Below, piece by piece: positions 1 through 64,000 of a stretch of DNA of 64,000 nucleotides. Location: NCBI GenBank assembly GCA_018654255.1, contig JABILX010000001.1, positions 209,695 through 273,694 of the forward strand, in the 5' to 3' direction. Numbering within the stretch: position 1 is the first letter of the stretch; each line of letters opens with the position of its first letter. The notes under the pieces are model-generated. The model was given only the letters and a program-made list of their open reading frames with translations, did not search any database and was not told the origin of the DNA. The DNA is from Candidatus Peregrinibacteria bacterium (GTDB taxonomy: Bacteria; Patescibacteriota; Gracilibacteria; UBA1369; LOWO2-01-FULL-3). The translations under genes and the position numbers were made by a program.

Positions 1-3000
1 GAGAATCCCCAGCACCCAACTCGTAATCCCCAAGCAAAAGGGAAACCTTTGGAGTCTTCTCCATAGTAGTTTCAAAAGAAATAGTCCGAACACCATTAGC
101 AGGAACAGAAATTCCAGAGATAACTTTATTACGATGAAGAGGATTTGTATATTCCCAGTACAAATCATCACTACAACCCACATCCAAACACTTGAGAGTA
201 GTTTCATAAATCCTCTGATTACTAGGGGTGAGATCAGAAAGCTTCAAACCAGTAATGGTCGAGCCAGTATTATTTTTGAGAACAATGCTATGTTCAATAT
301 TGTCATATAGTTCGATAGGAGCTCCATTCAAATCAATAGCCGTCTTGGTAGATCCTTCCAATGCAGGGATATGATTAGGAAGTAAGAACTGCATGGTAGA
401 AGAAACAGTTTCAGGCAGATTACCCAAATAATCATCGAATTCAAAAATTTGATACTCATCTATATAAGCCTCCTCAGGCGATGGAGAAGGAAGTGGTCCA
501 GAATATCCAGGACGCACATAAAGTTTATCACCAACAATAAAGAAATCGTATTTCTCCTCCTTCACAGTCATCTCTACAAAATAAGGCCTAGACTCCGAAG
601 GCAATCCATTATAAGAAACCAATATATCATCGATCATCTCTATTCCATCCACATGAATACTAAAATTCCCGAGCTTATCACCAGCAGGATTGATCTCTCC
701 ATCCTCATTCCAGAAAACATAAACATTCCCACTACTATCAGACAGCGCAATGTCTGGAAGGTCATCATTATTCAAATCTCTCGCATACATCTCATAAATC
801 TTCGCAGCGGTATTCAGAGTTAAATTCTTTCTATCAAAACTTCCTTCATTATTTTCATAAATATAAAGACACTGCTCACCTTGGATACAGCTGTTATCTG
901 TTCCAATTATCAAGTCGTCAAATCCATCATTATTGATATCAATCTTCGACAAACTCAAAATTCCATTAACAACATTCAGCACAATTCCCTTATCTAAATA
1001 TTTCTTATTACTATTCTCATTTTGAAGCAATCGAAGCTTGCCATCACCATAAACAATCAACAAATCCTCCCGATCATCGCCATTATAATCAAAAGAAATC
1101 AATTCAGTTATTGTTCTATCTCCAGAATAAACAAGCGAACCAACATCCTTTGTATAGTAAGAAAGATCACTGACCAAATCTTCTTCAGCATTATCTATAG
1201 AAATAGTTGGATCTCCTAATAACACTCCAGTTTCGCCAGCATAAGCCAAATTCGATTCACCAACAGTATTTCCTGCGGCAAAAAGCAGCATGTTCTTATT
1301 CCCAGAGCCACTTCCAAACCCGACCCCAGCAGTCTCCCCAGCGCTCTCCAGTGACACATAAGGCAGCCCAGGAGCCATTGAAGAGTCCATCTCTTGATTT
1401 GTATCAACAACATAAACTCCCTTGTTAAAAGAAGTAGAATATCTAGAAAAACCAGAAACAAGTTGATAATTACTATCATCATCAAATAATTTCAGATAGA
1501 TTCCAGGCCAGAAATTCTCGAACTCATTTTCAGACGAAAGAACCTGAACATTGGCATCAAAATTTTGCTTGAACATGACCTGAGCCAAAGGCTGTCCCTT
1601 ATAATAAAGAAGTAAAGTGAAATAAGTTTGATCAACATCTTCTTCGGTAGGGAGCTTGTAAGTAAGAAGGCTGCTTGATACAGAAACACGTCCTTCCTTA
1701 GAAATAGAACCAACAGTCAGATCATTGTCAATAATCAAGATCTCACTCTCATCAGCATTGAACTTCAAAATAGGCAGGGTAGGGATGTCAGTTATCCTCT
1801 GTACTAAAATCCCTTCTTCATAGTCTGCAAAAGAAGCAGATTCAGGCTCAGCCAAAGCATCACCGCTACCTCCACCAAGTGCATCTGCGATACTCAACTC
1901 CTCTTCTCCAGTCGGTCCAACTATCTCGAGATCCAAACCATCCTTTGGCACAACAAACATCTCAGCCAACTGTCCGCCAGTCACACCATCAAAGAAATTA
2001 ACTTTTTGATAAGGGAACGAATCATTAGCCAAAACCAAATCCGCCATCACATTCTCACTATCAACCAAATCAACTTGTCCATAACCATCTACAAACACAG
2101 ATCTCAAATAATCGCCATCATCAGCGGTAGTTGAGAGTACCGCTTGTGACTGTCCCTTGAACAGCAACGAAGCGGCCAAGTCATCTTTCCCAAAATCACT
2201 AAACGCAGAACCAAGTAAATTAATATAAAGTGCTTTTGGATTAATCTCATCAAAATCAAATTTTTCAGAAATTCGTTTCTTGATCTGTAGACCAAGTTTA
2301 GCTTGCTCCACATCAGTCGCGGCAGCAGCCAAATTCGCAAATCCAGAAAGCCCACTTGAACGAACAGAAATCTCAGCCTTTCCTTCAACAGTCTGCACAA
2401 AAGTCTCACCAATAAACTCAACCATAGAAGCGGTTCCAGCACTTGCGCCAAAAGCAACAACCTTTTGATCCAAATACGCGAGATTGTCATATTCATCCAA
2501 CAGTTTTGCCTGCAAGATAGTCCCAGCAATAGAGTCAGTCAAAATCACATCATCCTCAGACACAAGCTCGATTTTCACTGCATCTCCAGGGAGAGTAGTC
2601 AAATCAACAGAACTACTAGCAAAGCCAGGAGCGCTAACTTCAATGTTAACGTCACCAGCCTTGGTAGTAGAAGAAATATACGCTCTCATCTCACCGTCTG
2701 TCATGTAAATAGGTGGAAGCTCACTAAACTCAGCAATACTGCCATCCATAATATTGAAAGAAACAGGGCCATTGTAACCACCGAGAACATCTCCACTTAC
2801 AGATGTTAGTGCCGCGCTCACATGAGCAGCTCCCTCACCATCAGCATCGATCTGAGACTGACTTAATAAAAGTTGCATCTTTGCCTCGCCAAGCACTTCA
2901 AATTTCTTGGAAGCTCCAATGGTTCCAAAAAAATCAATCTGTTCATTATTTTTCACAGCGACAGCAAGATCGTTGCTTAACTTATAATCAAGCAAGACAG

Positions 3001-6000
3001 CATACAAATTAGCATTTCCTATCTCGTCTTCAGACAAAACCTCAATACTCGCTCTTCCCTCCACAAAATTCATCTGCACCCCAGGAATCAAACCATCTAA
3101 ATCCTTCTCGTAATCAAGGGCAGCCTTTCCAAATATAAACACAGCGACCTTGGTGAAAGCATTGTAAGCTTGATTGTCATATTTATCATAAAGCTCAAAA
3201 GACACATTAGCTTTTGACTGATTGTTCGCGACTAGAACATCAGTATCGGTTATTATTCTGATCTTTGCAGGCTCCGCAGGAACTACTGAAAAATCTTTTA
3301 TTCCATCAGCATATACAGCTCCATCACTGACCCTCGCTACAATCTTCACTTCACCAGCCTTGGTAGCAGGCTTGATGTACACAGAAGCAAGTCCATTCTC
3401 TGCATCGACAACATAACCATCAACAAACTCAACGCTATCCTTCCCTTCAACAATATCAAAAGTAACTTCATTATTAGCAAACGGATCAAGCACACCCCCT
3501 CCATTCAATTGAGCGATAACCTCAATCTCTTCCTCATCACCAGCAACCATCACAGAAGACGACCCAAGTAAATCAATGCTTTTTGCAGAAGTTGATAATG
3601 TGATCTCCTCACTAGATAAATCTTCGATATCAGTATTATTTTTCTTAACTTCATCAGAAAACAAAGCCTCAACAAAAACCTTCACTTCACCAGGATTTGG
3701 CGTAGTGAGTAATTTGTAATACGCCTTCCCCTCAGGATCCAATGTTTTTTTGAAATCAGTCTTCTCGATCTCAAGGACAGGATTCAGATTGTCCTGAGAA
3801 ATATTTATTTGTAAAGAAGGATACTCTCCATTCTCGAAAGGCTTTTCATTCTGATCAAATCCTTCAACGGTCAACAATATACTAGAAACACCATCACTAT
3901 AAGCAGATACTCTATCAGTAGAAATCTCGATTTTGGTCAGCACACTACAATCCTGAACTGCATCAAAACATTTATCTCCACAGATTGGAACCATCCCAAT
4001 ATGTCCTGGTATATCGGCCATGAAATCCCAAATTTCAGTAAGCTTTGGGTACAGCTCATCGGTAATCCAGAGCACAAAAGGAATCCATTTCCAATTATCC
4101 TTGTCCTTTTCATTTCCATGCTCATCAACATCAGGGAACATTTCCTCAAAAGTATCACCCTCAGGAATATCTTCGTCATACTCATCTTCCTCAACAGCTC
4201 TATTGAAAGCCATATCGATGAAGTCGCCATCATCACTAGTTCCACCATCAAAAACCAAATAAGCAGCCTCATATCCCTCATAAGAATCGTTCACATATGC
4301 TTCCAAATCTTGATTGAGATAATATTTCAAAACATACTCATGCTTATCATCAACTGACAAGCTGTTCCAATAAAGAGCATCCATGATTACATCTTTGTCC
4401 GCGCTAAGCATCTTCAAAGAATGCTCCTCACTATCAAATATAGAAACTTCCTCATCAGAATGGGTAGAAACATCGAAGATCTCATTCTTCACATATTCCT
4501 TCACACTTCCCCCCGCTTCCTCTGCCAACTTCGATGACCCAGGAATACTCAAAAGGGTCTGCGCAAACAGATCTACATAAACATTCCACTGAGCAACTCC
4601 ATTGACGTCCACATCCTCCAAGTCCTCACCAAATTGTGTGACCGAAGCCGCATCAAACAAATTAGGATAATCCAATTTTTGGACATCCCCGTACTTATCA
4701 ACAAAAGCAACATACCTAGGATTATCGATCGGCAAACTCTGAGCAAACCCAGCGTTGAGCTGTTCTCCAATCGTGAAATTAGTCGGTTCGTTATGAATTA
4801 TCAAACTAGGAATAGTGAAAGCAATATCAGGCTTAACTTTCAAAACCAAATCAGTAGCAGGCTTAAAAGTAGCCGAAGACAAAGGTAGGGGATACCAATA
4901 TTCGCCAGCTTCAGGAGGATCAAGCTCCGATCCAAAAATCAAAGGATTCGTGTAAGAGTCAAACCTAGGCCCAAGCAAAAACCTACTAACCATATAAATA
5001 TTATCTGGATCAAGCCCATACTCAGCCTTCGCCTCCACCATATCGAAGACTAACTGATTTTCAGTATTGACCGAAAAATCCACGATACCATTTCCGTCAT
5101 CATCCTTTCCATTCCAAAGACCAAACCTCTCGGCAAACGTAGCAACGGTGATATCTACCCCTTCAGCCTCACCAAGATCAAACATCGTCGTTGAATCAAC
5201 GACAGTAACATTCCTGCCGCTACCACCATAAGGTATATTGTCATTTTTCTTACCTTCCTTTTTGGCGAAAAGATTCATCATCTGAATAACCTCGGTATAG
5301 TAGTCATAGTTGTGCCATCTGCTACCACTATTGCCATTAGAGTCACCAGTATTAGGAAATTGAGCAGGCAAGAAATTGAAACACGCATCCACATAGATAT
5401 CATCCACATCCTCGAATTCTCGTCCTGAAGGAAGTTGGAACATTTCATTATGAGTATCGAAATCTTCATATTCCCCAGGGTTATCCTCATCCTCAACCAT
5501 CAGCTTCTGCCCAGCAGGGAACTGATGTTCATAAGCGATCTCACCTGTAATCTGATCAGGGTCAGCAATTGCAAGTGAAGTATATTCACTATCGTAGTAC
5601 TGAGATCCACCCTCATATTCGACAACAAGCCCACGAGCGCCACGGCTAAAAGGCTCATAACTTCCAGCTACGTCGAGCACAGGATAGGTTGCAAGCATTG
5701 AGAAGCATCGATCGTCATGAAGCATCGCAGAGCTGTAGAAACAGCCTTTTAAGTCATTGCTCCTATAAGCCGCCGAACTGCTTTGCAAAGAATAGATCGG
5801 AGACAAATGGTCTAGCTTGATCTCATCAGTCGTGAGAATCTGCCCACTATCGCCAGAATCAGTATCAAAATATCTAACCTTAAAATAACTATATTTATCC
5901 CAATAATTTTTATCTTCATCCTTTCCACCACTTTTTTTGTTTCGAACATTCAAGTTGAAACTCTGCACAGCATCGTCTAACTCTTTTTGATTTCGAACCA

Positions 6001-8356
6001 AAGTTTGCCCACCACCTCCATGCTCCGAAGAAAGATAATAATACTTATCATCAATCTTGAAAAAGCCAGGAGCAAAAGGACTCAAGACAAAAGGATCTTC
6101 ACCAGGATCTTGGGGAAAACTCATCGCAGAAGCAACTCCAGCCTCAGGTGGTTCCTCACCAAGAATTTCTTTGTAAATAGAACATGGCTTACATTCGATC
6201 AAAGGTACCTCCGTCTCAAAAGAGAAATATTTTTTGTCAGGCCAAGGCCAAGGTTGATTGCTTCCTTTCAAAACCATCGGCACTTCATCAATAGGAACCG
6301 TAACAGTAATGTCATGATCCTTAACTAATTTTCTATTTATAACAGGCGCTTTGTTTTCGTCCTTCAAAGCATCAGGAATAATAGCAGGTCCACTGAATTT
6401 TTTTATACCCGTACTGATCCAGTAAGTCATGTCTTCAATCGAAAGAATGATGTCTCCCTCCTCCAGATCCGCTATAGAATCATCTACAGATTCATCAAGA
6501 GGACTGTCATTATAAAACGCTGGATATCCATGCTCAGAATTCCCCTCGATCAACATACCAAAATCAAAACCTTCCCCCATATTCATCCTGTTCTGAGCTT
6601 CAGCAGGCGACAAACCAACTCCATTCACAGCCAAGTGATAAGTAGTAGCTCCAGTCGAAGAATTATCCGACCTGATAGAACGAGTCAAAACAGAATACTC
6701 ATCCCCACCTTCATACATCGTTCCGAGATACGGAAAGCATTGTTTCGGACTATTCAACGCATCCTCTGAAACGCCATTGATATACATCTTGTCATCAGAA
6801 GCGGTGTAGTAGTTGTTGAAATAGATAGGACTAAGCTCCAGAGGCTTTGTTCCTCCAAGGAGATCAAAAGGATTCACAGTTCCCCAATCAAAAACCTTGA
6901 AAGGTGGATACTTCTTCCCACACCCAGCACCAAAGAAACCATTACATCTCGTCGACCTATTTTTATAACCCAACTCCAACGACAAACCCCCAACAGTCCC
7001 AGAAACCGCAGAGTTCGCAACTATCGGCAAGTCCACAGAAATCACACTCGCAAAATGATTTACTTTTTCTTCAATGGCATCATTCGCCGTCCGCAAGTAC
7101 TGCTTGGTAAACTCATCCTTCATCGCAATCAACGCAGGCACAGAATCGATCCCTCCAGTCTCAGCCGCATAACGGAAAGTATAACGCGCAAAGTCATTAG
7201 ATTGCGCAATCGCTTTGTAAACAACCTGAGTGAAAGGAACATGATATTTCTCAATAATTTGTTTCGAATAAATATCCGGCAACTGATCAAAGTAAGAATC
7301 TCCACTACCTCCTCCTTGCATCGCATCCATCAATCTCTGCCCAGGATCAGCAGCAACACCAGTCACCCCAGCAGCAGCTAGTCCCGCAGCCTCCTGATCA
7401 AGAATCTCATCAGATGGACCCCCCAACGTATCCAAAATCCCTCCCAAGTCATCAACCGCAGTCCCAGCGACATCTTCCGCCCAATGCTTATTAAATCTCA
7501 AATAAGCCAAATCATCCATGTTGGTCAAATAATTCTGATAAAGCTTGTAAGAGGTCTCATTAACCCTCTTATCCTCATCTATCAGATCTCCATAAAAGAT
7601 CTTCCGATTAAACTCAGCGTACTCATCCTCCCCAGTATGGTAGAGATGATTCTTATCAAAAAACTTCGCCAAGTCATTCAATTCCTCCAGACTCACGATG
7701 CTATCCCCATCAAAGCTCGGCGCTCTCAATATTCCGTGCCAAACCTCCATCTTTGGTTCCTTTACCAGATCATTCTTGTCAAAGGACTCAGTCAACGGAT
7801 TGAAAATATAATATTTATCATCAAAATCAGTCAGCGGAAACATCGAAACAAATCGATTCCCATTCTTATTCACAACAGGAAGCGGGATCTGCCCAACAAA
7901 AACAGCACCAACCAACCTAGAAGACACATTCTCGACACCATTCTTGTACAAGTTCTCCAAAGCAGTGATGACATCAAGCAAACTGTCTGTCTCCGGGTCA
8001 TAAGTCAAAGTCTTCACAATCGTTCTAGGCGAATTAACCTGCACATCCTCCGCATACCTCATTATTCTCTCAGAAATAGTATCCGTATCAATCAACTCAG
8101 AAGGATAATCCGCAATCAACCCTTCAAGCGCAATATTCTCTTCCAAAAGATCTTTCTCAACCACTAACACCATGATATCAAACACCTCCTCATCATCAGA
8201 CGCAGCAAAAGCTGTCTCCCCACCAATATCAAATCCCTCCCAAGCACTCGCCACATTCAAAAAAGCCAAATTCTGAGTGAACAAAAGGCAAAAGGACAAA
8301 GCCCAAATAATAGGTTTCTTAAGCTGTTTTCCTTGAATGAGGGAGAAAAACTTCAA
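1..8356 (-). CDS. giant secreted surface protein, >2,780 aa, C-terminus left of window; Ig-like (Big/invasin-type) repeats plus FG-GAP/VCBS-like repeats
   Basis: The reverse frame with codon starts = 1 mod 3 is open from 8356 to base 1. I spot-checked plus-strand triplets at positions = 2 mod 3 in 1-120, 1441-1500, 4381-4440, 5881-5940 and 6301-6360 and found no TTA/CTA/TCA. Every minus ORF the track lists here is in a different frame. In-frame TAA at 8362-8360, then TTG at 8356. The N-terminus MKFFSLIQGKQLKKPIIWALSFCLLFTQNLAFLNVASA is signal-peptide-like. Ig-like modules map to about 2290-3940 (GEVKVFVEA, AGEVKIVARV, AGDVNIEVSAPGF). FG-GAP-like repeats map to about 700-1110 (FDYNGDDREDLLIV, DINNDGFDDLIIG, RDLNNDDLPDIALSD). 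Confidence 0.8.
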   Translation of the reverse strand, partial: MKFFSLIQGKQLKKPIIWALSFCLLFTQNLAFLNVASAWEGFDIGGETAFAASDDEEVFDIMVLVVEKDLLEENIALEGLIADYPSELIDTDTISERIMRYAEDVQVNSPRTIVKTLTYDPETDSLLDVITALENLYKNGVENVSSRLVGAVFVGQIPLPVVNKNGNRFVSMFPLTDFDDKYYIFNPLTESFDKNDLVKEPKMEVWHGILRAPSFDGDSIVSLEELNDLAKFFDKNHLYHTGEDEYAEFNRKIFYGDLIDEDKRVNETSYKLYQNYLTNMDDLAYLRFNKHWAEDVAGTAVDDLGGILDTLGGPSDEILDQEAAGLAAAGVTGVAADPGQRLMDAMQGGGSGDSYFDQLPDIYSKQIIEKYHVPFTQVVYKAIAQSNDFARYTFRYAAETGGIDSVPALIAMKDEFTKQYLRTANDAIEEKVNHFASVISVDLPIVANSAVSGTVGGLSLELGYKNRSTRCNGFFGAGCGKKYPPFKVFDWGTVNPFDLLGGTKPLELSPIYFNNYYTASDDKMYINGVSEDALNSPKQCFPYLGTMYEGGDEYSVLTRSIRSDNSSTGATTYHLAVNGVGLSPAEAQNRMNMGEGFDFGMLIEGNSEHGYPAFYNDSPLDESVDDSIADLEEGDIILSIEDMTYWISTGIKKFSGPAIIPDALKDENKAPVINRKLVKDHDITVTVPIDEVPMVLKGSNQPWPWPDKKYFSFETEVPLIECKPCSIYKEILGEEPPEAGVASAMSFPQDPGEDPFVLSPFAPGFFKIDDKYYYLSSEHGGGGQTLVRNQKELDDAVQSFNLNVRNKKSGGKDEDKNYWDKYSYFKVRYFDTDSGDSGQILTTDEIKLDHLSPIYSLQSSSAAYRSNDLKGCFYSSAMLHDDRCFSMLATYPVLDVAGSYEPFSRGARGLVVEYEGGSQYYDSEYTSLAIADPDQITGEIAYEHQFPAGQKLMVEDEDNPGEYEDFDTHNEMFQLPSGREFEDVDDIYVDACFNFLPAQFPNTGDSNGNSGSRWHNYDYYTEVIQMMNLFAKKEGKKNDNIPYGGSGRNVTVVDSTTMFDLGEAEGVDITVATFAERFGLWNGKDDDGNGIVDFSVNTENQLVFDMVEAKAEYGLDPDNIYMVSRFLLGPRFDSYTNPLIFGSELDPPEAGEYWYPLPLSSATFKPATDLVLKVKPDIAFTIPSLIIHNEPTNFTIGEQLNAGFAQSLPIDNPRYVAFVDKYGDVQKLDYPNLFDAASVTQFGEDLEDVDVNGVAQWNVYVDLFAQTLLSIPGSSKLAEEAGGSVKEYVKNEIFDVSTHSDEEVSIFDSEEHSLKMLSADKDVIMDALYWNSLSVDDKHEYVLKYYLNQDLEAYVNDSYEGYEAAYLVFDGGTSDDGDFIDMAFNRAVEEDEYDEDIPEGDTFEEMFPDVDEHGNEKDKDNWKWIPFVLWITDELYPKLTEIWDFMADIPGHIGMVPICGDKCFDAVQDCSVLTKIEISTDRVSAYSDGVSSILLTVEGFDQNEKPFENGEYPSLQINISQDNLNPVLEIEKTDFKKTLDPEGKAYYKLLTTPNPGEVKVFVEALFSDEVKKNNTDIEDLSSEEITLSTSAKSIDLLGSSSVMVAGDEEEIEVIAQLNGGGVLDPFANNEVTFDIVEGKDSVEFVDGYVVDAENGLASVYIKPATKAGEVKIVARVSDGAVYADGIKDFSVVPAEPAKIRIITDTDVLVANNQSKANVSFELYDKYDNQAYNAFTKVAVFIFGKAALDYEKDLDGLIPGVQMNFVEGRASIEVLSEDEIGNANLYAVLLDYKLSNDLAVAVKNNEQIDFFGTIGASKKFEVLGEAKMQLLLSQSQIDADGEGAAHVSAALTSVSGDVLGGYNGPVSFNIMDGSIAEFSELPPIYMTDGEMRAYISSTTKAGDVNIEVSAPGFASSSVDLTTLPGDAVKIELVSEDDVILTDSIAGTILQAKLLDEYDNLAYLDQKVVAFGASAGTASMVEFIGETFVQTVEGKAEISVRSSGLSGFANLAAAATDVEQAKLGLQIKKRISEKFDFDEINPKALYINLLGSAFSDFGKDDLAASLLFKGQSQAVLSTTADDGDYLRSVFVDGYGQVDLVDSENVMADLVLANDSFPYQKVNFFDGVTGGQLAEMFVVPKDGLDLEIVGPTGEEELSIADALGGGSGDALAEPESASFADYEEGILVQRITDIPTLPILKFNADESEILIIDNDLTVGSISKEGRVSVSSSLLTYKLPTEEDVDQTYFTLLLYYKGQPLAQVMFKQNFDANVQVLSSENEFENFWPGIYLKLFDDDSNYQLVSGFSRYSTSFNKGVYVVDTNQEMDSSMAPGLPYVSLESAGETAGVGFGSGSGNKNMLLFAAGNTVGESNLAYAGETGVLLGDPTISIDNAEEDLVSDLSYYTKDVGSLVYSGDRTITELISFDYNGDDREDLLIVYGDGKLRLLQNENSNKKYLDKGIVLNVVNGILSLSKIDINNDGFDDLIIGTDNSCIQGEQCLYIYENNEGSFDRKNLTLNTAAKIYEMYARDLNNDDLPDIALSDSSGNVYVFWNEDGEINPAGDKLGNFSIHVDGIEMIDDILVSYNGLPSESRPYFVEMTVKEEKYDFFIVGDKLYVRPGYSGPLPSPSPEEAYIDEYQIFEFDDYLGNLPETVSSTMQFLLPNHIPALEGSTKTAIDLNGAPIELYDNIEHSIVLKNNTGSTITGLKLSDLTPSNQRIYETTLKCLDVGCSDDLYWEYTNPLHRNKVISGISVPANGVRTISFETTMEKTPKVSLLLGDYELGAGDS

Positions 8357-8428
8357 AGCTTATACATTAATATATCTATACAACTTCAAAATATACCACC
8401 CTTACCCACCCAAAAACAACAAATTAAA

Positions 8429-8441
8429 CCTGTTAAACAGG
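8429..8441. promoter_or_regulatory. 13-nt palindrome CCTGTTAAACAGG between the pilin gene and the giant gene
   Basis: Perfect 6-1-6 inverted repeat. It shares the AACCTGTTA core with repeats at 14820-14911, and the 11-mer GTTAAACAGGC recurs at 49553-49563. Confidence 0.35.
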
Positions 8442-8469
8442 CATTTGTGTTGACAGATGTGAAAGGAGT

Positions 8470-9000
8470 CTACTTGTAGCGGACACCGTAGCAGCAATTG
8501 TCTCCAGTCCCAGCACAGTTGTCTTGTATAAAGTGAGAATCAGGGAATTCATCAGGAAATTTAGGATCATTACTCTGAGTCTGGCCACATCTAACATTAG
8601 CCTCGTCAGGTCCTTCCATCTGAACAAAAACACCGTACTCATAGGTATAAGCAGTTGGATAAACTTTTATATAGTAGCCGCCTTTTTCAGCATCAACACA
8701 ACCCTTCGTAGGCAAACCAGAAGGATCGGTAGGGAAGCCAACGGTAGGAAAATATTGCTTATAAACATCAGATTGATCACTCAAACAACCGGTGACAAGC
8801 TTGTCACCGCCGGTATAAATATTGACACCGTCATTAGTGGCAGCCTGAAAGGTTTCAGCTATTGTTTGAACATCGGCTTTTCTTGCAGTATTTCTAGCAT
8901 CAAGAGAAGACCCAAACATTTTTGGTAAAAGCGTAACAGCCAAAATGCCGATTATCATAATAACAACCATTAACTCTATGAGTGTAAAACCTTTTTTCAT
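8470..9000 (-). CDS. type IV pilin-like protein (prepilin N-terminus)
   Basis: MKKG/FTLIELMVVIMIIGILA is a class III signal with Gly-1, Phe+1 and Glu+5. 176 aa, six Cys, C-terminal DNCCYGV motif. Confidence 0.85.
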   Translation of the reverse strand: MKKGFTLIELMVVIMIIGILAVTLLPKMFGSSLDARNTARKADVQTIAETFQAATNDGVNIYTGGDKLVTGCLSDQSDVYKQYFPTVGFPTDPSGLPTKGCVDAEKGGYYIKVYPTAYTYEYGVFVQMEGPDEANVRCGQTQSNDPKFPDEFPDSHFIQDNCAGTGDNCCYGVRYK

Positions 9001-9053
9001 AAGAACAAATTAAATTCTCCAACACATTGTATCAAATAAGAGAAAAAATGAAA

Positions 9054-9085
9054 CAAAAAAACCGCCCCAAAAAAATAGGGGCGGT
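9054..9085 (-). terminator. rho-independent terminator after pilin 9098..9628
   Basis: The minus strand reads ACCGCCCC-TATTTTTTT-GGGGCGGT followed by a T-run. Confidence 0.6.
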
Positions 9086-9097
9086 TTAAACAAAAAA

Positions 9098-9628
9098 TTA
9101 TTTTGAAGTAACTCCATAACAACAGTTGTCAAGAGCTTCACAAGCAGAAACATCGTCTTCGTTTATTTTTGGATCTTCAAACACAACATTGGCACATAAC
9201 ATATTTGCATTAGCCACCTTCTCAACTTTAGAAAAGATCCCATAGAGTTTTGTGGAATCAGCAGTTTTATAAATAGCAAAAGCATACTCACCAGCGCCAC
9301 AGCCACCAACAGTTTGGAGAGGGTCTGGGTCTCCAGGGATGGTTCCGCCACCAAAATATTCCTTGAAAGCCGTCAAAGCAGCAGGCAATGGTGATGAGAG
9401 ACACAAATTCTGCTGTGCAGCAAGTTTTGATAAACTTTTATTATCTAATCTTCCGGCCTCCATAGCTTGTACAGAATTACTCATATCCGCCTGCCTTGTA
9501 GCATCCCTCGCTTTCTCAGGCGCACCCATAATACTTGGCAAGAATACAACTGCCAAGATTCCAATGATCGTTATTACGATCAGGAGTTCTATTAGTGTGA
9601 ACCCCAGTTTACTGAACCGATTTCTCAT
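9098..9628 (-). CDS. type IV pilin-like protein (prepilin N-terminus)
   Basis: MRNRFSKLG/FTLIELLIVITIIGILA. 176 aa, C-terminal DNCCYGV motif shared with 8470..9000. Confidence 0.85.
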   Translation of the reverse strand: MRNRFSKLGFTLIELLIVITIIGILAVVFLPSIMGAPEKARDATRQADMSNSVQAMEAGRLDNKSLSKLAAQQNLCLSSPLPAALTAFKEYFGGGTIPGDPDPLQTVGGCGAGEYAFAIYKTADSTKLYGIFSKVEKVANANMLCANVVFEDPKINEDDVSACEALDNCCYGVTSK

Positions 9629-9717
9629 AGAAATAAGGTTAAAATATTTTGAATATATTAATAAGGTGAGGACCTTAACTAAAAGTATACATTTCAGAAC
9701 AAAAACCGCAAGGAAAA

Positions 9718-11016
9718 TTACATAGATATGTCCGACAACTGCATGATAGGCAACATCACAGCTGCCACGATCACACCCACAGAAACACCGATAAAAACCA
9801 AAATCATAGGCTCAAGGATTTTAGCGAGCCCATTGACAGTATCACTAACATTGTCCTCATAATAAGCCGCGACCTTTATCATAATCTCATCCAACTGTGC
9901 AGTCTTTTCTCCAACTTCAACCATATTAACCAACATAGGAGGGAACAACTTGCTATCCGACAAATTCTCCGCAAGAGGGATACCTTGCTTGATATCCTCA
10001 GAAGCCAGCATTATTCTCCTTTTATAAACTTCATTACCAATTGAATTAGCAGTGATCTCCATAGTCTTCACGACAGGAACACCACTACTCATCAAATTAG
10101 AAAGCGATCTCGCAAACCTAGCAAGGTAAGTCATCTGAAACAATTTTCCAAAAACCGGAGCCCCCAATTTAATTTTATCAATTATATATTTACCCTGCGG
10201 CCTTTTACTTCCAATCACCATGAACATAGCCAATATAATCAGCCCGATAAATAAATAAACTCCATACTCTATCAAAAAATCACTTATCCCAACGACGATC
10301 CTAGTAACGAGCGGTAGTTCAGCCGCTTGCCTTTCAAACAATTGCGACAACTTCGGAATGATGAAAACCATCATCACAATAAGCACAACAATCAAAAGCA
10401 CAATAATCGCAATCGGATACATCAACGCACTTTTTATTTTGTGTTTAATATCCTGGCGTCTCGCGATATCGACCGCCAAATTATCCAAAGTTTGATTCAA
10501 TTGTCCGGCAGCTTCACCAGACTCAATCATCCCAATTTCCATGTCAGAAAACTCTTTGTCATGAAAAGTCATCGCCTCAGAAAGACTCTTACCTTCCTCG
10601 ACTTTTTCCTGCAGATCTTTAATAATAATAAAAAGATGTGACTTCGCACTAACTTGTCCCATCAAAGATTTCAAAGATTTAATAACAGACACTCCTGCAT
10701 TAATCATAACAGACAAAAGGTGAAAAAAGTTAGCTTTCTCATCATCATCAATACCAGAATGTGAAAGCATATAACCATTCAATTTTTTGAACCATCTTGC
10801 CAAGAAAAACCCCTGATTATCAAACTCATACGTATTCTCTCCTCCTAGAAATTTCTTTCCTTTTTCACTAATAACCACACTGTCATCATCGATATTCAAA
10901 ACAATAGGGGGCTTGCCAGTTTTCCTAGACTTTGCCGGTCCATTTGCTTGTTTATTTTTTCCTAATTTGAAGATTTCTTTACCAGCGAATTCGAAACCTT
11001 TAGCTTGTTTCGGCAT
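9718..11016 (-). CDS. pilC: type IV pilus assembly platform protein PilC (GspF/T2SSF family)
   Basis: 432 aa polytopic membrane protein with two T2SSF-like halves. It overlaps the pilB stop by 17 nt. Confidence 0.85.
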   Translation of the reverse strand: MPKQAKGFEFAGKEIFKLGKNKQANGPAKSRKTGKPPIVLNIDDDSVVISEKGKKFLGGENTYEFDNQGFFLARWFKKLNGYMLSHSGIDDDEKANFFHLLSVMINAGVSVIKSLKSLMGQVSAKSHLFIIIKDLQEKVEEGKSLSEAMTFHDKEFSDMEIGMIESGEAAGQLNQTLDNLAVDIARRQDIKHKIKSALMYPIAIIVLLIVVLIVMMVFIIPKLSQLFERQAAELPLVTRIVVGISDFLIEYGVYLFIGLIILAMFMVIGSKRPQGKYIIDKIKLGAPVFGKLFQMTYLARFARSLSNLMSSGVPVVKTMEITANSIGNEVYKRRIMLASEDIKQGIPLAENLSDSKLFPPMLVNMVEVGEKTAQLDEIMIKVAAYYEDNVSDTVNGLAKILEPMILVFIGVSVGVIVAAVMLPIMQLSDISM

Positions 11017-12601
11017 TAGTATCTAAATTATTTTGATCTTTGTTTTGATTTTCAGTTGTCTCAGTCTCGACATCGGCAGGTACGACCTCGGCAGGCGCAG
11101 ACTCAGGTGCAGGCGCACCATCTGCGACAGGAGCTTCCTTAGTTTTTTTCGAAGCCTTAGCTTCTTCAAACTCACCTTTTTTCGAAACACGATAAACTTC
11201 CTCAAGACTAGTCTTGCCCTGAAGAGCTTTCAAAATACCATCTTGCTCAAGAGTCAACATCCCGTTCTTAAGAGCAATATCTTGGATATCCAAAGTGGAC
11301 ATTTGAGTAAAAATACCTTTTCTAATTTTATTATCAACTCTCAAAACTTCATAAAGACCAACTCGCCCATGATATCCAGTCTTATTACACTCTGCACACC
11401 CAGCTCCTTTCTGAAACTTCATTCCTTCGACCAACGCAGGATCGATCTCTCCTTCCAAATTAGCCTTACTCAAAATAAGTTTGATTCCATCGATAGTGTC
11501 AGCATCAACGGTGTCCTCAACTTTACAGTGCTCACAAATTTTTCTAACCAACCTCTGTGCGATCACAAGTTCCAAAGTTGATGATAGTAAGTACGGCGCG
11601 ATTCCCATATTCAAAATACGAGTAACCGTCTCAACCGCACTATTTGTATGCAAAGTAGAGAGTACCAAGTGACCTGTCAAAGCAGCTTCAATAGCAGTAT
11701 TACCAGTCTCTTTGTCACGGATTTCTCCGACCATTATGATGTCGGGATCCTGCCTCAAAGCTGACCTCATCCCAGAAGCAAAAGTATATTTGATGCTAGG
11801 ATGAACCTGACTTTGATTAAGACCATCTATTTGGATTTCGACCGGATCTTCGATAGTAAGGATATTCACTCCATCTGCATTCAGCCTACTCAAAGCCGAA
11901 TAAAGTGTAGTTGTTTTACCAGATCCAGTAGGCCCTGTATTTAAGATAATTCCATTTGGCGATTTCAATGCTTCTTCAATGTTTTTCAAAGCTCTTCCAC
12001 CAATTCCAAGCTCAGGAAGATCAGGAATATCTCTCGACTTATCTTGGATACGCATAACGATTTTTTCACCGTTCACAGTCGGCATAGTCGAGACACGGAG
12101 ATCCATCTCTCTTCCTTCTTTTGTAGTAACTTCAGTACGACCATCTTGCGGAACTCGTTGCTCATCGATCTTTAGATTCGACATGATCTTGATCCTAGAA
12201 ACAACGGCCGGATGCAAGTTGGTTGGATACTCAACGATGTGCTGAAGAACACCATCGATCCTGAAACGAAGTCGAACTTTATTCTCCTCAGGCTCCATGT
12301 GGATATCACTAGATCTCATGTCCAAAGCAAGACTTATCGACATCATCACAAGCTGCGGAATATTCGCAGAAATAATAGTTTCTTGTAGTTGTTTTAGTTT
12401 TGGATTTGCAAGTGCAGCCTTTGGCGCAACTTTTGCGGCAGTCGGCGCTGGAGCGGCAGGTTTTGCAACTGCTGGAGCAGCAGGTTTTGCGACAGCTGGA
12501 GCCGGCGCCGGAACAACTGCCGGAGCTTGTGCTGCCGGAGCAGCCGCAGGCTTTGCAGCTTTTTCATCTTGCGTCTGATTTTGAGTTCCTTCGTCTGCCA
12601 T
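11000..12601 (-). CDS. pilB: type IV pilus assembly ATPase PilB (GspE family) with Ala/Pro-rich N-terminal extension
   Basis: Walker A GPTGSGKTTT. Tetracysteine motif CEHC...CAEC. About 70 aa of AAPA/AKPA low complexity at the N-terminus. Confidence 0.9.
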   Translation of the reverse strand: MADEGTQNQTQDEKAAKPAAAPAAQAPAVVPAPAPAVAKPAAPAVAKPAAPAPTAAKVAPKAALANPKLKQLQETIISANIPQLVMMSISLALDMRSSDIHMEPEENKVRLRFRIDGVLQHIVEYPTNLHPAVVSRIKIMSNLKIDEQRVPQDGRTEVTTKEGREMDLRVSTMPTVNGEKIVMRIQDKSRDIPDLPELGIGGRALKNIEEALKSPNGIILNTGPTGSGKTTTLYSALSRLNADGVNILTIEDPVEIQIDGLNQSQVHPSIKYTFASGMRSALRQDPDIIMVGEIRDKETGNTAIEAALTGHLVLSTLHTNSAVETVTRILNMGIAPYLLSSTLELVIAQRLVRKICEHCKVEDTVDADTIDGIKLILSKANLEGEIDPALVEGMKFQKGAGCAECNKTGYHGRVGLYEVLRVDNKIRKGIFTQMSTLDIQDIALKNGMLTLEQDGILKALQGKTSLEEVYRVSKKGEFEEAKASKKTKEAPVADGAPAPESAPAEVVPADVETETTENQNKDQNNLDTNAETS

Positions 12602-12605
12602 TTAA

Positions 12606-13229
12606 TTAAATATTTTGGTAATAAGCATTAATCTTCACAGAAAAATTAATTGTATTGCTAGTCGTTGATTCGTCTTCACTAAAACTCATATGAATAGACT
12701 CAATGTCCATCAAACGAACCTCATCCACGAGCGATCCAGATTTTTCAATATACTGCAAAAACTTCGTGAAATTTTCCTCCGAACTCGAAATAGTCATCCT
12801 GAGTGGCAAATATTTATATGCTTCATCTTCAGTCATTTGAATATCTTGATACTCAATATTCGAAATCAAAAACGGACTGTTTTTACTATCAGTAGCATTT
12901 TCAAATTGATCAAAAGATCGAGTAAGCTCGGTATAATTATTCTGAGCAGGGAAGACTTCTTTCAAACTAGAGTCGATCTCATCAGTTAATTCATCAAACA
13001 CAACTTTTTGATTTTGATAGTTGCTGCTTTCATTTATTTTTTTCGATTTCAAAATCTCAACATTAGCCTCATTCGCAGCAACAGCCTCTCTATACAAACT
13101 GTAATCAACCCACTTGAAATATGAGTAAGCAACAATCAACCCACCAAAAACCACGCACAAAATTGCATAGAAGGTAATGCTCTTCTTCTGTCTATTTACA
13201 ACGTCTTTATAACTTTCTTTTTCTGGCAT
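12606..13229 (-). CDS. PilO-like bitopic membrane protein
   Basis: 207 aa with one N-terminal TM helix, a coiled segment, then a small alpha/beta domain. It lies directly upstream of pilB. Assigned by architecture and position only. Confidence 0.45.
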   Translation of the reverse strand: MPEKESYKDVVNRQKKSITFYAILCVVFGGLIVAYSYFKWVDYSLYREAVAANEANVEILKSKKINESSNYQNQKVVFDELTDEIDSSLKEVFPAQNNYTELTRSFDQFENATDSKNSPFLISNIEYQDIQMTEDEAYKYLPLRMTISSSEENFTKFLQYIEKSGSLVDEVRLMDIESIHMSFSEDESTTSNTINFSVKINAYYQNI

Positions 13230-13235
13230 AGTTTA

Positions 13236-14771
13236 TTAATTAGATTGGTTATCTTCACCAGCCTCAACTCCACTAATCGAAGGTCCGCTAACTGAAACAC
13301 CGGTTTCAATATTTAGGAAGTCGGGCAGAGCATCTGGATCAATTTGATCGTCAAGCTCCTCAAGATTCTCTTCTTGTAGGCCTACGTTTAGCCTAATAGT
13401 AGAAGTGTATCCCTCCCCAGGCTCGCCGCTCTTTGTGAACGAACTCATTTCCACTCCCTCGAAGTATGGGCTTCCGTTCAATTCATCTATTAAATTTGTA
13501 ATCATAGTAAAGTTAGTAGTGTCATATCTCTTCGTGACACCAGTGATCATTATCTCGTTTGTCGAAGCGTCAAAGTCATAACTTGTATATTGGATTCCTC
13601 CCACCGCATCGAAATATCCTGCGCTAAAGTATTCGTCAACAGAAGTTGTCTCAAGCTCGATTTGATTAATTACATCCGACCAACTTATTCGTTTATCCTT
13701 GATTCTCTGAATCAAACTAAGCTCATTTTCAACCAACATATTAATCTGTTTTATCAAAGCAACCATCTCGTGGTCAGTCAAAGCCGCAATGTCAGTCGAT
13801 ACCAGCAAAGCAATCAAATCAGGATTATCTATAAGTTGCATCGTTTGTTTGTAGAGCTTGTAATTTCTTTTGTCATCCAAAGATTCGCTATCCACCAATT
13901 CGTCTATTTTTTCCTCCAAAGAAGAAGTCAGCAACGAAGCGAAAATCGACTCAAATTCAGATTCATCCTCTATAGATAAATCCAACAGAACGATTCCAAG
14001 ATTTCCGCTGAGTTTCTCAGCAGCCTTCCCGAAAGCATCTTCGATTTTCAATCTTAAATCTGCCATTTTCTCAACAGAATTAATTTTATCTGCTTGAGAC
14101 ATGGTTGTGTTCCACTTGATATAGTAATTTCTTAGATATTCATCTCCATAGTAAGTGATCTGATTCAAATAAAATTTCCCTTGCAAAAATTTATAAACAT
14201 TCAATTCAGTCTGCAGCTCTTTGACTTCATCATTTGTCTCACCAAGCTGATTCAAAACAGACGGGATATTGAAAGCATTAGTCGCAAAATCCAGTTTGTT
14301 TGTGATCTGACTAGTAAAGAAAATCACCCCAATCAACCCAAGCGCTACCAAGAAAGCAAAAAGAGCCTTCAAAACATATAGAAGAATACTTTTTGGCGGC
14401 TCAATCGATTCGAGAAGAGACTCATCAAATTCAGGCGCTTCCTCTAGGATACGATCATCTTGAGGATTTGTTTGTGACTCAACAGTACTATCCAAAAGAC
14501 TCGAATAAGCCTTGTCTTTGCCTTTAGCCGATTTATCGCCTTTGATCTTCCCAAGAAGAGAGCCTACTAGATTTTTCTTTGGCTCTTCAGCGGTATCGGG
14601 AGTGAGTTCCTTCGGTGCGGCAACAGGTTTGTCAGCAACAGGCATAGCCGTTGCAGAATCTGCAGCAGCTCCATCGTCAGATTCGCCAACATGAAAAGGC
14701 AATTTATCCTTCAGCTTACCGAAGAAAGAGCTTTTTTCTTTTGGTTTTTGTAGTTGTTTTGCTGTTAACAC
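13236..14771 (-). CDS. PilN-like membrane protein with long disordered cytoplasmic N-terminus
   Basis: 511 aa with a GTG start and a single TM (LLYVLKALFAFLVALGLIGVIFF). The C-terminal segment IMITGVTKRYDTTNFTMITNLIDELNGSPYFEGVEM resembles the PilN core. First gene of the cluster. Confidence 0.4.
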   Translation of the reverse strand: MLTAKQLQKPKEKSSFFGKLKDKLPFHVGESDDGAAADSATAMPVADKPVAAPKELTPDTAEEPKKNLVGSLLGKIKGDKSAKGKDKAYSSLLDSTVESQTNPQDDRILEEAPEFDESLLESIEPPKSILLYVLKALFAFLVALGLIGVIFFTSQITNKLDFATNAFNIPSVLNQLGETNDEVKELQTELNVYKFLQGKFYLNQITYYGDEYLRNYYIKWNTTMSQADKINSVEKMADLRLKIEDAFGKAAEKLSGNLGIVLLDLSIEDESEFESIFASLLTSSLEEKIDELVDSESLDDKRNYKLYKQTMQLIDNPDLIALLVSTDIAALTDHEMVALIKQINMLVENELSLIQRIKDKRISWSDVINQIELETTSVDEYFSAGYFDAVGGIQYTSYDFDASTNEIMITGVTKRYDTTNFTMITNLIDELNGSPYFEGVEMSSFTKSGEPGEGYTSTIRLNVGLQEENLEELDDQIDPDALPDFLNIETGVSVSGPSISGVEAGEDNQSN

Positions 14772-14819
14772 TTTTTGTTTTAAATTTATTCGAATTTATC
14801 TAGATATTATATCAAATTT

Positions 14820-14928
14820 TAACCTGTTAGTAAAGGGTGGAATAGGAAAAAACTACAAGAATAGAAAATTAATCCGGATTAATTTTCTAACCTGTTAGCT
14901 CTAACCTGTTAATTTTAATCCGGATTAA
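14820..14928. promoter_or_regulatory. operator-like repeat cluster upstream of the pilus cluster
   Basis: TAACCTGTTA at 14820-14829, 14888-14897 and 14902-14911. Perfect 14-nt palindrome TTAATCCGGATTAA at 14869-14882 and 14915-14928. Confidence 0.45.
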
Positions 14929-14961
14929 AAGTAGAAAAGTAGACCAATCCACGCACAAAAA

Positions 14962-15004
14962 GCACAAAAAAGCCGATTCCAAGTGTACACACCTGGAACC
15001 GGCT
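14962..15004 (-). terminator. rho-independent terminator after rplL
   Basis: The minus strand reads AGCCGGTTCCA-loop-TGGAATCGGCT followed by TTTTTTGTGCTTTTTG. Confidence 0.65.
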
Positions 15005-15018
15005 CTACGAAATAAAAT

Positions 15019-15600
15019 CTATTGCAACTCAACACTTGCTCCAGATTCTTCGATCTTTTTCTTCAATTCTTCAGCTTCAGCAGCATCAACACCTTCTTTG
15101 ATAGCTTTAGGTGCTCCATCAACTAGATCTTTAGCCTCTTTTAGACCAAGACCAGTGATTTCTTTAACTACTTTGATAACTGCGATCTTGTTACCACCAG
15201 CGCCAGTAAGAACTACGTCCTTTTTACCTCCGCTAGCATCAGCTTCACCACCAGCGTCTCCACCAGCAGCACCTCCTGCCATCATCATTGGAGCAGCAGC
15301 AGATACACCGAATTTTTCTTCTAGAGCTTTTACTAGGTTAGCAAGCTCAAGAACTGGAAGTTTCTCAACAAGATCCATGATCTTTTGAGCATCTTTGCCA
15401 AGTTCTACTGTCTGTTCAGCCACCGGTTCTGGTGTCTTTTCAGCAGCAGGAGCAGCAGGAGCCTCTTCCTTAGGCTCTTCTTTTGGTTCCTCCTTTGCAG
15501 GTTCTTCTGCCGGAGCTTCCTCTTTTTTCTCCTCTGGAGCCGCTTCTTCAGCCTTAGTCTCTTCTTCCTTTACATCTTCTTTCTTTGCATCATCAGCCAT
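15019..15600 (-). CDS. rplL: 50S ribosomal protein L7/L12 with about 65-aa acidic/Pro-rich N-terminal extension
   Basis: Canonical core [24 protein letters not shown] ... [23 protein letters not shown]. It is 193 aa versus about 125 aa typically. Confidence 0.9.
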
Positions 15601-15625
15601 AATAATTTTGGTTAAATATATATGA

Positions 15626-16147
15626 TTATTTTTTAGCTATTGCATCAAGTGCACGAACAAATCCTCCAAGAGTATTGTTCAACGCACCATGGAAACCTGA
15701 TATAGGTGATTTCAATACATAAACAAGCTTTGTCAGAAGTTCTTCTTTCGACGGGATAGTCGCTAGAGTGTTGGCTTCCTCAAGACTCATAATACGTCCT
15801 TCCAAAAGTCCTCCAAGAAGTGCGAGTGCGTCATGCTTTTTAGCATAGTCGTAAACTTCTTTTGCTCCAGAAACGATATCGTCATAACTGAAAACCGCTC
15901 CAACAGCTCCGTCCATAAATTCACTAGGGATTTCTTGATCGTATCCAGCCTCTTTTGCAGCGATCTTCATCAAAGTTTTTTTCGCAACCTTCATATCCGC
16001 GTTCTTTTCTCGAAGGTTTCCTCTCAATTCTTGAACCTCATTTACAGTCAAACCTTTATTTTGTGCAAAAACAACAGATTCAGCTCTCTTGAACTTGTCA
16101 ATAAGTTCCTTCAGCATCTCTTCCTTTTTTTGTCTTGTAACTGGCAT
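15626..16147 (-). CDS. rplJ: 50S ribosomal protein L10
   Basis: 173 aa, immediately upstream of rplL, with typical L10 N-terminal sequence. Confidence 0.85.
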
Positions 16148-16323
16148 GTTTATTAAGTGTTAAAAAAATCTCATCGTGTGCACAGACAGATGAGATATAA
16201 GGATTCCCCAGATGGGGTGATCTATATTTATGTCTCGGCGGGACTTCTACTTCAGGTTAGACCTGTAGCTGCCTGCTGTCTGTGACAACACGGGTATTCT
16301 ACTCATACTCTTATAAAAGTCAA
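16148..16323 (-). promoter_or_regulatory. rplJ promoter plus structured leader with terminator-like hairpin (possible L10 leader)
   Basis: Minus strand TTGACT-N16-TAGAAT (16323-16296). Hairpin CTCATC...GATGAG plus T-run at 16197-16162, about 15 nt before the rplJ ATG. Confidence 0.35.
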
Positions 16324-16345
16324 CGAAAAATGCTAAAATCCAGCC

Positions 16346-17272
16346 ATGAATCTCACCAAACAACTAAAATCCTTTCTGAAATCAGCCAAAACCCCACTCG
16401 TAGTCATCCTCGGACCGACTGCCAGCGGGAAAACGGCTATTTCTCTGAAAATCGCCAAAGAAATCGACGGTGAAATCATCTCAACCGACTCTCGCCAGAT
16501 ATACCGCGGCCTTGAAATTGGATCAGACGCCCTACCAGAAGAAGATCAGGAAGAAGTACCACACCACATGATAGGAATTGTCGACCCAGATCGAGAATAC
16601 AGCCTCGCCGAATACAAGGACGACGCCGAAAAAATCATCAAAGAAATCCGCGAACGCGACCACGTCCCAATGTTAGTAGGCGGAACAGGTCTATATATAT
16701 CAGCTCTTATAGAAAATTATGACGTCCCTCGCGTTCCACCAGACAAAAAACTCAGAGAAAAACTGTACAAAGAAGCAGAAAAAAAAGGCCCAGAAGCCCT
16801 CCACAAACGCCTAGCCGAACTCGATCCTGAATCAGCAGACAAAATACACCCAAACAACCTGAGATATGTGGTAAGAGCACTCGAAATCAACCTGAAAACC
16901 GGCAAACCAAAACAAGACACAAAAGTCGGGCCAGCAGCAATAAAAAAGGACGTCTTCATGATCGGCATCGAACGACCACGCGAAGAAATCTACGAACGCA
17001 TCAACTCACGTGTCGACAAACAAGAATACAGAGGCCTCATCGACGAAGTCACGGCCCTCCTGGACAAAGGCTACGACGAAAACCTTCCCGCAATGTCCTC
17101 CCTCGGCGTCAAAGAAATCATTCCTTTCATTCGCAAAGAACAAACGCTCGACGAATGCAAAGAAACCCTCAAACAAAACACTCGCAACTACGCAAAAAGG
17201 CAGGGAACTTGGTTCAGACGCTATCCGCAGATTCACTGGATTAAAGCTGAAGATCTTCCCACAATACTTTAG
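16346..17272 (+). CDS. miaA: tRNA dimethylallyltransferase
   Basis: P-loop GPTASGKT, followed by STDSRQIYRGLEIGSD. Confidence 0.9.
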   Translation: MNLTKQLKSFLKSAKTPLVVILGPTASGKTAISLKIAKEIDGEIISTDSRQIYRGLEIGSDALPEEDQEEVPHHMIGIVDPDREYSLAEYKDDAEKIIKEIRERDHVPMLVGGTGLYISALIENYDVPRVPPDKKLREKLYKEAEKKGPEALHKRLAELDPESADKIHPNNLRYVVRALEINLKTGKPKQDTKVGPAAIKKDVFMIGIERPREEIYERINSRVDKQEYRGLIDEVTALLDKGYDENLPAMSSLGVKEIIPFIRKEQTLDECKETLKQNTRNYAKRQGTWFRRYPQIHWIKAEDLPTIL

Positions 17273-17345
17273 CCAACATCCGTAAAGAAGAAATACAAAG
17301 ATCACACTTCCGAGGTCTCAGGATTTTTGATATAAAATAACTTGT

Positions 17346-17735
17346 ATGACTTCATTCAAAACACTACAACGTCTCGCAAAAAAACTCCGCTCCCCAACAG
17401 GTTGCCCTTGGGATCGTTCACGGACGATAGAGGATATGGCGGAAAGTATGGAAGAGGAAGCAGAAGAGATCCAGGAAGCATTCAAGAAAAAAGATTGGAA
17501 AAATCTGAGAGAAGAACTCGGTGACGTGCTATTCAATATCGTACTCACATCCCAAATCGCAGAAGAAGAAGGAAAATTCACAATGAAAGATGTCCTCAAA
17601 GACATCGACGAAAAAATTCGCAGCAGACACACTTGGGTTTTTGGAAAAGATAAAGCAAACACACCAGAGGAAGCACTAGAAATGTGGAATCGCAACAAAA
17701 AAGCGCAAAAAGAAGAAAGCCAGGCGGAAGGCTAA
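17346..17735 (+). CDS. MazG-like nucleotide pyrophosphohydrolase
   Basis: CPWDRSRT ... EEAEEIQEA ... ELGDVLFNIV, the MazG EExxE/ExxD pattern. Confidence 0.75.
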   Translation: MTSFKTLQRLAKKLRSPTGCPWDRSRTIEDMAESMEEEAEEIQEAFKKKDWKNLREELGDVLFNIVLTSQIAEEEGKFTMKDVLKDIDEKIRSRHTWVFGKDKANTPEEALEMWNRNKKAQKEESQAEG

Positions 17736-17770
17736 AACAACCGCCCACCAACGTCTTAAAAAGTACAAAA

Positions 17771-19474
17771 ATGTCAGTCCTAGGAAAGAAATGGATTATC
17801 AAATCCAGAAGCGCTAACGCAACAATTTTCGATAAACTTCTGGAAAACAGATCTCTTACATCTGAAGAAATCTCAGATGAAGTGGCATTTCACGATCCTT
17901 TTCTCATGAAGGATATGCAGAAATCCGTCGATCGCATCATGAAAGCGATCGCGAACGAAGAACGCATAATCATTTTTGGAGACTATGACGTCGATGGCCT
18001 GACATCAACAGCGATTCTTTATCACGCATTAAAAAAACTCAACGCAAAACATTCAGCAAGACTTCCAAACAGAGAAAAAGATGGGTATGGACTATCAAAA
18101 CAATTTATAGACGAATTCAACCAGCTCAAAGTCAAACTAGTGATAACGGTGGACACAGGAATTTCATGCAAAAAAGAAATCGATTACGCGAACAAAAAAG
18201 GAATAGATATTATAGTCACCGACCATCACCAAGTCCCAGAAACTCCACCAAAAGCATACGCAATCAATCACCCAAAACAAAAAGACTGCAGCTATCCATA
18301 CGAAGAATTAACAGGGGCAGGAGTCGCATTCAAGCTCGCACACGCACTTCTCCTTCACAATCTTGGTGAAGACGGAGTAAATGAACATTTACCACCACTA
18401 GTAGAGCTCGCAGCACTTGGAACAATAGCCGACTTAGGAGAATTAAAAGATGAAAATCGCATGATTGTAAAAGAGGGGCTGAAGAATCTCTTCAAAACCT
18501 CATCACCAGGATTGAAAGTTTTAAAATCATTGGTAGGAGTAAAAGAAGGCGAAGTCACGACGACGACAGTAGGATTCCAACTCGCGCCAAGAATCAACGC
18601 AGCGGGAAGAATCGGCGATCCATATATCGCATTGAAGCTCCTAATTGGCGAAGATGAGCAACAACTTTTTAGCTACGGAAAAGAACTAGAAGAACTCAAC
18701 AAAAAAAGACAAGAAATGACAACTACAAGCTTCTTCGAAGCAATTAAGAAATTCGACAATTACGAAAAAATGGGCCAATTGCCATACATATTGATAGATT
18801 CGCATCCAGACTGGCATGTTGGGATCATCGGCCTCACCGCATCGAGGTTAGCGGACCGATTCGGCAGACCAGCCATCATCTTCCAAGACTTGGACGACAC
18901 GCTCGTGGCTTCTGCTCGCAGTATCGAAGCATTTAATATTATTGAAGCAATCGCAGCACATAAAGATCTACTTGTAACTTTCGGAGGACACAAAGAAGCT
19001 GCCGGACTCACCATCAAGAAGAAAAACTTTAAAAAATTCAAAGCACAAATAGAATCATACGCAAAAAAACTCCTCAAAAACCAAGATTTAAGATCCTCAA
19101 TTGAAATCGACTGCGAAATACAGTCAGATGATATCTCGGAGAAACTTGTGGACGAAATCAACAAACTCAAGCCATTTGGAATATCTAATAAAAGACCACT
19201 TTTTATAATAAAAGGGGCCAAGCCAGCATTCCTCGAAACAGTTGGCCGAAACAAAGATCACCTGAAATTTGAAGCAGAAATCGAAGGCAAGTCCATACCT
19301 GTTATTGGGTTCAGATTAGGGGATCATATGGGAAGCGCACGCAAACACAGGTCTCTCGATTTAGCCTGTCATGTAGATATAAACGAATGGAACGGAAAGA
19401 AGAAAATCCAGCTCGAATTAGTGGATTTCAGAGAAGGGAAAGCACCCATGTCTCCTACCTTTGACAGGGGTTGA
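17771..19474 (+). CDS. recJ: single-stranded-DNA-specific exonuclease RecJ
   Basis: DHH motifs GDYDVDG, DTGIS and VTDHH. I chose ATG 17771 over the track start 17684, which overlaps mazG. Confidence 0.85.
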   Translation: MSVLGKKWIIKSRSANATIFDKLLENRSLTSEEISDEVAFHDPFLMKDMQKSVDRIMKAIANEERIIIFGDYDVDGLTSTAILYHALKKLNAKHSARLPNREKDGYGLSKQFIDEFNQLKVKLVITVDTGISCKKEIDYANKKGIDIIVTDHHQVPETPPKAYAINHPKQKDCSYPYEELTGAGVAFKLAHALLLHNLGEDGVNEHLPPLVELAALGTIADLGELKDENRMIVKEGLKNLFKTSSPGLKVLKSLVGVKEGEVTTTTVGFQLAPRINAAGRIGDPYIALKLLIGEDEQQLFSYGKELEELNKKRQEMTTTSFFEAIKKFDNYEKMGQLPYILIDSHPDWHVGIIGLTASRLADRFGRPAIIFQDLDDTLVASARSIEAFNIIEAIAAHKDLLVTFGGHKEAAGLTIKKKNFKKFKAQIESYAKKLLKNQDLRSSIEIDCEIQSDDISEKLVDEINKLKPFGISNKRPLFIIKGAKPAFLETVGRNKDHLKFEAEIEGKSIPVIGFRLGDHMGSARKHRSLDLACHVDINEWNGKKKIQLELVDFREGKAPMSPTFDRG

Positions 19475-19500
19475 CAAAACAGGGTCAACATGGTTATAAT
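19471..19500 (+). promoter_or_regulatory. sigma70-type promoter TTGACA-N18-TATAAT
   Basis: ttgacaaaacagggtcaacatggttataat, overlapping the recJ stop. Confidence 0.5.
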
Positions 19501-19722
19501 ACGATCTTTATTGTAACTCAGGTCTTTGACATATTGGTATGTTTTCAAGCAGAGTATTGTCTGTTTCGATTCGTTAGTTTGAAGTGATTTTATTCCCTTA
19601 CAGACTCGCGACGGACAGGTACTCTGTTTGTAGCGAGATAACATAAATAGTGAAGGACAGGAGTATTGATAGTAGTTCTAGGTTTTTAGAAATACACAGG
19701 GCAATGCCCAAGGAGAACGACA

Positions 19723-20445
19723 GTGAAGGACATCCTTAAATCAGTCAATTGGAATCAGTGGGCGATCACGGCACTCCTCACCCTCTTCGCATTCGCCATC
19801 ATCAACGGCATCTGGCAGGGCAAGAAAAACACCGATGCCTATGTCGATGATGTGATCGCGGAGGCGGACGAGGTGCTGGCGCTGACGCCGCCGATCCTCA
19901 CTAGCCCGCCGGTCACCTGTGTTCCCTTCTGCGAAGGCAAGGAATGTGGCGATGACGGGTGTGGCGGAAATGCCTGTGGGGAATGCGCTGAAAACGAAGA
20001 GTGCATCGAGGGATGGTGCGAGGACGAGGAAGCCCTCATCCAGAGCCCCTGCATCCCTTCCTGCAAGTTCAAGGAATGCGGTCCCGACGGCTGCGGCGGA
20101 TTCTGCGGTCCCAACGACTGCGACTGGAAACACGGAGCGGCCTGCATCGACGGCGAATGTTGCATGCCGGCCTCCAAGCTCCCTACCATCCGCCTCAACG
20201 ACAGGACCCCTTTCTACTGGTCCATTAGGATCCTCTTCTTCTTCATCCCCGAGACGTTCGTGGAGAAGGGATGGAGGATCCCCACCCTGAACATCTCCCT
20301 TCCCCCTCCGCCCAAGCGCGGCATGGCTCACGGTGGCCCCTGGGTTCCCGACACGGTCGATTTCTCCCCCGAGGAGAAGGCCGTGTACATGGAGCAGATC
20401 CGAGCTGACCCCTTCTGGAACAGCCCGTTGAACTCGATCTGGTAG
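19723..20445 (+). CDS. Cys-rich repeat membrane protein on a GC-rich compositional island
   Basis: GTG start preceded by AAGGAG. TM helix WAITALLTLFAFAIINGIW. Two repeats of C..C.(G)KECG.DGCGG.CG..C. All six frames are open here because of the high GC. Confidence 0.6.
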   Translation: MKDILKSVNWNQWAITALLTLFAFAIINGIWQGKKNTDAYVDDVIAEADEVLALTPPILTSPPVTCVPFCEGKECGDDGCGGNACGECAENEECIEGWCEDEEALIQSPCIPSCKFKECGPDGCGGFCGPNDCDWKHGAACIDGECCMPASKLPTIRLNDRTPFYWSIRILFFFIPETFVEKGWRIPTLNISLPPPPKRGMAHGGPWVPDTVDFSPEEKAVYMEQIRADPFWNSPLNSIW

Positions 20446-20499
20446 CCCCTTCAAACTTCCCCCTTGATACCTACCTCAAATCCTCACACACCGCTACAA

Positions 20500-20555
20500 G
20501 CAGACCCATATGTCCCGGGACGTCCCTACCTTATACGTCCCGGGTCTGCTTTATA
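20500..20555 (+). terminator. GC-rich hairpin after the Cys-rich gene
   Basis: GCAGACCC...CCCGGGACG / CGTCCCGGGTCTGC arms followed by TTTATATA. Confidence 0.45.
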
Positions 20556-20644
20556 TACGCCAAAAAAATCGCTCTAGACAGAACGAAGCCAAAGCTGATA
20601 AACTGACCCCCTTTCTACTAAACAAAAACTAGGATTAACAGGAG

Positions 20645-20673
20645 TTGACACTTAACTTAAAAACAGGTATAAT
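20645..20673 (+). promoter_or_regulatory. sigma70-type promoter TTGACA-N17-TATAAT
   Basis: ttgacacttaacttaaaaacaggtataat. This means the track start at 20645 is not coding. Confidence 0.55.
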
Positions 20674-20686
20674 ACTTAGATTAAAT

Positions 20687-22090
20687 ATGTCAAACATGAA
20701 ATTTTCAGACATTCAAAAAAACATAATTGACCTGGTAAAAAGAAGCGAGAAGATCCTCGTACTTCCTTCGACTCCAATTGACGGAGACGCAATAGGAAGT
20801 GCCCTTTCAACATATCTAGTCCTCAAACGCCTAGGCAAGAGTGTAACTGTAGTTTGCGCGGAAGAAGTCCCTGATATATTAGAATTCCTCCCAGAAACAC
20901 AAGTAGTAGGGGACAAACTTGTATCATCAAAAGACTTCATCGTCACAATCGATACAAGGAAAATCAAAGTAGACGAAATCAAGAGCAACATCGAAGAAAA
21001 CAAGGTGAATATCATAATCACTCCAAAAGAAGGTCGTTACACAGAAGAAAACATCTCTTTCAATGAAGGTATCGACGAATTCGACCTGATTATCACAGTA
21101 GATACAGCAGAGCTTCAACAGCTCAGACACATATACGAAGAAAACCCACAAATGTTCCACGAGATCCCAGTCGTAAACATCGACCACCACATCTCAAACG
21201 AACATTATGGAAAAGTAAACTATGTCGACATAATGTCAGCATCAGCAACAGAACTCCTTCTCCCACTATTCGAAAAGATGGAAGAAGAATTTGAAGTAGA
21301 ACTGATCGACGAAGACGTAGCCACACTCCTTTTGACTGGAATAATCACAGACACAGGAAGTTTCCAAAATTCGAATACAACACCAAAAGCATTCGCACAC
21401 GCAGCACAATTAATTGCATACGGCGCTCGCCAACAAGAGATCATCCAACACATCTACAAAACCAAACAATTAAGCCAATTAAAACTTTGGGGACGCGTAC
21501 TTTCAAAGATCCAGACCGACGAAAAATACAAGATAGTCTGGTCGACAGTATCCAGAGAAGATTTCAAAGACACTCAAAGTAAAGAAGAAGAAACAGGTGA
21601 TATCATCGACGAATTAATGAGTAACGCTCCAGGCGCAGAAATAATCGTTCTTTTGAAAGAAAGAGAGGACGACACAATTTCAGGAAGTATAAGAACAACA
21701 AACCCTTCAGTCGACGCATCAGCAATCGCTGAAATATTTGGAGGAGGTGGACATGGCCAAGCCGCTGGTTTCAGAATTCCAGATGGCAATTTCCGCAAAC
21801 ACGAAGCTGAAATAATCGACAAGATGAGAGACTTCCAAAAAGAACGTCTCGGAGTCTTAGAGAATCCAGAAGAAGATGAAGAAAGAAAAGAAACTCCAAT
21901 CATCGATGTAGAAAAACTTCTTGCACAAGCAAAACAAGCCGAGAAAGCCCAAGAAGCGATCCAAAAAGTCTCAAACGACGAACCCGAAGACAAACCCAAC
22001 TTCAAACCTGCAGAACCAAAACACAAACCTTCAAAAAAAGAAACATCGAAAGAACTCAAGCCAGGAGTTCCATACAAATTCGAAGACTAA
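20687..22090 (+). CDS. DHH/DHHA1 phosphoesterase (NrnA-like) with Lys/Glu-rich C-terminal tail
   Basis: DGDAIGS, NIDHH and GGGHGQAAGF motifs. Start moved to ATG 20687, downstream of the promoter. Confidence 0.75.
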   Translation: MSNMKFSDIQKNIIDLVKRSEKILVLPSTPIDGDAIGSALSTYLVLKRLGKSVTVVCAEEVPDILEFLPETQVVGDKLVSSKDFIVTIDTRKIKVDEIKSNIEENKVNIIITPKEGRYTEENISFNEGIDEFDLIITVDTAELQQLRHIYEENPQMFHEIPVVNIDHHISNEHYGKVNYVDIMSASATELLLPLFEKMEEEFEVELIDEDVATLLLTGIITDTGSFQNSNTTPKAFAHAAQLIAYGARQQEIIQHIYKTKQLSQLKLWGRVLSKIQTDEKYKIVWSTVSREDFKDTQSKEEETGDIIDELMSNAPGAEIIVLLKEREDDTISGSIRTTNPSVDASAIAEIFGGGGHGQAAGFRIPDGNFRKHEAEIIDKMRDFQKERLGVLENPEEDEERKETPIIDVEKLLAQAKQAEKAQEAIQKVSNDEPEDKPNFKPAEPKHKPSKKETSKELKPGVPYKFED

Positions 22091-22151
22091 AAAGCCGTAT
22101 CGAGCACCGAGCGTACAGCACACTGCGCACCGCGATCTCCGCCCCCGACTT

Positions 22152-22904
22152 CTAAGAAGCCTTTTCCATCAATTCATCATCCATTTCAAAGTTACAGTAG
22201 ACCTCGGCAACGTCATCATTTTCTTCCAACAATTCAATCATTCCCAGGACTTTGCGAGCATCTTCTTCAGATTCTATTTTAACAGTCTGCTTAGGAATAT
22301 AAGTAATATCAGCCTCTTCAATCTTGATACCAGCGTCTTTCAAAGCATCGCGAACACGAGCCAAATCGGTAGCACCTGTATGGACTTCCAAAGCAGCTCC
22401 TTCACGAACAGTATCAGAAGCACCAGCATCAATCGCAGCTAATTCAACTTCATCTGCATCAACTCCCTCCTCAAGAGGCACAGCAATAAGACCTTTCCTT
22501 TCAAACATCCACGCAACGCTTCCAGCAGCACCCATCCCTCCACCTTTTTTTGTCAGAGCAGATTTGACCTCAGACAAAGTCCGATTTTTATTATCAGTCA
22601 AAACTTGGACATAGAGAGCAGTTCCAGCAGGACCAAATCCCTCGTAATAAATTTCTTCATAAGTTACAGCATTTTTATCTTGGCCAGAGCCTTTCTTGAT
22701 TGCGCGCTCGATATTCATATTAGGCACATTAGCGGACTTAGCTCCATCAATAGCCGAACGCAACGAAGGATTCATATCTGGGTCACCCCCATTTTTTGCA
22801 GCTATAGTAATTAATTTTGCATGCTTAGTGAAAATCTTTCCACGCTTAGCATCAGCTGCCCCTTTCTTATGTTTAATCGAAGCCCATTTTGAATGTCCAG
22901 ACAT
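22152..22904 (-). CDS. yebC: YebC/PmpR family DNA-binding regulator
   Basis: MSGHSKWASIKHKKGAADAKRGKIFTK N-terminus, 250 aa. Confidence 0.9.
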   Translation of the reverse strand: MSGHSKWASIKHKKGAADAKRGKIFTKHAKLITIAAKNGGDPDMNPSLRSAIDGAKSANVPNMNIERAIKKGSGQDKNAVTYEEIYYEGFGPAGTALYVQVLTDNKNRTLSEVKSALTKKGGGMGAAGSVAWMFERKGLIAVPLEEGVDADEVELAAIDAGASDTVREGAALEVHTGATDLARVRDALKDAGIKIEEADITYIPKQTVKIESEEDARKVLGMIELLEENDDVAEVYCNFEMDDELMEKAS

Positions 22905-22981
22905 AGTTTGTTAGGTTAAATTGCCCAAATTGCCTAAAAAGCAGTGGAATTATAATGCCAAACTAAGACTTAATCAAATTC

Positions 22982-24130
22982 TTAAGAGTTGTCGCTGACA
23001 GATTTTGCAATTACTTTTGCAACTCTCTTATCAAAAACATCAGGAATAATCTTGGCAGGAGTAGGTTTTGGAATCAATCCAGCCAAAGCCTCGGCTGCCG
23101 ACAATTTCATCTTGTCAGTTATTTTACGTGCTCTTGAATCTAGAGCGCCACGAAATATCCCAGGGAAAACAAGGACATTATTTATTTGATTAGGAAAATC
23201 AGATCTTCCAGTAGCAACAACCCGAGCGCCACCATCAATAGCATCACTAGGCAAGATCTCAGGATCAGGATTAGACATCGCAAAAACCACAGGATCACTC
23301 GCCATAGTAGAAACCATTTCCGAACTCAAAACGCCAGGCTTAGAAACACCAATAAAAACATCTGCACCAACAATAACTTCCTTCAGCCCAGCAATAAAAG
23401 AACAACCCTCATCGTCTTGAGCAAAAACTTTTTTATATTTATTCAAATCTTTTCTGCAGGAAGAAATTTCCCCCTTACTATCAACCAAAACTAGATTTTT
23501 AAAACCATATTTCAAAAGTAATAAACCAATAGCAATGCCAGCAGCTCCAGCTCCGCTTATCACAATACGTACAGAATCAACAGATTTTCCAACAACCTTC
23601 AACGCATTTATAAGACCTGCCAAAACAACAACAGCAGTCCCATGTTGATCATCATGAAAAACAGGAATATCCAAATCATTAATTAATCTCTCCTCAATTT
23701 CAAAACAACGAGGAGCGCTAATGTCTTCAAGATTGATCCCTCCAAAGCCAGGAGCAATAGCCTTCACAGTTCGAACAATCTCGTCAACGTCCTGAGTGTC
23801 CAAACAAATAGGGACAGCATCAACTCCACCAAAAGATTTAAACAAAGCAGCCTTTCCCTCCATAACAGGCAACCCGGCAGTAGGCCCAATATTACCAAGT
23901 CCAAGAACAGCAGAACCATCAGTCACGACAGCGATTGTATTCCACTTTGAAGTCATCTCATATGCAGCCGCAGGATTGCGAGAAATTTCGCGACACGGCT
24001 CAGCAACACCAGGTGTATAAAAAATATTCATACCACGCTGATTACTCACAGAAACCTTTAGCCCAGTCTCCAATTTGCCACGCGCTTTTTTGTGAGCCGC
24101 CAAAGCAGCCTTTTTTAAATCAGTCATCAA
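22982..24130 (-). CDS. NAD(P)-dependent malic enzyme (short form)
   Basis: LGLGNIGPTAGLPVMEGKAALFK and the ISGAGAAGIA Rossmann motif. Confidence 0.8.
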   Translation of the reverse strand: MMTDLKKAALAAHKKARGKLETGLKVSVSNQRGMNIFYTPGVAEPCREISRNPAAAYEMTSKWNTIAVVTDGSAVLGLGNIGPTAGLPVMEGKAALFKSFGGVDAVPICLDTQDVDEIVRTVKAIAPGFGGINLEDISAPRCFEIEERLINDLDIPVFHDDQHGTAVVVLAGLINALKVVGKSVDSVRIVISGAGAAGIAIGLLLLKYGFKNLVLVDSKGEISSCRKDLNKYKKVFAQDDEGCSFIAGLKEVIVGADVFIGVSKPGVLSSEMVSTMASDPVVFAMSNPDPEILPSDAIDGGARVVATGRSDFPNQINNVLVFPGIFRGALDSRARKITDKMKLSAAEALAGLIPKPTPAKIIPDVFDKRVAKVIAKSVSDNS

Positions 24131-24139
24131 GGTAAGTTT

Positions 24140-24355
24140 TTAGTTCCCAGGCGGCGGATACGTAGGAGGTTCAGCACTAGGAGGAGAAGTTGGCAAAGTT
24201 GTGTAAGGTTCACCGATAATCTCGCCTTGTGGCTCACCAGAATCTCCAGGAACGTCCTGAGAAACAAACCATTGTGACCCCGCGAAAACAGCAGCAGCCA
24301 AAGCAACCAAGATACCAAGGATCCCCAATACATATTTTTTAGAATAAACTCCCAT
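24140..24355 (-). CDS. small membrane-anchored Pro-rich protein
   Basis: 71 aa with one TM helix and a PPSAEPPTYPPPGN tail. Tightly spaced between neighbouring genes. Confidence 0.5.
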   Translation of the reverse strand: MGVYSKKYVLGILGILVALAAAVFAGSQWFVSQDVPGDSGEPQGEIIGEPYTTLPTSPPSAEPPTYPPPGN

Positions 24356-24377
24356 ATTATTTTTTTAAAACATGAAA

Positions 24378-25751
24378 TTAAAAAGCAGTTGTTTGCCCAT
24401 CACGATAATCCAAAATGACGTCTCCAGCTCGCTCATACTTCAGAGTCAAATCAACTTCCGAGCTATAGTAATAATCAATAGGACCCGTTCCAACTCCAAT
24501 TGAATCAGTCTCAACAATAATCTCATCCGACAACAAATCGAGCATATCTTGCCCAGCACCTTCAACCAAAATATTCTCAAAAATTTCATCTTTAACTTCA
24601 ACAGAACCAGAATCCCCGCCACCAATAAATCCAAGTCCTTCAACATATTTGAATGTCGCCATCATAGTATCCAAAACCTTTCTATCTTGAGCAGACAAAA
24701 CACCCGTTCCATTCTGAGTGTAAACCATCAAAACCTTTCCTTCAAAAGAACCTTGATCAATATAAACATACCAATCCTTAATAAATTGATTAGGATAACC
24801 AACTTCCAACACATCAAAGTCGCCAATCTCAAATTCATTGAATTGTGCTCCGCCAAAAACCATTCTTACATTTGAGAAATATTCATCCAAACTCAACCCC
24901 TCAGCATTGTCATCCAAGCTCACCACAAACTTAGCAGTGTTAGGATAAATCCTCTCAGGAGAAGATTGGAAATAAGCAACATCTGGCTTCCAAAAAACAA
25001 CTTCATCATCAGTCTCTCCATAGAAAAACTTTTCAAAATTTCCAGGGACCGAAACTTCAAAAGGCAAAACGCCAGAAGAATAAGAATTCCAATATTCCTG
25101 GATAGGGAACGCAGCTCCATCTTCGGAAACCCTAATGTATCGATACATTATTTCAGCAAATTCAGCACGAGTCATAGAATCGCCAGGGTGAACCTCCCCG
25201 TAACCATCCATAAATAGAATATTATTTTCTCTGGCAAAAAGTGCATACTGCGCAAACCAATCGTCTACAGAAACATCTCCAAAAATATCTTGATCACCAC
25301 CCAAAGATGCCAGATCAGGAAGATCAACGCTAAGGGCCTCAGAAATAATCTTCAAAGACTCAGCCAAATTTATAGTATCAATAGGTCTAAAAAGCCCATT
25401 ACTATCGCCCTTAATGACATCAGCTTCATAAGCTCCCATCACAAAAGGAAAAAACCAATCAGCCTCAACAACATCCCCAAAAAGCACAAGAGAAGTATCA
25501 GACTGATCTATGTCCAAAGCTCCAACAAGAATCTTCACTGCTTCAGCACGATTGATATCATTTTCCGGTTTGAATGTCAGGTCAGCATAACCACCAATAT
25601 ACCCATTGTCTTTCAAAAATTGGATAGCTTGATAATTCTCGTGGTCCTCAGAAACATCAGGAAAAGATCCAGCGAAAGCCATTCCAGAAAAGCTGAAACA
25701 CGATAACAAAAAGACAACAAATAATATAATTTTTTTAACGGGCATTTTCAT
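24378..25751 (-). CDS. secreted protein with three N-terminal SLH (S-layer homology) repeats
   Basis: Signal peptide MKMPVKKIILFVVFLLSCFSFSGMAFA. The pattern FPDV/FGDV...(R/A)AE... occurs three times. Start set at ATG 25751 to clear the hisS stop. Confidence 0.7.
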   Translation of the reverse strand: MKMPVKKIILFVVFLLSCFSFSGMAFAGSFPDVSEDHENYQAIQFLKDNGYIGGYADLTFKPENDINRAEAVKILVGALDIDQSDTSLVLFGDVVEADWFFPFVMGAYEADVIKGDSNGLFRPIDTINLAESLKIISEALSVDLPDLASLGGDQDIFGDVSVDDWFAQYALFARENNILFMDGYGEVHPGDSMTRAEFAEIMYRYIRVSEDGAAFPIQEYWNSYSSGVLPFEVSVPGNFEKFFYGETDDEVVFWKPDVAYFQSSPERIYPNTAKFVVSLDDNAEGLSLDEYFSNVRMVFGGAQFNEFEIGDFDVLEVGYPNQFIKDWYVYIDQGSFEGKVLMVYTQNGTGVLSAQDRKVLDTMMATFKYVEGLGFIGGGDSGSVEVKDEIFENILVEGAGQDMLDLLSDEIIVETDSIGVGTGPIDYYYSSEVDLTLKYERAGDVILDYRDGQTTAF

Positions 25752-25758
25752 GAGGGGT

Positions 25759-27090
25759 TTAAGAGTAGAGCAATTCACCAGGACTGTAAGTGTCCAAGTT
25801 TTTAGCTCCGATTTTTTTCTTCAAAGTAGAAACAACCTTTTCCATTGGAACAGTCTCCTGAGTACCTTTTTCCATATTTCTAATTATAGCAGTTCCATCA
25901 CGAACTTCCGTGATACCAATGAGGACAGTCCAAGGAACGCCATGCTTGTCCGCAAGTCTAAGTTGATTTTTGATAGCGCCTTTACCAAGAGCTCCCATGG
26001 TTTTTATACCAGCTTCACGTAAATCTTGAATAAGAGGCAAACATTTTTTCTTAGCTTCTGTACCAAGCTGTGCAACAAACACATGTAGATTGTCTTTGCT
26101 TGGAACACGAACTTTACTGATCTTCATATTAGCAATCATTCTCTCAATTCCAGCAGCATATCCAACGGCAGGAGTTGGATTACCACCTAGCAATTCAACC
26201 AAGCCATCATATCTTCCTCCTCCTCCAATTGCATTTTGTGCTCCCTCATGTTTGTCCCAGAATTCGAAGACAGTCTTTGAATAATAATCCAATCCACGAA
26301 CTAATCTCTCATTTTCTTTATACTCAATACCCATCTCATCCAAATAACTCTTCAGCTCCTCGTGAAATTCAACAGATTCCTTGTCCAAGTAATCGGACAT
26401 TTTTGGTGCAAGATCTGCAAGGATTTGGCAATCCTCAGCTTTACAATCCAAAAGTCTCAAAGGATTTTTGTCTCTTCTTCTTAGACAATCCTCACAAAGA
26501 GAACGATCTTTCCCAACATAATAATCTGAAAGAACTTGCGAATACTCAGCGCGAGCTTCAGGGGTACCGATTGTATTTAATTGTAATTCAAATCTATCTG
26601 CTATTCCGAGATCTTTATTTATTAAATGAGCGAGCTGGATACATTGAGCATCTAACGCTGGGTCAGATTCACCAATTAGTTCCAATCCAATCTGCCAAAA
26701 CTGTCTGTATCGTCCCTTTTGAGGCCTATCGTATCTAAAATGTGGCTCAATATAATAAAGTTCAACTGGTTGTGGCCACTCTTGCATATTATTTTGAATG
26801 TACGCTCTCACAACTCCAGCGGTACTTTCAGGCTTCAGGGTCAAGCTACGTCCTTTCTTATCTTCAAAAGTATACATTTCCTTGCTAACAATATCCGTCT
26901 CATCCCCAATACTTCTCTTGAAAACATCAGTAAATTCAAATATTGGAGTAGTGATACGCTTGAAACCCGCTTGTCTGCATCGATGCCTAACAACTTTTTT
27001 TATGAATGTATGATACTCATGGTCTTTTGGAAGAATATCGTGGACGCCTTTTGGGGTTTGGAATCGCTTTGGACCCTGATTGTCAGACAT
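25759..27090 (-). CDS. hisS: histidine--tRNA ligase
   Basis: FRYDRPQKGRYRQFWQ and GGGRYDGL class II motifs. Confidence 0.9.
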   Translation of the reverse strand: MSDNQGPKRFQTPKGVHDILPKDHEYHTFIKKVVRHRCRQAGFKRITTPIFEFTDVFKRSIGDETDIVSKEMYTFEDKKGRSLTLKPESTAGVVRAYIQNNMQEWPQPVELYYIEPHFRYDRPQKGRYRQFWQIGLELIGESDPALDAQCIQLAHLINKDLGIADRFELQLNTIGTPEARAEYSQVLSDYYVGKDRSLCEDCLRRRDKNPLRLLDCKAEDCQILADLAPKMSDYLDKESVEFHEELKSYLDEMGIEYKENERLVRGLDYYSKTVFEFWDKHEGAQNAIGGGGRYDGLVELLGGNPTPAVGYAAGIERMIANMKISKVRVPSKDNLHVFVAQLGTEAKKKCLPLIQDLREAGIKTMGALGKGAIKNQLRLADKHGVPWTVLIGITEVRDGTAIIRNMEKGTQETVPMEKVVSTLKKKIGAKNLDTYSPGELLYS

Positions 27091-27145
27091 AAGAAAAGAT
27101 TAAGGGGTAACTATAGCCCTCACTATACCATTTTATTTGGTTAAA

Positions 27146-28192
27146 TCAACCAAACAACTTCCAATATTTTTTCCTAAGCCAACTCTTCCCTAATTTATCA
27201 CCAAAATACCTCCTCAAAGCAGTAATCCCAGTTCCAGAAAGATGAGATAACCCAAGGAATACATTGATAAGATCCCTGATTCTTATAACCATCGCAAAAA
27301 CAAAGGCATTAAAAGGCAACCCAAGCAACGAAACGACCGCTGCAATACTTCCTTCATACACACCAAGCGCAGCAGGGATAGGAACCAAGAAAGCTAAACA
27401 AGGAAGACTTCGGAGCAAGAACGTCTCCGAGAAACTCATGTTGTATCCCAAGAAATGAGCAATCAACCAGAACTCAAGCATCTCGTATGCCTCAAACAAA
27501 ACTGACAAGAAAAGCAACCAAGTAAACTTTAACCAATGTCCCTTATAAAAATCTCTCAGAGCCTCTTCAACAATCAACATTTTATTATAAGCTTTCTTAA
27601 AACGTTTAACCTTATGAAGCCTCAAAACTTTGAGAATAGAAGAGAAGAAGCCAATATCTTTGATCGACGCATAATAAAACCAACCCAGAAGCCCAATAAA
27701 GAAAACTAATGAAAGGAAAATTGTCCAAAAAACATCTCCGCTCACCAAATGTCTAGACAACAAAAACAAAAATCCAAGCAAAACAAAAATAATCAAACCA
27801 CTCAGTTGCAAAACCTTATCAACTACAACAGAAAAAACAGCATCTCTCTTCCTGACACCATCCTTGCCCAAAAGCATCACCCGAACAGGTTCCCCTCCAA
27901 TCTGTGCAGAAGGCGTCAAAAAACTCACAGTCCACCCAGACATACGATGCAAAATTAGACTAAAAAAATGAGGGGAATGATCAAAATGCTTCAAAATAAC
28001 CTTCCATCTCCAGGTAAGAAAAATAAAATTAATAAATTGAACGACATAATAAACTCCAAAATAAAGAATAGAAAAATTCCGCAAAGTCGAGATGATATTA
28101 TCAACTCCAGTCTCCAAGATAACATTAACAAAGAGAATGACCCCAGCTCCTAATAAAAACAGATAAACGAAAGATTTTTTTGCGAATTTCAT
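27146..28192 (-). CDS. polytopic membrane protein, flippase-like / LPG-synthase-TM-like (UPF0104)
   Basis: 348 aa with about 8 TM helices. Family assignment is by general resemblance only. Confidence 0.4.
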   Translation of the reverse strand: MKFAKKSFVYLFLLGAGVILFVNVILETGVDNIISTLRNFSILYFGVYYVVQFINFIFLTWRWKVILKHFDHSPHFFSLILHRMSGWTVSFLTPSAQIGGEPVRVMLLGKDGVRKRDAVFSVVVDKVLQLSGLIIFVLLGFLFLLSRHLVSGDVFWTIFLSLVFFIGLLGWFYYASIKDIGFFSSILKVLRLHKVKRFKKAYNKMLIVEEALRDFYKGHWLKFTWLLFLSVLFEAYEMLEFWLIAHFLGYNMSFSETFLLRSLPCLAFLVPIPAALGVYEGSIAAVVSLLGLPFNAFVFAMVIRIRDLINVFLGLSHLSGTGITALRRYFGDKLGKSWLRKKYWKLFG

Positions 28193-28213
28193 GCCCCCAT
28201 CTTATTCAATACG

Positions 28214-29335
28214 TCAGAACAAGTCAAAATTTGTCGTCGGTGCAATATTGGAAGGGGCTTTCTCAAGCCTCTTTCCACTGTCCGAAACAAAATATGCAGC
28301 ACCCGCAATCATCGCCGCATTGTCAGTGCAGTACTCGAGTGATTTCGGAAAACGCAAAAGCGGCGCAATCACAGGCGCATCATCTGATACATGAGCTCCT
28401 AGCTTTGCGATCTTTGCAGTCATAACCTCTCTCAATCTAGAATTTGCAGAAACACCTCCAGCCAAGTGAATTTCCTTGGCATGAGTTCCTTCCTCCTGCA
28501 GGTTCAAATAAGCCTGAATCAATTTGTCAGACAAAACATCACAAACAGCCTCTTGAAAAGAAGCGGCCAAGTCGGCCTTGAATTTATCAGGCAAAAGTTT
28601 TCCGATCTGAGAATAATTCCCAAATTCTTTGTCAGGATTATTTTCGCGAACGTAACGCTTAACTTCATTCAGCACGGCAGTTTTCAACCCAGAAAAACTA
28701 AAATCCAAACTCCCAGCCTCCAAATACGAACGAGGCAATTTGAAAGCCTCGCGATCTCCATCAATAGCAACTTTTGAGATAACAGGTCCACCCGGATAAC
28801 CAAGATCCAAAATTCGAGCAACCTTATCAAAAGCTTCTCCAGCAGCATCGTCACGAGTTTCACCAAGAATCACGAAGTCATGATAGCCCCGCATCAAAAT
28901 AATTTCATTATGTCCCCCAGAAACAGTGAGGACCAAGGAAGGAAACTCCAAACCATCAGCCGAACCAGCATCCAGAGCATTCGCATAAACATGTCCAACG
29001 ATATGATGAACCGGAATCACAGGCTTATCCATCACGTAAGAAATAGCAGACGCATTACAAGTCCCAATAATCAACGAACTTATCAGCCCAGGCCCTTTTG
29101 TGACGGCAATAGCATCAATATCACCCCACTCGCCTCCAGCCTCAGCTAGGGCCCTCTCAATCACAGGAACGACCTTTAAAATATGCTCACGAGCAGCAAC
29201 TTCGGGCACAACGCCGCCAGTCGCAGCATGCAACTCGACCTGCGAAGCAATAACATTCGACAAAACCTTCACCCCGTCCTCAACGACGGAACAAGCAGTC
29301 TCATCACAAGATGTTTCAATGCCTAGAATTTTCAT
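28214..29335 (-). CDS. tsaD: tRNA N6-adenosine threonylcarbamoyltransferase
   Basis: MKILGIETSCDETA ... HHIVGH ... GGVSAN. Confidence 0.9.
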   Translation of the reverse strand: MKILGIETSCDETACSVVEDGVKVLSNVIASQVELHAATGGVVPEVAAREHILKVVPVIERALAEAGGEWGDIDAIAVTKGPGLISSLIIGTCNASAISYVMDKPVIPVHHIVGHVYANALDAGSADGLEFPSLVLTVSGGHNEIILMRGYHDFVILGETRDDAAGEAFDKVARILDLGYPGGPVISKVAIDGDREAFKLPRSYLEAGSLDFSFSGLKTAVLNEVKRYVRENNPDKEFGNYSQIGKLLPDKFKADLAASFQEAVCDVLSDKLIQAYLNLQEEGTHAKEIHLAGGVSANSRLREVMTAKIAKLGAHVSDDAPVIAPLLRFPKSLEYCTDNAAMIAGAAYFVSDSGKRLEKAPSNIAPTTNFDLF

Positions 29336-29350
29336 GGTAGAAGACTACAA

Positions 29351-30436
29351 TTAACGACCAGAAAAGACAACATCTATGGCTTCTTGATTCACTCCCATGA
29401 CAATAGCTTTTCTAATAGCTGGTCTCTCAAGCGGCAAGTCCTCACTATAAAAAGAACTGAAATGTCCACCAGGAATACACAGATCCTTAGCGTCAGCACC
29501 ATGTTTCTTTAAATAGGCCGCAGTGACAGCCGATGCATAAGTTGTGACTATCGGATCATGAGTAGCAGTTACGATTCTAACAGTCTTCTCATCCAAATCA
29601 GCCACAACAGCTCTAGAAGAATTAGAAATCAAAGTTTGTAAGAAATAAATGGCAGAATCTCCAAACAATCTGTCCAAAACCTCTTCTTGGCCATAATGGT
29701 CAACGCCCTCAAAAAAGAAGTCCTCAGCTGCACTCTCAGAGAATTGGACTCCTCTACCAGTAACCAATGATTTCACAACAGGAATAGTCCCAGTTTTCAC
29801 GGGACCTGTAACTAAATTGATATTAGGTCGAATAAGTCCGCGAGATCTTATCATGCCAGAATAAGGGACAGGAATTGGCGAAAACGCCAAAGCTCCATCA
29901 AAAGCGTCGGGCTCAAACTCATAATGTTCAGGATCACCAATAAAAGAAAGAGCAGTCTGCCCACCAAGACTATGTCCTCCGACAATCCTTCTTTCAGGAT
30001 CTTGATTTAGGTTTTCATTAGCTAATATTGCTTTCAAACATCTAGCAGATTCTTGCCTAATATCTTCTGCAGTAACTCGTCCAATTCGCTCATTTGGATG
30101 CTCACTACCACGGCCATAAGGCGCCCGAAAAACAGCTGCACCACGGTATTCTTTTAGTTTTCTTGAAAGAGGCTCAATAAATCTATCTCCAAACAAGGAA
30201 GTAGGTGGCATTTTATATCCATTTTCAAAAATTGCAGTTAATTTCTCCTTACCAGGTTCAATATCTGTAGGACGCATCATTACAGCACGAATGTCATCAG
30301 CGACTTCGATCACGGTATATTCAACCCCCTGGTGTGTAATACACGCTCCAGGAGCCAAAACTCGGGGTTCATCATCTTTATACAACTGAGGCGTGATTCC
30401 TTGAGCGGCAACGTCTCTGACTATTCCTTCTGACAT
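29351..30436 (-). CDS. alpha/beta hydrolase fold protein
   Basis: GGHSLGG nucleophile elbow, 361 aa. Confidence 0.5.
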   Translation of the reverse strand: MSEGIVRDVAAQGITPQLYKDDEPRVLAPGACITHQGVEYTVIEVADDIRAVMMRPTDIEPGKEKLTAIFENGYKMPPTSLFGDRFIEPLSRKLKEYRGAAVFRAPYGRGSEHPNERIGRVTAEDIRQESARCLKAILANENLNQDPERRIVGGHSLGGQTALSFIGDPEHYEFEPDAFDGALAFSPIPVPYSGMIRSRGLIRPNINLVTGPVKTGTIPVVKSLVTGRGVQFSESAAEDFFFEGVDHYGQEEVLDRLFGDSAIYFLQTLISNSSRAVVADLDEKTVRIVTATHDPIVTTYASAVTAAYLKKHGADAKDLCIPGGHFSSFYSEDLPLERPAIRKAIVMGVNQEAIDVVFSGR

Positions 30437-30554
30437 CTGTTAATGTTTATAGATTACAGACGAGAATAGTACGTTAAAAAAGCTAGGCTGTCAACCCTTC
30501 TGAACCCACCTCGATCCAAGTCACAGAAACGCTAAAGAAACCACCTCCAGGCAA

Positions 30555-30583
30555 TTGAAAATTGGCTTAAAATATGGTAGAAT
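30555..30583 (+). promoter_or_regulatory. promoter TTGAAA-N17-TAGAAT, -10 box 6 nt before the ATG (leaderless geometry)
   Basis: ttgaaaattggcttaaaatatggtagaat, then agacgg, then ATG at 30590. Confidence 0.5.
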
Positions 30584-30589
30584 AGACGG

Positions 30590-30853
30590 ATGGACTTGAA
30601 AAAACTTATAGAAAATTCGACGCTAATCTCTAAAGAACAAAAAGAGAAACTTCTCGTAAATTTTGACAAATTAACGGAAGAACAAAAACAAGGAATCATA
30701 GAAGCATTAGATGTAAGAAAAATTTACGAACAAGCTCGAAAACAAATAGAAAAAGAAGAAAAAAAATTTGTAAAGAATGTTACGTACGAAATAGAGGAAA
30801 AAGAAGACGTAAGGGCGGAAAAAAACTTAAATACATCATTATCTAACCTATAA
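30590..30853 (+). CDS. small Lys/Glu-rich helical protein
   Basis: 87 aa, stop 2 nt before the next start. Confidence 0.5.
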   Translation: MDLKKLIENSTLISKEQKEKLLVNFDKLTEEQKQGIIEALDVRKIYEQARKQIEKEEKKFVKNVTYEIEEKEDVRAEKNLNTSLSNL

Positions 30854-30855
30854 AA

Positions 30856-33800
30856 ATGTCTTTAGAAAAACACGAAAAAAAATTAGTAGAAACTGTAGAA
30901 AAAGCAGAAAAACCACACGAAAAAGCGGAAAAAGGTGGTACTGAATTAAACTGGAATGAAAGAGTGAAAGAAGCTGTGAAAAAAGGCAAAAAGAACATCA
31001 AAGAAGTATCTTCATTCATGGAGGAATTTGAGTCTTCAGGAGAAAAAGGACAATACGGCAAAAGAAAAACACAGGAGTTCCAAAAGAAAGTAGAAGATAT
31101 CTCAAGACAACTAGAAGGACGATTAAAAATGAAAAAGGAAGAAGCTGCAACTTTCGTAGAATTGGTCATTTTCGACCTAGAAGCCGAATCAGAATTAAAA
31201 GCTCCAGCGTTAGAAGAAGCACTCGAGGTTGATATTGATATGAAAAAAGCAAAACACCTCAGCAAGAACAAAAAAATCGTAGAAAAAGTAAGCCTTTCAT
31301 TAAAAAACAAATTAAAGTTGGATTTCGCACTCGCACTAGCAGATAAAAAACTGGGTGATTTTATTAAGAAGAATAGAAACATGATAAGGGGAAGAATGAA
31401 TCTCCCGAAATTGCCAGAGAAGTATGACGAGGTTGAGATGACAGCAACCATAGAGGGATTATTTGAAGTATTAGGGGTGAGTGATAAAAAAACCAAAAAA
31501 TCCCTAACAGAGAATCTGACAGCAGAGAACCTTTTTGATAACGAAGAATTGAATTGTATAACAGAGATAGATGGGAAAAGGGCACACGAAACAACGATAG
31601 ATGGCAAAAAGGTATACGAAATAAAGCCTATAAAAAACAAAATATCCGAAAAAACAGTAATAAAATTTAAAAGACAATTGTCAGTCGAGGAAGTCAATCA
31701 ATCTGAAACAAGTGAAGCTATAGGTACATATACAGACGAAGCAAGCGCACTGAAAACACTAAACAGCAGAAGAACCTTTGAGGGAAAATCAGGAGGGGAT
31801 ATTCTTGAAAATATTGCATTCAATTTTCCAAAAGTGGTGATAGAAAATGCACGAAGAAAAAAGATCCCCACATATCAAGAAGGAATAAGAGCAATGAAAA
31901 TAGCAGTCAAAAAAGACCCAGGAACAGCATTGAAAAAGATTAGAGACTTATCACCAAAATACATAAAGCTTGCACTAGAAGAAGCTTCGGAAAACAATCC
32001 GCAGGCGATAATTGACAATCTCAACACACTCGTGGGACGTGCAAGTGTATCAGCAAGCTTTATAGCAAGAGTTGTCGAGAAACATCCAGAGACAGTGCTG
32101 GAAAACCACAAACATCTGATTGAGAATTGTGGGATTGTTGGGAAAGGCATGATAATCCAAGCATTAAAAAAGACAAATAAATACAATGAAGCAGAAAAAT
32201 ATTTAGGACAAAAAAGCTTGAAATTAGTAGAAGCTCCAAAAGTGGAAGTAGCAGAGAAAGAAACCACAAAAACCAAAAAAACCACTAAACCCACAGCCAA
32301 AGTAGAAACAAAGGACCAAGCCAAGGCTGAAACAAAGGACCAGCCCGAAAGTAAAGAGTCCTTGCATGGGATAGTGGACATAATCGAGATCAAAGAAGCG
32401 GAAATTAAAGTCCAAGTTGAAACTGGAAAAGTGTTTGCAGAAATTGAAGAGACACCAGGTAGTGAGAAAAAAATAATTTACGAAATAAATACATTAACCG
32501 GTGGGTTGAGAGAACTCACAGACATAGACGAACACGAAGGATACTCAAACTATAACTTAGCTAGTGCAGGGACGATAAAAGCAGGGAAATACATGACGGA
32601 ATTAAAAGATGTTGAGGCAGCACTAGGTGGAAGTTTCCCAACAGCAATGAAATCCATTACTGAACTTAACAATAACTTTGGTGAAATAGTAGAAAAAGAA
32701 TCAGAGCCCAAAAAAGATGAGGGAACAGTAGAAAAAACAGAAGAAAAAGCACCAGAATCCGAAGAAGATGAGGGAACAGTAGAAAAGGTTGATGAAAAAC
32801 CAAAAGCAAGACCAGTCCTTGGTGAAAAAGTAGAAACAGATGAAGGAGTAACAGACCTAGTCCAAGCACCAGATGGTACATTCTGGAGGTTTAGAAAGGT
32901 CGGTGATAAAAAATATAATCCTGAATTCTCAGAAAAAAAAGAAGGTCCTTGGTACTCATTAAAGGAATACCAAGAAGGCGTAGGTGGATATAAAGAAAGC
33001 GAAAAGAGCTCAGCACTAGAATTTTACAATAAAAACGACCAAATGCTGTACAAAGTTCACGGAAGCAATGGAGATATAGACTTTATAGGATCTGCAAGTA
33101 TTAAGAAAAAAAGAGGATCCATAGAAGACCCAGCATATGCAAAAAATCTGCTACAAAAAAAAGAAGAAAAGCCTGAAAAGAAAGAAAAGGTTGCAGAAAA
33201 ACCAAAATCAAGACCGAGATTAGGGGAAAAAGTTGAAACTGATGAAGGACTTGTATCAATAGTCGAAGCAGGAGATGGTACTTTTTGGAGGGTTAGATCA
33301 ACAGAAAAAGATGTTGGCTCTTTAGAATTTGGAGAAACGAAAGAGGGTCCATGGTACAAACTGACAGGCTACACTGAAGGAAAAGGCGGATTTAAAGGAG
33401 GTTGGACGGAAGGTCCCAACGCACCTTACGAGTTTTATGATAAAGACGACAAGTTAGTATACAGCCTGAAATTTGATAGTAATGGTATAAAATTCATTGG
33501 AACCTCAAATGTAGACGAGGAATCACAAGGATCCATAGAAAACCCAATAACAACTCCAAGAAATTTAGTTGAGGAAAAGCAAGATAAACCAGAAGCGATC
33601 GCACAAACAGTAGCTGCAGAGCCAGAACCAGCTGAGTCGGAGCCTAAATCTCTTGCCCTCACAACCAAAGAATTTGAAGCCTTCGACAAAGCAGTAAAAG
33701 CCAATACAACATTGCCAAAAGAAATCCCAAAAGAATATCAGGAAGCGTGCAAAACCGCGTTAGTGTTAATATTACGACAAAAAGGATACGACAAAGACAC

Positions 33801-34227
33801 AAAAGTAGATGTCGAAATTACTGAAGTGAAAGGAGAAATCTTCGCGCTCATCTCCATAGACGGAAGTGAACCAGTGAAAGGAGGGGCCTACAGTCCGCAC
33901 AAGGCATTTTTTACAGCACTGTCTAATATTGAAAACAAAGACGATTCGTTTGATAGAAAAAAATTCGAAGAAATATTCGCCAGCCTAAATCCCAAGGACA
34001 AATTCTTGAAAAGCAAAAGCGTCAGACGAAAATTTGCGCGTATGCTTCTGGACAAAGGATACACTAAGAATCCAATAAAAAGCGCAAAACCAGAAGAGGT
34101 TAAGGGGAAGAGGAAGGGGCGCTTTGTGACTCTGACTCTTGAAGACGGTACTAAAATAAAAGGCGGGGATTACAGTTACGAAAAAGCGTTTCTAAATGCG
34201 GTCGGGAAAATTGTAGAAATGAGCTAA
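30856..34227 (+). CDS. large (1,123 aa) Lys/Glu-rich orphan protein with internal duplications
   Basis: A 134-aa unit is repeated in tandem (32797-33198 and 33199-33600). A C-terminal module of about 85 aa occurs twice (KGGAYSPHKAFFTALSNI and KGGDYSYEKAFLNAVGKI). Confidence 0.7.
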   Translation: MSLEKHEKKLVETVEKAEKPHEKAEKGGTELNWNERVKEAVKKGKKNIKEVSSFMEEFESSGEKGQYGKRKTQEFQKKVEDISRQLEGRLKMKKEEAATFVELVIFDLEAESELKAPALEEALEVDIDMKKAKHLSKNKKIVEKVSLSLKNKLKLDFALALADKKLGDFIKKNRNMIRGRMNLPKLPEKYDEVEMTATIEGLFEVLGVSDKKTKKSLTENLTAENLFDNEELNCITEIDGKRAHETTIDGKKVYEIKPIKNKISEKTVIKFKRQLSVEEVNQSETSEAIGTYTDEASALKTLNSRRTFEGKSGGDILENIAFNFPKVVIENARRKKIPTYQEGIRAMKIAVKKDPGTALKKIRDLSPKYIKLALEEASENNPQAIIDNLNTLVGRASVSASFIARVVEKHPETVLENHKHLIENCGIVGKGMIIQALKKTNKYNEAEKYLGQKSLKLVEAPKVEVAEKETTKTKKTTKPTAKVETKDQAKAETKDQPESKESLHGIVDIIEIKEAEIKVQVETGKVFAEIEETPGSEKKIIYEINTLTGGLRELTDIDEHEGYSNYNLASAGTIKAGKYMTELKDVEAALGGSFPTAMKSITELNNNFGEIVEKESEPKKDEGTVEKTEEKAPESEEDEGTVEKVDEKPKARPVLGEKVETDEGVTDLVQAPDGTFWRFRKVGDKKYNPEFSEKKEGPWYSLKEYQEGVGGYKESEKSSALEFYNKNDQMLYKVHGSNGDIDFIGSASIKKKRGSIEDPAYAKNLLQKKEEKPEKKEKVAEKPKSRPRLGEKVETDEGLVSIVEAGDGTFWRVRSTEKDVGSLEFGETKEGPWYKLTGYTEGKGGFKGGWTEGPNAPYEFYDKDDKLVYSLKFDSNGIKFIGTSNVDEESQGSIENPITTPRNLVEEKQDKPEAIAQTVAAEPEPAESEPKSLALTTKEFEAFDKAVKANTTLPKEIPKEYQEACKTALVLILRQKGYDKDTKVDVEITEVKGEIFALISIDGSEPVKGGAYSPHKAFFTALSNIENKDDSFDRKKFEEIFASLNPKDKFLKSKSVRRKFARMLLDKGYTKNPIKSAKPEEVKGKRKGRFVTLTLEDGTKIKGGDYSYEKAFLNAVGKIVEMS

Positions 34228-34268
34228 TATAAGTAGCACTCCACACAACAACCCTTTACAATGTCTCC

Positions 34269-35615
34269 GTGAAACCTACCTCAATCCAAATCATAGAAAT
34301 ACTAAAGAAGGCCGGCCATGAAGCCTACTGGGCAGGCGGCTGTGTTCGCGATATGTTGCTCGGAGTTGAGCCAAAAGACTTCGACATCGTAACCTCGGCA
34401 AAACCAGACGAGATCGAAGACCTGCTCGAACACACGATCCCTATCGGAAAAGAATTTGGAGTGATCCTCGCCGTCCAAAACGGACACAATTTCGAGGTAG
34501 CAACCTTCCGTTCAGACAGCGGATACTCAGACGGTCGCAGACCAGACGCGATCGAATACACAAACGCAGAAGAAGACGCAAAACGCAGAGACTTTACGAT
34601 CAATTCAATGTTTTACGACCCCCAAGAAGACAAAGTCATCGACTACTTAGACGGCCAAAAAGACATGAAGGAAAAACTAGTACGTTTCATCGGTGATCCA
34701 GAAGAAAGAATTAAAGAAGACCACCTAAGACTTCTCCGTGCAGTTCGATTCAAAAACAATTTCGATTTCCAATATCACCCAGACACCTACAAAGCGATTC
34801 ACAAAAACGCACACTTAATCTCAAAAATCTCAAAAGAACGGATCCGCGACGAACTGAACAAAATGATCATGGGCGATAACGCAGAAAAAGGATTCGAAGA
34901 ACTCTACGAACTCGGACTATTAGAGCACATTCTGCCAGAAGCTTGCAAAATGAAAGGAGTCGCACAGCCATCGATCTACCACCACGAAGGTGACGTCTGG
35001 GAGCATTCATTGCTCGCACTCAAAAACTTAACAGACGAAGATTTCGATCCAGATCCACTTCCGGAAGAGATCAGTCTCAACCTACGATGGGCGACTTTCC
35101 TCCACGACGTTGGGAAACCAGACACATTCAAATATGACGAAGAACGAATACGATTCGATCACCACGCAGAACACGGCGCAGAGCTAGCAACACAAATCCT
35201 AAAACGCCTCAAATTTCCAAAAAAAGGCATCGAAAGAGTAGCTTGGCTAATCGAACATCACATGATGGTCGTGCCATTGATGGAAATGCCAGAAAATCGC
35301 AAAAAACACTGGTTCCTACTCGACGGATTCCCTGAACTTCTAGAGATATACAGAGCCGATGCACTAGGTATCGATCCACCAGACCTATCCGCATACCACA
35401 CATTGAAACGCCTATACAAACACCAAATCGCAGAGCTCAAACTTCTTCCAAAAAAATTAATCTCTGGCACAGAGATAATGAAAATCCTCGACATCAAAGC
35501 CGGTGAAAAAATCGGCCAAATATTAGAACAAGTCTGGGAAGAGCAATTGGATGGAAAAATCAAAACCAAAAAAGACGCGATAGACTTCGTCACTAAACTA
35601 AAAGGAAAAAATTAA
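34269..35615 (+). CDS. cca: CCA-adding tRNA nucleotidyltransferase with HD domain
   Basis: GGCVRDMLLG..DFDIVT and the FLHDVGKP HD motif. GTG start. Confidence 0.85.
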   Translation: MKPTSIQIIEILKKAGHEAYWAGGCVRDMLLGVEPKDFDIVTSAKPDEIEDLLEHTIPIGKEFGVILAVQNGHNFEVATFRSDSGYSDGRRPDAIEYTNAEEDAKRRDFTINSMFYDPQEDKVIDYLDGQKDMKEKLVRFIGDPEERIKEDHLRLLRAVRFKNNFDFQYHPDTYKAIHKNAHLISKISKERIRDELNKMIMGDNAEKGFEELYELGLLEHILPEACKMKGVAQPSIYHHEGDVWEHSLLALKNLTDEDFDPDPLPEEISLNLRWATFLHDVGKPDTFKYDEERIRFDHHAEHGAELATQILKRLKFPKKGIERVAWLIEHHMMVVPLMEMPENRKKHWFLLDGFPELLEIYRADALGIDPPDLSAYHTLKRLYKHQIAELKLLPKKLISGTEIMKILDIKAGEKIGQILEQVWEEQLDGKIKTKKDAIDFVTKLKGKN

Positions 35616-36523
35616 TCTTCAGTTCCATCTTCCGAACCTTCCGTAGGAGCTTCTTCGACCGCATCACCACCATCCACGGACCCAGCAGGCCTAGCAGCCC
35701 TTTCTTCATCAACCTCTTCCTCAACATCCTCACAAAGCTCTTCATCTTCAACCCACTGTCCTCCATCATCAAATTTCAATTCAGGAAACGCTAAATGCCA
35801 AACCTTCTCAGCAGCATCTGGGTTTTTTGCCAAAGCTTCTTGCCCCTCAGCAGAAGCATGATAAGCCTCAACAAATTTAGGATAAAGACCTCCTTCACCA
35901 TCATATTTCCTTGCGGTATAAAGGTCCAAAACCTCTGTCAAAGCTGCATTCCTATCTCCACTATGAAAATGTGCTCCGATAAATCCAACAACATGAGCAA
36001 CTCTATTAACTTCTGAATGATAATCCTGGATCTTGTCCAAAGCCGCTCGACTAGAAGCAAGTTCAACCAATCCCTCATTATCAATATCTTTTTCCATATG
36101 AAATAGTTCATGCAATAAAGCATGTCTAACCATAACCATGTTATCGGCAGTCAAAGCATTGTTGTCGAACAAAACAGGATCAATCTTAATTGTAGTTTCA
36201 CCAGCTTCACCGACCTCATTTCCAGGCAATTTAACCAATTTAATTTTCTCAGGATCAACCTCAACGAATCTACTTACATAGAGAAGTAGGCGACGAATTT
36301 TCCGAACCTTTTCAATAGAGGTAAGATTTCTTTCTGTTTCAAGATCTGCAATGAAATCAGCCAAACTCCCGAGCATCTCATCCTCAGGAACCCTGCCGTC
36401 CATAGCTTCTTCGGCCCCAAATTGGGCATTATCCAAAGTAGCAGCAATTTCAGGATCTAATCCCTCGCGAGCCTCGCGGGTTTCTGGGCCGAAAACCTTA
36501 TTGTTTTTTGGATCATCAGTCAT
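35612..36523 (-). CDS. hypothetical protein with HExxH motif and acidic C-terminus
   Basis: VRHALLHELFHMEKD. 303 aa with no TM helix. Confidence 0.55.
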   Translation of the reverse strand: MTDDPKNNKVFGPETREAREGLDPEIAATLDNAQFGAEEAMDGRVPEDEMLGSLADFIADLETERNLTSIEKVRKIRRLLLYVSRFVEVDPEKIKLVKLPGNEVGEAGETTIKIDPVLFDNNALTADNMVMVRHALLHELFHMEKDIDNEGLVELASSRAALDKIQDYHSEVNRVAHVVGFIGAHFHSGDRNAALTEVLDLYTARKYDGEGGLYPKFVEAYHASAEGQEALAKNPDAAEKVWHLAFPELKFDDGGQWVEDEELCEDVEEEVDEERAARPAGSVDGGDAVEEAPTEGSEDGTED

Positions 36524-36563
36524 CGAATAATTATATCATAAATTACACCTTTTTTAAAGGACT

Positions 36564-37499
36564 GTGGTAAAATATTCGCAAATAAACTCACATCCTATGC
36601 AAATTGCAATATTAGCAACGATTTCAGTTCTTCCAGCATTATTCCTACTCTGGTTTTTTGAAAAACAAGATCACGGCGAAAAAGAACCAATCCGACTCAA
36701 AAACAAAGTTTTTTTCTGGGGAGTTTTCTCAACAATAATAGCAGGAGGGATCGAAATAAACGTGGATTCTTGGATTCCAGAGAGTTTCAACTTCTGGGTA
36801 TATATTTTCATAATGTCATTTATTACGACAGCCTTGGTAGAAGAGGGGATCAAACTCTGGATCGTAAAAAAAGTCGCTTGGCCACACAAAAAATTCAATG
36901 AAGTCATGGATGGAATCACATACGCGGTGATAGCAGGGCTTGGATTTGCGATGCTGGAGAATTTACTTTTTGTGCTTTCAACAAATATAGAGGTAGGGAT
37001 CGCAAGAGGATTACTAGCAGTTCCTGCACACGCGTTATTCTCAGGACTTCTCGGCTATTACATCGGAGAAGCAAAATTCCAAAACACACCATGGGACGCA
37101 CGCAACAAATTGTGGAAAGGATTTTTGATAGCAGTTTTCTACCACGGACTATATGACTTCTTACTCTTTTCACAGACTTCGCTCTGGATACTCATACTCC
37201 CTTTGCTAGTCATAATGGCATTCCACCTAACTCATTTGATATCCAAAGCACGCCACCTCGACAAACACCACAAAAAAAATCCAAGACTTTTCCGTCTGCA
37301 CATTGGGATCAGAATAATCGCAGCGACAGCAATGACGGCAGCAGGAATACTTTCATTATCAGGGACAATCCTCGCGGTATACAAAGAAATGCCTGGCTAT
37401 ACATATTTAGAAATCCTATTCAGCGCGATTTTTGCGCTAATAATGCTCACAGTCTCATACCTTCTAATTAGGAAAGGAGCCTTGCGAAAAAAGAAGTAG
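36564..37499 (+). CDS. PrsW-family intramembrane protease
   Basis: ALVEEGIKLW and FYHGLYDF motifs in a polytopic protein. The start may instead be ATG 36597. Confidence 0.7.
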   Translation: MVKYSQINSHPMQIAILATISVLPALFLLWFFEKQDHGEKEPIRLKNKVFFWGVFSTIIAGGIEINVDSWIPESFNFWVYIFIMSFITTALVEEGIKLWIVKKVAWPHKKFNEVMDGITYAVIAGLGFAMLENLLFVLSTNIEVGIARGLLAVPAHALFSGLLGYYIGEAKFQNTPWDARNKLWKGFLIAVFYHGLYDFLLFSQTSLWILILPLLVIMAFHLTHLISKARHLDKHHKKNPRLFRLHIGIRIIAATAMTAAGILSLSGTILAVYKEMPGYTYLEILFSAIFALIMLTVSYLLIRKGALRKKK

Positions 37500-37529
37500 G
37501 TGCCTTAGAGAAACCCAAGCCACCCAATC

Positions 37530-38396
37530 CTAAAACCCGCCCTCTTCAAAAACCTTTCTGAAATACCATTTTATCAAATCCCAATTTCCATCAGCAGGAA
37601 CTAATGTGTAAGCTTGAAGTTTATTTTCACAATCAGGTCGTGGGGAATCGGCCAGAGGAACTCCAACACCAGAATCACCCACAGAAACTTCCTCGACACT
37701 AACACTAGCGGTCCACTCATCAATCATCTTCGTGCATTCCTCCTTGGCTATATATTCTGGTACAGACAAAATATTTCCAGTCGACAAAACATATCCAGAA
37801 TTGATATCAAAATTTTGATATTTGAAGTAGTAGGCCATCGCCTCAGAAATAGAAATATCAGTTTCAGTCTTATTCAACACAGTCCGAATGATGTCATACA
37901 AAGTTCCAGCATCTCCAAACCCAAACTCACGAGCCTTTTTTTGAATAGCCCCCAGGATCATGTGCTGCCTCTCTGCGCGAGCAAAATCAGAACTAGTGTG
38001 ACGAGAACGCGCAAGACGCAAAGACTCCTTACCCATCAGATGATAATCCCCAGGGGCATAGTTCAGCGTGCCCCAAACACCATTGTCCAAAGTCTTGTAA
38101 GTTGGATCAATCACAGCACTGTCCAGATGAACATCAATTCCACCAATAATATCAACCACATCTATGAAAGCGTACATATCGATCAGAATATATTTATCCA
38201 ATTCATATCCAGTAATTTCTCCCAAAACTCTTTTGAATTCCTCCATCCCAAAATTCATCACATAATGATTGATTTTCCGGCCGTTATAATACAGGTCACG
38301 TGGAATAGAAATCATATCGACTGTGCGATCATTCTCATCAATATGAGCAAAAATCATAGTATCAATTAGGCTCCCATGTTTCCCTGCAATTAACAC
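37530..38396 (-). CDS. LytR-CpsA-Psr (LCP) domain ORF with no start of its own; probably expressed as a frameshift fusion with 38459..39748
   Basis: DTMIFAHID....MISIPRDLYY LCP core. The first strand FNVLIAG begins upstream of the annotated GTG. The frame is open to 38531 with no ATG, GTG or TTG. Confidence 0.6.
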   Translation of the reverse strand: MLIAGKHGSLIDTMIFAHIDENDRTVDMISIPRDLYYNGRKINHYVMNFGMEEFKRVLGEITGYELDKYILIDMYAFIDVVDIIGGIDVHLDSAVIDPTYKTLDNGVWGTLNYAPGDYHLMGKESLRLARSRHTSSDFARAERQHMILGAIQKKAREFGFGDAGTLYDIIRTVLNKTETDISISEAMAYYFKYQNFDINSGYVLSTGNILSVPEYIAKEECTKMIDEWTASVSVEEVSVGDSGVGVPLADSPRPDCENKLQAYTLVPADGNWDLIKWYFRKVFEEGGF

Positions 38397-38458
38397 ATTG
38401 AAGGTTCCCTCCTGATGAGAAGGCGTGTCTGAGAAGGCAGGAACGCTAGAAGGTAAAT

Positions 38459-39748
38459 TTAAAGTTTTTTTTTGAGCCCTTCTTCGAAGAAAAGCAAATT
38501 CATCGTATCGGCCCCCTCTGGCCCAACAACCTCAACAAGCCCAGAGCTTTTTTCTATTACAATCGACCCAAGCAAAACCCCACTCGCATCTCCATAAAAA
38601 ATATCATAATAAAATCTGTATTCATCTTCACGAGCCAAATTGTTAACATACAAAGAATTCTCTTCCAAAAGCAATTTGAATCCATTGTCTTCAAAAGTCT
38701 CTGCTAGCACCAATTGCGCTTCGATTATATTTTTCTGCACAGCAGGTAAAACATCTAATTTTTCGATAAAAGGCGGTAGAGAAGTCGCAAGGTCAGTGAC
38801 TTGCAAAACAATATTTTCATCATCCCTAGAATCATGCAGCGTGATAGAAAAATCTTCCAAACTCAAGATAACCTGAGCCACAACCTCGGTCGCTATATTC
38901 TGAATATCAAATGTCAAAGCCGAATCAGTTTGAGTAGGCTCGGCAACAAAAGTTAATTGTTCAGCAGCAAGCAGATCAACCATCTCCTGCTTAACAAAAG
39001 ACTCAACGATATAAATATTTGAAGCTTCAATCTTTTTGATATTAGTCAAAATAGTACTCAGATTATCACGAAGATAAATCAAGACATCGCCAGCAAACTC
39101 ATCAGTATCAGTTGATACAACAGACGTCGAGTCAGAAGCAGCCTCAAGAACCATATCTCCAGTCTCCTTATTGAGAGTAAAACTCAAAACCTTGCCAACT
39201 TCGCTGTCCATAATTTCCAAATAATAATTTTCTGCTTTATCAGAAATTTGGCCAAGAATAAGGCCCTTATCTTCCAAGAAATAAGAAAGTTCAGAGTTAG
39301 AAGCCAAGCCTCCCAAGAAAGCATAATTCTTATCAAAAGCTGCTTTTTTGCGTTCAATGTCTCCTAGATACCCAACATATTTGAAGAGGGAAATTTGCAA
39401 TTCATTTTCATTCTCATCACTAACAGAAGGACTCTCGTTAGAATCAGATGAAGACGAATACTGGCGAGTTGGAAGAAGTAAATAACCTCTCACTTCATTC
39501 AAATCCTCACCAATCATCTGAGAAACCTCAGTCAGCTTCCCAACTTCATCAACCAAACTAGAACCTCTCAAAGACAAACTAGTTAACCCACCGGTCATTC
39601 GAGCAACCTGGAAATATTGGATGAGAAAAAACGCAACAATAACACCAATAATTATGTTTTTCCTGGTTAAATGGGGCTGCCAGTTCTCTGGTACCTTATT
39701 TTTTGCCCCCGTGGTCAATTTCGAAATTTGCTTTTTAATTTTCTTCAC
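38459..39748 (-). CDS. membrane-anchored extracytoplasmic protein (likely N-terminal part of the LCP protein)
   Basis: 429 aa with N-terminal TM IIIGVIVAFFLIQYF. It ends ...GLKKKL* across an A9 tract (plus-strand T9 at 38465-38473). Confidence 0.65.
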   Translation of the reverse strand: MKKIKKQISKLTTGAKNKVPENWQPHLTRKNIIIGVIVAFFLIQYFQVARMTGGLTSLSLRGSSLVDEVGKLTEVSQMIGEDLNEVRGYLLLPTRQYSSSSDSNESPSVSDENENELQISLFKYVGYLGDIERKKAAFDKNYAFLGGLASNSELSYFLEDKGLILGQISDKAENYYLEIMDSEVGKVLSFTLNKETGDMVLEAASDSTSVVSTDTDEFAGDVLIYLRDNLSTILTNIKKIEASNIYIVESFVKQEMVDLLAAEQLTFVAEPTQTDSALTFDIQNIATEVVAQVILSLEDFSITLHDSRDDENIVLQVTDLATSLPPFIEKLDVLPAVQKNIIEAQLVLAETFEDNGFKLLLEENSLYVNNLAREDEYRFYYDIFYGDASGVLLGSIVIEKSSGLVEVVGPEGADTMNLLFFEEGLKKKL

Positions 39749-39858
39749 CAGAGAATCTTATAAAAAATCTTGTCTTTATGCAAATTTTTGTATAGAATCC
39801 CGTTTGCATCGTGACTGATTTATTCAATCACTCATATGCAAAGTTTCATTGAAAACTA

Positions 39859-39933
39859 GCGGGTGTCGTATAAAGGCTATTACCACAGCCTTCCAAGCTG
39901 TTGATACGGGTTCGATTCCCGTCACCCGCTCCA
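39859..39933 (+). tRNA. tRNA-Gly (anticodon UCC), CCA encoded
   Basis: Acceptor GCGGGTG/CACCCGC. Anticodon arm ACAGC-CTTCCAA-GCTGT. T-arm ACGGG-TTCGATT-CCCGT. 75 nt. Confidence 0.9.
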
Positions 39934-39941
39934 ATCTTTTT

Positions 39942-39966
39942 ACAGGTTCAATTCGCCCCACCCCAC
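39942..39966 (+). repeat. decayed copy of the tRNA-Gly 3-prime half
   Basis: ACAGGTTCAATTCGCCCCACCCCAC versus tRNA ACGGGTTCGATTCCCGTCACCCGC, about 20 of 25 positions matching. Confidence 0.6.
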
Positions 39967-39970
39967 GAGG

Positions 39971-39990
39971 AGGTTCGAACTAGAATTCAA
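39971..39990 (+). repeat. GTTCGAAC-core element, upstream type
   Basis: AGGTTCGAACTAGAATTCAA, closely similar to 40916-40935 (AGGTTCGAACTGGATTTCAC). Confidence 0.55.
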
Positions 39991-39999
39991 ACAGGAGGG

Positions 40000-40028
40000 T
40001 TGACTTCAGGGGGGGGGTATGTTATAAT
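40000..40028 (+). promoter_or_regulatory. promoter TTGACT-N17-TATAAT with a G9 tract in the spacer
   Basis: ttgacttcagggggggggtatgttataat, with the G-run at 40009-40017. Confidence 0.5.
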
Positions 40029-40065
40029 TACAGTGTTGGTCAAATAAAAAATAACCAAAACAAAA

Positions 40066-40599
40066 ATGGAAAACCTAAGGAATGATCCTCCAAAAGATCC
40101 TCCAAAAGATCCAAAGAAAAAACCAGATAACGTTGAAGACTATCCATACATAATCACAGGGACTGGTATTCAGAGAAAGGAACTTCAGGAGTCGGTTGGT
40201 AAGCCAAAACATGTGCCGGAAAAGAAATCCTGGAAAGTTAAAGAAGTTGGAGAAATTACACCAGAGGTTGCTGCGTTAGAGGATAAACTAGTGAAAGAAG
40301 AGTATAATAAGTGGGCCGCTGATCCAGAATCACTCAAAAATACAAGATTGGTTTTTGGACCTGATGCCAAAATCCTGCCATATGAAAAATGGATCTCATC
40401 CCAAAGAATGTCGCAATTAAAATTCGAACCCGAAAATGAAGGGGTTGAGGATGCAGAAGAAGACCAATTACCCAAAAATTACTTGAGAGTGGAATATCAG
40501 TCTTACTACGGAGAAAAGAAGAAGATCAATGAAACTCCAGATAGTTATTTTGAATGGCTGAAAGCAAGGGAACGAAAACTGGGAACTTCAGAAGAATAA
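40066..40599 (+). CDS. hypothetical protein (177 aa, charged, no TM)
   Basis: Clean ORF with a promoter upstream, a repeat element and a hairpin downstream. Confidence 0.6.
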   Translation: MENLRNDPPKDPPKDPKKKPDNVEDYPYIITGTGIQRKELQESVGKPKHVPEKKSWKVKEVGEITPEVAALEDKLVKEEYNKWAADPESLKNTRLVFGPDAKILPYEKWISSQRMSQLKFEPENEGVEDAEEDQLPKNYLRVEYQSYYGEKKKINETPDSYFEWLKARERKLGTSEE

Positions 40600-40609
40600 T
40601 TTTCATAAA

Positions 40610-40640
40610 CAGTTCGAACGTCCTCCACGCTGCGGCTCCA
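40610..40640 (+). repeat. post-ORF element CAGTTCGAAC...GGCTCCA
   Basis: CAGTTCGAACGTCCTCCACGCTGCGGCTCCA, starting 11 nt after the stop. Confidence 0.55.
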
Positions 40641-40642
40641 TG

Positions 40643-40677
40643 AAAAAATCACCCCGCCGCAAGGTGGGTTATTTTTT
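40643..40677 (+). terminator. imperfect hairpin flanked by A- and T-runs
   Basis: aaaaaatcaccccgccgcaaggtgggttattttttt. Confidence 0.4.
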
Positions 40678-40704
40678 TATCTAGGGGTCGGCAGAAACGA
40701 AGCC

Positions 40705-40788
40705 TCGGGTGAGAATTCCCGTTGCTTGAATATGCGTATGAGTGAAACGAATCGGATAGTCAAGTACGACGAAGTGCACCCGCTCCAA
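40705..40788 (+). repeat. decayed tRNA-Gly 3-prime region (T-arm-like hairpin, about 53-nt insert, exact acceptor end)
   Basis: TCGGGTGAGAATTCCCGT resembles the T-arm. CACCCGCTCCAAT at 40776-40788 is identical to 39923-39935. Confidence 0.55.
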
Positions 40789-40915
40789 TGAAGACCTCCA
40801 GGAACACTCAAACCTCCTTTTCCCGCTACACCAAGCCAAGAACTCGGTTCTAACCATAATTTTAGTTAAATTACTCTGATTTAACTTTTACTAAACCTTC
40901 CATTCCTATGAACAA

Positions 40916-40935
40916 AGGTTCGAACTGGATTTCAC
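40916..40935 (+). repeat. GTTCGAAC-core element, upstream type
   Basis: AGGTTCGAACTGGATTTCAC. Confidence 0.5.
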
Positions 40936-41018
40936 AATTAATAAAGTGAATCGGTCACTGTAAGATCATAGCTTTTACACACAAAATACGGTATAATTAA
41001 CAGATAAACAAAAACAAA

Positions 41019-42122
41019 ATGACAGACCCAGAAGACACAGAAAAAGACGGACCGCAAGAAGTCCGACAAGAAAACGAACTTCCAGAAGCTCCTCTTTACG
41101 GAGATAAAAGAATCGTACAAACAGTTAATGCCACAAGAAAATCTCTATCACTTTCTCTTTCAGGAACAGAAGAAGTAGAAGAAAGGGATACAGAGAAAGT
41201 TTTCAGAATAAACGAAAGAATAATAACGAACATGATAGTAGATAGTTCAAATACGATAAAATCTTTCCAAATCACAGTAACAACAGAACAAGGTCACAAA
41301 ACAATAAATCTAATGGGTTATATCCCACAAAATATAAAAATAGAACTAGCCATTGGGCCCCACTTTATTCCAGAAGGGAAAGATGGCAGAAAGACAATTC
41401 AAATATCAGAATTAGATTTGAAACACATCCCAGAAAAAGGTCTGATAAGTGCCTTCCACGAAATAGGACATGCAATAGACGAAGCAAAACACCCAGAAAA
41501 GTATCCAAAAGATAACGATAGAACATTGCAAATAATCGAAGCAGGAGAAAAAGGCGCGAACGAGGAAATGTCAAAAATGCTAGACCAAATAAGAGAGGAA
41601 GAAGAAGTTGAAATAATCCCAAAAGTTCGATTAGAATCTCTAAACAAACTTCAGCTTCTATCATGCCAAGTAGACAGTATTTTTAGAGACAAACATCCAG
41701 AAAAACCCAATTTTCTCCCACTCCAATACGACGAAGCCCAATGGGAAAGAAGATTTAATATACACAAAGAAACCAGGGAAGAATTAAATGTGCAAATAAG
41801 AGCTTCAGCAGATTCGTTGTTCTCAAGACTAGGAGAAAAAGGCGTGAACAACTTAACCGCAAATGAAATCCTGCAAATTCTGAAAGAAGAATTCCCAAGC
41901 ATTTACATTGAAGAAGCAATATTTTTCAACGATTTAGAATCATTTGCAGTACAAATATTTTTAGCAAGATTCAACCCAAAAACAGGTAAAAGTAGAATGA
42001 AAAAATCATTTCAAAGAAAACTTAGTCGGATAATGTTGGATGAAGAACTAGGATTGATAAACTATGTCGCGCATCAAAAACTTTTAACAGACGAATACAG
42101 AGCTGAAGCAAAAGTCTTCTGA
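41019..42122 (+). CDS. hypothetical protein with HExxH motif (AFHEIGHAIDE)
   Basis: 367 aa with no TM or signal peptide. The zinc-metallopeptidase-like motif is the only recognisable feature. Confidence 0.6.
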   Translation: MTDPEDTEKDGPQEVRQENELPEAPLYGDKRIVQTVNATRKSLSLSLSGTEEVEERDTEKVFRINERIITNMIVDSSNTIKSFQITVTTEQGHKTINLMGYIPQNIKIELAIGPHFIPEGKDGRKTIQISELDLKHIPEKGLISAFHEIGHAIDEAKHPEKYPKDNDRTLQIIEAGEKGANEEMSKMLDQIREEEEVEIIPKVRLESLNKLQLLSCQVDSIFRDKHPEKPNFLPLQYDEAQWERRFNIHKETREELNVQIRASADSLFSRLGEKGVNNLTANEILQILKEEFPSIYIEEAIFFNDLESFAVQIFLARFNPKTGKSRMKKSFQRKLSRIMLDEELGLINYVAHQKLLTDEYRAEAKVF

Positions 42123-42127
42123 TTTTC

Positions 42128-42155
42128 CAGTTCGAACATCCTCTTTTGCCAGGGT
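42128..42155 (+). repeat. post-ORF element CAGTTCGAACATCCTC...
   Basis: Starts 6 nt after the stop. Confidence 0.5.
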
Positions 42156-42220
42156 TTTATACTTTACAATTATCTTAATATGGCATATACTCAAAACAGA
42201 GCTAAACCATATTAAGCCCC

Positions 42221-43168
42221 ATGACGTATTTACCTGAAAATCTTCGGAAACAAATAGAGAAAAAACTCAAGAAACTAAACAAGCTTCGTCCGCTACCGAA
42301 AACAGCTGTAGCAAAACTTCGCGAGCAATTTGAGCTGGAGATGACGTATAACTCCAACGCAATTGAGGGGAATTCCCTTACTCTTAAAGAAACATTCTGG
42401 GTTGTTAAGGAAGGGCTAACAATCAAAGGGAAACCTCTAAAAGATCATCTGGAGGCAACCAATCACCAGGATGCTCTGGAGTATCTATACGAGCTGGTCG
42501 AGCACGAGAAAAAAGCTACAATCTCTGAGTTTTTAATAAGAAATATTCATCAACTTATAACTCAAAACATTGAAAAAGAATGGGCTGGTAAATACAGAAC
42601 AATGCCAGTAATGATTACGGGGACCAAGCACATGCCACCGAGCGCTGGAGAGGTCCCAAGTCTAATGCACCAGCTCATTGAATGGCTAAACAGAGAGGGC
42701 AAAAAGATGCCCATAATCGAAACCGCCTCCATACTCCATCACAAATTTGTACACATCCACCCATTTCTAGATGGGAATGGGCGTACAGGACGTCTTGTCA
42801 TGAATTTGTTGCTATTAAAAGCCGGTTACCCATTGGTAATTATTTTAAAAAATGATCGCAAGAAGTATTACAAAGCATTAAGAGAAGCAGATGAAGGAAA
42901 TTATGCCCCATTAGTTTTATTGATTGCACAATCAATTGACCGTTCTTTAACCATTTATTTAAAGACATTAACACCTGACAGGAAGGAAGACAGAAAAAAA
43001 TATATGTCATTGGCAGAGGCGAGCCAGATTTGTAGGTATTCTGCAAAATATTTAAACTTACTTGCGAGACAAGGTAAATTGGAAGCTTACAAAGAAGGTC
43101 GAAATTGGGTGACCACCAAAGAATCCATAGAGAAATACATCAAAGAAAGGGAAAGAAAACGAAAGTAA
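42221..43168 (+). CDS. Fic-domain protein with C-terminal excisionase-type HTH
   Basis: Fic motif HPFLDGNGRTGR. N-terminal SNAIEG inhibitory-helix motif. C-terminus MSLAEASQICRYSAKYLNLLARQGKLEAYKEGRNW. Confidence 0.85.
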   Translation: MTYLPENLRKQIEKKLKKLNKLRPLPKTAVAKLREQFELEMTYNSNAIEGNSLTLKETFWVVKEGLTIKGKPLKDHLEATNHQDALEYLYELVEHEKKATISEFLIRNIHQLITQNIEKEWAGKYRTMPVMITGTKHMPPSAGEVPSLMHQLIEWLNREGKKMPIIETASILHHKFVHIHPFLDGNGRTGRLVMNLLLLKAGYPLVIILKNDRKKYYKALREADEGNYAPLVLLIAQSIDRSLTIYLKTLTPDRKEDRKKYMSLAEASQICRYSAKYLNLLARQGKLEAYKEGRNWVTTKESIEKYIKERERKRK

Positions 43169-43184
43169 TACTATGAGACACCCC

Positions 43185-43216
43185 CAGTCCGAACATCCTT
43201 TAGCGGTGGAGCTCCA
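43185..43216 (+). repeat. post-ORF element CAGTCCGAAC...GGAGCTCCA
   Basis: CAGTCCGAACATCCTTTAGCGGTGGAGCTCCA. Confidence 0.55.
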
Positions 43217-43276
43217 AGAGTATAACCTATAGAAAAGAAGGTTTTTTGTAGGTTTACGAAAACATTGACAAAAACC

Positions 43277-43305
43277 TTTACAATTAATTGAGGTAGGGAT
43301 ATAAT
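43277..43305 (+). promoter_or_regulatory. promoter TTTACA-N17-TATAAT, leaderless geometry
   Basis: The -10 box ends 6 nt before ATG 43312. Confidence 0.5.
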
Positions 43306-43311
43306 GAAAAC

Positions 43312-44331
43312 ATGTTTAATCCAAAATATAAACTATCGGCTACTCTTCTTAAGGCTATTACAGAATGTGAGCGCTTATATGGGCAGATTGAATCATTAAA
43401 GATTCCTCATGAAATTGAACTTAATCTTGAAAGGAGTAATGAAATCAATTCTTCTTACTTTTCCAATAGTATTGAAGGGAATCCACTTTCTCTACCGGAA
43501 GTAACTAACTTGCTCTTAGACGAAAGGGTTCCAGCAAACAGAGATGAAAAGGAAATAGTTAATTATTTTAAAATTCTTAGAACTCTCCAAAAACATACTG
43601 AGGGTCAATTAACTTTACAAAAAGTCTTACAAATCCATAAAGAATTAATGTCAGGTGTGAATGATAAAATAGCTGGAGATATAAGAAATAAAACTATCGT
43701 TGTGGGGAAATATAAAAACAATAGCGGAAAAGTTGAACTTGAAATAAAGCATAATCCTCCAACCCATAAAAAAAAGGAGATTGAGCAGTTATTAAACAAA
43801 TTGATAGAATGGATAAACAAGAGCAAGGATCCGATTTTAATTAAAGCCGGAGTATTCCATCATGAATTTGTACGTATACATCCATTTGAAGATGGGAATG
43901 GACGTACTTGTCGATTGTTAACCGCATTACTCTTTATCAAAGAGGAGTACTTTATAAATAAATATTTCGTACTTGATGATTATTATGATGTGGATAGACC
44001 AGCTTATTCAGATGCTCTCCATTCCGCAGATAAAGGCAACAAAACAGAGTGGTTGGAATATTTCAGTATAGGGTGCAAATATTCACTCCAAAGCGCATTA
44101 GCTAGAGTTAAAAATGCATTAAAAACACTAAAAATAAGTGAAAGACCTACCAATAGAGAACAAGATGTAATCGATATATTGCAACAATATAAAGAAGTTA
44201 CATCCTCTGATGTAGCGAAGAATCTCAGTATTTCAAGACAGCAAGCTCATAATTTACTCAAAGGATTGAAAAACAAAGGTTTAATTGAAAAAAAAGGAAC
44301 TACAAAATCAAGTTATTATAGATTGAAATAG
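43312..44331 (+). CDS. Fic-domain protein with C-terminal winged-helix domain
   Basis: HPFEDGNGRTCR. N-terminal SNSIEG motif. C-terminal DVAKNLSISRQQAHNLLKGLKNKGLIEKKG. Confidence 0.85.
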   Translation: MFNPKYKLSATLLKAITECERLYGQIESLKIPHEIELNLERSNEINSSYFSNSIEGNPLSLPEVTNLLLDERVPANRDEKEIVNYFKILRTLQKHTEGQLTLQKVLQIHKELMSGVNDKIAGDIRNKTIVVGKYKNNSGKVELEIKHNPPTHKKKEIEQLLNKLIEWINKSKDPILIKAGVFHHEFVRIHPFEDGNGRTCRLLTALLFIKEEYFINKYFVLDDYYDVDRPAYSDALHSADKGNKTEWLEYFSIGCKYSLQSALARVKNALKTLKISERPTNREQDVIDILQQYKEVTSSDVAKNLSISRQQAHNLLKGLKNKGLIEKKGTTKSSYYRLK

Positions 44332-44388
44332 AGATCCAAGCAGAAAAACACCCAGAATCAGGACTTATTCCATTCCCCAAGCCAACAA

Positions 44389-44422
44389 TACAGGTTCGAT
44401 TAGCATCCAGCCAGGAGCTCCA
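44389..44422 (+). repeat. tRNA-T-arm-like / GGAGCTCCA element
   Basis: TACAGGTTCGATTAGCATCCAGCCAGGAGCTCCA. ACAGGTTCGATT matches the tRNA-Gly ACGGGTTCGATT. Confidence 0.5.
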
Positions 44423-44483
44423 CAAAGATTCCCATTGAGAAGCCAGAGATGAAAGGGTATCCTCTTTGCATCAAATTTATTGA

Positions 44484-46262
44484 ATGAATTTTATGGCGAC
44501 CTTGTTGCAAATTAATGGATTATCCAAGTCCTACGGGGCACAAACAATCTTAGAGGATGCTGGATTGGTTATTAATGAAAGGCAAAAAATTGGTGTGATT
44601 GGCAGGAATGGGGCGGGTAAGTCGACTTTATTTAAAATAATTGTTGGAAATGAAGAACTTGATGAAGGAACAGTTAATGTGCACGAAGGCACGAGAATTG
44701 GCTATTTAACCCAACATAGTGAATACGAAGAAGACGAAAGTGTAATTGATTATTTGATGAGATCTAGTGGAAAGAAAGATTGGGAATGCGGGAAAATGGC
44801 AGGAAGCTTTCAAATAAAAGGAGAGCAGTTAGATGCGAAAGTAGTTTCGCTAGCAGGTGGATATCAAATGAGGGTTAAGTTGATTGCAACACTTCTAAAG
44901 GATCCAAATTTACTGCTTTTGGACGAGCCTACTAATTACTTGGATCTATCTACTCAGCTTTTGTTGGAACATTTTTTGAGAAATTATAAGGGAAGTGTTT
45001 TGCTAATTTCCCACGATCGCGAGTTTATCAAGAGAACATGCAATGAAACTGTAGAAATCGAGCATGGAAAGATAACCTTGTATCCACGTTCCATAGAAGA
45101 ATATCTAGTATACAAAGAAGAACAATTGTCGAGGATAGAGGGTCTTAATATAAAGACAGAACAAAAGAAGAAACATTTGCAGAGCTTTGTTGATAGGTTT
45201 GGGGCAAAGGCCAGTAAAGCATCTCAAGCTCAGTCCAAAATGAAACAAATTGAAAAGCTGAAGACGATTGAAGTGAATCATCCTCTGAGTACAACAACGA
45301 TAGTGATTCCACCTGCGGAAGATAAAAAGGGGATTGCTTTGAAAACAGAAAATTTGGAAATTGGCTATAGTGATAAATCGATAGCCCAGGAAATCAACCT
45401 GGAGATAGAAAGAGGCCAAAAAATCGCAGTACTAGGGGATAACGGCCAGGGAAAAACGACTTTATTGAAAACTCTTGCCGGAGAAATCGACAAACTTTCC
45501 GGAAATTACAAATGGGGGCACAATATTAAAATTGCTTATTATGCGCAGCATATACCCGCAACATTAAATTCCAATGAAACGGTAAAAGCCTACCTGAAAA
45601 GGATAGCTCCACCCGACATTTCAGAGCAGGACATTTTCAAAATGGCAGGAAATTTTCTGTTCAAAGATGAAGCGTTGAAAAAAAAGCTTCCCGTATTGAG
45701 TGGAGGCGAGAAGGCTAGGCTTTGTTTAGCAAAAATATTATTACAAAAAAATCAGGTGATTTTACTTGATGAGCCGACCAATCATTTGGATTTTGAAACT
45801 GTCGAGGCACTGGCGCAAGCGTTGAGAGATTCCAATGTGACAATAATATTTGTGAGTCATAATCGTACATTTGTGGAGATTGTGGCCAACGGTATTGTTG
45901 AAGTGAAAAATGCGAGGGTTACGCGCTACCATCATAATTACGAAGAATATGTCTATCATCTGCAAAAAAATATTGAGGAAGATCTGGGCATAATTGAGGA
46001 ACCACCTTTGAATTTAGAAAAGGAGGAGAGGAAGGCCTTGATAAAGAAGGTAAAGGAAGTGAAAAAACGATTAAAATATTTAGAAAAGGAGATCATTGGT
46101 TTAGAAGAAGAAAAAACGATTTTATTGGAGTGGTTTGAAGAAAATCCCACAGAGTATTCTGAGGAAAAAACCAAACGTTTAGCAGAAATTGAAAAGAAAA
46201 TAATTGAAAAGGAACAAGAGTGGATGGAGGCAGAGATTGATCTTGAGGTAAAGCAGGGCTGA
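44484..46262 (+). CDS. ABC-F family ATPase (two ABC cassettes, no TM domain)
   Basis: GRNGAGKST and GDNGQGKTT Walker A motifs. LSGGEKARL signature. Charged C-terminal extension. Confidence 0.85.
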   Translation: MNFMATLLQINGLSKSYGAQTILEDAGLVINERQKIGVIGRNGAGKSTLFKIIVGNEELDEGTVNVHEGTRIGYLTQHSEYEEDESVIDYLMRSSGKKDWECGKMAGSFQIKGEQLDAKVVSLAGGYQMRVKLIATLLKDPNLLLLDEPTNYLDLSTQLLLEHFLRNYKGSVLLISHDREFIKRTCNETVEIEHGKITLYPRSIEEYLVYKEEQLSRIEGLNIKTEQKKKHLQSFVDRFGAKASKASQAQSKMKQIEKLKTIEVNHPLSTTTIVIPPAEDKKGIALKTENLEIGYSDKSIAQEINLEIERGQKIAVLGDNGQGKTTLLKTLAGEIDKLSGNYKWGHNIKIAYYAQHIPATLNSNETVKAYLKRIAPPDISEQDIFKMAGNFLFKDEALKKKLPVLSGGEKARLCLAKILLQKNQVILLDEPTNHLDFETVEALAQALRDSNVTIIFVSHNRTFVEIVANGIVEVKNARVTRYHHNYEEYVYHLQKNIEEDLGIIEEPPLNLEKEERKALIKKVKEVKKRLKYLEKEIIGLEEEKTILLEWFEENPTEYSEEKTKRLAEIEKKIIEKEQEWMEAEIDLEVKQG

Positions 46263-46286
46263 CATCGTCCAAATAAAGGAGCTCCA
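46263..46286 (+). repeat. degenerate post-ORF element ending in GGAGCTCCA
   Basis: CATCGTCCAAATAAAGGAGCTCCA, immediately after the stop. Confidence 0.45.
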
Positions 46287-46333
46287 AAACTTCCACTTCC
46301 TTTTTTTCGCAAAAAAAGTAAAGTGTTCACAAC

Positions 46334-47515
46334 ATGGAATACAAAATAGACAAAATACTTTTAAATAAAATAACAGGGATCCCCATATTTTTTCTCATAA
46401 TATGGTTCATATTCCAAGCAGTTTTCACAATAGGGCAGATTCCCATGGACCTCATCGACGCAAGCATTTCAAACCTGCAAAATTGGCTCACAACAATCCT
46501 GCCTGCGAGCTTCTGGAGTTCACTTTTGATAGATGGTGTAATAGGGGGCGTCGGAGCGATGGTCGTATTCCTTCCATTAATAATAATTTTATTCTTTTTC
46601 ATATCAATTCTTCGGCAAAGCGGATACTTGGATCGTACTGCCTTCCTTTTTGAAAAAAGTTTACGGAAAATAGGCTTGAGTGGGAAAGCGATAGTTCCTC
46701 TATCTATGGGATTCGGCTGCAACGTCCCCGCGATAATGGCTCTAAAGACCCTGGAAACAAGAAGACAAAGAATCATAACAGCAATGATGATCCCATTCCT
46801 GAGTTGTAGTGCAACCCTACCTATTTACACACTTCTCATCGCGGCTTTTTTTGAAGAACGATGGAGAGGAACAATATTATTCGCACTATATGCATCAGGA
46901 ATAATTCTCTCATTCCTCACAGGATTAATCTTCCATAAATTCTTGAAGACAGAAAGGATTACAAGTCTCTCAGTCCTACCAAAATACAAAATTCCCAAAC
47001 TCAAAAACATCATTGTCTCAATTTGGGGAACAACAAAATCATTTCTAACCAAAGCCGGCAAAATAATTCTTCCTTTCTCAATAATCATGTGGCTTTTATT
47101 CACATTCCCGCAGGTGGAAGGGGTGCCTCCACAAATAGAAGACTCTTACGCCGCACAAATAGGCATGGCAGTCGAGCCGATCTTTGAACCAATCGGATTC
47201 GACTGGAGGATAAACACGGCATTGTTTGGAGCATTAGGCGCAAAAGAAATATTCATTTCAACTCTTGGGATTTTCTATTCATTGGAAACAAACACAGACG
47301 ATGGATTGATACAGGCATTGCAAAACGATCCCAATATCACCTCTTTGACTGCGGTCCTCATTTTGATATTCATGCTCATATATTCCCCGTGCATACCTGT
47401 CATAGCAACAATAAAACAGCAATTTAACACGAGGTGGTCAGTCATAGCATTTGCATACCCAACAATCCTTGCGTGGTTGGTATGTTTTGTGATTTATCAG
47501 GTTGCGACATTGTGA
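46334..47515 (+). CDS. FeoB-like membrane (gate) domain protein lacking the N-terminal GTPase domain
   Basis: The GFGCNVPAIMA motif and polytopic layout match the FeoB C-terminal region. The ORF begins at the first TM segment and no G1-G4 motifs are present. Confidence 0.65.
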   Translation: MEYKIDKILLNKITGIPIFFLIIWFIFQAVFTIGQIPMDLIDASISNLQNWLTTILPASFWSSLLIDGVIGGVGAMVVFLPLIIILFFFISILRQSGYLDRTAFLFEKSLRKIGLSGKAIVPLSMGFGCNVPAIMALKTLETRRQRIITAMMIPFLSCSATLPIYTLLIAAFFEERWRGTILFALYASGIILSFLTGLIFHKFLKTERITSLSVLPKYKIPKLKNIIVSIWGTTKSFLTKAGKIILPFSIIMWLLFTFPQVEGVPPQIEDSYAAQIGMAVEPIFEPIGFDWRINTALFGALGAKEIFISTLGIFYSLETNTDDGLIQALQNDPNITSLTAVLILIFMLIYSPCIPVIATIKQQFNTRWSVIAFAYPTILAWLVCFVIYQVATL

Positions 47516-47573
47516 AGCTCACATTTGCGAATATCCTTGCCCCAACACCGTCCAACAAAGGTATAATATCAAC

Positions 47574-48755
47574 ATGCGCACGTTGCACTCAAAAATAGAA
47601 GCAAACATCAAAAAGTTGTATCTTCACAACTTCTTTTTCGAAATGATGTTTTTCATTCCTATTTTAGTGCCTTTCTGGAGTGGTCTTGGGTTTTCTATGC
47701 AAGAAATATTATTGCTAGAGGCAGGGTTCGCCATGACATTGATGATACTGGAAATCCCATCAGGCTATTTTGCAGATATGTATGGAAGGAAAACAAGCAT
47801 GATGATTGGAGCAGTCCTAGAATTTATTGGGCTCTTGATATTCATTTTCGCAGGTAGTTTCGCGGGGTTTTTACTAGGAGAAATTGTAATAGGAATCGGA
47901 GCAAGTTTCCAATCTGGTGCAAATGAAGCATTAATGTATGACTCTTTGGTACAGCTTAAAAGAGAAAAAGAGTATAAGAAAAAACAAGGAAACTATTATT
48001 TTGCAGGGAGAATGTCTGCAGTGCTATCAAAAATACCTGGAGCACTTTTTGCTGGGATTTTCATTAAACTGCCATTCTATCTAACAATGATCCCGTGGTT
48101 TATTGCAGTAATAGTTGTGTTTAGTCTCGTAGAACCAACCATAAAGAGACAAAAATTTGAAACATGGAAGCATTTCACAAGCATATGCAAAGAAGCTTTA
48201 TTCAAGAATAAAAAATTACAAAGTTTACTTCTATACGGAGCAATCCCTCCAGGATTCTTTCTAATAACTTTCTGGTTATATCAAAAATATATGGAGACTA
48301 CACAAGTACCAATTATTTTCTTTGGCATAATTATTTCTCTCATGAACCTGACTTCTGGATTAGGGGGGAAATATGCAAAAGAAATTGAAGAAAAAATTAC
48401 ACCCAAATTAACAATCATATTAATTCCAATTACAGCAGCGTTAGTATGGGCATCACTAGCAATCTTCAGTAGTCCATATTTGATTTGGATTTTTGCAGTA
48501 GCAGCTTTTGTATGGGGCCTTCACTTGCCAATCACACAAGACTACATCCAAAAAATCACCACAAGCGACAAAAGAGCCACAATTTTATCAATTAGAAGTT
48601 TCCTAACAAGAGTTGTGTACGTAATCTTTGCCCCATTGCTAGGATGGGTGACCGACTGTTATTCAATCCAAAGCGCCTTCGGTTTTTCTGCAGGCCTCAT
48701 AATACTTTTTGGAGGAATAAGCCTCCTCCTATTGAAAAGGGGCCGTGTGATCTAA
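47574..48755 (+). CDS. MFS transporter
   Basis: About 12 TM helices. I chose ATG 47574 because TATAAT at 47562-47567 gives the same 12-nt leaderless geometry. The track start 47502 (GTG) overlaps the previous gene. Confidence 0.7.
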   Translation: MRTLHSKIEANIKKLYLHNFFFEMMFFIPILVPFWSGLGFSMQEILLLEAGFAMTLMILEIPSGYFADMYGRKTSMMIGAVLEFIGLLIFIFAGSFAGFLLGEIVIGIGASFQSGANEALMYDSLVQLKREKEYKKKQGNYYFAGRMSAVLSKIPGALFAGIFIKLPFYLTMIPWFIAVIVVFSLVEPTIKRQKFETWKHFTSICKEALFKNKKLQSLLLYGAIPPGFFLITFWLYQKYMETTQVPIIFFGIIISLMNLTSGLGGKYAKEIEEKITPKLTIILIPITAALVWASLAIFSSPYLIWIFAVAAFVWGLHLPITQDYIQKITTSDKRATILSIRSFLTRVVYVIFAPLLGWVTDCYSIQSAFGFSAGLIILFGGISLLLLKRGRVI

Positions 48756-48760
48756 ATCAC

Positions 48761-48786
48761 ACGGTTCAAACATCCTCTAGCGGAGC
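48761..48786 (+). repeat. post-ORF element ACGGTTCAAACATCCTCTAGCGGAGC
   Basis: Starts 6 nt after the MFS stop. It matches the consensus CAGTTCGAACATCCTCTAGCGG. Confidence 0.5.
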
Positions 48787-48788
48787 AA

Positions 48789-49457
48789 CTACTTCTTAGC
48801 CGCTGCTTTCTTCTTAGCCGGTGCTTTTTTCTTCGCAGGAGCCTTCTTTACAGCCGCCTTCTTAGCAACCGCTTTCTTCTTTGGCTCAGCCGTTTTCTTC
48901 TCAGCAGGGGCTTTTTTCACAACCTCTTTTTTCTTTGGTGCATCTGCCTTCTCAGGACTCAGGCGCTGTAAAAGAAATATAATTTTATCTAACTTAGCAT
49001 TCATATCGTCACCGCCCTTGTTAGATTTAGCAGGTTTTCTTGGACCTGAATCATTTCCTTTTTCAAAACAACTACTGCAATAAACAGGTTTGTCTCCACT
49101 TGGTCTGAAAGGAACCTCACAACCATTACCACAATCAGCACAAGTTGCTCTGTGCATAGTTGGGCGTCCTCGGTCATTGCCACCTCGTCCACCTCCACGA
49201 CTGTCTCGTCCGCCTCCACGACTGTCTCGTCCACCTCCACGACTATCTCGTCCACGGTCATTGCCACTGAAGTCATCATCTCTTTTGAAACAACTACTGC
49301 AATAAACAGGTTTGTCTCCACTTGGTCTGAAAGGAACCTCACAACTATTGCCGCAATCAGCACAAGTTGCTCTGTGCATAGTTGGGCGTCCTCGGTCATT
49401 GCCACCTCGTCCACCTCCACGACTATCTCGTCCTCCTCCTCTGTTGAAATCTCCCAT
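48789..49457 (-). CDS. RGG-repeat / double CxxC-x17-CxxC zinc-ribbon protein with histone-H1-like Lys/Ala tail
   Basis: The module RPTMHRATCADCGN.CEVPFRPSGDKPVYCSSCF occurs twice. RDSRGGG repeats. C-terminal KKAVAKKAAVKKAPAKKKAPAKKKAAAKK. Confidence 0.75.
   Translation of the reverse strand: MGDFNRGGGRDSRGGGRGGNDRGRPTMHRATCADCGNSCEVPFRPSGDKPVYCSSCFKRDDDFSGNDRGRDSRGGGRDSRGGGRDSRGGGRGGNDRGRPTMHRATCADCGNGCEVPFRPSGDKPVYCSSCFEKGNDSGPRKPAKSNKGGDDMNAKLDKIIFLLQRLSPEKADAPKKKEVVKKAPAEKKTAEPKKKAVAKKAAVKKAPAKKKAPAKKKAAAKK
49066..49433. repeat. intragenic 222-nt-period duplication (146-nt cores 49066-49211 and 49288-49433, 4 mismatches) plus 3 x 21-nt tandem repeat 49192-49254
   Basis: Direct comparison of the two segments. 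Confidence 0.85.
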
Positions 49458-49567
49458 ATTATTATTGTTATTATTATTAATACGTTACAGAAAAAGACTC
49501 TAGCCTTATTACTCCTGAAACACAAGGAGGAATGAGCAATTTTGGAATTTCAGTTAAACAGGCTCTT

Positions 49568-50074
49568 CTAAGCTGTCGTTTCTTCTTCAGCACCTCTTTC
49601 CATAAGCTCTCTATCAAGCATATAAAGTCCAGGACCTTTTTCACCAGCGATTTTCAGCCGTTCAATGACATCTGAAGCACTAGCTTCCTCTTCAACCTGC
49701 TCATCGATGAACCATTTTAGAAACGATTGCAGAGCATAATCCTTTTCCTCCAACGCCAACTCATACAAACCATTGATCAAAGAAGTGACATGTTTCTCAT
49801 GCTCCAATGCTTTCTCGAAAATATCCAAAGCCGAAGCAAAGTCAGAAGGTGGTTGGTCAATTTTGTCCAAAACAACAGAACCATCACGCTCATAAACGTA
49901 ATCATAAATTTTGAAAGCATGAACCATCTCTTCCTCAGCTTGTTTTTTCATCCAGTGTGCAAAGCCATTCAAACCTTTGCCATCAAAATAAGTAGCCATC
50001 GAAAGATACAAGTAAGCTGAATACATCTCAGCATTGATTTGCTCATTTAGAGCTTTTTCTACATTTTTTTTCAT
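49568..50074 (-). CDS. ftn: ferritin (non-haem, bacterial type)
   Basis: EQINAEMYSAYLYLSMATYF ... EEMVHA ... EHEKHVT ferroxidase-centre pattern. Confidence 0.85.
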   Translation of the reverse strand: MKKNVEKALNEQINAEMYSAYLYLSMATYFDGKGLNGFAHWMKKQAEEEMVHAFKIYDYVYERDGSVVLDKIDQPPSDFASALDIFEKALEHEKHVTSLINGLYELALEEKDYALQSFLKWFIDEQVEEEASASDVIERLKIAGEKGPGLYMLDRELMERGAEEETTA

Positions 50075-50102
50075 AATATTTTTGGTTAAACATTTTATTT
50101 AA

Positions 50103-50117
50103 TGAGAATGATTCTCA
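50103..50117. promoter_or_regulatory. Fur-family 7-1-7 box TGAGAATGATTCTCA upstream of ferritin
   Basis: A perfect 7-1-7 inverted repeat. It differs from the TGATAATNATTATCA consensus at one symmetric position. It lies 29-43 nt upstream of the ferritin ATG. Confidence 0.55.
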
Positions 50118-50172
50118 ATAAAAATATATAGCACATCAAAATAGAACACAAGGGGAAAGTCTAAAAGAAGAA

Positions 50173-50790
50173 CTATTTTCTATTCTTCCGAGCCCTTGGT
50201 CTAATTGGATAAACCGTATTGTGGGTCTTTACAGCAAAATCTGCAGGGGCTCCTGTTTGAGCAATCCCTAATTTTTTCAATTCAACATCTAAACCAACAA
50301 GTCCACTACGAACAGCTTGTTTAACTTCACCTACCTCTCCTGTGCCAGGAGCAACAGTCTCACCAAAGAAAGTTTTTCCTCCAAGCTCATCCTTCAGTGC
50401 AAAAAAGACTTTGTCATACAAAGAATCAAGAGCCTTCTGAGCCTTTCTCTTATCACCATTCAAAGCAGCCTTATAAGCTACATCTAGCTCTTTCAAACCA
50501 GTAGTAGTCAAATACCCATACATCATTTGTTTAAACAAGGCGATCTTGGTTTCATCAGAAGTAGCGTGATTACTGAACAAATTTGTCAGAAGATTCACAG
50601 TTTCCTCAATAAGAAGATGTCGCCTAGCCTTATTCTCCTCATAAGCAGCCTTACCTTTATTCTTATCGCCACCAACCAAATTTACACTATCCACATCATC
50701 CTCAAATTGAATAAGAGAAGCAGCCTCACCAAAGGCAGAAGTAGCCTCTTCCAATAGGGCATCCCTAGATTTTCCATTTTTTTCAACCAT
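50173..50790 (-). CDS. hypothetical protein (205 aa)
   Basis: Clean ORF with no recognisable motif. Confidence 0.55.
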   Translation of the reverse strand: MVEKNGKSRDALLEEATSAFGEAASLIQFEDDVDSVNLVGGDKNKGKAAYEENKARRHLLIEETVNLLTNLFSNHATSDETKIALFKQMMYGYLTTTGLKELDVAYKAALNGDKRKAQKALDSLYDKVFFALKDELGGKTFFGETVAPGTGEVGEVKQAVRSGLVGLDVELKKLGIAQTGAPADFAVKTHNTVYPIRPRARKNRK

Positions 50791-50846
50791 ATAATTCTGT
50801 TATTTATTTATATATCATTATACAATAAAACGAGAGAGAAAGCAAC

Positions 50847-50896
50847 TCCTCGTTACAACCCCTCGTCACGAACCCTCGTTACAACCCTCGTAGTGG
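50847..50896 (+). promoter_or_regulatory. four tandem ~12-14-nt direct repeats CCTCGT(T/C)AC(A/G)A(A)C upstream of a promoter
   Basis: cctcgttacaac / ccctcgtcacgaac / cctcgttacaac / cctcgtagtgg. TTTACA-N16-TATAAT follows, ending at 50940. Confidence 0.45.
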
Positions 50897-50963
50897 ATCT
50901 TCTGGTTGACCCTTTACAAAAAAGAGAAAGTAAGTATAATAATTTCCTTGTGTAAACAAACTT

Positions 50964-51329
50964 ATGCGCACAAAAGAAAATCTAGTCAGCTTTCTTCAAG
51001 ACTTCGCAAGACCCGAAGATCTTACTCCTGAAAATCAGGAGGTTACTGACATAAGAAATCGAACGCGATTGAGTTTTTTACGGGGAGACTTTGTTCCTAG
51101 TGAAGATAGCCCAATGTCACAAAGTTTATATCAATATGAAAGAGGGGAGGCAGAAGCTTTCGAGCAGGATATTAGGGAAATTGAACGACAAGTAGGACTT
51201 CAAATTGAGATGAGACTTGACCCCCTTATAGAAGGACCCATCACAAGAATCGTAAAAGAAATAATCCTAATAGGAAAAGAAAAAGTCCTCTTAACATTTC
51301 TTGAAGTCCCAAACCCAAATGTCACATAA
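50964..51329 (+). CDS. hypothetical protein (121 aa)
   Basis: ORF downstream of the repeat and promoter region. Confidence 0.5.
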   Translation: MRTKENLVSFLQDFARPEDLTPENQEVTDIRNRTRLSFLRGDFVPSEDSPMSQSLYQYERGEAEAFEQDIREIERQVGLQIEMRLDPLIEGPITRIVKEIILIGKEKVLLTFLEVPNPNVT

Positions 51330-51428
51330 AATCACCCTAGCTAGCGATCTCTCAGATCCAGCCAGCGCAGAGAGGATAATCCTCTAGTCCGCCAACCCCA
51401 CATCGTGCACATGCTCATGTGCAAAACA

Positions 51429-52289
51429 TCACCCTAGCATCAACAAGCTCGCAGCCATAACAGCCATGCCAGCAACAGTCCCATAAGCAGCAAGGTGGTG
51501 TTCACCGTACTCTTCAGCCGCAGGTAGCAATTGATCCAAAGAAATAAAAACCATTATTCCCGCGACACCACCTAACAAAGATCCGAACAAAAAACCATCC
51601 AATACGCTACTCAATACCAAGTATCCGACAAGAGCCCCGACAGGCTCAGCCAGACCACTTAAAAAAGAAAACCAAAAAGCTTTGCTTCTCTTCCCAGTAG
51701 CACAAAAAATTGGGACGGCTATCGAAATTCCCTCAGGGATATTATGTATAGCAATAGCAATAGCAATAGGGATACCCAATCTAATGTCTTTCAAAGAAGT
51801 GAAAAATGTAGCAAGACCTTCAGGGAAATTATGAAGAGCAATTACAAAAGCAGTCATGACGCCAACTCGAAACAACCTTCTGCATTTATTTCGTCTGCCC
51901 AGCCCAGTCCCCATCCCCTTGCCCAGCCCTTGTCCACACCCACGCTTGCAACCTTTTATCTCTTCAATTCTATGAATCTCATGAGGATTTTCAAAAGAAG
52001 GGATAAGTCTATCCAAAATCAAGACAGAAATGACACCAACGAAAAAACTCAAAACTGCATACAAAGAAGCATTTCCTCCACTACCAGCTTCAGCAAAACT
52101 AGAGACTGATTCAGGCAAAATTTCAACAAAAGAAACATAAATCATCACCCCGGCAGAAAACCCCATCGACAACGATAATAACTTCGTATTTGTATGCTTA
52201 GCAAAAAACACAACAGCTCCTCCGATCCCAGTAGAGAGTCCGGCAAACAATGTCAGCCCAAAAGCCAAAACTATATTATTAATTTCCAT
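51429..52289 (-). CDS. zupT: ZIP-family metal transporter, ZupT-like, with Gly/Cys-rich cytoplasmic loop
   Basis: ALHNFPEGLA and AIHNIPEG motifs. Loop GCKRGCGQGLGKGMGTGLGRRNKC. Start set at ATG 52289, 1 nt after the upstream stop. Confidence 0.8.
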   Translation of the reverse strand: MEINNIVLAFGLTLFAGLSTGIGGAVVFFAKHTNTKLLSLSMGFSAGVMIYVSFVEILPESVSSFAEAGSGGNASLYAVLSFFVGVISVLILDRLIPSFENPHEIHRIEEIKGCKRGCGQGLGKGMGTGLGRRNKCRRLFRVGVMTAFVIALHNFPEGLATFFTSLKDIRLGIPIAIAIAIHNIPEGISIAVPIFCATGKRSKAFWFSFLSGLAEPVGALVGYLVLSSVLDGFLFGSLLGGVAGIMVFISLDQLLPAAEEYGEHHLAAYGTVAGMAVMAASLLMLG

Positions 52290-52290
52290 A

Positions 52291-53130
52291 TCAATTAATG
52301 TCATGTTGATCGAATACATCACCGTGCAAGTGCCCCTGATCCTCGCCGTGCGCATGCTCATGTCCAGGCATATAAATCATCAAAAGCATCAATAGAATCC
52401 CAAGTGCAAAAGTGGCAAATTGACCTAGAGATCTTCCAATTCCAACTTCCTTATGCATCTCCGGAATCAAATCAGCGACAGCTATATAAATGAATCCACC
52501 AGCCGCAAACGGAACTAGGAAATCCATACCAATATCAGAAAAAGAACTCATAGAAAAAACAACAAATACACCCAATAAAGAGGTCAAAGCTGTAGCAAAA
52601 TTCAATAACAAAGCCTTCTTTTTTGTCATTCCACCATGTAGGAGAACTCCAAAATCACCGATTTCCTGAGGAATTTCATGCATCACAACAGCAACTGTTG
52701 TTGCGAACCCAACGGGAATACTGACCATATAAGCCGCTCCAATTATAAGTCCATCAATAAAATTATGAACCCCATCGCCGAACAAATTCATCCAAGCAAG
52801 AGGATGAGGATGATCATCACAAGTCACATGATGACAATGCCTCCATCTAATAACTTTCTCCAGAACAAAAGATATTGAGACTCCAAGCAAAACATACAAA
52901 GCAGTCTCAGTCCCAAACCCACTATTCGCAGCAGCCTCAGGCAAAAGGTGCAAAAAGGCATCACCAAGTAACCCTCCGGCAGCAAAACTAATCATATATA
53001 CCAACATCTTCCCCAAAACTTTTGTACTCATTGAAATAGTCAGAAGTCCCACCAAAGAAACCAAGCTGACGACCGCAACACTCCCTAATGAATATAAAAA
53101 TGCATCACTCATGACCGCAATATTATACAA
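52291..53130 (-). CDS. ZIP-family metal transporter with HEIPQEIGD motif and His-rich C-terminus
   Basis: VMHEIPQEIGDFGVLL, and the tail PGHEHAHGEDQGHLHGD. Confidence 0.8.
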   Translation of the reverse strand: MYNIAVMSDAFLYSLGSVAVVSLVSLVGLLTISMSTKVLGKMLVYMISFAAGGLLGDAFLHLLPEAAANSGFGTETALYVLLGVSISFVLEKVIRWRHCHHVTCDDHPHPLAWMNLFGDGVHNFIDGLIIGAAYMVSIPVGFATTVAVVMHEIPQEIGDFGVLLHGGMTKKKALLLNFATALTSLLGVFVVFSMSSFSDIGMDFLVPFAAGGFIYIAVADLIPEMHKEVGIGRSLGQFATFALGILLMLLMIYMPGHEHAHGEDQGHLHGDVFDQHDIN

Positions 53131-53168
53131 GAATCTCTCTCAACCCAACACCAGATAAGCCTTCCCTG

Positions 53169-53196
53169 TTGACAAACTTCCCCGTCGTGTTATTCT
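53169..53196 (+). promoter_or_regulatory. promoter TTGACA-N16-TATTCT
   Basis: ttgacaaacttccccgtcgtgttattct, upstream of the 1,525-aa ORF. Confidence 0.4.
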
Positions 53197-53226
53197 ATCC
53201 GCCAATATTCAAGAAACAACTGAATA

Positions 53227-56200
53227 ATGAAAGGCCCAGAACATAACAGCGAAAAAGATCGTGAATGGGAAGACCATTTCGGAGATCCGCCAGATCCAAG
53301 AGATCCGGATGCTTTGAGGAAGAAGTTCGACCCCACAGACAGCTATACAAGCAACTGGCTAAGAAGTAACAACTTAATCAAAAGTGACTTTATCTGGCCA
53401 GGCCATGAAAGTCCTTTCGGAAAATCAGATCCCGAAGACGAAGAATTAGACGAGGATCTTCCAGTAGAAAGTTTGATAAAACGAGCTAGAAGAACAGGCG
53501 CAAGAATGCTTGGTATGAGAGGATATCAATCATCAGATTGGGGCTATTCAGCAGGTAAATATGAATTTGAAGAGCCAACGTTATACTCAGGAACAGTAAG
53601 AGGAAGTGACGAATCAATTAGTTTAAGATTGCCTAGAGGCATTAGCAATAGACGAGGCGGATGGAGCTTTGATGGCGATCCATATATCATGGAACATAGT
53701 GAAGCTCCGAAAGCATTTGATGTTGCTGAAGATTTGAAAATCCCAGAAATAGAAAAACACCAAGGATCAGTAGAAAAAAGCGAAGAATCCATAAGGATAA
53801 AATGCGGTAAAAGAAGAAGAGTGGAAATTACAGAGGACGAAATATCAGCGATGTTTTTTGACGCCACGACGAACAAGCGATTTGGGGTGTGGCAAGGATC
53901 ATATTTCAGTCCAGCTTTTTATAGAGAATTAATTTTAAGACAACTCGACGACCCGGAAGTAGACAAGGATAATCCATTCGAATGGGCACTAAAAAGAGCA
54001 GAAAAAGCGATCGCGTTTGTTGTGGCCAAAGGATTTGGAGACGAATTTTATATGGAATCAATCACAGGACCATTCAAATATCTCGCAAAAGATATTTGTA
54101 ATCTGCATCAACCAGAACTAGATATGCCAAGAGAATTTCCAAACACAGAAAAAACAAGAGAAATTTTTGAAAAACTTAAATTCAATGGCAAGGACCCAAC
54201 GCCAGAAACGTTAATATTTATATTATCAATACAAAAAGACCTTTTAATAGAAACACTTAGCAGAACATCAATAAGAGACAGCCTCAAAAAAATGCCAACC
54301 TGGTTGGAAAATGGGCTGGTAATAGACAGGGCAATTGAGTTATTTCAACTTCTCAAAACGAAAACGGGTAACAGCACAGGGAAAGCATTACTAAACGCCC
54401 TTCAAATAATAGATGGTATATACGGATCAAAAGGAGAAACGCCTTGGTATTTCCGGGAAAATCTGAATTTCAAAAATATTTTCTACGGCACAAAAATATT
54501 AGTAATGGATCCAGAAGAAGCCGTCAAATTAATGACAGATATAGGTAAAGAATCAGGGCCTGCATTCGAAAACACAATCAAAAACTATTTTTATGAAAAT
54601 ACAGGTGCAAAACTGGAAGAATTTATAGACAGAAAACAGGCGATAAAATTAGTGGCAAAAGTAACAAGACAGTACGGAATCAAAACCCCAAAAAGAGTAA
54701 AAAACATAATGCAAACTCTAGTAGAAAATTTAGCAGAAGTAAAAAGAGGAGAAAGAGAGAGCTTTATAGAAACATACATGAATCATATACTCAGCGAAGG
54801 TTTCGCGGACGAGATTGAATCATATCTACAGGGAGATGAATGCAAAATAAATCTGCCGGGCTTTAGTGTGTTGATGAAAGTTTTGTACGCGGGAGACCCT
54901 GAGGCGACAAAAGACTGCTTCGACATTACGGCAGACAGAGCTCAACTAAACTTACTTCAAGAAGGAGTAAATGCTCCATTAGAAAAAAGGGCAAACAGTA
55001 AGCCGGTCTTAAGAGACCAACGGTATTTAGAAACGCCACTGTTCAAGACAGGGGATGTTAGGCTTATGCTACCAGCTCCAACAGTCGAGGAAACAAAACA
55101 AATAGAAAAACACAGCCCTGAGCAGAGAAATATAATGCAAAGAATCCTAGAATTTTACGAAAACACAAGAAAAGAGCTTGGACACAGAAACATAAGCGAC
55201 GCTGTATACGCATATTTCACATTTTTTGCAGCAAAAATGCCTGATCCTTTTGCGCCACCAGAAGGATTAATGAAACTGGTGGAAAAGATAAGGCATATGC
55301 CTGAAACGGACAGGGTAAATGCAATGTTATTCGGCAACCCATTCAATGGGGAGAAGGAAAGAAAAACAAGGGAAATAATCCCAAGAAAAGTGATAAGGTT
55401 TGGTGCTTTGATGAATCTAGTGAATGCATGGTTGGAAGGATCAATAGAAGAAGAATATTTCATGGGAATAATAAAATTTTTGTTGTCTAAAGACTTTACA
55501 GTTAGAAACGAGGAAACTTTTGAAGAATATTTAGAAAGGCATTTGCAACTATCACTGAGAAGTTTTGAGCGTGAACAAGAATATTTGAGAGAACACCCCG
55601 AAGATAGACACTCTTCAGACGATGAAAGCGAGAAGGATGTGATTAAAAGATTTGCAGAAGAAACAGACCATTACAGAGAAAGATATGATGACAAAACCTA
55701 CAAGTTGAAAAACGGTGAGCAAGAAAGAAGAGTAAATAATTTCGTAAGATACATGAGTGCATACGCTGAGTTCAAAGAAGTATTAGACATGATTGATATA
55801 GAAGCAATAACTAGAGGAGATTTCCTCAAAGGGCTTATGGAAAAAATGTTAGAACAACACCCGGATGAAAGAATATTGCCAAACAAAACTTTATTGGAAG
55901 AACTTAGGCTGTATAGCGAAGAAATGGCAGAGCAAGAGAAAAAAGAACAGGCCATCGACACAGAGGAGAATGTAGAATTCAGTGTGATTTTTGGAGAGCA
56001 AGAAGAAGGAGAATTTGATGCAAAAGATTATGAAGAATTCGTGAAACAAAAAGTATCGGATTGGTCTGGTCTACTCGGAGAAAGAGAGGTGAGTTTTGCA
56101 AAATATTTGGAATCAATAATCGGCAAACACGGAATACCAGAAGCGATAGAAAAACTAAAAAGCGATTTAGCTAAAGAGTCTTCTCAAAAAGAAAGACAGA

Positions 56201-57804
56201 ACATGATCTTTCAATTTTTTGGTGAATTAAAAATGTTACAAACACTTCAATCATTGGCAGAAGCTGTATTGAAAGAAATCACAGACAGATTAAATGACGA
56301 AGGTGAAGAAGGAATTGATATTGAGAACATAGACAATTTAGCAATAGAAGACCTGATTGCAGCACACAAATTGACAGAATTGGAAAGGGAAAAAATGGGA
56401 AGAATGCATAGACAATTGGAAGCTTTGGAGGGTGTACTAGAAACAACATGGGATAAAGGATTGCCAGAAAAACAAATAAAAGGATTCGAATACGTGCCTA
56501 AATCACTCGCTGAAAGCCTTTTAAGACCAATAACCAGGGTGAAAGAAATGCTTGCAATTATAGCGGCAATATCAGACATAAGAACAATGGTAGGTGAACA
56601 TATCGATCAGAAAAGAGCTGGGGCTGAAGTTAAAAAAGAAGATGAGAAAATGGTAAGGCAAATACAAGAAGCTACCAGAACAACGATGAGCGTGATCTCG
56701 ACCATCTCGGCAATGTTCTATCACGATCAACTGCAAAATTTGATGGATCAAAAGGCACTACCAGATAACGTAATAGTATTTCCTGGAGCCAATTCATTAG
56801 TGGCGACAGACTCGGCAAGATTAGGAGAAGAAGCTTTGATGACAGCTCAACAAATAAGAGAAAAGGTTGTAAAAAGGGCAAGCCAAGATATGCCTAGAAT
56901 CGATAGTTGGATAGAAAATATAAGAACGGAAGAAATAGGATTATTTCCAGTTGGAGCAAAAATACACGTGATACACCCAGTGAATCAAAGAGTATTCGAA
57001 AAAATAAAAAGATTACTGGGACTGAATTCAACACCATTCAGACTGATCCACGCAGGGGAATCAATAGTAATCCCACCAACAGTAACAGCAAAAGAATTAT
57101 CTGTATTTTTATTCAGTCTACAACAACTAGGATTGATAGACCCAGAATATCCAGAACTGCAAATATGCGGGCCAGGAAGAATATCAAACGATAATGCAGC
57201 GATAACAGGTAGTGCAATACTTCTTTCAACAGAAGTTGGAAAACACTATCCAAGAGACGCTTTTGTCACAACACACAGTCAAACTGGCACAAGAATGATG
57301 GCATACGACGCGGGAATTTATGACACGAATTTCCCATATATGACAAAACCAGACGGCGAAAAAGTAGAAGGAAGAACGGACATACAAGGAAGAAGATCAA
57401 TTAAAGATATAGACACATACAGACTGCTTCATACAGTAGTAGCACATACCGAATTCGACATGGTTTTTGCAGACATTGGTAGATGGTTCATACCAGCTTA
57501 TAGAAGGTTGCTGATAAAATACGACATGGCAGACGTACTGGACGCAAAATGGATAATGGATCCGCGCACATATGAAGACTACAGTACAAAAAACGCAGAC
57601 CAAAATCGCCACTATGAAGTGATACAAAAATGTACGAACGCATATTTTGAATGTGCTGACGGGGAAAATGATATAGTATATGCGGTACGAGATCTAATCC
57701 AAGAGCTAGCAGAAAAAGTAAGAGAAAGACAAGAAGAGATAAAAGCAAATCCAGACAAATACGAACACCTTATCAAAGACTGGAAACTAGCAAAAAATTT
57801 CTAA
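53227..57804 (+). CDS. very large (1,525 aa) cytoplasmic orphan protein
   Basis: Uninterrupted ORF with no TM helix, no signal peptide and no motif I recognise. Confidence 0.75.
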   Translation: MKGPEHNSEKDREWEDHFGDPPDPRDPDALRKKFDPTDSYTSNWLRSNNLIKSDFIWPGHESPFGKSDPEDEELDEDLPVESLIKRARRTGARMLGMRGYQSSDWGYSAGKYEFEEPTLYSGTVRGSDESISLRLPRGISNRRGGWSFDGDPYIMEHSEAPKAFDVAEDLKIPEIEKHQGSVEKSEESIRIKCGKRRRVEITEDEISAMFFDATTNKRFGVWQGSYFSPAFYRELILRQLDDPEVDKDNPFEWALKRAEKAIAFVVAKGFGDEFYMESITGPFKYLAKDICNLHQPELDMPREFPNTEKTREIFEKLKFNGKDPTPETLIFILSIQKDLLIETLSRTSIRDSLKKMPTWLENGLVIDRAIELFQLLKTKTGNSTGKALLNALQIIDGIYGSKGETPWYFRENLNFKNIFYGTKILVMDPEEAVKLMTDIGKESGPAFENTIKNYFYENTGAKLEEFIDRKQAIKLVAKVTRQYGIKTPKRVKNIMQTLVENLAEVKRGERESFIETYMNHILSEGFADEIESYLQGDECKINLPGFSVLMKVLYAGDPEATKDCFDITADRAQLNLLQEGVNAPLEKRANSKPVLRDQRYLETPLFKTGDVRLMLPAPTVEETKQIEKHSPEQRNIMQRILEFYENTRKELGHRNISDAVYAYFTFFAAKMPDPFAPPEGLMKLVEKIRHMPETDRVNAMLFGNPFNGEKERKTREIIPRKVIRFGALMNLVNAWLEGSIEEEYFMGIIKFLLSKDFTVRNEETFEEYLERHLQLSLRSFEREQEYLREHPEDRHSSDDESEKDVIKRFAEETDHYRERYDDKTYKLKNGEQERRVNNFVRYMSAYAEFKEVLDMIDIEAITRGDFLKGLMEKMLEQHPDERILPNKTLLEELRLYSEEMAEQEKKEQAIDTEENVEFSVIFGEQEEGEFDAKDYEEFVKQKVSDWSGLLGEREVSFAKYLESIIGKHGIPEAIEKLKSDLAKESSQKERQNMIFQFFGELKMLQTLQSLAEAVLKEITDRLNDEGEEGIDIENIDNLAIEDLIAAHKLTELEREKMGRMHRQLEALEGVLETTWDKGLPEKQIKGFEYVPKSLAESLLRPITRVKEMLAIIAAISDIRTMVGEHIDQKRAGAEVKKEDEKMVRQIQEATRTTMSVISTISAMFYHDQLQNLMDQKALPDNVIVFPGANSLVATDSARLGEEALMTAQQIREKVVKRASQDMPRIDSWIENIRTEEIGLFPVGAKIHVIHPVNQRVFEKIKRLLGLNSTPFRLIHAGESIVIPPTVTAKELSVFLFSLQQLGLIDPEYPELQICGPGRISNDNAAITGSAILLSTEVGKHYPRDAFVTTHSQTGTRMMAYDAGIYDTNFPYMTKPDGEKVEGRTDIQGRRSIKDIDTYRLLHTVVAHTEFDMVFADIGRWFIPAYRRLLIKYDMADVLDAKWIMDPRTYEDYSTKNADQNRHYEVIQKCTNAYFECADGENDIVYAVRDLIQELAEKVRERQEEIKANPDKYEHLIKDWKLAKNF

Positions 57805-57823
57805 AACATATAACCAACTTAAT

Positions 57824-58090
57824 ATGACATCACTACACAAACACCTCGATGAGACTGGCGAAAATGCTGGGAAGGAGGTGATGGTCGATGGAGGAGAAGC
57901 AACAGCAAATCTCCACGCCCACGACGCCATGCCTTTCCCAATCGCTGCAACAGGCGGTCAAATGAGAACCCAAACTGCGGCTGCTCTAGGACTCCCTATC
58001 AGACCAGAATCTGATGAAAATACAACAGAAACTAACGACGGGGCATTGCCTGTAAATCGAGAAGAAGATAAAATCGCTTCCAAAGGATAA
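57824..58090 (+). CDS. hypothetical protein (88 aa)
   Basis: Small ORF 19 nt after the previous stop. Confidence 0.45.
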   Translation: MTSLHKHLDETGENAGKEVMVDGGEATANLHAHDAMPFPIAATGGQMRTQTAAALGLPIRPESDENTTETNDGALPVNREEDKIASKG

Positions 58091-58123
58091 ATCCTTTAGG
58101 TAAGAAATTAATCTAAATTAAAC

Positions 58124-59752
58124 ATGGTTTGCGGAGGACACAGACATCTAGGCGGAGCGGAAGCCAGGACAATACCAGAGCGCCAAATCCCAAGAACTAG
58201 GCAGAAGAGAACTGGAAAAGGGAAAAAACATCCTCAACTTACTGCTAGCGCAGGTGCTACAGCAGAAGTAGCGACCCCAGCTCCACAAGCTCCAGAAGCA
58301 AAGCCAGATAAAAAGGCTGGAGGAATAATTCAATCTGCTCGAGAAAAAGCCGGACAAGTCCTCAGAGCAGTTACAGGCAACACAGGAACACAACAACCAC
58401 CAAGAAAAGCGGAGGTTATTTCTTTGCCACCTCCAAGCCTTACAGAACCGCAAAAATCACTAGTAACAAGATACTTAAACAAAGAAATCCAAGACGAAGT
58501 CGAAGCAAACAACGGAAGAATGCTCCCCGAAACAGCAGTAGCAGCTCTAAAGAGACAAGCAAGAGACCGCTTCAACGATTGTAAAAACTTCAGCGAAGAA
58601 GATGAGCGATATCTAGATTCACACATTGTCACAACGATCCTGAAAGAAGTAGAAGCGCAGAAACCACTAAACCCACTATCAGAACCGCAAAAGAAAAAAC
58701 TACTACCTGCAATTACAAAACGTATAAATCAAGCACTATGTCGACACATAAGCAAGGTATCAAAATTAAGAGAACTTGGAATAGAAGGAGCTCTCATAGA
58801 TTGTGATATAGCAGAAGTCACAGAAGCAGACATGCAATGGCTCCAAGGCCAAGCAACAAGGATCCATAAAGAACTCACGGCAGAAAGAGGCCCTGTCAAA
58901 AAACCACTAACAAAAGCAAAGAGAGCAAGAATTCAAGCAGAAAATAGAGAGAATTTAGAAACAAAACTAAGAGTATTAAAAAGACCATTAACAGACAAAG
59001 AACTAGTAAATCATGTTGATGCGATGCTTAGAAGAGTGAAACTGGAGAGAAAGGACGTTGACGACAAAGACATAGTATGGCTCGAAGAATTGGCCAAAAC
59101 AACTCACTCGGAATTCGCGAAAGCATTCTTGCCACAAGAGCCAGAAGCAGTCGCAACAGAGATCAGGGAAGAGGTAACAGCCACAGTTGAAATTCCGCCA
59201 AAACCAACGCCACCACCAAAACCAATGCCACAACCACGTCGCGAATCTCCACAACCGAAACCAACACCACAACCACGTCGCGAATCTCCACAACCGAAAC
59301 CAACACCACGACCACCTCGTGAACAACCACGCCAACACAGAGCTCCAGCCCCACAACAACCAGTAGTTAAAACAGCTAGCCCAGAAGCTTCAAGACAGGC
59401 CTACATGAACAGAATAAAAGAAGATCTTTTAAGAGGCCAGGAAGCAAGAGAAGCAAGAAAAACAGGAGTAGCACAACCACAACTAGAATCTCGCGAATCT
59501 ATCCATCCAGCACTAGCGGCATTGAAAGAAGTACAAACAGAAGAACCACGATACAGAGGAAAACAGCCATCACAGAGAAGAGTGAGACAAAAGTGGCAGG
59601 CAAAGTCACTAAACTTCATAGGCAGTAAAATGAATTACTTTCCTAGTGGAAGAAACATCGAAGAGAAAAAAATAGATTTACGAAGAACCTTGATAGAAAG
59701 ATTCAGCAGAGATGAATTCATGAAACACGCTCCAAACTTCTTGAGAAGCTAA
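58124..59752 (+). CDS. basic, Pro-rich hypothetical protein (542 aa) with tandem PQPRRESPQPKPT repeat
   Basis: A perfect 39-nt tandem duplication at 59228-59266 and 59267-59305 lies inside the ORF. Confidence 0.6.
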   Translation: MVCGGHRHLGGAEARTIPERQIPRTRQKRTGKGKKHPQLTASAGATAEVATPAPQAPEAKPDKKAGGIIQSAREKAGQVLRAVTGNTGTQQPPRKAEVISLPPPSLTEPQKSLVTRYLNKEIQDEVEANNGRMLPETAVAALKRQARDRFNDCKNFSEEDERYLDSHIVTTILKEVEAQKPLNPLSEPQKKKLLPAITKRINQALCRHISKVSKLRELGIEGALIDCDIAEVTEADMQWLQGQATRIHKELTAERGPVKKPLTKAKRARIQAENRENLETKLRVLKRPLTDKELVNHVDAMLRRVKLERKDVDDKDIVWLEELAKTTHSEFAKAFLPQEPEAVATEIREEVTATVEIPPKPTPPPKPMPQPRRESPQPKPTPQPRRESPQPKPTPRPPREQPRQHRAPAPQQPVVKTASPEASRQAYMNRIKEDLLRGQEAREARKTGVAQPQLESRESIHPALAALKEVQTEEPRYRGKQPSQRRVRQKWQAKSLNFIGSKMNYFPSGRNIEEKKIDLRRTLIERFSRDEFMKHAPNFLRS

Positions 59753-59818
59753 AAATTGCCTTCTTAAAACTTTTTGCTACAATAGAAAAAAGCAAAAATC
59801 TTTTTAACGCACGTAAAC

Positions 59819-60796
59819 TTGAAATACCTCAAAGTCCGCATCCCAGGTGAGACAATTGAAATTCCATATTTGAAAATAAAAGGCAAAAAAGGTGATCAAA
59901 GATGCATTATCGCAGGAGGTATGCACGGAGACGAAGTGAATGGAATTGCATTAGTTCAACGATTTCTCGAATACTGCAAAAAAAAGGACATCGAAAATCA
60001 TCTCAGAGGAGAATTAATAATCTTCCCAATTCTCAACGAAAGTGGATTTAAAAACCATCAAAGAAATGTTGCATACGACAACAAAGATTTGAACCGTTGC
60101 TTCAACAAAAAAGGGAAAACTGCAAGTATAAAAATAGCTAACGCCCTCGAAAAACAATTCTTTTCAAAATGCGACATTGCAATCGACTGCCACGACTCAG
60201 GCAAACGAAACATCCTCATCCCGCACACACGTGTACACGGATATGAGAAACGAACTTGCGCCGAATGCACGAAAGAAATGGCAAAAGCATTCGGATCAAA
60301 ATTGATTATCGAACGCGACGGTAAACGCGGAATGCTAGCTGTTGAAATGATGAAGCAACACGGAATACCAGTCCTCACCATAGAAATTGGAGGCGCACTC
60401 AAAGTCGCAGACAAATTTCTAGACAAGGGCCTAGAAGGAATTATCAATGTTTTAAAATACGTTCGCATGTTGCCTGGCAATCCAAAAATCCCTCAAAAGC
60501 AGTATTATCTTCGAGACAGATACGGTGTGTTAGCAAAAGATTCAGGCCTAATCAGATTCAAGAAGAAACTCGGACAACGTGTTCACAGAGGTGATTTTAT
60601 AGGGGATATTTATGTCCCAACAAAAGCAAAATCATACAATTTGATTTCTCCAGTCTGCGGACTTCTTTTCTCACTCCAACACTCAGACCAAATAGCCAAA
60701 GGCGAGATCATGTATTCAATATTGGAAGACAAAAAATGCCACGTCAGACGTCAGACAGTACAACACTTCGAAGAGATCAAGAATATTGAGATGTAG
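59819..60796 (+). CDS. succinylglutamate desuccinylase/aspartoacylase (AstE/AspA, M14-like) family protein
   Basis: IIAGGMHGDEVNG zinc-binding motif. TTG start as given by the track. Confidence 0.7.
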   Translation: MKYLKVRIPGETIEIPYLKIKGKKGDQRCIIAGGMHGDEVNGIALVQRFLEYCKKKDIENHLRGELIIFPILNESGFKNHQRNVAYDNKDLNRCFNKKGKTASIKIANALEKQFFSKCDIAIDCHDSGKRNILIPHTRVHGYEKRTCAECTKEMAKAFGSKLIIERDGKRGMLAVEMMKQHGIPVLTIEIGGALKVADKFLDKGLEGIINVLKYVRMLPGNPKIPQKQYYLRDRYGVLAKDSGLIRFKKKLGQRVHRGDFIGDIYVPTKAKSYNLISPVCGLLFSLQHSDQIAKGEIMYSILEDKKCHVRRQTVQHFEEIKNIEM

Positions 60797-60930
60797 TGGG
60801 TGAGATGGTATAATATAAACGGTATAAATCTTAGTTGATTGAATACCAGTGGTGGAGCTGTAAAATTAAAAGGTATCAACTCTCGGAAAGAGACTGCCGA
60901 GTAAAAAACCCCGCATTGCGCGGGGTTTTT
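60786..60930 (+). ncRNA. candidate ~110-nt small RNA (promoter to terminator)
   Basis: TTGAGA-N17-TATAAT (60786-60814, with TG at 60806-60807). Terminator at 60903-60930. No ORF lies between them. Confidence 0.3.
60903..60930. terminator. bidirectional rho-independent terminator
   Basis: aaaaaaCCCCGCattgcGCGGGGttttt, with an A-run and a T-run on either side. Confidence 0.7.
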
Positions 60931-60942
60931 AGTTGTCAATAA

Positions 60943-61016
60943 GTGGTGGAACCGTCGGGAATCGAACCTGGACCCGGAGAGGTATTAACTCTCGGGGCAG
61001 ACCACTGCCAACCCCA
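60943..61016 (-). other. tRNA-like / tmRNA-3-prime-like fragment ending ...GGTTCGATTCCCGACGGTTCCACCA
   Basis: The minus strand has a T-loop GGTTCGATT and terminal CCACCA, followed by the terminator. I could not fold a canonical cloverleaf: the T-stem is imperfect and the acceptor would need four G-U pairs. A second partial copy ends ACAGCTCCACCA at 60852-60863. Confidence 0.3.
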
Positions 61017-61218
61017 CATTATTGACGCATAAAAATTAGCATTCGAAACTTACAAACTTCTCAATTTAAACTTAAATTTTTCTTAAAAAAACATTACATA
61101 ATCATTACCTCCAGCTCTCAACCCCAAACTACCCCAATAATTTGACATACAACTTACGAAAAGAGAAAATAACCTCCAAACAAAATTTATCAAACAAAAA
61201 CCTTAACCCTTCTTCCCA

Positions 61219-61626
61219 ATGACAATCTTAAACGCTGTAACAGAAAAACTCGCAACTCGACCATTCCAATCTCCAGAATCACAAGAAAAAATCGGTGAAA
61301 TTATTCAAGCATTGGGTGTCATCAAAGAAAAAATTAAATCAAGATTGTCACGGGCCATTAATCCAAAGAGTACAAGGCATTTAGTACACGAAGAGAGCGG
61401 GGAGTTTTTATGCCAGGGCTGTAATGGGACAGCAATGGAAGCGATGAGATGTTTGAGCGATACTCTGCCTCTTTACGAATTTTTACACAAAAAAGGAGAC
61501 CCAATTTGGCACGACCAAAGGTTAATAGTGGATGCAGTCAAGGAATGTGCAGGAGGCATAATTAAAGAGACTGTTACAGACAAAGATGGGGATAGGAAAG
61601 TAGTTGGGGGGATGATCACTACATAG
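61219..61626 (+). CDS. hypothetical protein (135 aa)
   Basis: Clean ORF with a CQGC motif only. Confidence 0.5.
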   Translation: MTILNAVTEKLATRPFQSPESQEKIGEIIQALGVIKEKIKSRLSRAINPKSTRHLVHEESGEFLCQGCNGTAMEAMRCLSDTLPLYEFLHKKGDPIWHDQRLIVDAVKECAGGIIKETVTDKDGDRKVVGGMITT

Positions 61627-61692
61627 AGTGCTTCCACAAAAACGGGGTCAAGTAGTATTCACTTCTCATGAAACAAGTGGTATAAAGCACAC

Positions 61693-62397
61693 ATGCCACC
61701 AAAACCACCAAAGACACTATTCGAAGACGATCACCTACTCGCAATCAGTAAACCGCGAGGCCTATTAACAGTTGGTAGTAAACCTGGCCAAAAAAACCTC
61801 CTAGATCAACTCAAAACTCACTACCAGAAACAAAGCATTCGTATAAGACCCTTAAACCGCCTCGATCGCGGAACTTCGGGCATCGTACTCTTCGCAAAAA
61901 CGAGAGAATGCTTCGAGAAAGCCCTTATAGGTTTCAATTCAACTCAAACTCAAAAAACATACATAGCATTAGTAAAAGGAGTTCCAAAACGTCGTTCAGG
62001 GTCAATAACTTTCCCCTTACAATCACGCCAAGACAAAAGAAAACTCCTCAAAGCAAAAACCAAATATTCAGTATTGGACTCAAAACGCATTGGCAAAGGG
62101 GCATTATCTCTAGTAGAAGCAAGAATATCGTCAGGTAGATACCACCAAATCCGCATCCACTTTACGAAAATCCACCACCCACTCCTGATGGATCGCGATT
62201 ACATGGAACGCAGAGACTACAAATACTGGGCACAAGTCGTATCATTCCGACACTTCTTCCTCCATTCAGCAAAACTCACGTTTACTCACTTCATAACAGG
62301 TGAAGAAATAACAATAGAAGACACTCTTCCAAAGGAATTCAGGAAGACTTTGAAGCTTTTTGACCTGAATTCTAAGCCTAAAAAAAACCGAACTTAA
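61693..62397 (+). CDS. RluA-family pseudouridine synthase
   Basis: LNRLDRGTSGIVLFAK and GRYHQIRIH motifs. Confidence 0.85.
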   Translation: MPPKPPKTLFEDDHLLAISKPRGLLTVGSKPGQKNLLDQLKTHYQKQSIRIRPLNRLDRGTSGIVLFAKTRECFEKALIGFNSTQTQKTYIALVKGVPKRRSGSITFPLQSRQDKRKLLKAKTKYSVLDSKRIGKGALSLVEARISSGRYHQIRIHFTKIHHPLLMDRDYMERRDYKYWAQVVSFRHFFLHSAKLTFTHFITGEEITIEDTLPKEFRKTLKLFDLNSKPKKNRT

Positions 62398-62407
62398 GTG
62401 GGGCCTT

Positions 62408-62792
<385 letters not shown>

Positions 62793-62877
62793 CAGCGAAA
62801 AGTTGCCAAAGGCAACCTTTTCGCGCGAACCCTGCCTCAAGCAGGGTGAGCCGAATACCCACTAAACCATTATATTA

Positions 62878-63384
62878 ATGGACCTAATAGATAAACTAGG
62901 TATAGACCTAAAGTTGCTTATAGCTCAGGCTGTCAACTTCCTGATCTTACTCGCAATCCTTACAAAGCTAGTCTACAAGCCAATCCTGAAGGTTCTCGAC
63001 AAAAGAAAAAAGATGATCGAGGACAACGTCAAGAATACAGAAGAAATAGATAAGAGACTTGAGAAAATTGAACAAGAAAAAGACAAAATCATGGCAGAAG
63101 CATCTGAAGCAGCGATGGCAGCCGTAGAAAAAGCTAAAAAGGAAGCAGAAGAAGAGAAACAAAAGATCCTCATTAATGCTAAGAAGGAGATTTCAAGCTT
63201 AGCAGAAAGATACAGAGGTCAGCTTCAAGAAGAAAAGAAGCAAATGTTTCAGGAAATAAAGGAAGAAGTAGCCGCACTAATCGTTCAAAGTAGTGAAAAA
63301 ATCATCAGAAAAGAATTCAAAAAAGATGATCAATCACGACTAGAAGAGGCGATCAAAGACGAGCTTAAATCAACAAAGTTATAA
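62878..63384 (+). CDS. atpF: F0F1 ATP synthase subunit b
   Basis: N-terminal TM helix followed by a long charged helix. Position in the operon. Confidence 0.8.
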   Translation: MDLIDKLGIDLKLLIAQAVNFLILLAILTKLVYKPILKVLDKRKKMIEDNVKNTEEIDKRLEKIEQEKDKIMAEASEAAMAAVEKAKKEAEEEKQKILINAKKEISSLAERYRGQLQEEKKQMFQEIKEEVAALIVQSSEKIIRKEFKKDDQSRLEEAIKDELKSTKL

Positions 63385-63409
63385 ACCGCGGCTTTAGCCG
63401 CACACATAA

Positions 63410-63814
63410 ATGAAAGTCACAACCGCAAAATACGCGCAGGCGTTGGCTGAAGTCCTAAAGGACGAAAAAGACGCAAAAGAAATTGAGCAAAAAATTCAAA
63501 ATTTGCTCAAACTTTTGACCAAAAGAAAACAAGGGAAATTGATAAAAGAACTTCCTGAAGTTTTCAAAAAAGCTTGGTTAAGCCAAAAAGGGCAGCTTGA
63601 AGTAAATGTTACTCTTCCATACAAGCCAACCGACCAAGACAAACTGAAAATTGTAAGACTACTGACAGAAGCTCTAAATAAAGAGGTGATTATATCGATA
63701 AAAGTAGACGAAGAAATTCTAGGAGGAATGAAGATTGAATTTGGAGACTATATAATAGACGGAACTGTGCTCAAGAATTTGGAAATGCTCAAAAACTCAA
63801 TTGCTAATAAATAA
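63410..63814 (+). CDS. atpH: F0F1 ATP synthase subunit delta (short, 134 aa)
   Basis: Position between atpF and atpA. C-terminal ILGGMKIEFGDYIIDGTV is typical of delta/OSCP. Confidence 0.7.
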   Translation: MKVTTAKYAQALAEVLKDEKDAKEIEQKIQNLLKLLTKRKQGKLIKELPEVFKKAWLSQKGQLEVNVTLPYKPTDQDKLKIVRLLTEALNKEVIISIKVDEEILGGMKIEFGDYIIDGTVLKNLEMLKNSIANK

Positions 63815-63833
63815 ATAATTAAACTTAAAAATT

Positions 63834-64000
63834 ATGGCTGAAGTAAAAGATCAAATATTGGACTCCCTAAAGGAGCAAATAAACAAATTTCAATCAAGCG
63901 CCAAGGTAGAAAAAGTTGGTCGCGTACTAGAAGTTGGTGACAAAATTGCACGTGTCTCAGGACTTTCTGACGTTGCATCACAAGAAATGGTAGAGTTCTC
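63834..64000 (+). CDS. atpA: F0F1 ATP synthase subunit alpha, N-terminal fragment (runs off the window)
   Basis: [19 protein letters not shown]...[17 protein letters not shown]. Not in the track because there is no stop in the window. Confidence 0.8.

Follow-up and report, generated by a model that had tools for sequence, protein, structure and literature searches.

To our knowledge, little has been established about the ways in which Patescibacteria outside the Saccharibacteria locate, grip and exploit their partner cells, and we know of no cultured member of the Peregrinibacteria. PilY1 and PilC1/PilC2 are large non-pilin tip adhesins encoded beside pilin genes, with a Sec signal and a calcium-dependent beta-propeller. 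SiiE, the LapA/Bap-type proteins and Ebh are built from tandem repeats, which number from tens to hundreds per protein; many of these adhesins are type I-secreted.

In a different lineage of Patescibacteria, it is through type IV pili that cells associate with their host (PMC9894109). For related predators, a role of giant surface proteins in attachment has been proposed (PMC8080830), and Peregrinibacteria are enriched in uncharacterised proteins of >5,000 aa (PMC11573180). Vampirococcus lugosii encodes giant membrane or surface proteins of 1,392–4,163 aa and 'Ca. Peribacter riflensis' large extracellular ones (PMC8080830, PMC4736985). These belong to the same broad lineage as the protein described here, and they too are exported and of very large size. 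Type IV pili are present alongside them, they carry integrin/FG-GAP, DUF11-type and Ig-like modules, and their part in host recognition and attachment is a proposal only. The giant genes of predatory Omnitrophota (bioRxiv 10.1101/2023.11.21.568195) are similar in being mostly unannotated, with exported products, and found in small cells that probably prey or depend on others, but they come from a different phylum and are compared by description only; the word 'Peregrinibacteria' is absent from that preprint. In the literature searched, we found no description of a colinear family of ~5,100 aa with a 1,450-aa unmatched N-terminus and a fixed position after pilin genes. The present analysis documents them, at the level of sequence, in 158 species genomes.

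An open frame at the edge of the window

The window, that is, the whole stretch of 64,000 nucleotides analysed here (Candidatus Peregrinibacteria bacterium, contig JABILX010000001.1), was originally predicted to open with a minus-strand frame of more than 2,780 codons, running from a TTG at 8356 to base 1 and beyond, and missing from the ORF track. Exact translation bears this out. The frame contains 2,785 codons, and the in-frame stop that was looked for is present nowhere among them, while the remaining five frames of the same 8.3 kb have 46–381 stops each (six-frame count). The chance probability of so long an open run was calculated to be near 1e-79, for ~6% stop codons at 40% GC. The gene is absent from the track because ORFs running off the window end go unlisted. 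The features of the window are as follows.

1–8356, minus strand: codons 1–2785 of the 5,138 codons of the giant gene; stop-free, continuing past base 1
8354–8356, minus strand: TTG initiation codon with an in-frame TAA ahead of it (8360–8362); the orthologue also starts with TTG
8243–8356, minus strand: predicted Sec-type signal peptide, aa 1–38, with Lys-rich n-region, hydrophobic core and ASA↓W
7607–8194, minus strand: conserved alpha/beta domain, aa 55–250 (AF2 model, invariant columns)
6407–7606, minus strand: rest of the conserved N-terminal block, aa 251–650 (coverage, conservation, second structure model)
5057–6406, minus strand: less conserved stretch, aa 651–1100, covered in 6–39 of 94 giant relatives
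3917–5056, minus strand: second conserved block without family match, aa 1101–1480 (consensus)
2207–3916, minus strand: ~4–5 Ig-like modules, aa 1481–2050; the Pfam-significant module is at 2597–2875 (aa 1828–1920)
1157–2206, minus strand: conserved block without family match, aa 2051–2400, covered in 81–91 of 94 giant relatives
746–1087, minus strand: three FG-GAP (integrin-alpha-type) repeats, aa 2424–2537 (Pfam)
2–745, minus strand: region without family match, aa 2538–2785, colinear with P0001 and running out of the window
8357–8469, minus strand: conserved leader with palindrome CCTGTTTAACAGG and T-run (8428–8442), and promoter-like TTGTTG...TGGTATATT
8470–9000 and 9098–9628, minus strand: two 176-aa prepilin genes (N_methyl, 30.9 and 28.8 bits)
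9718–11016, minus strand: PilC (T2SSF, 187 bits)
11000–12601, minus strand: PilB (T2SSE, 426 bits)
12606–13229, minus strand: 207-aa single-TM protein (sequence)
13236–14771, minus strand: 511-aa single-TM protein (weak PilN match, 18.7 bits, below cut-off)

In a locus identical to the window (L001) the frame stays open to codon 3,295, and in identical public assemblies the extension reaches the stop: gene callers on four independent assemblies, including those of ENA and JGI, give a full gene of 5,138 aa. The NCBI call is 5,114 aa, because its start lies 24 codons further in; residues 1–24 are nearly unchanged in the complete orthologue (locus L006), which has 5,140 aa and is colinear at ~85% identity. 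Between these two genes dN/dS is 0.13 overall and 0.08–0.23 per 300-codon bin, with a synonymous-site difference pS of about 0.45. A search for tandem DNA repeats in the gene gave none. As originally proposed, the gene is single, as the concordant calls, the orthologue and the dN/dS show, and it is intact and under purifying selection; the stretch at 1–8356 covers 54% of its single 5,138-aa product, counted from the N-terminus. The computed mature mass is about 560 kDa, the pI about 4.1, D+E make up 17% and there are 48 Cys. About 70% of the protein appears to resemble nothing known in the searches. As judged from contig sizes, the gene takes up ~1% of a ~1.4 Mb genome.

Parts of the giant protein

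The signal peptide, about 1,400 aa that fit no family, Ig-like modules and FG-GAP repeats had been proposed to follow each other in this order, and translation together with Pfam locates all of them so. The full protein is almost double the length of the visible part, and the rest is mostly without family match too.

By translation, the N-terminus reads MKFFSLIQGKQLKKPIIWALSFCLLFTQNLAFLNVASA, followed by WEG. The signal segment is the sole strongly hydrophobic 19-mer within the 2,785 aa, and a hydrophobic N-terminal segment is found in 113 of 120 family members with intact N-terminus. The prepilin motif G↓FTLIE, a class III signal peptide and N_methyl are all absent from this N-terminus. An 'FTQ' motif occurs in the signal peptide of just 27 of 150 members, and the idea of a specialised motif of this kind was rejected on that count. 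Each hydrophobic stretch further along the protein is either short, rich in Gly, Pro and Cys, or amphipathic; internal transmembrane or pore segments considered at ~aa 3190–3660 (orthologue) were discarded for this reason, and no membrane-spanning segment is predicted beyond the N-terminal signal.

The claim that the large N-terminal part belongs to no family holds up to ~aa 1480, with no match in Pfam, NCBIfam, PDB sequences or Foldseek. Profile and single-sequence searches against PDB sequences gave nothing useful, and the modelled pieces (aa 55–250, 251–650 and 1101–1480) gave no Foldseek hit at E<=1e-3, against the PDB for the first of them and against the PDB and BFVD, a set of predicted viral structures, for the other two. 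In the family alignment, aa 55–250 carry the invariant motifs G(D/Q)xPLPVVNKNGNRFxSxFPxTDF, WHG and FDKNH, and the AF2 block has pLDDT mostly 82–92 at aa 61–160 and 221–240. The weak fold matches of this domain mix caspase-like folds (Raptor caspase-like domain, E 9e-3; caspase-3, 3e-2; caspase-8, 0.18) with flavodoxin-like ones, none at E<=1e-3. A caspase/gingipain-like (clan CD) assignment, prompted by VGxxPLP...WHG, was rejected on these weak and mixed folds, on the lack of any match to the Pfam families C25, C13 and C14 in 24 members scanned, and on the alignment, where WHG is near-invariant yet no conserved Cys follows it.

The region aa 251–650 is mostly helical in its model, with conserved Cys and charged residues, and has no fold match. 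An indel-rich island at ~aa 635–735 belongs to the less conserved stretch that follows, where the alignment occupancy is 0.18. The second conserved block (aa 1101–1480) carries the near-invariant motifs HNEPT...SLPIDNPRYVAF...YPNLF and GYEAAYLV, with HNEPT at nt 4781–4795; the AF2 pLDDT is 64–92 at aa 1050–1239 (model blocks 751–940), and its structure models matched nothing in the PDB or BFVD. In the alignment, the N-terminal region ranks among the best-conserved parts of the family, a pattern that would suit an enzyme or a protein with a conserved partner more readily than a tip that binds a particular host.

The Ig-like stretch matches Invasin_D3 (PF09134; 38.6 bits, cut-off 33) and GH2_C5 (42.1 bits, cut-off 32) on the window protein, while Big_1 (PF02369) scores 30.8 bits there, against a cut-off of 34.9, and 36.3 on an orthologue tile. 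These profile matches place it, at the domain level only, among bacterial Ig-like proteins. Only one internal duplication is detectable (aa 1592–1827 vs 1817–2053). The following block, aa 2051–2400, includes the consensus NKxMLLFxAGNSVGES and has no Pfam match. The FG-GAP stretch scores 44.5 bits for FG-GAP_3 (cut-off 26.9) and 28.9 bits for FG-GAP (cut-off 22.1), and its conservation of 0.61–0.63 is among the family's highest; Pfam detects three repeats on both the window protein and the orthologue, a closed propeller having seven blades. Three homologues (P0005, P0033, P0074) are named 'TIGR01451 family repeat protein' by JGI, and NCBIfam gives no TIGR01451 match for the window protein at E<=0.01 or for the orthologue tiles at E<=0.5.

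Past base 1 there follow a very conserved block without family match, degenerate SLH-like repeats and TSP3 calcium-type repeats. In the orthologue, outside the window, SLH (PF00395) reaches 20.2 bits for one repeat, just under the cut-off of 20.8; a bona fide SLH protein in the same genome has 71.7 bits. The sole view of repeats two and three is pairwise, between orthologue aa 4783–4950 and the window's own SLH protein (E 3e-5). The latter also finds clear matches, at E 1e-14 to 1e-19, towards the C-terminus of five more distant members of the family, and one family member is named 'S-layer homology domain-containing protein' by NCBI. The SLH-like repeats lie ~200–400 aa from the C-terminus, with TSP3 after them and >4,700 aa, mostly without family match, before them. 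On these similarities, the likely anchor of the protein is the C-terminal SLH-like repeats rather than the pilus.

With PilY1/PilC the protein shares a pilin-adjacent gene, a large non-pilin product with a Sec signal and, in the reading preferred below, an attachment role together with the pilus. It differs in being ~5x larger, in having FG-GAP repeats mid-protein instead of a C-terminal propeller, and in its SLH-like repeats, which suggest wall attachment rather than a pilus tip; neither the window protein nor the full orthologue has a Pfam or NCBIfam match to a PilY1/Neisseria_PilC domain. The SLH-anchored S-layer proteins of monoderms resemble it in the use, here predicted, of three SLH-like repeats as a non-covalent wall anchor, although those of the giant protein are degenerate and not terminal, with TSP3 after them. 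SiiE, LapA/Bap-type proteins and Ebh are of similar size, acidic, and have calcium-type motifs and bacterial Ig-like domains, whereas the giant protein has a Sec signal and a single internal duplication. Its N-terminal signal and the lack of tandem arrays set it apart from type I-secreted RTX/Bap/LapA proteins. Nor does it look like an inverse autotransporter (intimin/invasin), since no beta-barrel or LysM is among its Pfam matches and the signal peptide is followed by an alpha/beta domain.

Pilus neighbourhood and family

The gene had been described as co-directional with, and directly downstream of, two pilin genes and pilB/pilC, at the end of the pilus cluster. Pfam and NCBIfam identify these genes on the same strand. 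The prepilins have GspG- and ComGC-like N-termini with a G↓FTLIEL motif and share the C-terminal sequence DNCCYGV. A strong terminator (14969–15006) and a promoter-like site (14806–14834) mark where the operon begins, and the operon in the window contains no gene for PilT or PilD. Of 65 loci, 59 have a same-strand pilin gene <=4 kb upstream; PilB together with PilC precedes the giant gene in 44 of 48, and the order of the pilus genes is the same in L006–L010, down to 29% identity. From these counts, the giant gene appears to come after a pilN/O-like, pilB, pilC and pilin cluster in about 90% of species. The conservation of this context across ~60 species greatly strengthens the pilus-associated or cell-surface reading. 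The gene does not necessarily end the cluster: in the one complete orthologous locus, four more small genes come after it, which overlap and encode secreted or membrane proteins.

It is important to point out that the leader between pilin 2 and the giant gene is about 90% identical to that of L006, even with a pS of about 0.45 at synonymous sites. Its palindrome and T-run scored terminator-like, and the last ~45 nt before the TTG contain no Shine-Dalgarno sequence, which is generally absent from the genes of the source genome. The giant gene appears to have its own promoter, and co-transcription with the pilins, as judged from the leader, is doubtful. With the hairpin and the promoter-like leader in between, conserved adjacency to the pilins need not mean co-transcription or physical association.

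An exhaustive HMMER search gave 366 cluster representatives at E<=1e-3, mostly of 3,500–6,066 aa; it was needed to reveal the family, word-indexed searches having returned 2–5 relatives per query. Colinearity along the whole length is seen in 94 giant relatives, which share >10 distinct conserved blocks. A set of 32 sequences was used for alignment and structure prediction, the full-length set being too large. A genome scan queried with a C-terminal segment of poor conservation gave no match, and one with a pattern from the compact alignment found a relative encoded in 158 species-representative genomes. Almost all of the 80 best loci carry the label Peregrinibacteria, Peribacteria or Gracilibacteria. 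Among these the ORF is open to the locus end in 75 and has at least 3,000 open codons in 52; a single stop occurs in five. In L009 the orthologue is broken by 3 stops over 3,525 codons; L008 and L010, likewise low-coverage contigs, also have interrupted copies, with in-frame stops or a frame change. An alternative code (UGA = Gly) considered for L008 and L009 was rejected, as the interrupting stops include TAA and TAG, and low coverage or decay is more likely. The alignment has three indel-rich islands (~aa 635–735, 2835–3035 and 4135–4235), and the block at aa 3100–3800 is conserved as strongly as the N-terminal region. By these comparisons, the family is large, colinear and essentially non-repetitive, and belongs to Patescibacteria of the Peregrinibacteria/Peribacteria type. 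The window's other large family-less ORFs show no similarity to it, and an Rfam scan of the window gave tRNA-Gly only.

Proposed role and its alternatives

The reading we prefer, with a probability of roughly 60%, is that of an acidic surface protein of ~560 kDa, anchored in the wall, which cooperates with the type IV pilus-like system, probably during contact with other cells. The protein would be exported by Sec and held on the cell by its three degenerate C-terminal SLH-like repeats, which would bind wall polymer non-covalently, while the TSP3 repeats and the acidic surface probably bind calcium. The Ig/propeller stalk and the 1,450-aa N-terminal region would project outward, and contact with another cell would be the joint work of the protein and the filament: the pilus, for instance, may reach and pull, and the giant protein hold or act on the target surface. 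In this proposal, the three indel-rich islands would be the likeliest lineage-specific recognition sites, and the highly conserved blocks would have a common mechanical, docking or catalytic role. Peregrinibacteria are probably host-dependent in lifestyle, and adhesion by the giant protein is an inference. Two observations go against an adhesin: the conserved N-terminus is unusual for a host-specific adhesin tip, and the protein, unlike typical giant adhesins, is not built of many tandem repeats.

An unlikely alternative is that the N-terminal 1,450 aa are a new extracellular enzyme, for instance a hydrolase of the partner's envelope, with the remainder as stalk and anchor, the whole being mainly an attack or feeding device. 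The region is non-repetitive and among the family's most conserved, and it has many His, Asp, Glu, Arg and Cys positions that are invariant or nearly so, in WHG, FDKNH, KDE(Y/F)TK, HNEPT and PIDNPRY. Its aa 55–250 are modelled as a three-layer alpha/beta fold of a kind common among hydrolases, the weak top folds include caspase-like and metalloproteinase domains and type II dehydroquinase, and giant genes of another predatory lineage have been tied to cell-wall degradation (bioRxiv 10.1101/2023.11.21.568195). However, no enzyme family was matched in Pfam, NCBIfam or the PDB sequences, Foldseek gave no hit at E<=1e-3, and no recognisable catalytic constellation was confirmed in the models, which are of moderate quality (pLDDT 55–62). 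We find it less probable still that the protein is the dedicated cargo of the adjacent pilus-like machine, or one of its outer components. In that case the PilB/PilC/pilin set would work like the piston of a type II secretion system, driving or deploying the 560 kDa protein past the wall and the S-layer, and the conserved N-terminal domain would dock to the pseudopilus tip. The near-universal adjacency to pilins, PilC and PilB, the operon in the window lacking PilT and PilD, an N-terminal domain conserved as a docking partner should be, and a Sec signal compatible with a two-step route all argue for it. But such a piston would have no known gate, because the monoderm-type envelope has no outer-membrane secretin; moreover, the giant gene is apparently under its own promoter, and PilT and PilD may sit elsewhere in the genome.

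The probability is small that the protein is a structural, envelope- or S-layer-associated component of the cell's own architecture (spacing, division, integrity) with no role in cell contact, its place beside the pilus genes and rplJ–rplL being a gene order frozen within the lineage. S-layer and wall-associated proteins characteristically carry SLH repeats, and purifying selection is uniform along the gene. The whole neighbourhood, with L10 and L7/L12 in it, is kept in 31 of 39 loci, so synteny here is conservative in general. On the other hand, Ig-like and FG-GAP modules are a hallmark of surface proteins that bind ligands, the indel-rich islands suggest diversifying surfaces, and spending ~1% of a reduced genome on one gene suggests a lifestyle-central function. 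We give hardly any credence to the open frame being an artefact, a pseudogene or several genes. The interruptions in L008–L010 and the single stops in five of the 80 species loci would be its evidence, but the window and four independent assemblies have zero stops, the ORF is intact in the other 75 loci, dN/dS stays low along the whole length, and no repeats able to cause mis-assembly are present.

Beyond the wall-anchored contact protein that we prefer, one can speculate, tentatively and at rather long odds, about a non-passive, conserved and non-repetitive 560 kDa extracellular device functionally coupled to the pilus. Here, the N-terminal region and aa 3100–3800 would have new folds, possibly for enzymatic activity or pilus docking, and the pilus would deploy or pull the device to engage or breach the partner's envelope. 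If true, this would be a lineage-defining host-interaction machine costing ~1% of the genome.

The gene offers a concrete handle on how these cells deal with their partners, being a near-universal protein of ~5,100 aa encoded almost always beside pilus genes, which has a predicted anchor in the wall and, in its three variable islands, possible determinants of partner specificity. Several of its large regions have no match among solved structures or predicted viral structures, and the conserved blocks can be expressed as fragments. Possible uses are as an antibody or probe target in enrichment cultures and as a lineage marker locus. Finally, ORF tracks that are blind to ORFs at contig ends miss exactly the largest genes.

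The open frame and the complete gene

Translated exactly, the minus-strand frame that starts at 8356 runs to base 1 over 2,785 codons and meets no stop, against 46–381 stops in the other five frames over this stretch. With ca 6% stop codons expected at 40% GC, we calculate a chance probability of ca 1e-79 for such an open run. The unlisted giant frame of the original prediction, running from a TTG after an in-frame TAA to base 1, is thus confirmed, and it was missing from the ORF track only because the listing leaves out ORFs that extend past either end of the source. The TTG is located at 8356–8354, with the TAA two codons before it, and appears to be the best start of the gene: the orthologue on metagenome contig FLOH01000101.1 (locus L006) also starts with TTG, residues 1–24 are almost unchanged between the two proteins, a Lys-rich n-region and hydrophobic core are kept in the family consensus, and the NCBI start in GCA_018656405.1 (5,114 aa, 24 codons shorter) cuts into the signal segment. 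The absence of a Shine-Dalgarno sequence is no argument against this TTG, since the genes of this genome generally lack one.

As had been predicted, the gene continues beyond the window. In a public contig (L001; ENA ERZ4200974, 78 kb), all 2,785 codons are identical to those of the window, and no stop interrupts the frame up to codon 3,295. The exact sequence of the pilin next to the giant gene is found on 18 public contigs, on four of which the giant gene is called at 5,138 aa. The L006 orthologue is complete, with 5,140 aa, and its mature form has 562 kDa, a pI of 4.1, 17.6% Asp+Glu and 48 Cys. The window-type protein is colinear with it at 73–94% identity per 100-residue bin, the one exception being aa 2901–3000 (52%). 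At the codon level, dS is 0.71 and dN 0.092 (dN/dS 0.13, and 0.08–0.23 in every 300-codon bin). DNA tandem repeats were looked for in the giant gene and none are present, which makes a mis-assembly unlikely. Taken together, the identity, the colinearity, the dN/dS values and the lack of repeats show that the window carries the opening 54% of a single, real gene.

When aa 1–1200 were searched exhaustively with HMMER, 366 cluster representatives had E<=1e-3, 137 of them E<=1e-30; lengths are mostly 3,500–6,066 aa, and 94 giants align colinearly across the entire L006 orthologue. An alignment of 58 sequences displays conserved blocks with three indel-rich islands between them (aa ~635–735, 2835–3035 and 4135–4235). 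Those relatives to which a source gives a name are called 'hypothetical protein', 'FG-GAP-like repeat-containing protein', 'S-layer homology domain-containing protein' or 'uncharacterized repeat protein (TIGR01451 family)', and the organisms Candidatus Peregrinibacteria, Gracilibacteria or Patescibacteria. A scan of one genome per species places relatives in 158 genomes. Of the best 80, all carry the label Peregrinibacteria, Peribacteria, Gracilibacteria, Patescibacteria or 'uncultured bacterium' but for one contig (L030, JAUVQE010000014.1) binned as a 'Nitrospirota' MAG; the most likely source of that label is an error in binning, not a transfer. In L030, too, PilB, PilC and pilin genes lie upstream of the giant gene.

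Among these best 80 loci, the frame is unbroken as far as the fetched DNA reaches in 75 and has at least 3,000 open codons in 52. Four are on complete chromosomes of 1.34–1.49 Mb, so that about 1% of such a genome is given over to the giant gene. The gene is interrupted, and called in pieces, in three low-coverage metagenome contigs (L009 2844–13419, L008 10001–13509, L010 841–4586); errors in sequencing, decay or a real split could be behind this. The stops in L009 are two TAA and one TGA in one frame of 3,525 codons, and a UGA=Gly code does not account for the interruptions.

Architecture of the protein

Parts of the giant protein (residues counted from TTG 8356; those from aa ~2835 on lie beyond the window and are read from the orthologue)
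aa 1–38: signal segment ending ASA|W, the sole strongly hydrophobic segment
aa 39 to ~1480: unassigned N-terminal region, no domain match
aa ~1480–2050: Ig-like modules (Pfam match and internal duplication)
aa 2051–2400: conserved unassigned block
aa 2424–2537: three FG-GAP repeats (Pfam)
aa ~2835–3035: Cys-rich, acidic, highly variable island
aa ~3100–3800: the family's most conserved block, no family match
after this block: further unassigned sequence
aa ~4735–4950: SLH-like repeats
thereafter: TSP3 calcium-type repeats and, at the C-terminus, a short tail that contains Cys

The predicted order of signal peptide, some 1,400 unassignable residues, Ig-like modules and FG-GAP repeats is recovered. 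Only one Ig-like module (aa 1828–1920) passes the Pfam cut-offs; however, a duplication of ~230 aa (1592–1827 versus 1817–2053) indicates about 4–5 modules. The N-terminal region indeed resists assignment: aa 39 to ~1480 have no match in Pfam, NCBIfam or PDB sequences even at relaxed thresholds, nor do 24 family fragments scanned singly, nor does the family profile against PDB sequences. In a first AlphaFold2 model (aa 1–660, 24 sequences), confidence is limited to an alpha/beta core at aa 55–250, and Foldseek finds nothing in the PDB at E<=1e-3; the weak top matches are a mixture of caspase-like domains, type II dehydroquinase and metalloproteinase domains. A second model (aa 300–1499, 32 sequences; mean pLDDT 61.8, pTM 0.64) matches neither PDB structures (best E 2.9) nor predicted viral structures. 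In all, more than 3,500 aa of the protein are without any recognisable domain.

The hydrophobic core of the signal peptide contains the tripeptide FTQ in 27 of 150 members, many of them closer relatives (P0004–P0043; aa 26–28 in the window). Since signal peptides are rarely conserved in sequence, FTQ might mark a specialised export or sorting route.

At the other end, aa 4735–4772 of the L006 orthologue score 20.2 bits against Pfam SLH (cut-off 20.8). The window has an SLH protein of its own (24378–25778, minus strand; 466 aa, signal peptide, two clear SLH matches, 71.7 bits), to the repeats of which aa 4783–4950 of the orthologue align with E 3e-5. Five family members at a greater distance also match this protein in their C-terminal regions (E 1e-14 to 1e-19), and NCBI labels one family member an SLH-domain protein. 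SLH repeats bind wall polymers non-covalently, and from these matches we infer a C-terminal wall anchor, with the N-terminal end pointing outward. The 466-aa protein itself is likely an S-layer or wall-associated protein, and its presence shows that the organism uses SLH anchoring.

Pilus neighbourhood and transcription

Features upstream of the giant gene, in order of transcription
upstream end, minus: rplJ, then rplL
14969–15006: strong terminator after rplL
14806–14834: promoter-like site ahead of the pilus cluster
13236–14771, minus: 511-aa single-TM protein with a weak PilN match, first gene of the cluster
next, minus: 207-aa single-TM protein
next, minus: PilB and PilC
9098–9628 and 8470–9000, minus: two 176-aa prepilins, between PilC and the giant gene

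The 511-aa protein has a long Lys/Ala/Pro-rich N-terminal tail, probably disordered, and one TM helix. Both prepilins have a G|FTLIEL N-terminus and an unusual Cys-rich end, …DNCCYGV(R/T)(Y/S)K. PilM, PilT and PilD genes are absent from the window's pilus cluster.

The co-directional pilin and pilB/pilC genes directly upstream, as originally described, are a conserved feature. The gene order is the same in L006–L010, down to 29% identity. In species-representative loci with at least 1.5 kb of upstream sequence, a same-strand pilin lies within 4 kb upstream in 59 of 65, and one further locus has a prepilin motif. PilB and PilC are found upstream in 44 of the 48 loci with at least 7 kb, and L7/L12 in 31 of 39 with at least 9.6 kb. 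The placement at the end of the cluster stands only in part: the gene does follow the pilins, but in L006 it is itself followed by four small genes (16686–20941, plus strand; 185, 226, 626 and 384 aa) that overlap with each other as well as with its stop codon, so it would not necessarily be the last. All four products carry a signal or TM segment at the N-terminus, Pfam gives no match for any of them, and their role may be to partner the giant protein or to assist its assembly.

The 113-nt leader (8357–8469, minus) is ~90% identical to L006 1185–1294 and is thus more conserved than the synonymous sites of the gene, which differ by ~45%. It contains a palindrome, CCTGTTTAACAGG, whose stem is kept and loop changed in L006; a T-run follows, and the element was scored as terminator-like. 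Promoter-like TTGTTG and TGGTATATT are conserved around a variable spacer, as is a stretch of ~45 nt just ahead of the TTG. In L006, a strong hairpin terminator comes immediately after the second pilin gene. On this reading the giant gene would be transcribed from a promoter of its own, read-through from the pilins would be partial at most, and the leader could be an operator or attenuator as well.

Possible functions

The reading we prefer, with a probability of about 0.6, is that the protein would be exported by Sec, held at the surface by SLH repeats, stabilised by calcium, and act jointly with the pilus-like system where the cell touches other cells. The earlier proposal of a pilus-associated or surface adhesin is partly supported. 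Three traits separate the protein from classical giant adhesins: a non-repetitive sequence, an N-terminal region that ranks with the best-conserved parts instead of the most variable ones, and variability restricted to three islands. These properties leave room for two more specific options: a new extracellular enzyme at the N-terminus, which we regard as rather unlikely, and an improbable role as cargo or outer component of a pilus machine resembling a secretion system. Less likely than either are a purely structural envelope role, which we strongly doubt, and an artefact, a pseudogene or several genes, hardly credible beside the evidence for one real gene.

Giant surface proteins of host-dependent bacteria are a known kind. 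Large exported proteins of Peribacteria and giant membrane proteins of Vampirococcus are proposed attachment factors (PMC4736985, PMC8080830), host association of a Saccharibacterium needs type IV pili (PMC9894109), and uncharacterised proteins of >5,000 aa have been flagged as enriched in Peregrinibacteria (PMC11573180). In the literature that we searched, neither the family nor its architecture nor the fixed post-pilin position is described, which is not proof that no such paper exists. What distinguishes the present gene is the well-documented conserved architecture, the conserved pilus linkage and the extent of sequence lacking a recognisable domain.

Finally, the window contains four other large ORFs:
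30856–34227, plus: 1,123 aa, Lys/Glu-rich
53227–57804, plus: 1,525 aa
58124–59752, plus: 542 aa
38459–39748, minus: 429 aa

None of them matches Pfam at 1e-4 or resembles the giant family. The N-terminal regions of the 1,123-, 1,525- and 542-aa ORFs are highly charged.

Follow-up and report, generated by a model that had tools for sequence, protein, structure and literature searches.

The window analysed here is a 64,000-nt stretch of a Candidatus Peregrinibacteria contig (JABILX010000001.1). Its minus strand carries ORF1 (39748..38459, 429 aa), which has the 3' end GGG CTC AAA AAA AAA CTT TAA, and a coding region for a LytR-CpsA-Psr (LCP) domain that lies in the -1 frame relative to ORF1 (Table 1). 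The LCP frame is open from 38531 and is reached only after a -1 shift or the insertion of one A at the A9 tract. The sole start-like codon ahead of the LCP domain is the GTG at 38396, which falls within the strand F-N-V-L-I-A-G. An earlier note on this DNA had described the end of ORF 38459..39748, the -1 frame open from 38531, and this GTG as the sole candidate start inside the first LCP strand, and we found that all of these sequence statements hold. Adding one A in silico gives a protein of 428 + 311 = 739 aa that reads ...EEGLKKK-TLNLPSSVP..., close to the roughly 738 aa predicted earlier. In current annotation the gene appears as a pair of ORFs, or as a truncated LCP protein next to a hypothetical protein. 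The alternative genetic code of Gracilibacteria (TGA = Gly) was considered and rejected: every 0-frame stop is TAA or TAG, and translation table 11 leaves both ORFs open.

Table 1. Features of the split LCP locus (positions within the window)
Feature	Position	Strand	Remarks
A9 slippery tract (putative)	38465..38473	(-)	T9 on + strand; three AAA Lys codons
ORF1, predicted short isoform, 429 aa, ending KKKL	38462..39748	(-)	N-terminal TM helix and three-module ectodomain
Predicted transmembrane anchor, residues ~29-51, sequence IIIGVIVAFFLIQYFQVARM	39596..39664	(-)	Hydrophobic helix, AF2 model
0-frame stop TAA, one codon past the A9 tract	38459..38461	(-)	
LCP-frame coding part, 311 aa: linker TLNLPSSVP..., LytR-CpsA-Psr catalytic domain, C-terminal extension	37533..38465	(-)	
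Terminal stop of the LCP frame	37530-37532	(-)	
GGGCTC hexamer directly 5' of the A9 tract	38474..38479	(-)	Synonymous sites unvarying in the split-A9 clade
GTG in first beta-strand FNVLIAG; gene-caller start of the LCP ORF	38396..38398	(-)	Rejected as functional start
Stop closing the LCP frame upstream	38532..38534	(-)	Bounds the region possible for a frame change

We found that the LCP half matches the Pfam family LytR_cpsA_psr (PF03816) with 98 bits against a cut-off of 24.6, over profile positions 3-148 of 150. It also matches the solved structures of TagV (6uf3) and YvhJ (3nxh) at 6e-14, as well as TagU, TagT, Cps2A, and MsrR, and its SIPRD, ARSR, and R..RQ motifs align with solved LCP structures. 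By domain score, structural homologues, and Arg/Asp motifs, our data indicate that the LCP half is a member of the LCP phosphotransferase family. ORF1 gave no match in Pfam. Its residues 115-420 are modelled confidently by AF2 as three tandem modules of a helix and a four-stranded sheet, and a Foldseek search of the PDB with this N-domain returned no significant match, the best being the YpeB C-terminal (PepSY-type) domain (E 1.9e-3, TM 0.15). The KKK encoded by the tract has a pLDDT below 50 in both models and lies between the two folded parts, so the A9 tract is predicted to encode a disordered interdomain linker.

A transmembrane helix (residues 29-51) is present in ORF1 alone, as modelled by AF2, and the LCP domain acquires an anchor only when the frames are joined; this helix is the only predicted membrane or export signal at the disposal of the LCP domain. 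LCP enzymes act outside the membrane. Since the LCP domain has neither a start codon nor an export signal of its own, only the fusion could place it there. The best explanation of the gene product is a membrane-anchored LCP glycopolymer transferase, with transfer of an undecaprenyl-phosphate-linked glycopolymer to peptidoglycan predicted from the family. Canonical LCP enzymes (B. subtilis TagT/U/V, S. pneumoniae Cps2A, and S. aureus MsrR) have a homologous catalytic domain and the same layout as the fusion, a TM anchor followed by an accessory domain and then the LCP domain. Unlike theirs, the accessory ectodomain here spans about 370 aa in three tandem modules without a Pfam or PDB match.

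We compared the locus with its relatives, some of which are split as in the window and others fused. Twenty-eight protein clusters (42-93% identity) all end in GLKKK(L/I) and lack an LCP domain, while in distant relatives the two parts are fused through KKKTL(E/D/Q)LP, which corresponds exactly to the -1 frame of the window. The split-A9 state forms one deep clade (SH-aLRT 100), and at least six more independent split lineages were found (L007, L040, L043/L049, L051, L053, and L054). All split lineages need +1 nt to join the frames. In complete split loci the LCP ORF is intact, with 282-311 codons, and pairs within the split clade give a dN/dS of 0.04-0.07 for the LCP half at a dS of 0.3-2. 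These values indicate that the LCP half is functional and under strong purifying selection.

If this selected domain were a separate gene, it would be translated from an internal start, which in the window is GTG 38396. Gene callers do report separate LCP ORFs, and a start codon occurs at the first strand both in the window (GTG) and in L051 (ATG). Against this, 12 of the 18 split loci contain no in-frame ATG, GTG, or TTG before the first strand, and the remaining candidates are scattered Val or Leu codons; the earlier note had named orthologous genes with their own starts as an outcome that would speak against recoding, and the orthologues do not show this arrangement. We rejected GTG 38396 as a functional start since it is not conserved. 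A product begun there would lack part of strand 1 as well as any TM segment or signal peptide, no promoter-like site was found ahead of the LCP domain, and the 20 linker residues ahead of these starts show protein-level conservation in the LCP frame. Directly 3' of the tract this linker keeps the pattern T-L-(E/D/N)-(L/I)-P-x-x-(I/V)-P, while its codons vary synonymously in the LCP frame (TTA/CTG and CCT/CCC/CCA). Two separate genes are therefore a very unlikely reading of the locus. Furthermore, eight orthologues have an LCP-frame stop just 7-13 nt upstream of the tract, and thus the frame change must occur at the tract itself.

We asked whether the A9 tract is real in the DNA, since homopolymers are prone to error and coverage of the window organism is low. 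A miscalled A10 would make the locus one ordinary gene, and a recent inactivation would make it a pseudogene. In the window organism A9 appears without indels in Logan contigs of 4 runs (coverage 5-9x), and in the orthologue L011 it appears in Logan contigs of 8 runs from 8 studies at a depth of up to 90x, with seawater samples giving 40-90x. Tract length was read here from assembled contigs, which drop minor variants, so that a minority of A10 DNA would escape. Relatives from the same assemblies are correctly called as A10; metagenome Ga0172379, for example, contains both arrangements, A9-split in contig L016 and A10-fused in contig L030. Because A9 recurs in 12 runs and A10-fused relatives are called in the same assemblies, sequencing error, which the earlier note had listed among its options, is effectively excluded as the cause of the split; where that note had looked to the reads for A10, the assemblies of these runs show A9. 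Decay is rejected since the split is shared by an old clade in which synonymous sites have nearly saturated while both halves remain intact and under purifying selection, the LCP half with its low dN/dS. The LCP part of one locus, L039, has a premature stop, an observation that fits decay. Overall, an artefact or a decaying gene is extremely unlikely.

The tract also exceeds what chance would provide, given how rare such runs are. In the 64-kb window no other A/T run reaches 9 nt, and 12 runs have a length of 8. Apart from the junction, about 200 kb of related loci contain just five runs of 9 and no run of 10; at the junction itself every locus has A9-A11. We found an A9-A11 tract at the homologous position in 53 of 53 related loci, a count that takes in only loci reaching the junction; the two-frame arrangement that the earlier note had proposed to seek in orthologues was thus found, together with a split clade. 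In the 45 loci taken into the Lys codon tally, AAG is used 0 times in the tract, compared with 27% AAG elsewhere in these genes. Two invariant control Lys columns contain AAG in 10 of 41 and 15 of 43 cases, and none of eight other KKK triplets is encoded entirely by AAA.

Conservation extends to the stops around the tract. Every locus has a stop 1-3 codons past the tract in the corresponding frame, which in in-frame relatives is hidden. The approximately 100 in-frame (A10) relatives keep this hidden stop in the alternative frame 1-2 codons past the tract; their Leu codons past the tract are xTA in 20 of 21 cases, whereas TTA and CTA together make up 26% of Leu codons. The remaining fused loci have an alternative-frame stop within two codons of the tract. 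Both non-zero frames are closed within 1-11 codons. On the 5' side, the split-A9 clade has GGG in 14 of 14 sequences and CTC in 13 of 14 (CTG once), against a background in these genes of 22% GGG among Gly codons and 8% CTC among Leu codons. GGGCTC was not found in the other split lineages. It may act as a stimulator of slippage or as a context for it.

The tract could alternatively be a phase-variable switch, as the earlier note had proposed, in which replication slippage toggles the DNA between an OFF state (A9, with the anchor alone) and an ON state (A10, with the full enzyme), and LCP expression depends on ON cells. The homopolymer does lie in a surface or envelope gene, its length has been altered repeatedly in evolution (A9, A10, and A11), and minority variants are invisible in contig data. 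Furthermore, the near-identical pair L025 (A10) and L052 (A11), at 99.7% identity, differs by one A between two samples, which at a coverage of 4-5x can be a difference at the DNA level or a miscall. However, frame state requires 3 changes on the tree compared with a mean of 13.1 after shuffling, and none of 200 shuffles was as low. Frame state thus tracks phylogeny, which disfavours phase variation. The deep A9 clade would be 'OFF' throughout, the 12 runs of the two species show nothing but A9, at depths up to 90x, and a dN/dS of 0.04-0.07 is hard to sustain on a permanently 'OFF' half. In addition, in-frame relatives retain both the tract and the hidden stop, neither of which would be needed for simple ON/OFF switching. 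A phase-variable switch is accordingly quite unlikely.

We consider it likely that the locus is one gene expressed through programmed recoding at the conserved poly-A tract, and the A9 tract at 38465..38473 is very probably the site. The earlier note had raised -1 frameshifting or transcriptional slippage, and this proposal gains support from the conservation of the tract, the start-less but selected LCP half, and the conserved linker. Standard decoding of the A9 message would give the 429-aa short isoform, composed of the TM anchor and the three-module ectodomain and ending in KKKL. Some rounds of expression would include a -1 move of the frame at the tract and so yield the 739-aa full-length enzyme (...GLKKK-TLNLPSSVP...-LCP). 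Its predicted junction peptide is ...GLKKK/TLNLPSSVPAFSDTPSHQEGTFNVLIAGK, with TLNLPSSVPAFSDTPSHQEGTFNVLIAGK as the tryptic peptide.

The likeliest cause of the shift would be RNA polymerase slipping on nine A:T pairs and inserting one extra A, so that A10 transcripts arise, while a backward slip of tRNA-Lys on A_AAA_AAA at the stage of translation could be a contributing or alternative cause. We found the features expected of a slippage site: an A homopolymer at a two-frame junction with a length of at least about 9 nt, conservation at the nucleotide level, and a selected downstream ORF without a start. An A_AAA_AAA heptamer of the X_XXY_YYZ type also lies in 0-frame phase in all split loci. 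RNAalifold found 0 conserved pairs from -45 to +80 of the tract in 14 split-clade sequences; since there is no conserved RNA structure there and the run is longer than the ribosomal heptamer, polymerase slippage is favoured. Within recoding we therefore regard transcriptional slippage as the probable route; ribosomal -1 frameshifting alone is unlikely, and a combination of the two is equally so. The GGG(CTC) that is invariant in the A9 clade ends 3 nt 5' of the tract and, with its SD-like GGG, could be a ribosomal stimulator instead of a transcriptional one. SD-like elements favour -1 shifts at a spacing of 10-14 nt, and the spacing of the GGG here is shorter. Three metatranscriptome runs from the study that yielded the window contained nothing of this gene, and no RNA run containing the gene was found for the L011 orthologue.

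Since the tract is also kept in in-frame A10 relatives, we suggest that it serves the whole family, and it looks like a means of setting how much short protein is made relative to full-length protein. In A10 in-frame relatives slippage would give the short form, and a tract altered by 1 nt would be enough for a lineage to switch its default form. A wider reading is that all Peregrinibacteria orthologues, whether A10 and in frame or A9/A10 and out of frame, make both forms by RNA-polymerase slippage, that both are needed for envelope glycopolymer attachment, that the ratio is retuned by 1-nt changes or tract-lengthening substitutions, and that GGGCTC is a new slippage modulator. Judged from comparative sequence data, we regard this combined proposal as plausible but somewhat short of probable.

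Known systems offer several parallels. Transcriptional frameshifting at poly-A has been described for tssM1 of Citrobacter rodentium and tssM3 of Yersinia pseudotuberculosis, and the A11 run of tssM1 was shown experimentally to give 20-25% slippage, with both forms required (PMC4256274). As in the LCP gene, a poly-A run followed within a few bases by a premature stop separates a membrane-anchored envelope protein from a C-terminal functional domain, and slippage gives short and full-length forms, which for the LCP gene are predicted from sequence. For tssM, one species is out of frame and slippage gives the long form, and another is in frame and slippage gives the short form; the LCP family contains both arrangements. 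The tssM tract is A11 and belongs to the tssM genes of only two species, whereas the LCP tract is A9-A11 and family-wide, across 53 loci and about 100 protein clusters. Protein family and phylum differ as well, and slippage has been shown experimentally in tssM, whereas in the LCP gene it is predicted.

A reporter in E. coli showed 40% frameshifting on runs of 9 A (PMC3711429), and Thermus thermophilus dnaX makes tau and gamma by transcriptional slippage on a 9-nt homopolymer, as described in PMC5009743 and, for Larsen et al. 2000, as summarised in PMC3711429. E. coli dnaX uses -1 programmed ribosomal frameshifting on A_AAA_AAG, and Thermus dnaX has stops near the slip site in both non-zero frames (PMC5009743). 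Similar to dnaX, the LCP gene would make two products, the short one ending just past the slip site, and it has nearby stops in both non-zero frames and homologues with alternative frame arrangements. In contrast, E. coli dnaX uses an SD-like element on the upstream side and a hairpin on the downstream side, whereas the LCP gene has no conserved structure, and dnaX is a cytoplasmic replication factor while LCP is an envelope enzyme.

Ancient poly-A frameshifts in the insect endosymbionts Buchnera and Blochmannia are rescued by polymerase infidelity, according to PMC5009743, PMC3017870, and the account of Wernegreen et al. 2010 in PMC3711429. These, like the LCP gene, are out-of-frame genes at A-runs that selection has long kept intact in reduced, A+T-rich genomes. 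The endosymbiont frameshifts affect many genes and, in these accounts, are mostly seen as tolerated damage. In the LCP family there is a single two-domain junction, with the tract in every member, in frame or not, and a conserved hidden stop, which points to use and not rescue.

In the literature we found no report linking LCP/LytR or Peregrinibacteria with frameshifting or slippage, and we know of no report of recoding in canonical LCP genes. To our knowledge, conserved programmed recoding is seldom seen in genes of bacterial chromosomes apart from mobile elements, the known examples being prfB, dnaX, tssM, the mxi/spa genes, and a few others. The comparative support here is unusually clean: it draws on more than 50 loci, the frame has changed independently several times, a hidden stop is kept, and strong selection acts on a domain that lacks a start. 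The gene encodes a cell-wall enzyme in an as yet uncultured lineage of the candidate phyla radiation (CPR). If the tract is a family-wide ratio device, it would be the first conserved signal for recoding to be described on CPR chromosomes and among very few in any bacterial housekeeping envelope gene. The case suggests that the envelope machinery of these reduced-genome bacteria may rely on a non-catalytic anchor protein and a catalytic enzyme made in fixed proportion. Annotation would be affected as well. Finally, the A9, A10, and A11 loci, with and without GGGCTC, form a natural series on how context tunes slippage.

We re-derived the coordinates of the junction between the 429-aa membrane-anchored ORF (ORF1) and the LCP domain, and the earlier note's description of the ORF1 end, the A9 tract, the LCP domain in the -1 frame and the lone GTG was accurate. 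As had been claimed, this GTG lies inside the first strand of the domain, with FNVLIAG spanning it. The -1 frame product is an LCP domain (Pfam LytR_cpsA_psr, 98 bits) that is homologous to the solved TagV, TagU, TagT, Cps2A, and MsrR structures and retains intact SIPRD, ARSR, and R..RQ motifs. Addition of one A, or a back-slip of one base, yields a 739-aa protein (approximately 738 aa by the earlier estimate) with the junction ...EEGLKKK-TLNLPSSVP.... No other A/T run in the 64-kb window reaches 9, and runs of 8 occur twelve times.

Coordinates of features in the window and in related loci
Feature	Position	Strand	Remark
ORF1	39748..38459	minus	429 aa, 3' end GGG CTC AAA AAA AAA CTT TAA
Putative accessory ectodomain	38462-39748	minus	residues 115-420
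GGGCTC	38474-38479	minus	directly 5' of the tract
A9 tract	38465-38473	minus	ORF1/LCP junction
Stop bounding the -1 frame upstream	38532-38534	minus	
GTG	38396	minus	sole start-like codon ahead of the LCP domain
Stop ending the LCP frame	37530-37532	minus	frame open from the upstream stop to here
PrsW-family gene	36564-37499	plus	convergent, directly downstream of the LCP gene
G9 run	40009-40017		
Differing tract, L025 vs L052	L025:2451-2585 vs L052:2761-2771		one A difference
IS3-type transposase	L052:1-1172		just upstream of the A11 gene variant
ATG in L051	L051:1792-1800		replaces the first-strand Phe codon

A protein search with ORF1 returned 28 clusters (42-93% identity, 430-497 aa), all 28 of which lack an LCP domain and end in GLKKK(L/I). 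Relatives at a greater distance (31-43% identity) have one protein of approximately 700 aa, and its junction, KKKTL(E/D/Q)LP...FNILIAGKHG, reads exactly as the -1 frame of the window does. In a second search we found more than 100 such fused clusters, annotated as 'LCP family protein' in Peregrinibacteria, with KKK at 95 of 97 parseable junctions. We fetched 55 related loci from GTDB genomes, metagenomes, and assemblies, the named records among them being Candidatus Peribacteria, Peregrinibacteria, or 'Gracilibacteria' MAGs. A tract of A9, A10 or, once, A11 was present in 53/53 loci that reach the junction, and the split layout, with the LCP domain out of frame, recurs across orthologues, where the earlier note had proposed looking for both.

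Codon usage indicates that the tract is conserved as nucleotides, beyond Lys-Lys-Lys. Every Lys codon of the tract is AAA in 45 non-redundant loci (AAG, 0); elsewhere in these genes the figures are 73% AAA and 27% AAG, and two invariant control Lys columns contain 31 AAA and 10 AAG, and 28 AAA and 15 AAG, respectively. Of 8 further KKK triplets in these genes, none consists of AAA alone, and approximately 200 kb of these loci contain, outside the junction, five runs of 9 and no run of 10. Synonymous sites are close to saturation, with dS of 0.3-2 for the nearest split-clade pairs.

Comparative data also argue that the start-less LCP half is translated and that the frame shift is located at the tract. 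The LCP frame runs uninterrupted for 282-311 codons in complete split loci, and in six split-clade pairs dN/dS is lower for the LCP half (0.04-0.07) than for the N-domain (0.05-0.11). The peptide T-L-(E/D/N)-(L/I)-P-x-x-(I/V)-P directly follows the tract in the LCP frame of split and fused genes alike, and it varies synonymously in that frame (Leu TTA/CTG; Pro CCT/CCC/CCA). Since eight loci have an LCP-frame stop merely 7-13 nt upstream of the tract, entry to the frame is confined to approximately 25 nt, a stretch with no slippery sequence other than the tract. LCP enzymes work on the outer face of the membrane, and an LCP domain initiated on its own would have no TM segment or signal peptide. 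We rejected separate initiation on this ground and because 12 of 18 non-redundant split loci have no ATG, GTG, or TTG in the LCP frame ahead of the first strand; the orthologues are thus not the two genes with their own starts that the earlier note had envisaged. One split-A10 locus, L051, has an ATG in place of the first-strand Phe codon (MNILVAGKHG), at which gene callers begin its LCP ORF; the linker upstream is still conserved in frame.

The A9 length is real in the DNA. At the contig level, which is the level of tract-length evidence in every run and at which minority length variants may be missed, Logan contigs from 4 marine metagenome runs carry no indel at this region of the window organism, and L011, an orthologue with a 56% identical N-domain, has a gapless A9 in 8 runs from 8 different studies (word depth up to 90). 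A relative resembling the window organism that co-occurs in the L011 runs has A9 too. In one metagenome assembly, Ga0172379, an A9-split contig (L016) occurs alongside an A10-fused contig (L030), which argues that assemblers do not collapse A10 to A9. A homopolymer sequencing error, one option of the earlier note, is contradicted by this recurrence of A9 and by the calling of A10 beside it.

In a tree built from the joined proteins, split-A9 loci form one deep clade (15 rows, SH-aLRT 100), and L007 and L040 are independent split-A10 cases within the fused clade. Frame state changes 3 times on the tree, compared with 13.1 on average after shuffling. A phase-variable switch, also suggested earlier, is therefore disfavoured, since a rapidly switching locus would not follow phylogeny so closely. 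Other independent split lineages, too incomplete for the tree or fetched later, are L043/L049 (A9, partial contigs), L051 (A10, Asn in place of Thr), L053 (A9, GAGAGT upstream), L054/L055 (A10, 0 frame ending KKKT-stop), and L012 (A10 by a C-to-A substitution within the A9 clade). The LCP domain is always in the -1 frame in these further lineages, so all need +1 nt, and in several of them substitutions flanking the tract extend the out-of-frame A9 to A10, a lengthening that would raise slippage efficiency. The sole exception in direction is L052 (A11), which needs -1 nt. Its contig matches that of the in-frame L025 (A10), from a different sample of one aquifer project, at 99.7% identity (coverage 4-5x), and the difference reflects either a true length polymorphism in the DNA or a miscall at low coverage. 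The L052 variant is closely preceded by a transposase of IS3 type (rve, HTH_21). The in-frame L039 has a premature stop approximately 71 codons past the tract, in the LCP domain, which is intact in its close relative L041; genuine gene decay or misassembly may account for it.

We found that fused relatives conceal a stop just past the tract. Loss of one A leads to a stop within two codons in 23/23 fused loci, where the codon after Thr is TTA (8), CTA (12), CTG then A (1), ATA then G (1), or, in L033, AAT GAG. TTA or CTA makes up 20 of 21 Leu codons at this position, while gene-wide the two account for only 26% of Leu codons and CTA alone for 7%. The other non-zero frame meets a stop within 3-11 codons, and these genes thus resemble Thermus dnaX, which has nearby stops in both non-zero frames (PMC5009743). 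This pattern points to in-frame genes making the short product too, under selection for it.

Programmed -1 frameshifting or transcriptional slippage, the remaining option of the earlier note, is supported by the nucleotide-level conservation of the tract, the selected start-less LCP half, and the conserved linker. Structure prediction for 14 split-clade sequences over -45 to +80 gave no conserved RNA fold, which speaks against a classical -1 PRF cassette. What is conserved is a run of at least 9, exceeding the heptamer needed by the ribosome. Runs of this length favour polymerase slippage because bacterial RNA polymerase slips efficiently on them: it does so with 'high efficiency in vivo' at 9 A or T (PMC5009743), E. 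coli reporters frameshift at 40% with 9 A and 63% with 11 A (PMC3711429), and the A11 of tssM1 gives 20-25% (PMC4256274). Furthermore, the hidden stop of in-frame genes lies in the minus-one-nt frame, which a polymerase deletion reaches and -1 ribosomal slippage does not. One feature counts against transcription alone: the synonymous sites of GGGCT(C/G) do not vary across the split-A9 clade (GGG 14/14, CTC 13/14), and these codons are infrequent in these genes (GGG 22% of Gly, CTC 8% of Leu). GGGCTC is absent from the in-frame relatives and other split lineages examined, and either weak Shine-Dalgarno-like stimulation or a context effect on the polymerase could explain it. From these sequence features, transcriptional slippage appears more likely than ribosomal slippage, and both may act.

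AlphaFold models of ORF1 (pLDDT 76; residues 115-420 mostly >90) and of P0033, a natural fused homologue (pLDDT 82), both contain a TM helix, then a poorly modelled stretch and a module repeated three times in tandem that comprises one long helix, one short helix, and a sheet of four strands; in P0033 the LCP domain follows. KKK falls in a short segment of pLDDT <50 between two folded parts. Since the modelled TM helix and three modules precede this disordered segment, the short isoform is predicted to be a complete membrane-anchored ectodomain, not a truncated fragment. The ectodomain matches no Pfam family and no PDB fold significantly, its closest resemblance, a weak one, being to a YpeB/PepSY-type C-terminal domain, so CPR LCP enzymes may carry here an accessory domain that has yet to be described. 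By analogy with tssM1, where function depends on both forms and on the ratio between them (PMC4256274), we infer that the short isoform may be a structural or regulatory partner.

The closest functional parallels are tssM1/tssM3 (PMC4256274), dnaX of Thermus and E. coli (PMC5009743), and, in insect endosymbionts, poly-A frameshifts that are conserved (cited in PMC3711429 and PMC3017870). The literature that we searched contained nothing linking LCP/LytR genes or Peregrinibacteria to frameshifting or slippage, and LytR/LCP is unmentioned in the GeneTack survey and the Atkins review. We classify programmed homopolymer slippage as a known phenomenon and the LCP gene family and phylum as new for it; the comparative signature of this probable recoding case is unusually complete. 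The gene downstream in the window encodes a PrsW-family intramembrane protease (Pfam 6e-37); L050 likewise has a PrsW gene close to its fused orthologue, and the synteny may therefore be conserved. The only long G/C homopolymer of the window, G9, falls within the spacer of a promoter close to consensus (TTGACT-17-TATAAT) that precedes the next gene.

Follow-up and report, generated by a model that had tools for sequence, protein, structure and literature searches.

The 8.9 kb that lie 3' of a tRNA-Gly(TCC) gene in an uncultured Peregrinibacteria bacterium raise the question of how six gene or operon units, with all cargo genes on the plus strand, came to be stacked behind a single tRNA. An earlier, sequence-only reading of the window (the whole 64-kb stretch of DNA that was analysed) had described a variable region, linked to tRNA-Gly, in which small modules are stacked and each ends in a sequence akin to the tRNA 3' end, and that description holds. 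It had further taken the repeats to be decayed tRNA 3' ends; they are instead a family of their own, termed E1, whose spacing exceeds that of the tRNA by 5 nt and which is near-identical across distant organisms. The explanation that we favor, with reasonable rather than firm confidence, is that these 8.9 kb are a gene-cassette array of small units produced by site-specific recombination at the sequence GCTCCA and serviced in trans.

Six units behind a tRNA-Gly gene

The features of the locus are as follows.

38459-39748, minus strand: conserved left flank, a 429-aa membrane protein without a Pfam family
39859-39933, plus strand: tRNA-Gly(TCC) with encoded CCA; its last six bases, GCTCCA at 39928-39933, are the proposed crossover core
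39935-39991, plus strand: E2, a right-arm element 3' of the CCA (TTACAGGTTCAATTCG...ACCCC...GGAGGTTCGAACTAGAATTC; E=9.7e-12 with a model from other genomes only)
40000-40028, plus strand: promoter-like site of module 1 (TTGACT, 17 nt, TATAAT; 11/12)
40066-40599, plus strand: module 1 cargo, a 177-aa orphan (ORF1)
40608-40641, plus strand: E1 copy 1 (AACAGTTCGAACGTCCTCCACGCTGCGGCTCCA), right end of module 1 (E=7.3e-6)
40650-40679, plus strand: intrinsic-terminator hairpin with T run, near-identical in L166
40683-40789, plus strand: E3, a separate structured element with a long conserved hairpin (CGTTGCTTGA...TCAAGTACGACG) and the 3' end GTGCACCCGCTCCAAT
40830-40936, plus strand: probable decayed E1/E2 composite, weak (GTTCTAAC at 40847 and GTTCGAAC at 40918, 71 nt apart; E 0.3)
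41019-42122, plus strand: module 2 cargo, a 367-aa protein with HEIGH at residue 147 and without a Pfam match
42128-42156, plus strand: E1 copy 2, left half intact and right half decayed (E=0.0095; exact CAGTTCGAACATCCTC)
42221-43168, plus strand: module 3 cargo, Fic + HTH_17 (Fic1)
43185-43217, plus strand: E1 copy 3 (E=1.5e-5)
43312-44331, plus strand: module 4 cargo, Fic + winged HTH (Fic2)
44392-44422, plus strand: E1 copy 4, of a GGTTCGATTAGC subtype also seen in L152 and L164 (E=3.8e-4)
44484-46262, plus strand: module 5, an ABC-F ATPase
46262-46287, plus strand: E1 copy 5, right two-thirds only (ATCGTCCAAATAAAGGAGCTCCA), overlapping the ABC-F stop codon (E=0.07, fifth-best window match)
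46334-48755, plus strand: module 6, overlapping genes for a Gate/FeoB_C permease without G domain (46334-47515) and an MFS transporter (47502-48755)
48762-48793, plus strand: E1 copy 6, left half intact and GCTCCA decayed, at the array end (E=0.12, sixth-best window match)
48789-49457, minus strand: right flank, a zinc-finger (zf_Tbcl_2) protein

The accessory cargo recognized from the sequence alone (an orphan, an HExxH protein, two Fic proteins, an ABC-F ATPase, a FeoB-like permease and an MFS transporter, all on the plus strand) is borne out. Promoter-like sequences, likewise claimed for several of these genes, are strong before ORF1, Fic1 (42163-42191, 10/12) and Fic2 (43277-43305, 11/12), but their overall count is not in excess of shuffles. 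Homologues of the two Fic proteins are found in other arrays beside different neighbours: Fic1 has one of 68% identity in the array of L152 and another of 57% directly after tRNA-Gly in L037, and Fic2 has one of 69% between two E1 sites in L140. The ABC-F gene may be a resident rather than cargo, because homologues of 77-80% identity lie near the same tRNA in the relatives L035 and L115; this conserved neighbourhood and the marginal E1 copies 5 and 6 are points against the cassette reading. On the left, the 429-aa protein is part of a block with CCA-adding enzyme, PrsW and LytR whose synteny is kept in all relatives; a homologue of the zf_Tbcl_2 protein on the right lies directly 3' of the tRNA in the relative L133.

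The repeated site and its companion elements

E1 is a conserved site of about 33 nt (consensus AACAGTTCTAACATCCTCCAATGTGGAGCTCCA) that terminates all six units. It has in common with tRNA-Gly the terminal GCTCCA and the T-loop-like GTTCNAAC, and its 27-nt arm consists of GTTCNAAC, then 13 nt, then GAGC; the distance from the GTTCGA motif to GCTCCA is 5 nt longer than in the tRNA. When a model built without the window copies was scanned over the 64 kb on either strand, its top six matches were the six unit ends (40608, 43185, 44392, 42128, 46262 and 48762, all on the plus strand), four of them significant and two (copies 5 and 6) marginal; the same model did not find E1 in the remaining 55 kb of the window. 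Supporting the status of the repeats as a family in their own right, CAGTTCGAACATCCTC at up to 3 mismatches has 6 matches in the window against 0.67 expected.

The T-arm-like piece noted earlier at 44390 is present (ACAGGTTCGATT), and no other local match to the tRNA 3' half in the window, the tRNA itself aside, scores better (score 29, 0.4 expected per strand); when the remnants are aligned plainly to the tRNA, this copy is individually significant and the others are not. None of the remnants between 38000 and 50000 matched the Rfam tRNA model even at E up to 10, on which ground a tRNA pseudogene reading of the repeats was rejected, and T-stem pairing was not seen in E1 by inspection.

Some of what the sequence-only reading had noted belongs to two other elements. 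The 13-mer CACCCGCTCCAAT does recur exactly, at 39923-39935 and 40777-40789 (one base beyond the 40776-40788 first given), and at up to 2 mismatches it has 6 matches versus 0.94 expected, a number reached in 0/100 shuffles. The pair had been interpreted as attL and attR of a first unit of about 850 bp; however, the second copy is the 3' end of E3, and the unit ends at E1 (40608-40641) after about 710 bp. E3 also contains the hairpin-like TCGGGTGAGAATTCCCGT, which is present at 40705-40722 as had been reported. Similarly, the stretch 39942-39966 does resemble a tRNA 3' half (19/25 positions identical, counted by eye), yet it is part of E2 and without an Rfam match rather than a decayed tRNA copy.

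E2 is found 3' of the tRNA also in L090 and L146, and 3' of E1 in L090, L155 and L157, where E1/E2 composites stand between successive units. Folding into imperfect hairpins is limited to these composites of about 85 nt (z-scores -0.3 to -2.6), and most E1 copies are without E2; the weak composite at 40830-40936 was read by eye against the composites of other loci. E3 recurs in L041, L115 and L124 (nhmmer E 1e-24 to 1e-32), with covariation at 7/19 pairs among 4 sequences, and in relatives it directly follows the tRNA and its terminator. The terminator at 40650-40679 is of the kind found directly 3' of the tRNA itself in empty-site relatives. Terminator and E3, which in the window come after E1, come after the tRNA itself in L041 and L115.

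Other arrays, relatives and breakpoints at GCTCCA

A metagenome scan revealed 34 further loci and about 65 copies of E1; overall the site is present in 38 other loci, and its arrangement is shared by dozens of related genomes. Loci that include a tRNA all have a tRNA-Gly, upstream of E1 and on its strand (19/19), with the anticodons GCC, CCC and TCC, plus a UCA tRNA labelled SeC by ARAGORN. Successive E1 sites are separated by a median of 1093 bp (n=39 intervals, 30 loci), and the units between them hold one or two ORFs in either orientation, while E1 always has the orientation of the tRNA. Their cargo is unrelated and mixed, including Fic (in 4 of 36; most arrays are without it), ORF6N, GNAT, kinase and radical SAM proteins, and no recombinase family is present among the 25 of 28 matched cargo families listed. 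E1 itself is near-identical even between organisms with flanking proteins of only about 50% identity.

These arrays bear on a reading of E1 as an RNA-level signal, in which a tRNA-like transcript tail would serve in processing, stabilization or termination and the array would simply be genes with a common signal. Every E1 in the window does begin within 60 nt 3' of the stop codon of a plus-strand gene, its 3' end GCUCCA is tRNA-like, and a terminator sometimes lies 3' of it. We nevertheless regard this reading as most improbable. ORFs of other arrays lie on either strand while E1 remains fixed in the tRNA orientation, and E1 is therefore often outside the sense transcript; moreover, the remaining 55 kb of the window are free of it, it is without a tRNA-like fold (by the Rfam tRNA model and by inspection for T-stem pairing), and breakpoints of identity at GCTCCA, seen in direct as well as inverted repeats, are a signature of DNA rearrangement.

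Relatives, to which the sequence-only reading had looked for a comparison, agree with it: 13 keep the upstream synteny, and the DNA 3' of the tRNA is different in every one. In L090 and L146 (about 50% identity in the 429-aa flank) the arrangement of tRNA/E2 followed by E1 is retained around unrelated cargo, whereas L133, L041 and L115 have little or no insertion at the tRNA. Identity breaks off exactly at GCTCCA in many independent loci, in direct and inverted repeats alike. When the tRNA site is compared with the E1 site in L139, L149 and L156, identity extends rightward from GCTCCA for 126, 102 and 39 nt and leftward for 0 nt. A MITE or insertion sequence (terminal inverted repeats, a target-site duplication and a unit recurring as a copy) was rejected: the units are all different, and the empty site predicted from inverted GTTCGAAC motifs is absent from relatives, whereas the one predicted from a GCTCCA crossover is present.

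Two variant contigs also differ from the window at the tRNA, in support of this reading. L007 is identical to the window over 3.5 kb and departs exactly after the tRNA CCA, a difference consisting of a 32-nt contig end beyond the tRNA only. L010 has 100% identity as far as 39799, and from 39800 through the tRNA the divergence is about 12%; its difference is confined to the last 165 nt or so (about 134 nt of diverged tRNA region and a 30-nt contig end). At least ten same-species contigs from several samples have the six units identical in kind and order; therefore, strain-level activity of the array is low or absent.

The L010 pattern suggests that homologous exchange has replaced the locus, and one might suppose that the whole is a flexible island swapped only by homologous recombination through conserved flanks, with E1 as a conserved protein-binding or regulatory motif (e.g. 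for HTH-Fic proteins) that plays no part in recombination, given that Fic+HTH genes recur in arrays. This appears very unlikely to us: the Fic gene is missing from most arrays, the breakpoints of many independent loci coincide precisely with GCTCCA, and the link to a recombinase family overlapping tRNA-Gly is physical and specific (see below).

In the cassette model that we favor, every recombination site would comprise a recognized left arm, which is the 27-nt E1 arm or else the T-loop-to-acceptor stretch of the tRNA itself, followed by the core GCTCCA; the sequence right of the core would merely be exchanged. A circular cassette carrying E1/right-arm would recombine with tRNA/native-downstream to give tRNA/right-arm, then the cargo, then E1/native-downstream, and newer cassettes would displace older ones outward. 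Module 1 is an exact fit, as tRNA/E2, ORF1 and E1/terminator+E3. The remaining five units lie behind E3, whose 3' end copies the tRNA end and may be a second entry site. The comparisons demonstrate the family of sites, its tie to tRNA-Gly, the exchange of cargo and the breakpoints at GCTCCA; the circular intermediate, the enzyme's identity and present-day activity are what we infer.

A candidate enzyme and the known systems

Pfam recombinase families were found in none of the window ORFs of at least 170 aa, and tblastn with a large serine recombinase (LSR) protein against the window DNA returned neither a recombinase nor fragments of one. An LSR profile probe had no match in the ORFs of the fetched loci, nor had a tyrosine profile probe (XerD) in window and locus ORFs of at least 80 aa; by these two probes a recombinase was found in 0/34 array loci. 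The earlier statement that the window holds no recombinase is therefore correct but incomplete, since a candidate abuts tRNA-Gly in relatives. Its suggestion of a cassette-like system serviced in trans is plausible, with no recombinase nearby and relatives that differ 3' of the tRNA.

The candidate, a 523-aa large serine recombinase (Resolvase + Recombinase + Zn_ribbon_recom), is encoded in L042 at the same tRNA as the window's, with its stop codon within the tRNA-Gly 3' end, and forms part of an intact element that also carries defence genes. The family is large (at least 7887 members at E up to 1e-30), with many members in these bacteria. In all five examined homologues of at least 75% identity the recombinase gene ends inside tRNA-Gly beside an E1-like site, and exact inverted repeats, 62-92 nt long and starting precisely at GCTCCA, bracket the gene, the far copy having an E1-like arm. 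A sixth, more distant homologue is located on tRNA-Gln, and there the site has CAGCCA from that tRNA as its end in place of GCTCCA. When a model was built from the six recombinase-adjacent sites, it matched array-type E1 copies (E 0.004-0.08); across about 1 Mb it had no match beyond array E1, its own sites and one further recombinase-adjacent site in L172. The similarity of array E1 to these sites is moderate (E 0.09-2.5 one way). A serine recombinase encoded outside the window probably serves the array, and this family, which would act in trans, is the best candidate.

The E1-like sites beside the recombinase are inverted relative to the tRNA, while array copies are direct; we could not derive the inverted arrangement from one simple integration. 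Stacking is likewise unexplained under a serine integrase, because the tRNA site after insertion is a hybrid that should refuse a second insertion without a helper.

The L042 element also favors an ordinary tRNA-linked island, in which successive integrase-bearing elements, much like tycheposons, decayed to one or two cargo genes and a worn att scar. It stands intact at this very tRNA, and L076 and L081 retain an apparent leftover of its arm 3' of the tRNA. The tRNA-proximal place, the content that varies between relatives and scars related to the tRNA end all agree with such a history, and successive integrations, partial tRNAs and fragmented integrases are described for tycheposons (doi 10.1101/2020.12.28.424599). 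We consider it unlikely all the same. The scars are a separate fixed-length family rather than copies of the tRNA end, and are near-identical despite core-protein identity of about 50%, which neutral decay would not yield. Direct repeats copying the tRNA 3' end (typically 15-50 nt) were not found, only GCTCCA being common to tRNA and E1. Neither an integrase gene nor integrase fragments were found inside the island or elsewhere in the window, none of the 34 array loci has a recombinase, and unit size clusters near 1.1 kb (39 intervals, 30 loci).

The proposed array resembles several known systems in part. CIMEs, which are descended from decayed conjugative elements and rely on tyrosine integrases, and pdif modules, which are bounded by 28-bp XerC/D sites in alternating orientation on plasmids, are also small site-bounded gene modules without their own recombinase that are moved by an enzyme encoded elsewhere. 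To our knowledge, neither is tied to tRNA-Gly or forms such co-oriented arrays; here all E1 copies are direct, and a 28-bp dif-like organization (11-6-11) was not seen.

Elements of the large-serine-recombinase type (phiC31, Bxb1, SCCmec, Tn4451) have short sites, with partners that share only a tiny core, and a 5-nt offset is reported between the attP and attB half-sites of serine integrases. The candidate enzyme shares with this type the Resolvase + Recombinase + Zn_ribbon_recom architecture. E1 and the tRNA arm have the core GCTCCA in common and right half-sites that are not conserved, and the 5 nt by which E1 is longer may correspond to this offset. Known elements of this type are single large insertions carrying their own enzyme; none is encoded in the window by Pfam scan of its ORFs and tblastn. 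We know of no description in this group of stacked enzyme-less single-gene units or of 60-90-nt inverted repeats bracketing the recombinase gene.

Tycheposons of Prochlorococcus form tRNA-seeded islands in which newer insertions push older ones outward, with tRNA-related repeats scattered in the island and cargo that is adaptive or defensive (doi 10.1101/2020.12.28.424599), likenesses that extend to the present locus. They differ in carrying tyrosine recombinases and replication modules and in leaving true partial tRNAs and integrase fragments, whereas the units here measure about 1 kb and lack integrase debris, their repeat being a separate, conserved site.

The array differs in several ways from integrons and from CALINs (integrase-less attC clusters). 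By Pfam and the tyrosine probe, neither the window nor the array loci contain a tyrosine recombinase of the IntI type with an adjacent attI, the candidate enzyme being a serine recombinase; E1 is a sequence-conserved site of 33 nt, in contrast to attC, whose imperfect inverted repeats of 57-141 nt, ending in RYYYAAC...GTTRRRY, are defined by structure; a tRNA gene provides the primary site with its 3' end; and cassettes have their own promoter-like sites and lie in either orientation. In common with integrons and CALINs, however, the array consists mostly of single-gene cassettes with one co-oriented site each and a fixed primary site at one end, its cargo turns over between relatives, and such arrays often occur without a neighbouring recombinase. 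The layout has the look of an undescribed, integron-like means of gathering accessory genes.

The tRNA-Gly island and its boundary element

The only tRNA gene in the window is tRNA-Gly(TCC), at 39859-39933, for which ARAGORN and Rfam are concordant and in which the CCA end is encoded. It is followed by seven genes on the plus strand, which make up the island at 39923-48788.

Genes following tRNA-Gly(TCC)
177-aa orphan; plus strand; island cargo
367-aa protein with a HEIGH motif and no Pfam family; plus strand; island cargo
Two Fic+HTH proteins (Fic1 and Fic2); plus strand; island cargo
ABC-F ATPase; plus strand; island gene
Gate/FeoB_C permease, its gene overlapping that of the MFS transporter; plus strand; island cargo
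MFS transporter, its gene overlapping that of the permease; plus strand; island cargo

The ABC-F gene may be a resident gene rather than cargo; in one sample (ERZ4200993; contigs L001, L012 and L020) the equivalent of 44484-46262 is called as two ORFs (246 and 340 aa), reflecting either a frameshift or an assembly error. The G+C content of the island is slightly lower (0.34-0.39 versus about 0.40-0.44), a shift too slight to make base composition diagnostic as an island marker. Elsewhere the window carries ordinary chromosomal genes: those for ribosomal proteins L10 and L12, HisRS, TsaD, pilus and secretion functions and ATP synthase. A single stop-free frame of at least 2786 codons (2-8359, minus strand) runs off the window start and represents a giant protein gene, which is why the ORF list looks empty there. 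At 60944-61015 (minus strand), within the intergenic region 60797-61218, a tRNA-like 3' end (GGTTCGATTCCCGACGGTTCCACCA) is followed by a strong terminator, with a weak match (9 bits, E 0.17) to the 3' portion of the model for tmRNA; this is probably a divergent tmRNA gene that receives no ARAGORN or Rfam call.

None of the window ORFs of at least 170 aa matched a recombinase family, a profile search of the window with a tyrosine recombinase probe gave no match, and neither did tblastn of that probe and of a serine recombinase against the window DNA. The 429-aa protein encoded upstream of the tRNA was considered as a recombinase and rejected, having no Pfam family and occurring also in relatives that lack an array; its N-terminus reads as a putative membrane anchor.

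The sequence-only reading had described the island as stacked modules bounded by decayed tRNA 3' ends, and the repeats on which it relied are present. The 13-mer pair is exact at 39923 and 40777 (the second coordinate had been placed one base off) and the hairpin at 40705-40722 exists; both the hairpin and the second 13-mer, however, are part of a conserved element, E3, described below. The tRNA 3'-half look-alike at 39942-39966 is present but weak as a tRNA remnant, with an identity to the tRNA of 19/25 (counted by eye), and ACAGGTTCGATT at 44390 is the only copy singled out by local alignment to the tRNA 3' half. Rfam searches returned only the real tRNA, whether run on the island with an E cutoff of 10 or on the whole window at the gathering score. 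Because plain alignment to the tRNA 3' half left only this one remnant individually significant, the description as decayed tRNA copies was dropped.

The repeat that stands out instead is a set of CAGTTCGAACATCCTC-like words just 3' of stop codons, each followed after about 7 nt by GGAGCTCCA. Repeat alignment extended these to an element of about 33 nt, E1, with the consensus AACAGTTCTAACATCCTCCAATGTGGAGCTCCA (from a model built without the window copies). E1 is similar to the tRNA stretch from T-loop to CCA, although the distance from GTTCGA to GCTCCA, the last six bases of the tRNA, is 5 nt longer in E1 than in the tRNA (an offset counted by eye, as was the spacing of 71 nt between 40847 and 40918). 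The six best matches of the non-window model in the 64 kb, on either strand, are the six unit ends; the fifth and sixth copies are marginal.

Matches of the E1 model in the window
40608; E1; E 7e-6
43185; E1; E 1.5e-5
44392; E1; E 4e-4
42128; E1; E 0.0095
46262; E1; E 0.07
48762; E1; E 0.12

Distribution among genomes and populations

A degenerate E1 pattern retrieved 34 metagenome loci and gave no match on viral contigs; about 65 E1 copies were identified by HMM. Wherever a tRNA was in view (19 loci), an upstream, same-strand tRNA-Gly was found (19/19), with the anticodons TCC, GCC and CCC and, in one case, a UCA tRNA labelled SeC. Several loci carry three to five E1 copies spaced by about 1 kb; over 39 intervals the median is 1093 bp. 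The enclosed ORFs lie on either strand, and on these orientations a role of E1 as a 3' UTR signal was rejected. Fic proteins account for 4 of the 36 cargo ORFs scanned and the remainder are a mixed set or unknown; no recombinase appeared among these ORFs in the 25 of 28 matched families listed. At three E1-bearing loci (L135, L136 and L161) all ORFs are short under the standard code, and L135 holds the UCA-anticodon tRNA. Such ORFs would fit lineages in which UGA encodes glycine, and the E1 family seems to extend to these.

The cargo turns over between genomes. A Fic1 homologue (68%) is found in one array (L152) and a Fic2 homologue (69%) in another (L140), in each case with other neighbours, and a syntenic relative (L146) carries three cassettes unrelated to those of the window. 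A scan of species-representative genomes with the last 30 nt of the tRNA yielded 105 loci, 13 of them syntenic and belonging to Peregrinibacteria or Peribacteria. These 13 share a conserved upstream block (CCA-adding enzyme, PrsW, LytR and the 429-aa protein), and the DNA downstream of the tRNA differs in all of them.

DNA following the tRNA in relatives
L133; directly the zinc-finger gene that ends the window's island
L035; phage ORF6N gene, then ABC-F
L037; Fic gene
L115; 5.6 kb of other genes
L042; large serine recombinase and defence genes

Within the species, the unit order of the window is repeated in at least ten contigs from many samples. Because the six units are stable across many samples, the array more likely documents past insertions than frequent present change. 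Two contigs do depart from the window at the tRNA. L007 matches without difference over 3.5 kb and breaks away exactly behind the CCA, where it continues into a terminator; this departure is seen only over 32 nt beyond the tRNA, near the contig end. L010 is 100% identical over 1756 nt, up to 39799; the stretch equivalent to 39800-39933, from 60 nt before the tRNA through the tRNA itself, shows a divergence of about 12%. The contig ends in a terminator identical to that of the distant relative L115, the difference comprising the diverged tRNA region and 30 nt beyond the tRNA, near the contig end. From its sequence, L010 seems to carry a recombinant allele at this locus. Beyond the island, a sequence of 167 nt is directly repeated, at a period of 222 nt, within the zinc-finger gene (48789-49457, minus strand), at 49051-49439. 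Many same-species contigs lack one of the copies, and a 39-nt indel in the gene's Lys/Ala-rich tail (48810-48849) distinguishes others; these variants are a within-population length polymorphism.

Junctions at GCTCCA

Two further elements lie to the right of the core. E2 (39935-39991; E=1e-11 with a model from other genomes) directly follows the CCA of the tRNA. E3 (40683-40789) is a long hairpin ending in GTGCACCCGCTCCA, also found in L041, L115 and L124 and in part in L097; among four sequences, 7 of its 19 pairs change on both sides with pairing kept. It stands after the CCA and terminator of either the tRNA or E1, and its last 24 nt have tRNA spacing, the end copying the 3' end of tRNA-Gly. 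E3 has no Rfam match; it may represent either a small RNA or an attachment site of secondary rank. A second E3 type occurs in L146 (6600-6765) and L155; the equivalent in L146 and L037 resembles a tRNA 3' half with a T-loop insert of about 95 nt.

The same right-hand sequences are joined to either left-hand partner. Terminator and E3 directly follow the tRNA in L041 and L115 and follow E1 in the window, L124 and L097. Similarly, E2 follows the tRNA in the window, L090 and L146, and follows E1 between successive units in L090, L155 and L157; in L090, the closest of these relatives, the tRNA joined to E2 is followed by an unrelated 252-aa ORF and then by E1 joined to E2. To the right of GCTCCA the tRNA and E1 sites are identical over 126 nt in L139, 102 nt in L149 and 39 nt in L156, while to the left the two sites have nothing in common. 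This pattern is as expected from a single crossover at GCTCCA between a circle, in which E1 is joined to a right arm, and a chromosome in which the tRNA is joined to its native downstream DNA; from it we infer circular intermediates. If the inverted GTTCGAAC motifs were the ends of a transposon, a different empty site would be expected; it was not seen, while the tRNA joined to terminator and E3 is seen. Breakpoints at GCTCCA occur in both direct and inverted arrangements, and the core hexamer varies with the target tRNA.

In the proposed mechanism, an enzyme supplied in trans would recognize a left arm, either tRNA or E1, together with the core GCTCCA, and would exchange whatever DNA stands to the right of the core. 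Units would accumulate by repeated entry at the tRNA, and E3 may serve as a second entry site. The comparisons themselves show the E1 family, its association with tRNA-Gly, the cargo turnover and where the breakpoints fall, whereas the identity of the enzyme and any present activity of the window array are inferred.

A candidate recombinase and related systems

A serine recombinase probe matched only L042 among all fetched loci; a tyrosine recombinase probe, run on the fetched loci and the window, matched only in unrelated Proteobacteria and Acidobacteria. The L042 protein has Resolvase, Recombinase and Zn_ribbon_recom domains, and its stop codon lies within the last bases of the tRNA. Its family has at least 7887 members (E up to 1e-30). 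The best-scoring 120 show identities of 50-93%, and many carry the name Peregrinibacteria, Gracilibacteria, Paceibacterota or Parcubacteria.

Six recombinase contexts were examined (P0001, P0002, P0005, P0008, P0012 and P0020, on L168-L173). The gene ends inside tRNA-Gly (TCC or GCC) in five, and in the sixth, a 69% homologue, inside tRNA-Gln. In all six, the gene is flanked by the two copies of an exact inverted repeat (59-92 nt) that starts exactly at GCTCCA, or at CAGCCA in the tRNA-Gln case. Before the distal copy stands an E1-like arm whose spacing is that of E1 (GTYCKAAC, 13 nt, SAGCTCCA). The last ~25 codons of the recombinase gene lie inside one repeat copy; this arrangement suggests that the bracketed gene is invertible or that the element has an unusual structure. 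A model of the six recombinase-adjacent sites matches array-type E1 in seven loci (E 0.004-0.08) and, beyond E1, finds only its own sites and one more site of this recombinase-adjacent kind, in L172, in about 1 Mb. In L172, inverted repeats of at least 120 nt (length by eye) enclose a 3.7-kb stretch of small ORFs (5991-9757), possibly cargo that can invert; each repeat ends at an E1-like arm and GCTCC, and one copy abuts a tRNA-Gln gene.

A fit of the full site as a symmetric serine-integrase attP was also tried; the arms proved only weakly symmetric, so that the fit did not fix the cleavage position. The hybrid site that remains after a first insertion is not expected to be used again by a serine integrase. 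Relative to the tRNA, the sites beside the recombinase gene are inverted, an arrangement that we could not derive from one event. A possible reading, which we put forward tentatively, is a platform parallel to the integron, with the 3' end of tRNA-Gly as primary site, a 33-nt tRNA-mimicking cassette site and a conserved large serine recombinase acting in trans. The recombinase would usually be encoded at another tRNA-Gly, and the insertion, excision and inversion of cassettes would be its work.

Little is understood of the ways in which these bacteria, whose genomes are tiny, acquire and rearrange accessory and defence genes. A conserved 33-nt site that is easy to search for and marks cassette boundaries behind tRNA-Gly genes would make the flexible gene pools mappable in metagenome-assembled genomes by the thousand. 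Should the linked serine recombinase act on these sites, integron-like gene capture would have been invented a second time, independently; the system would also provide short natural recombination sites directed at tRNA genes, which might be useful for genome engineering. Literature searches, largely outside subscription journals, turned up no such system in these bacteria. The nearest known systems are integrons and CALINs, tycheposon-type tRNA islands, serine-integrase elements and recombinase-less modules (CIMEs and pdif modules). The window array departs from each of these four in a feature that defines it, and is thus not called a member of any.
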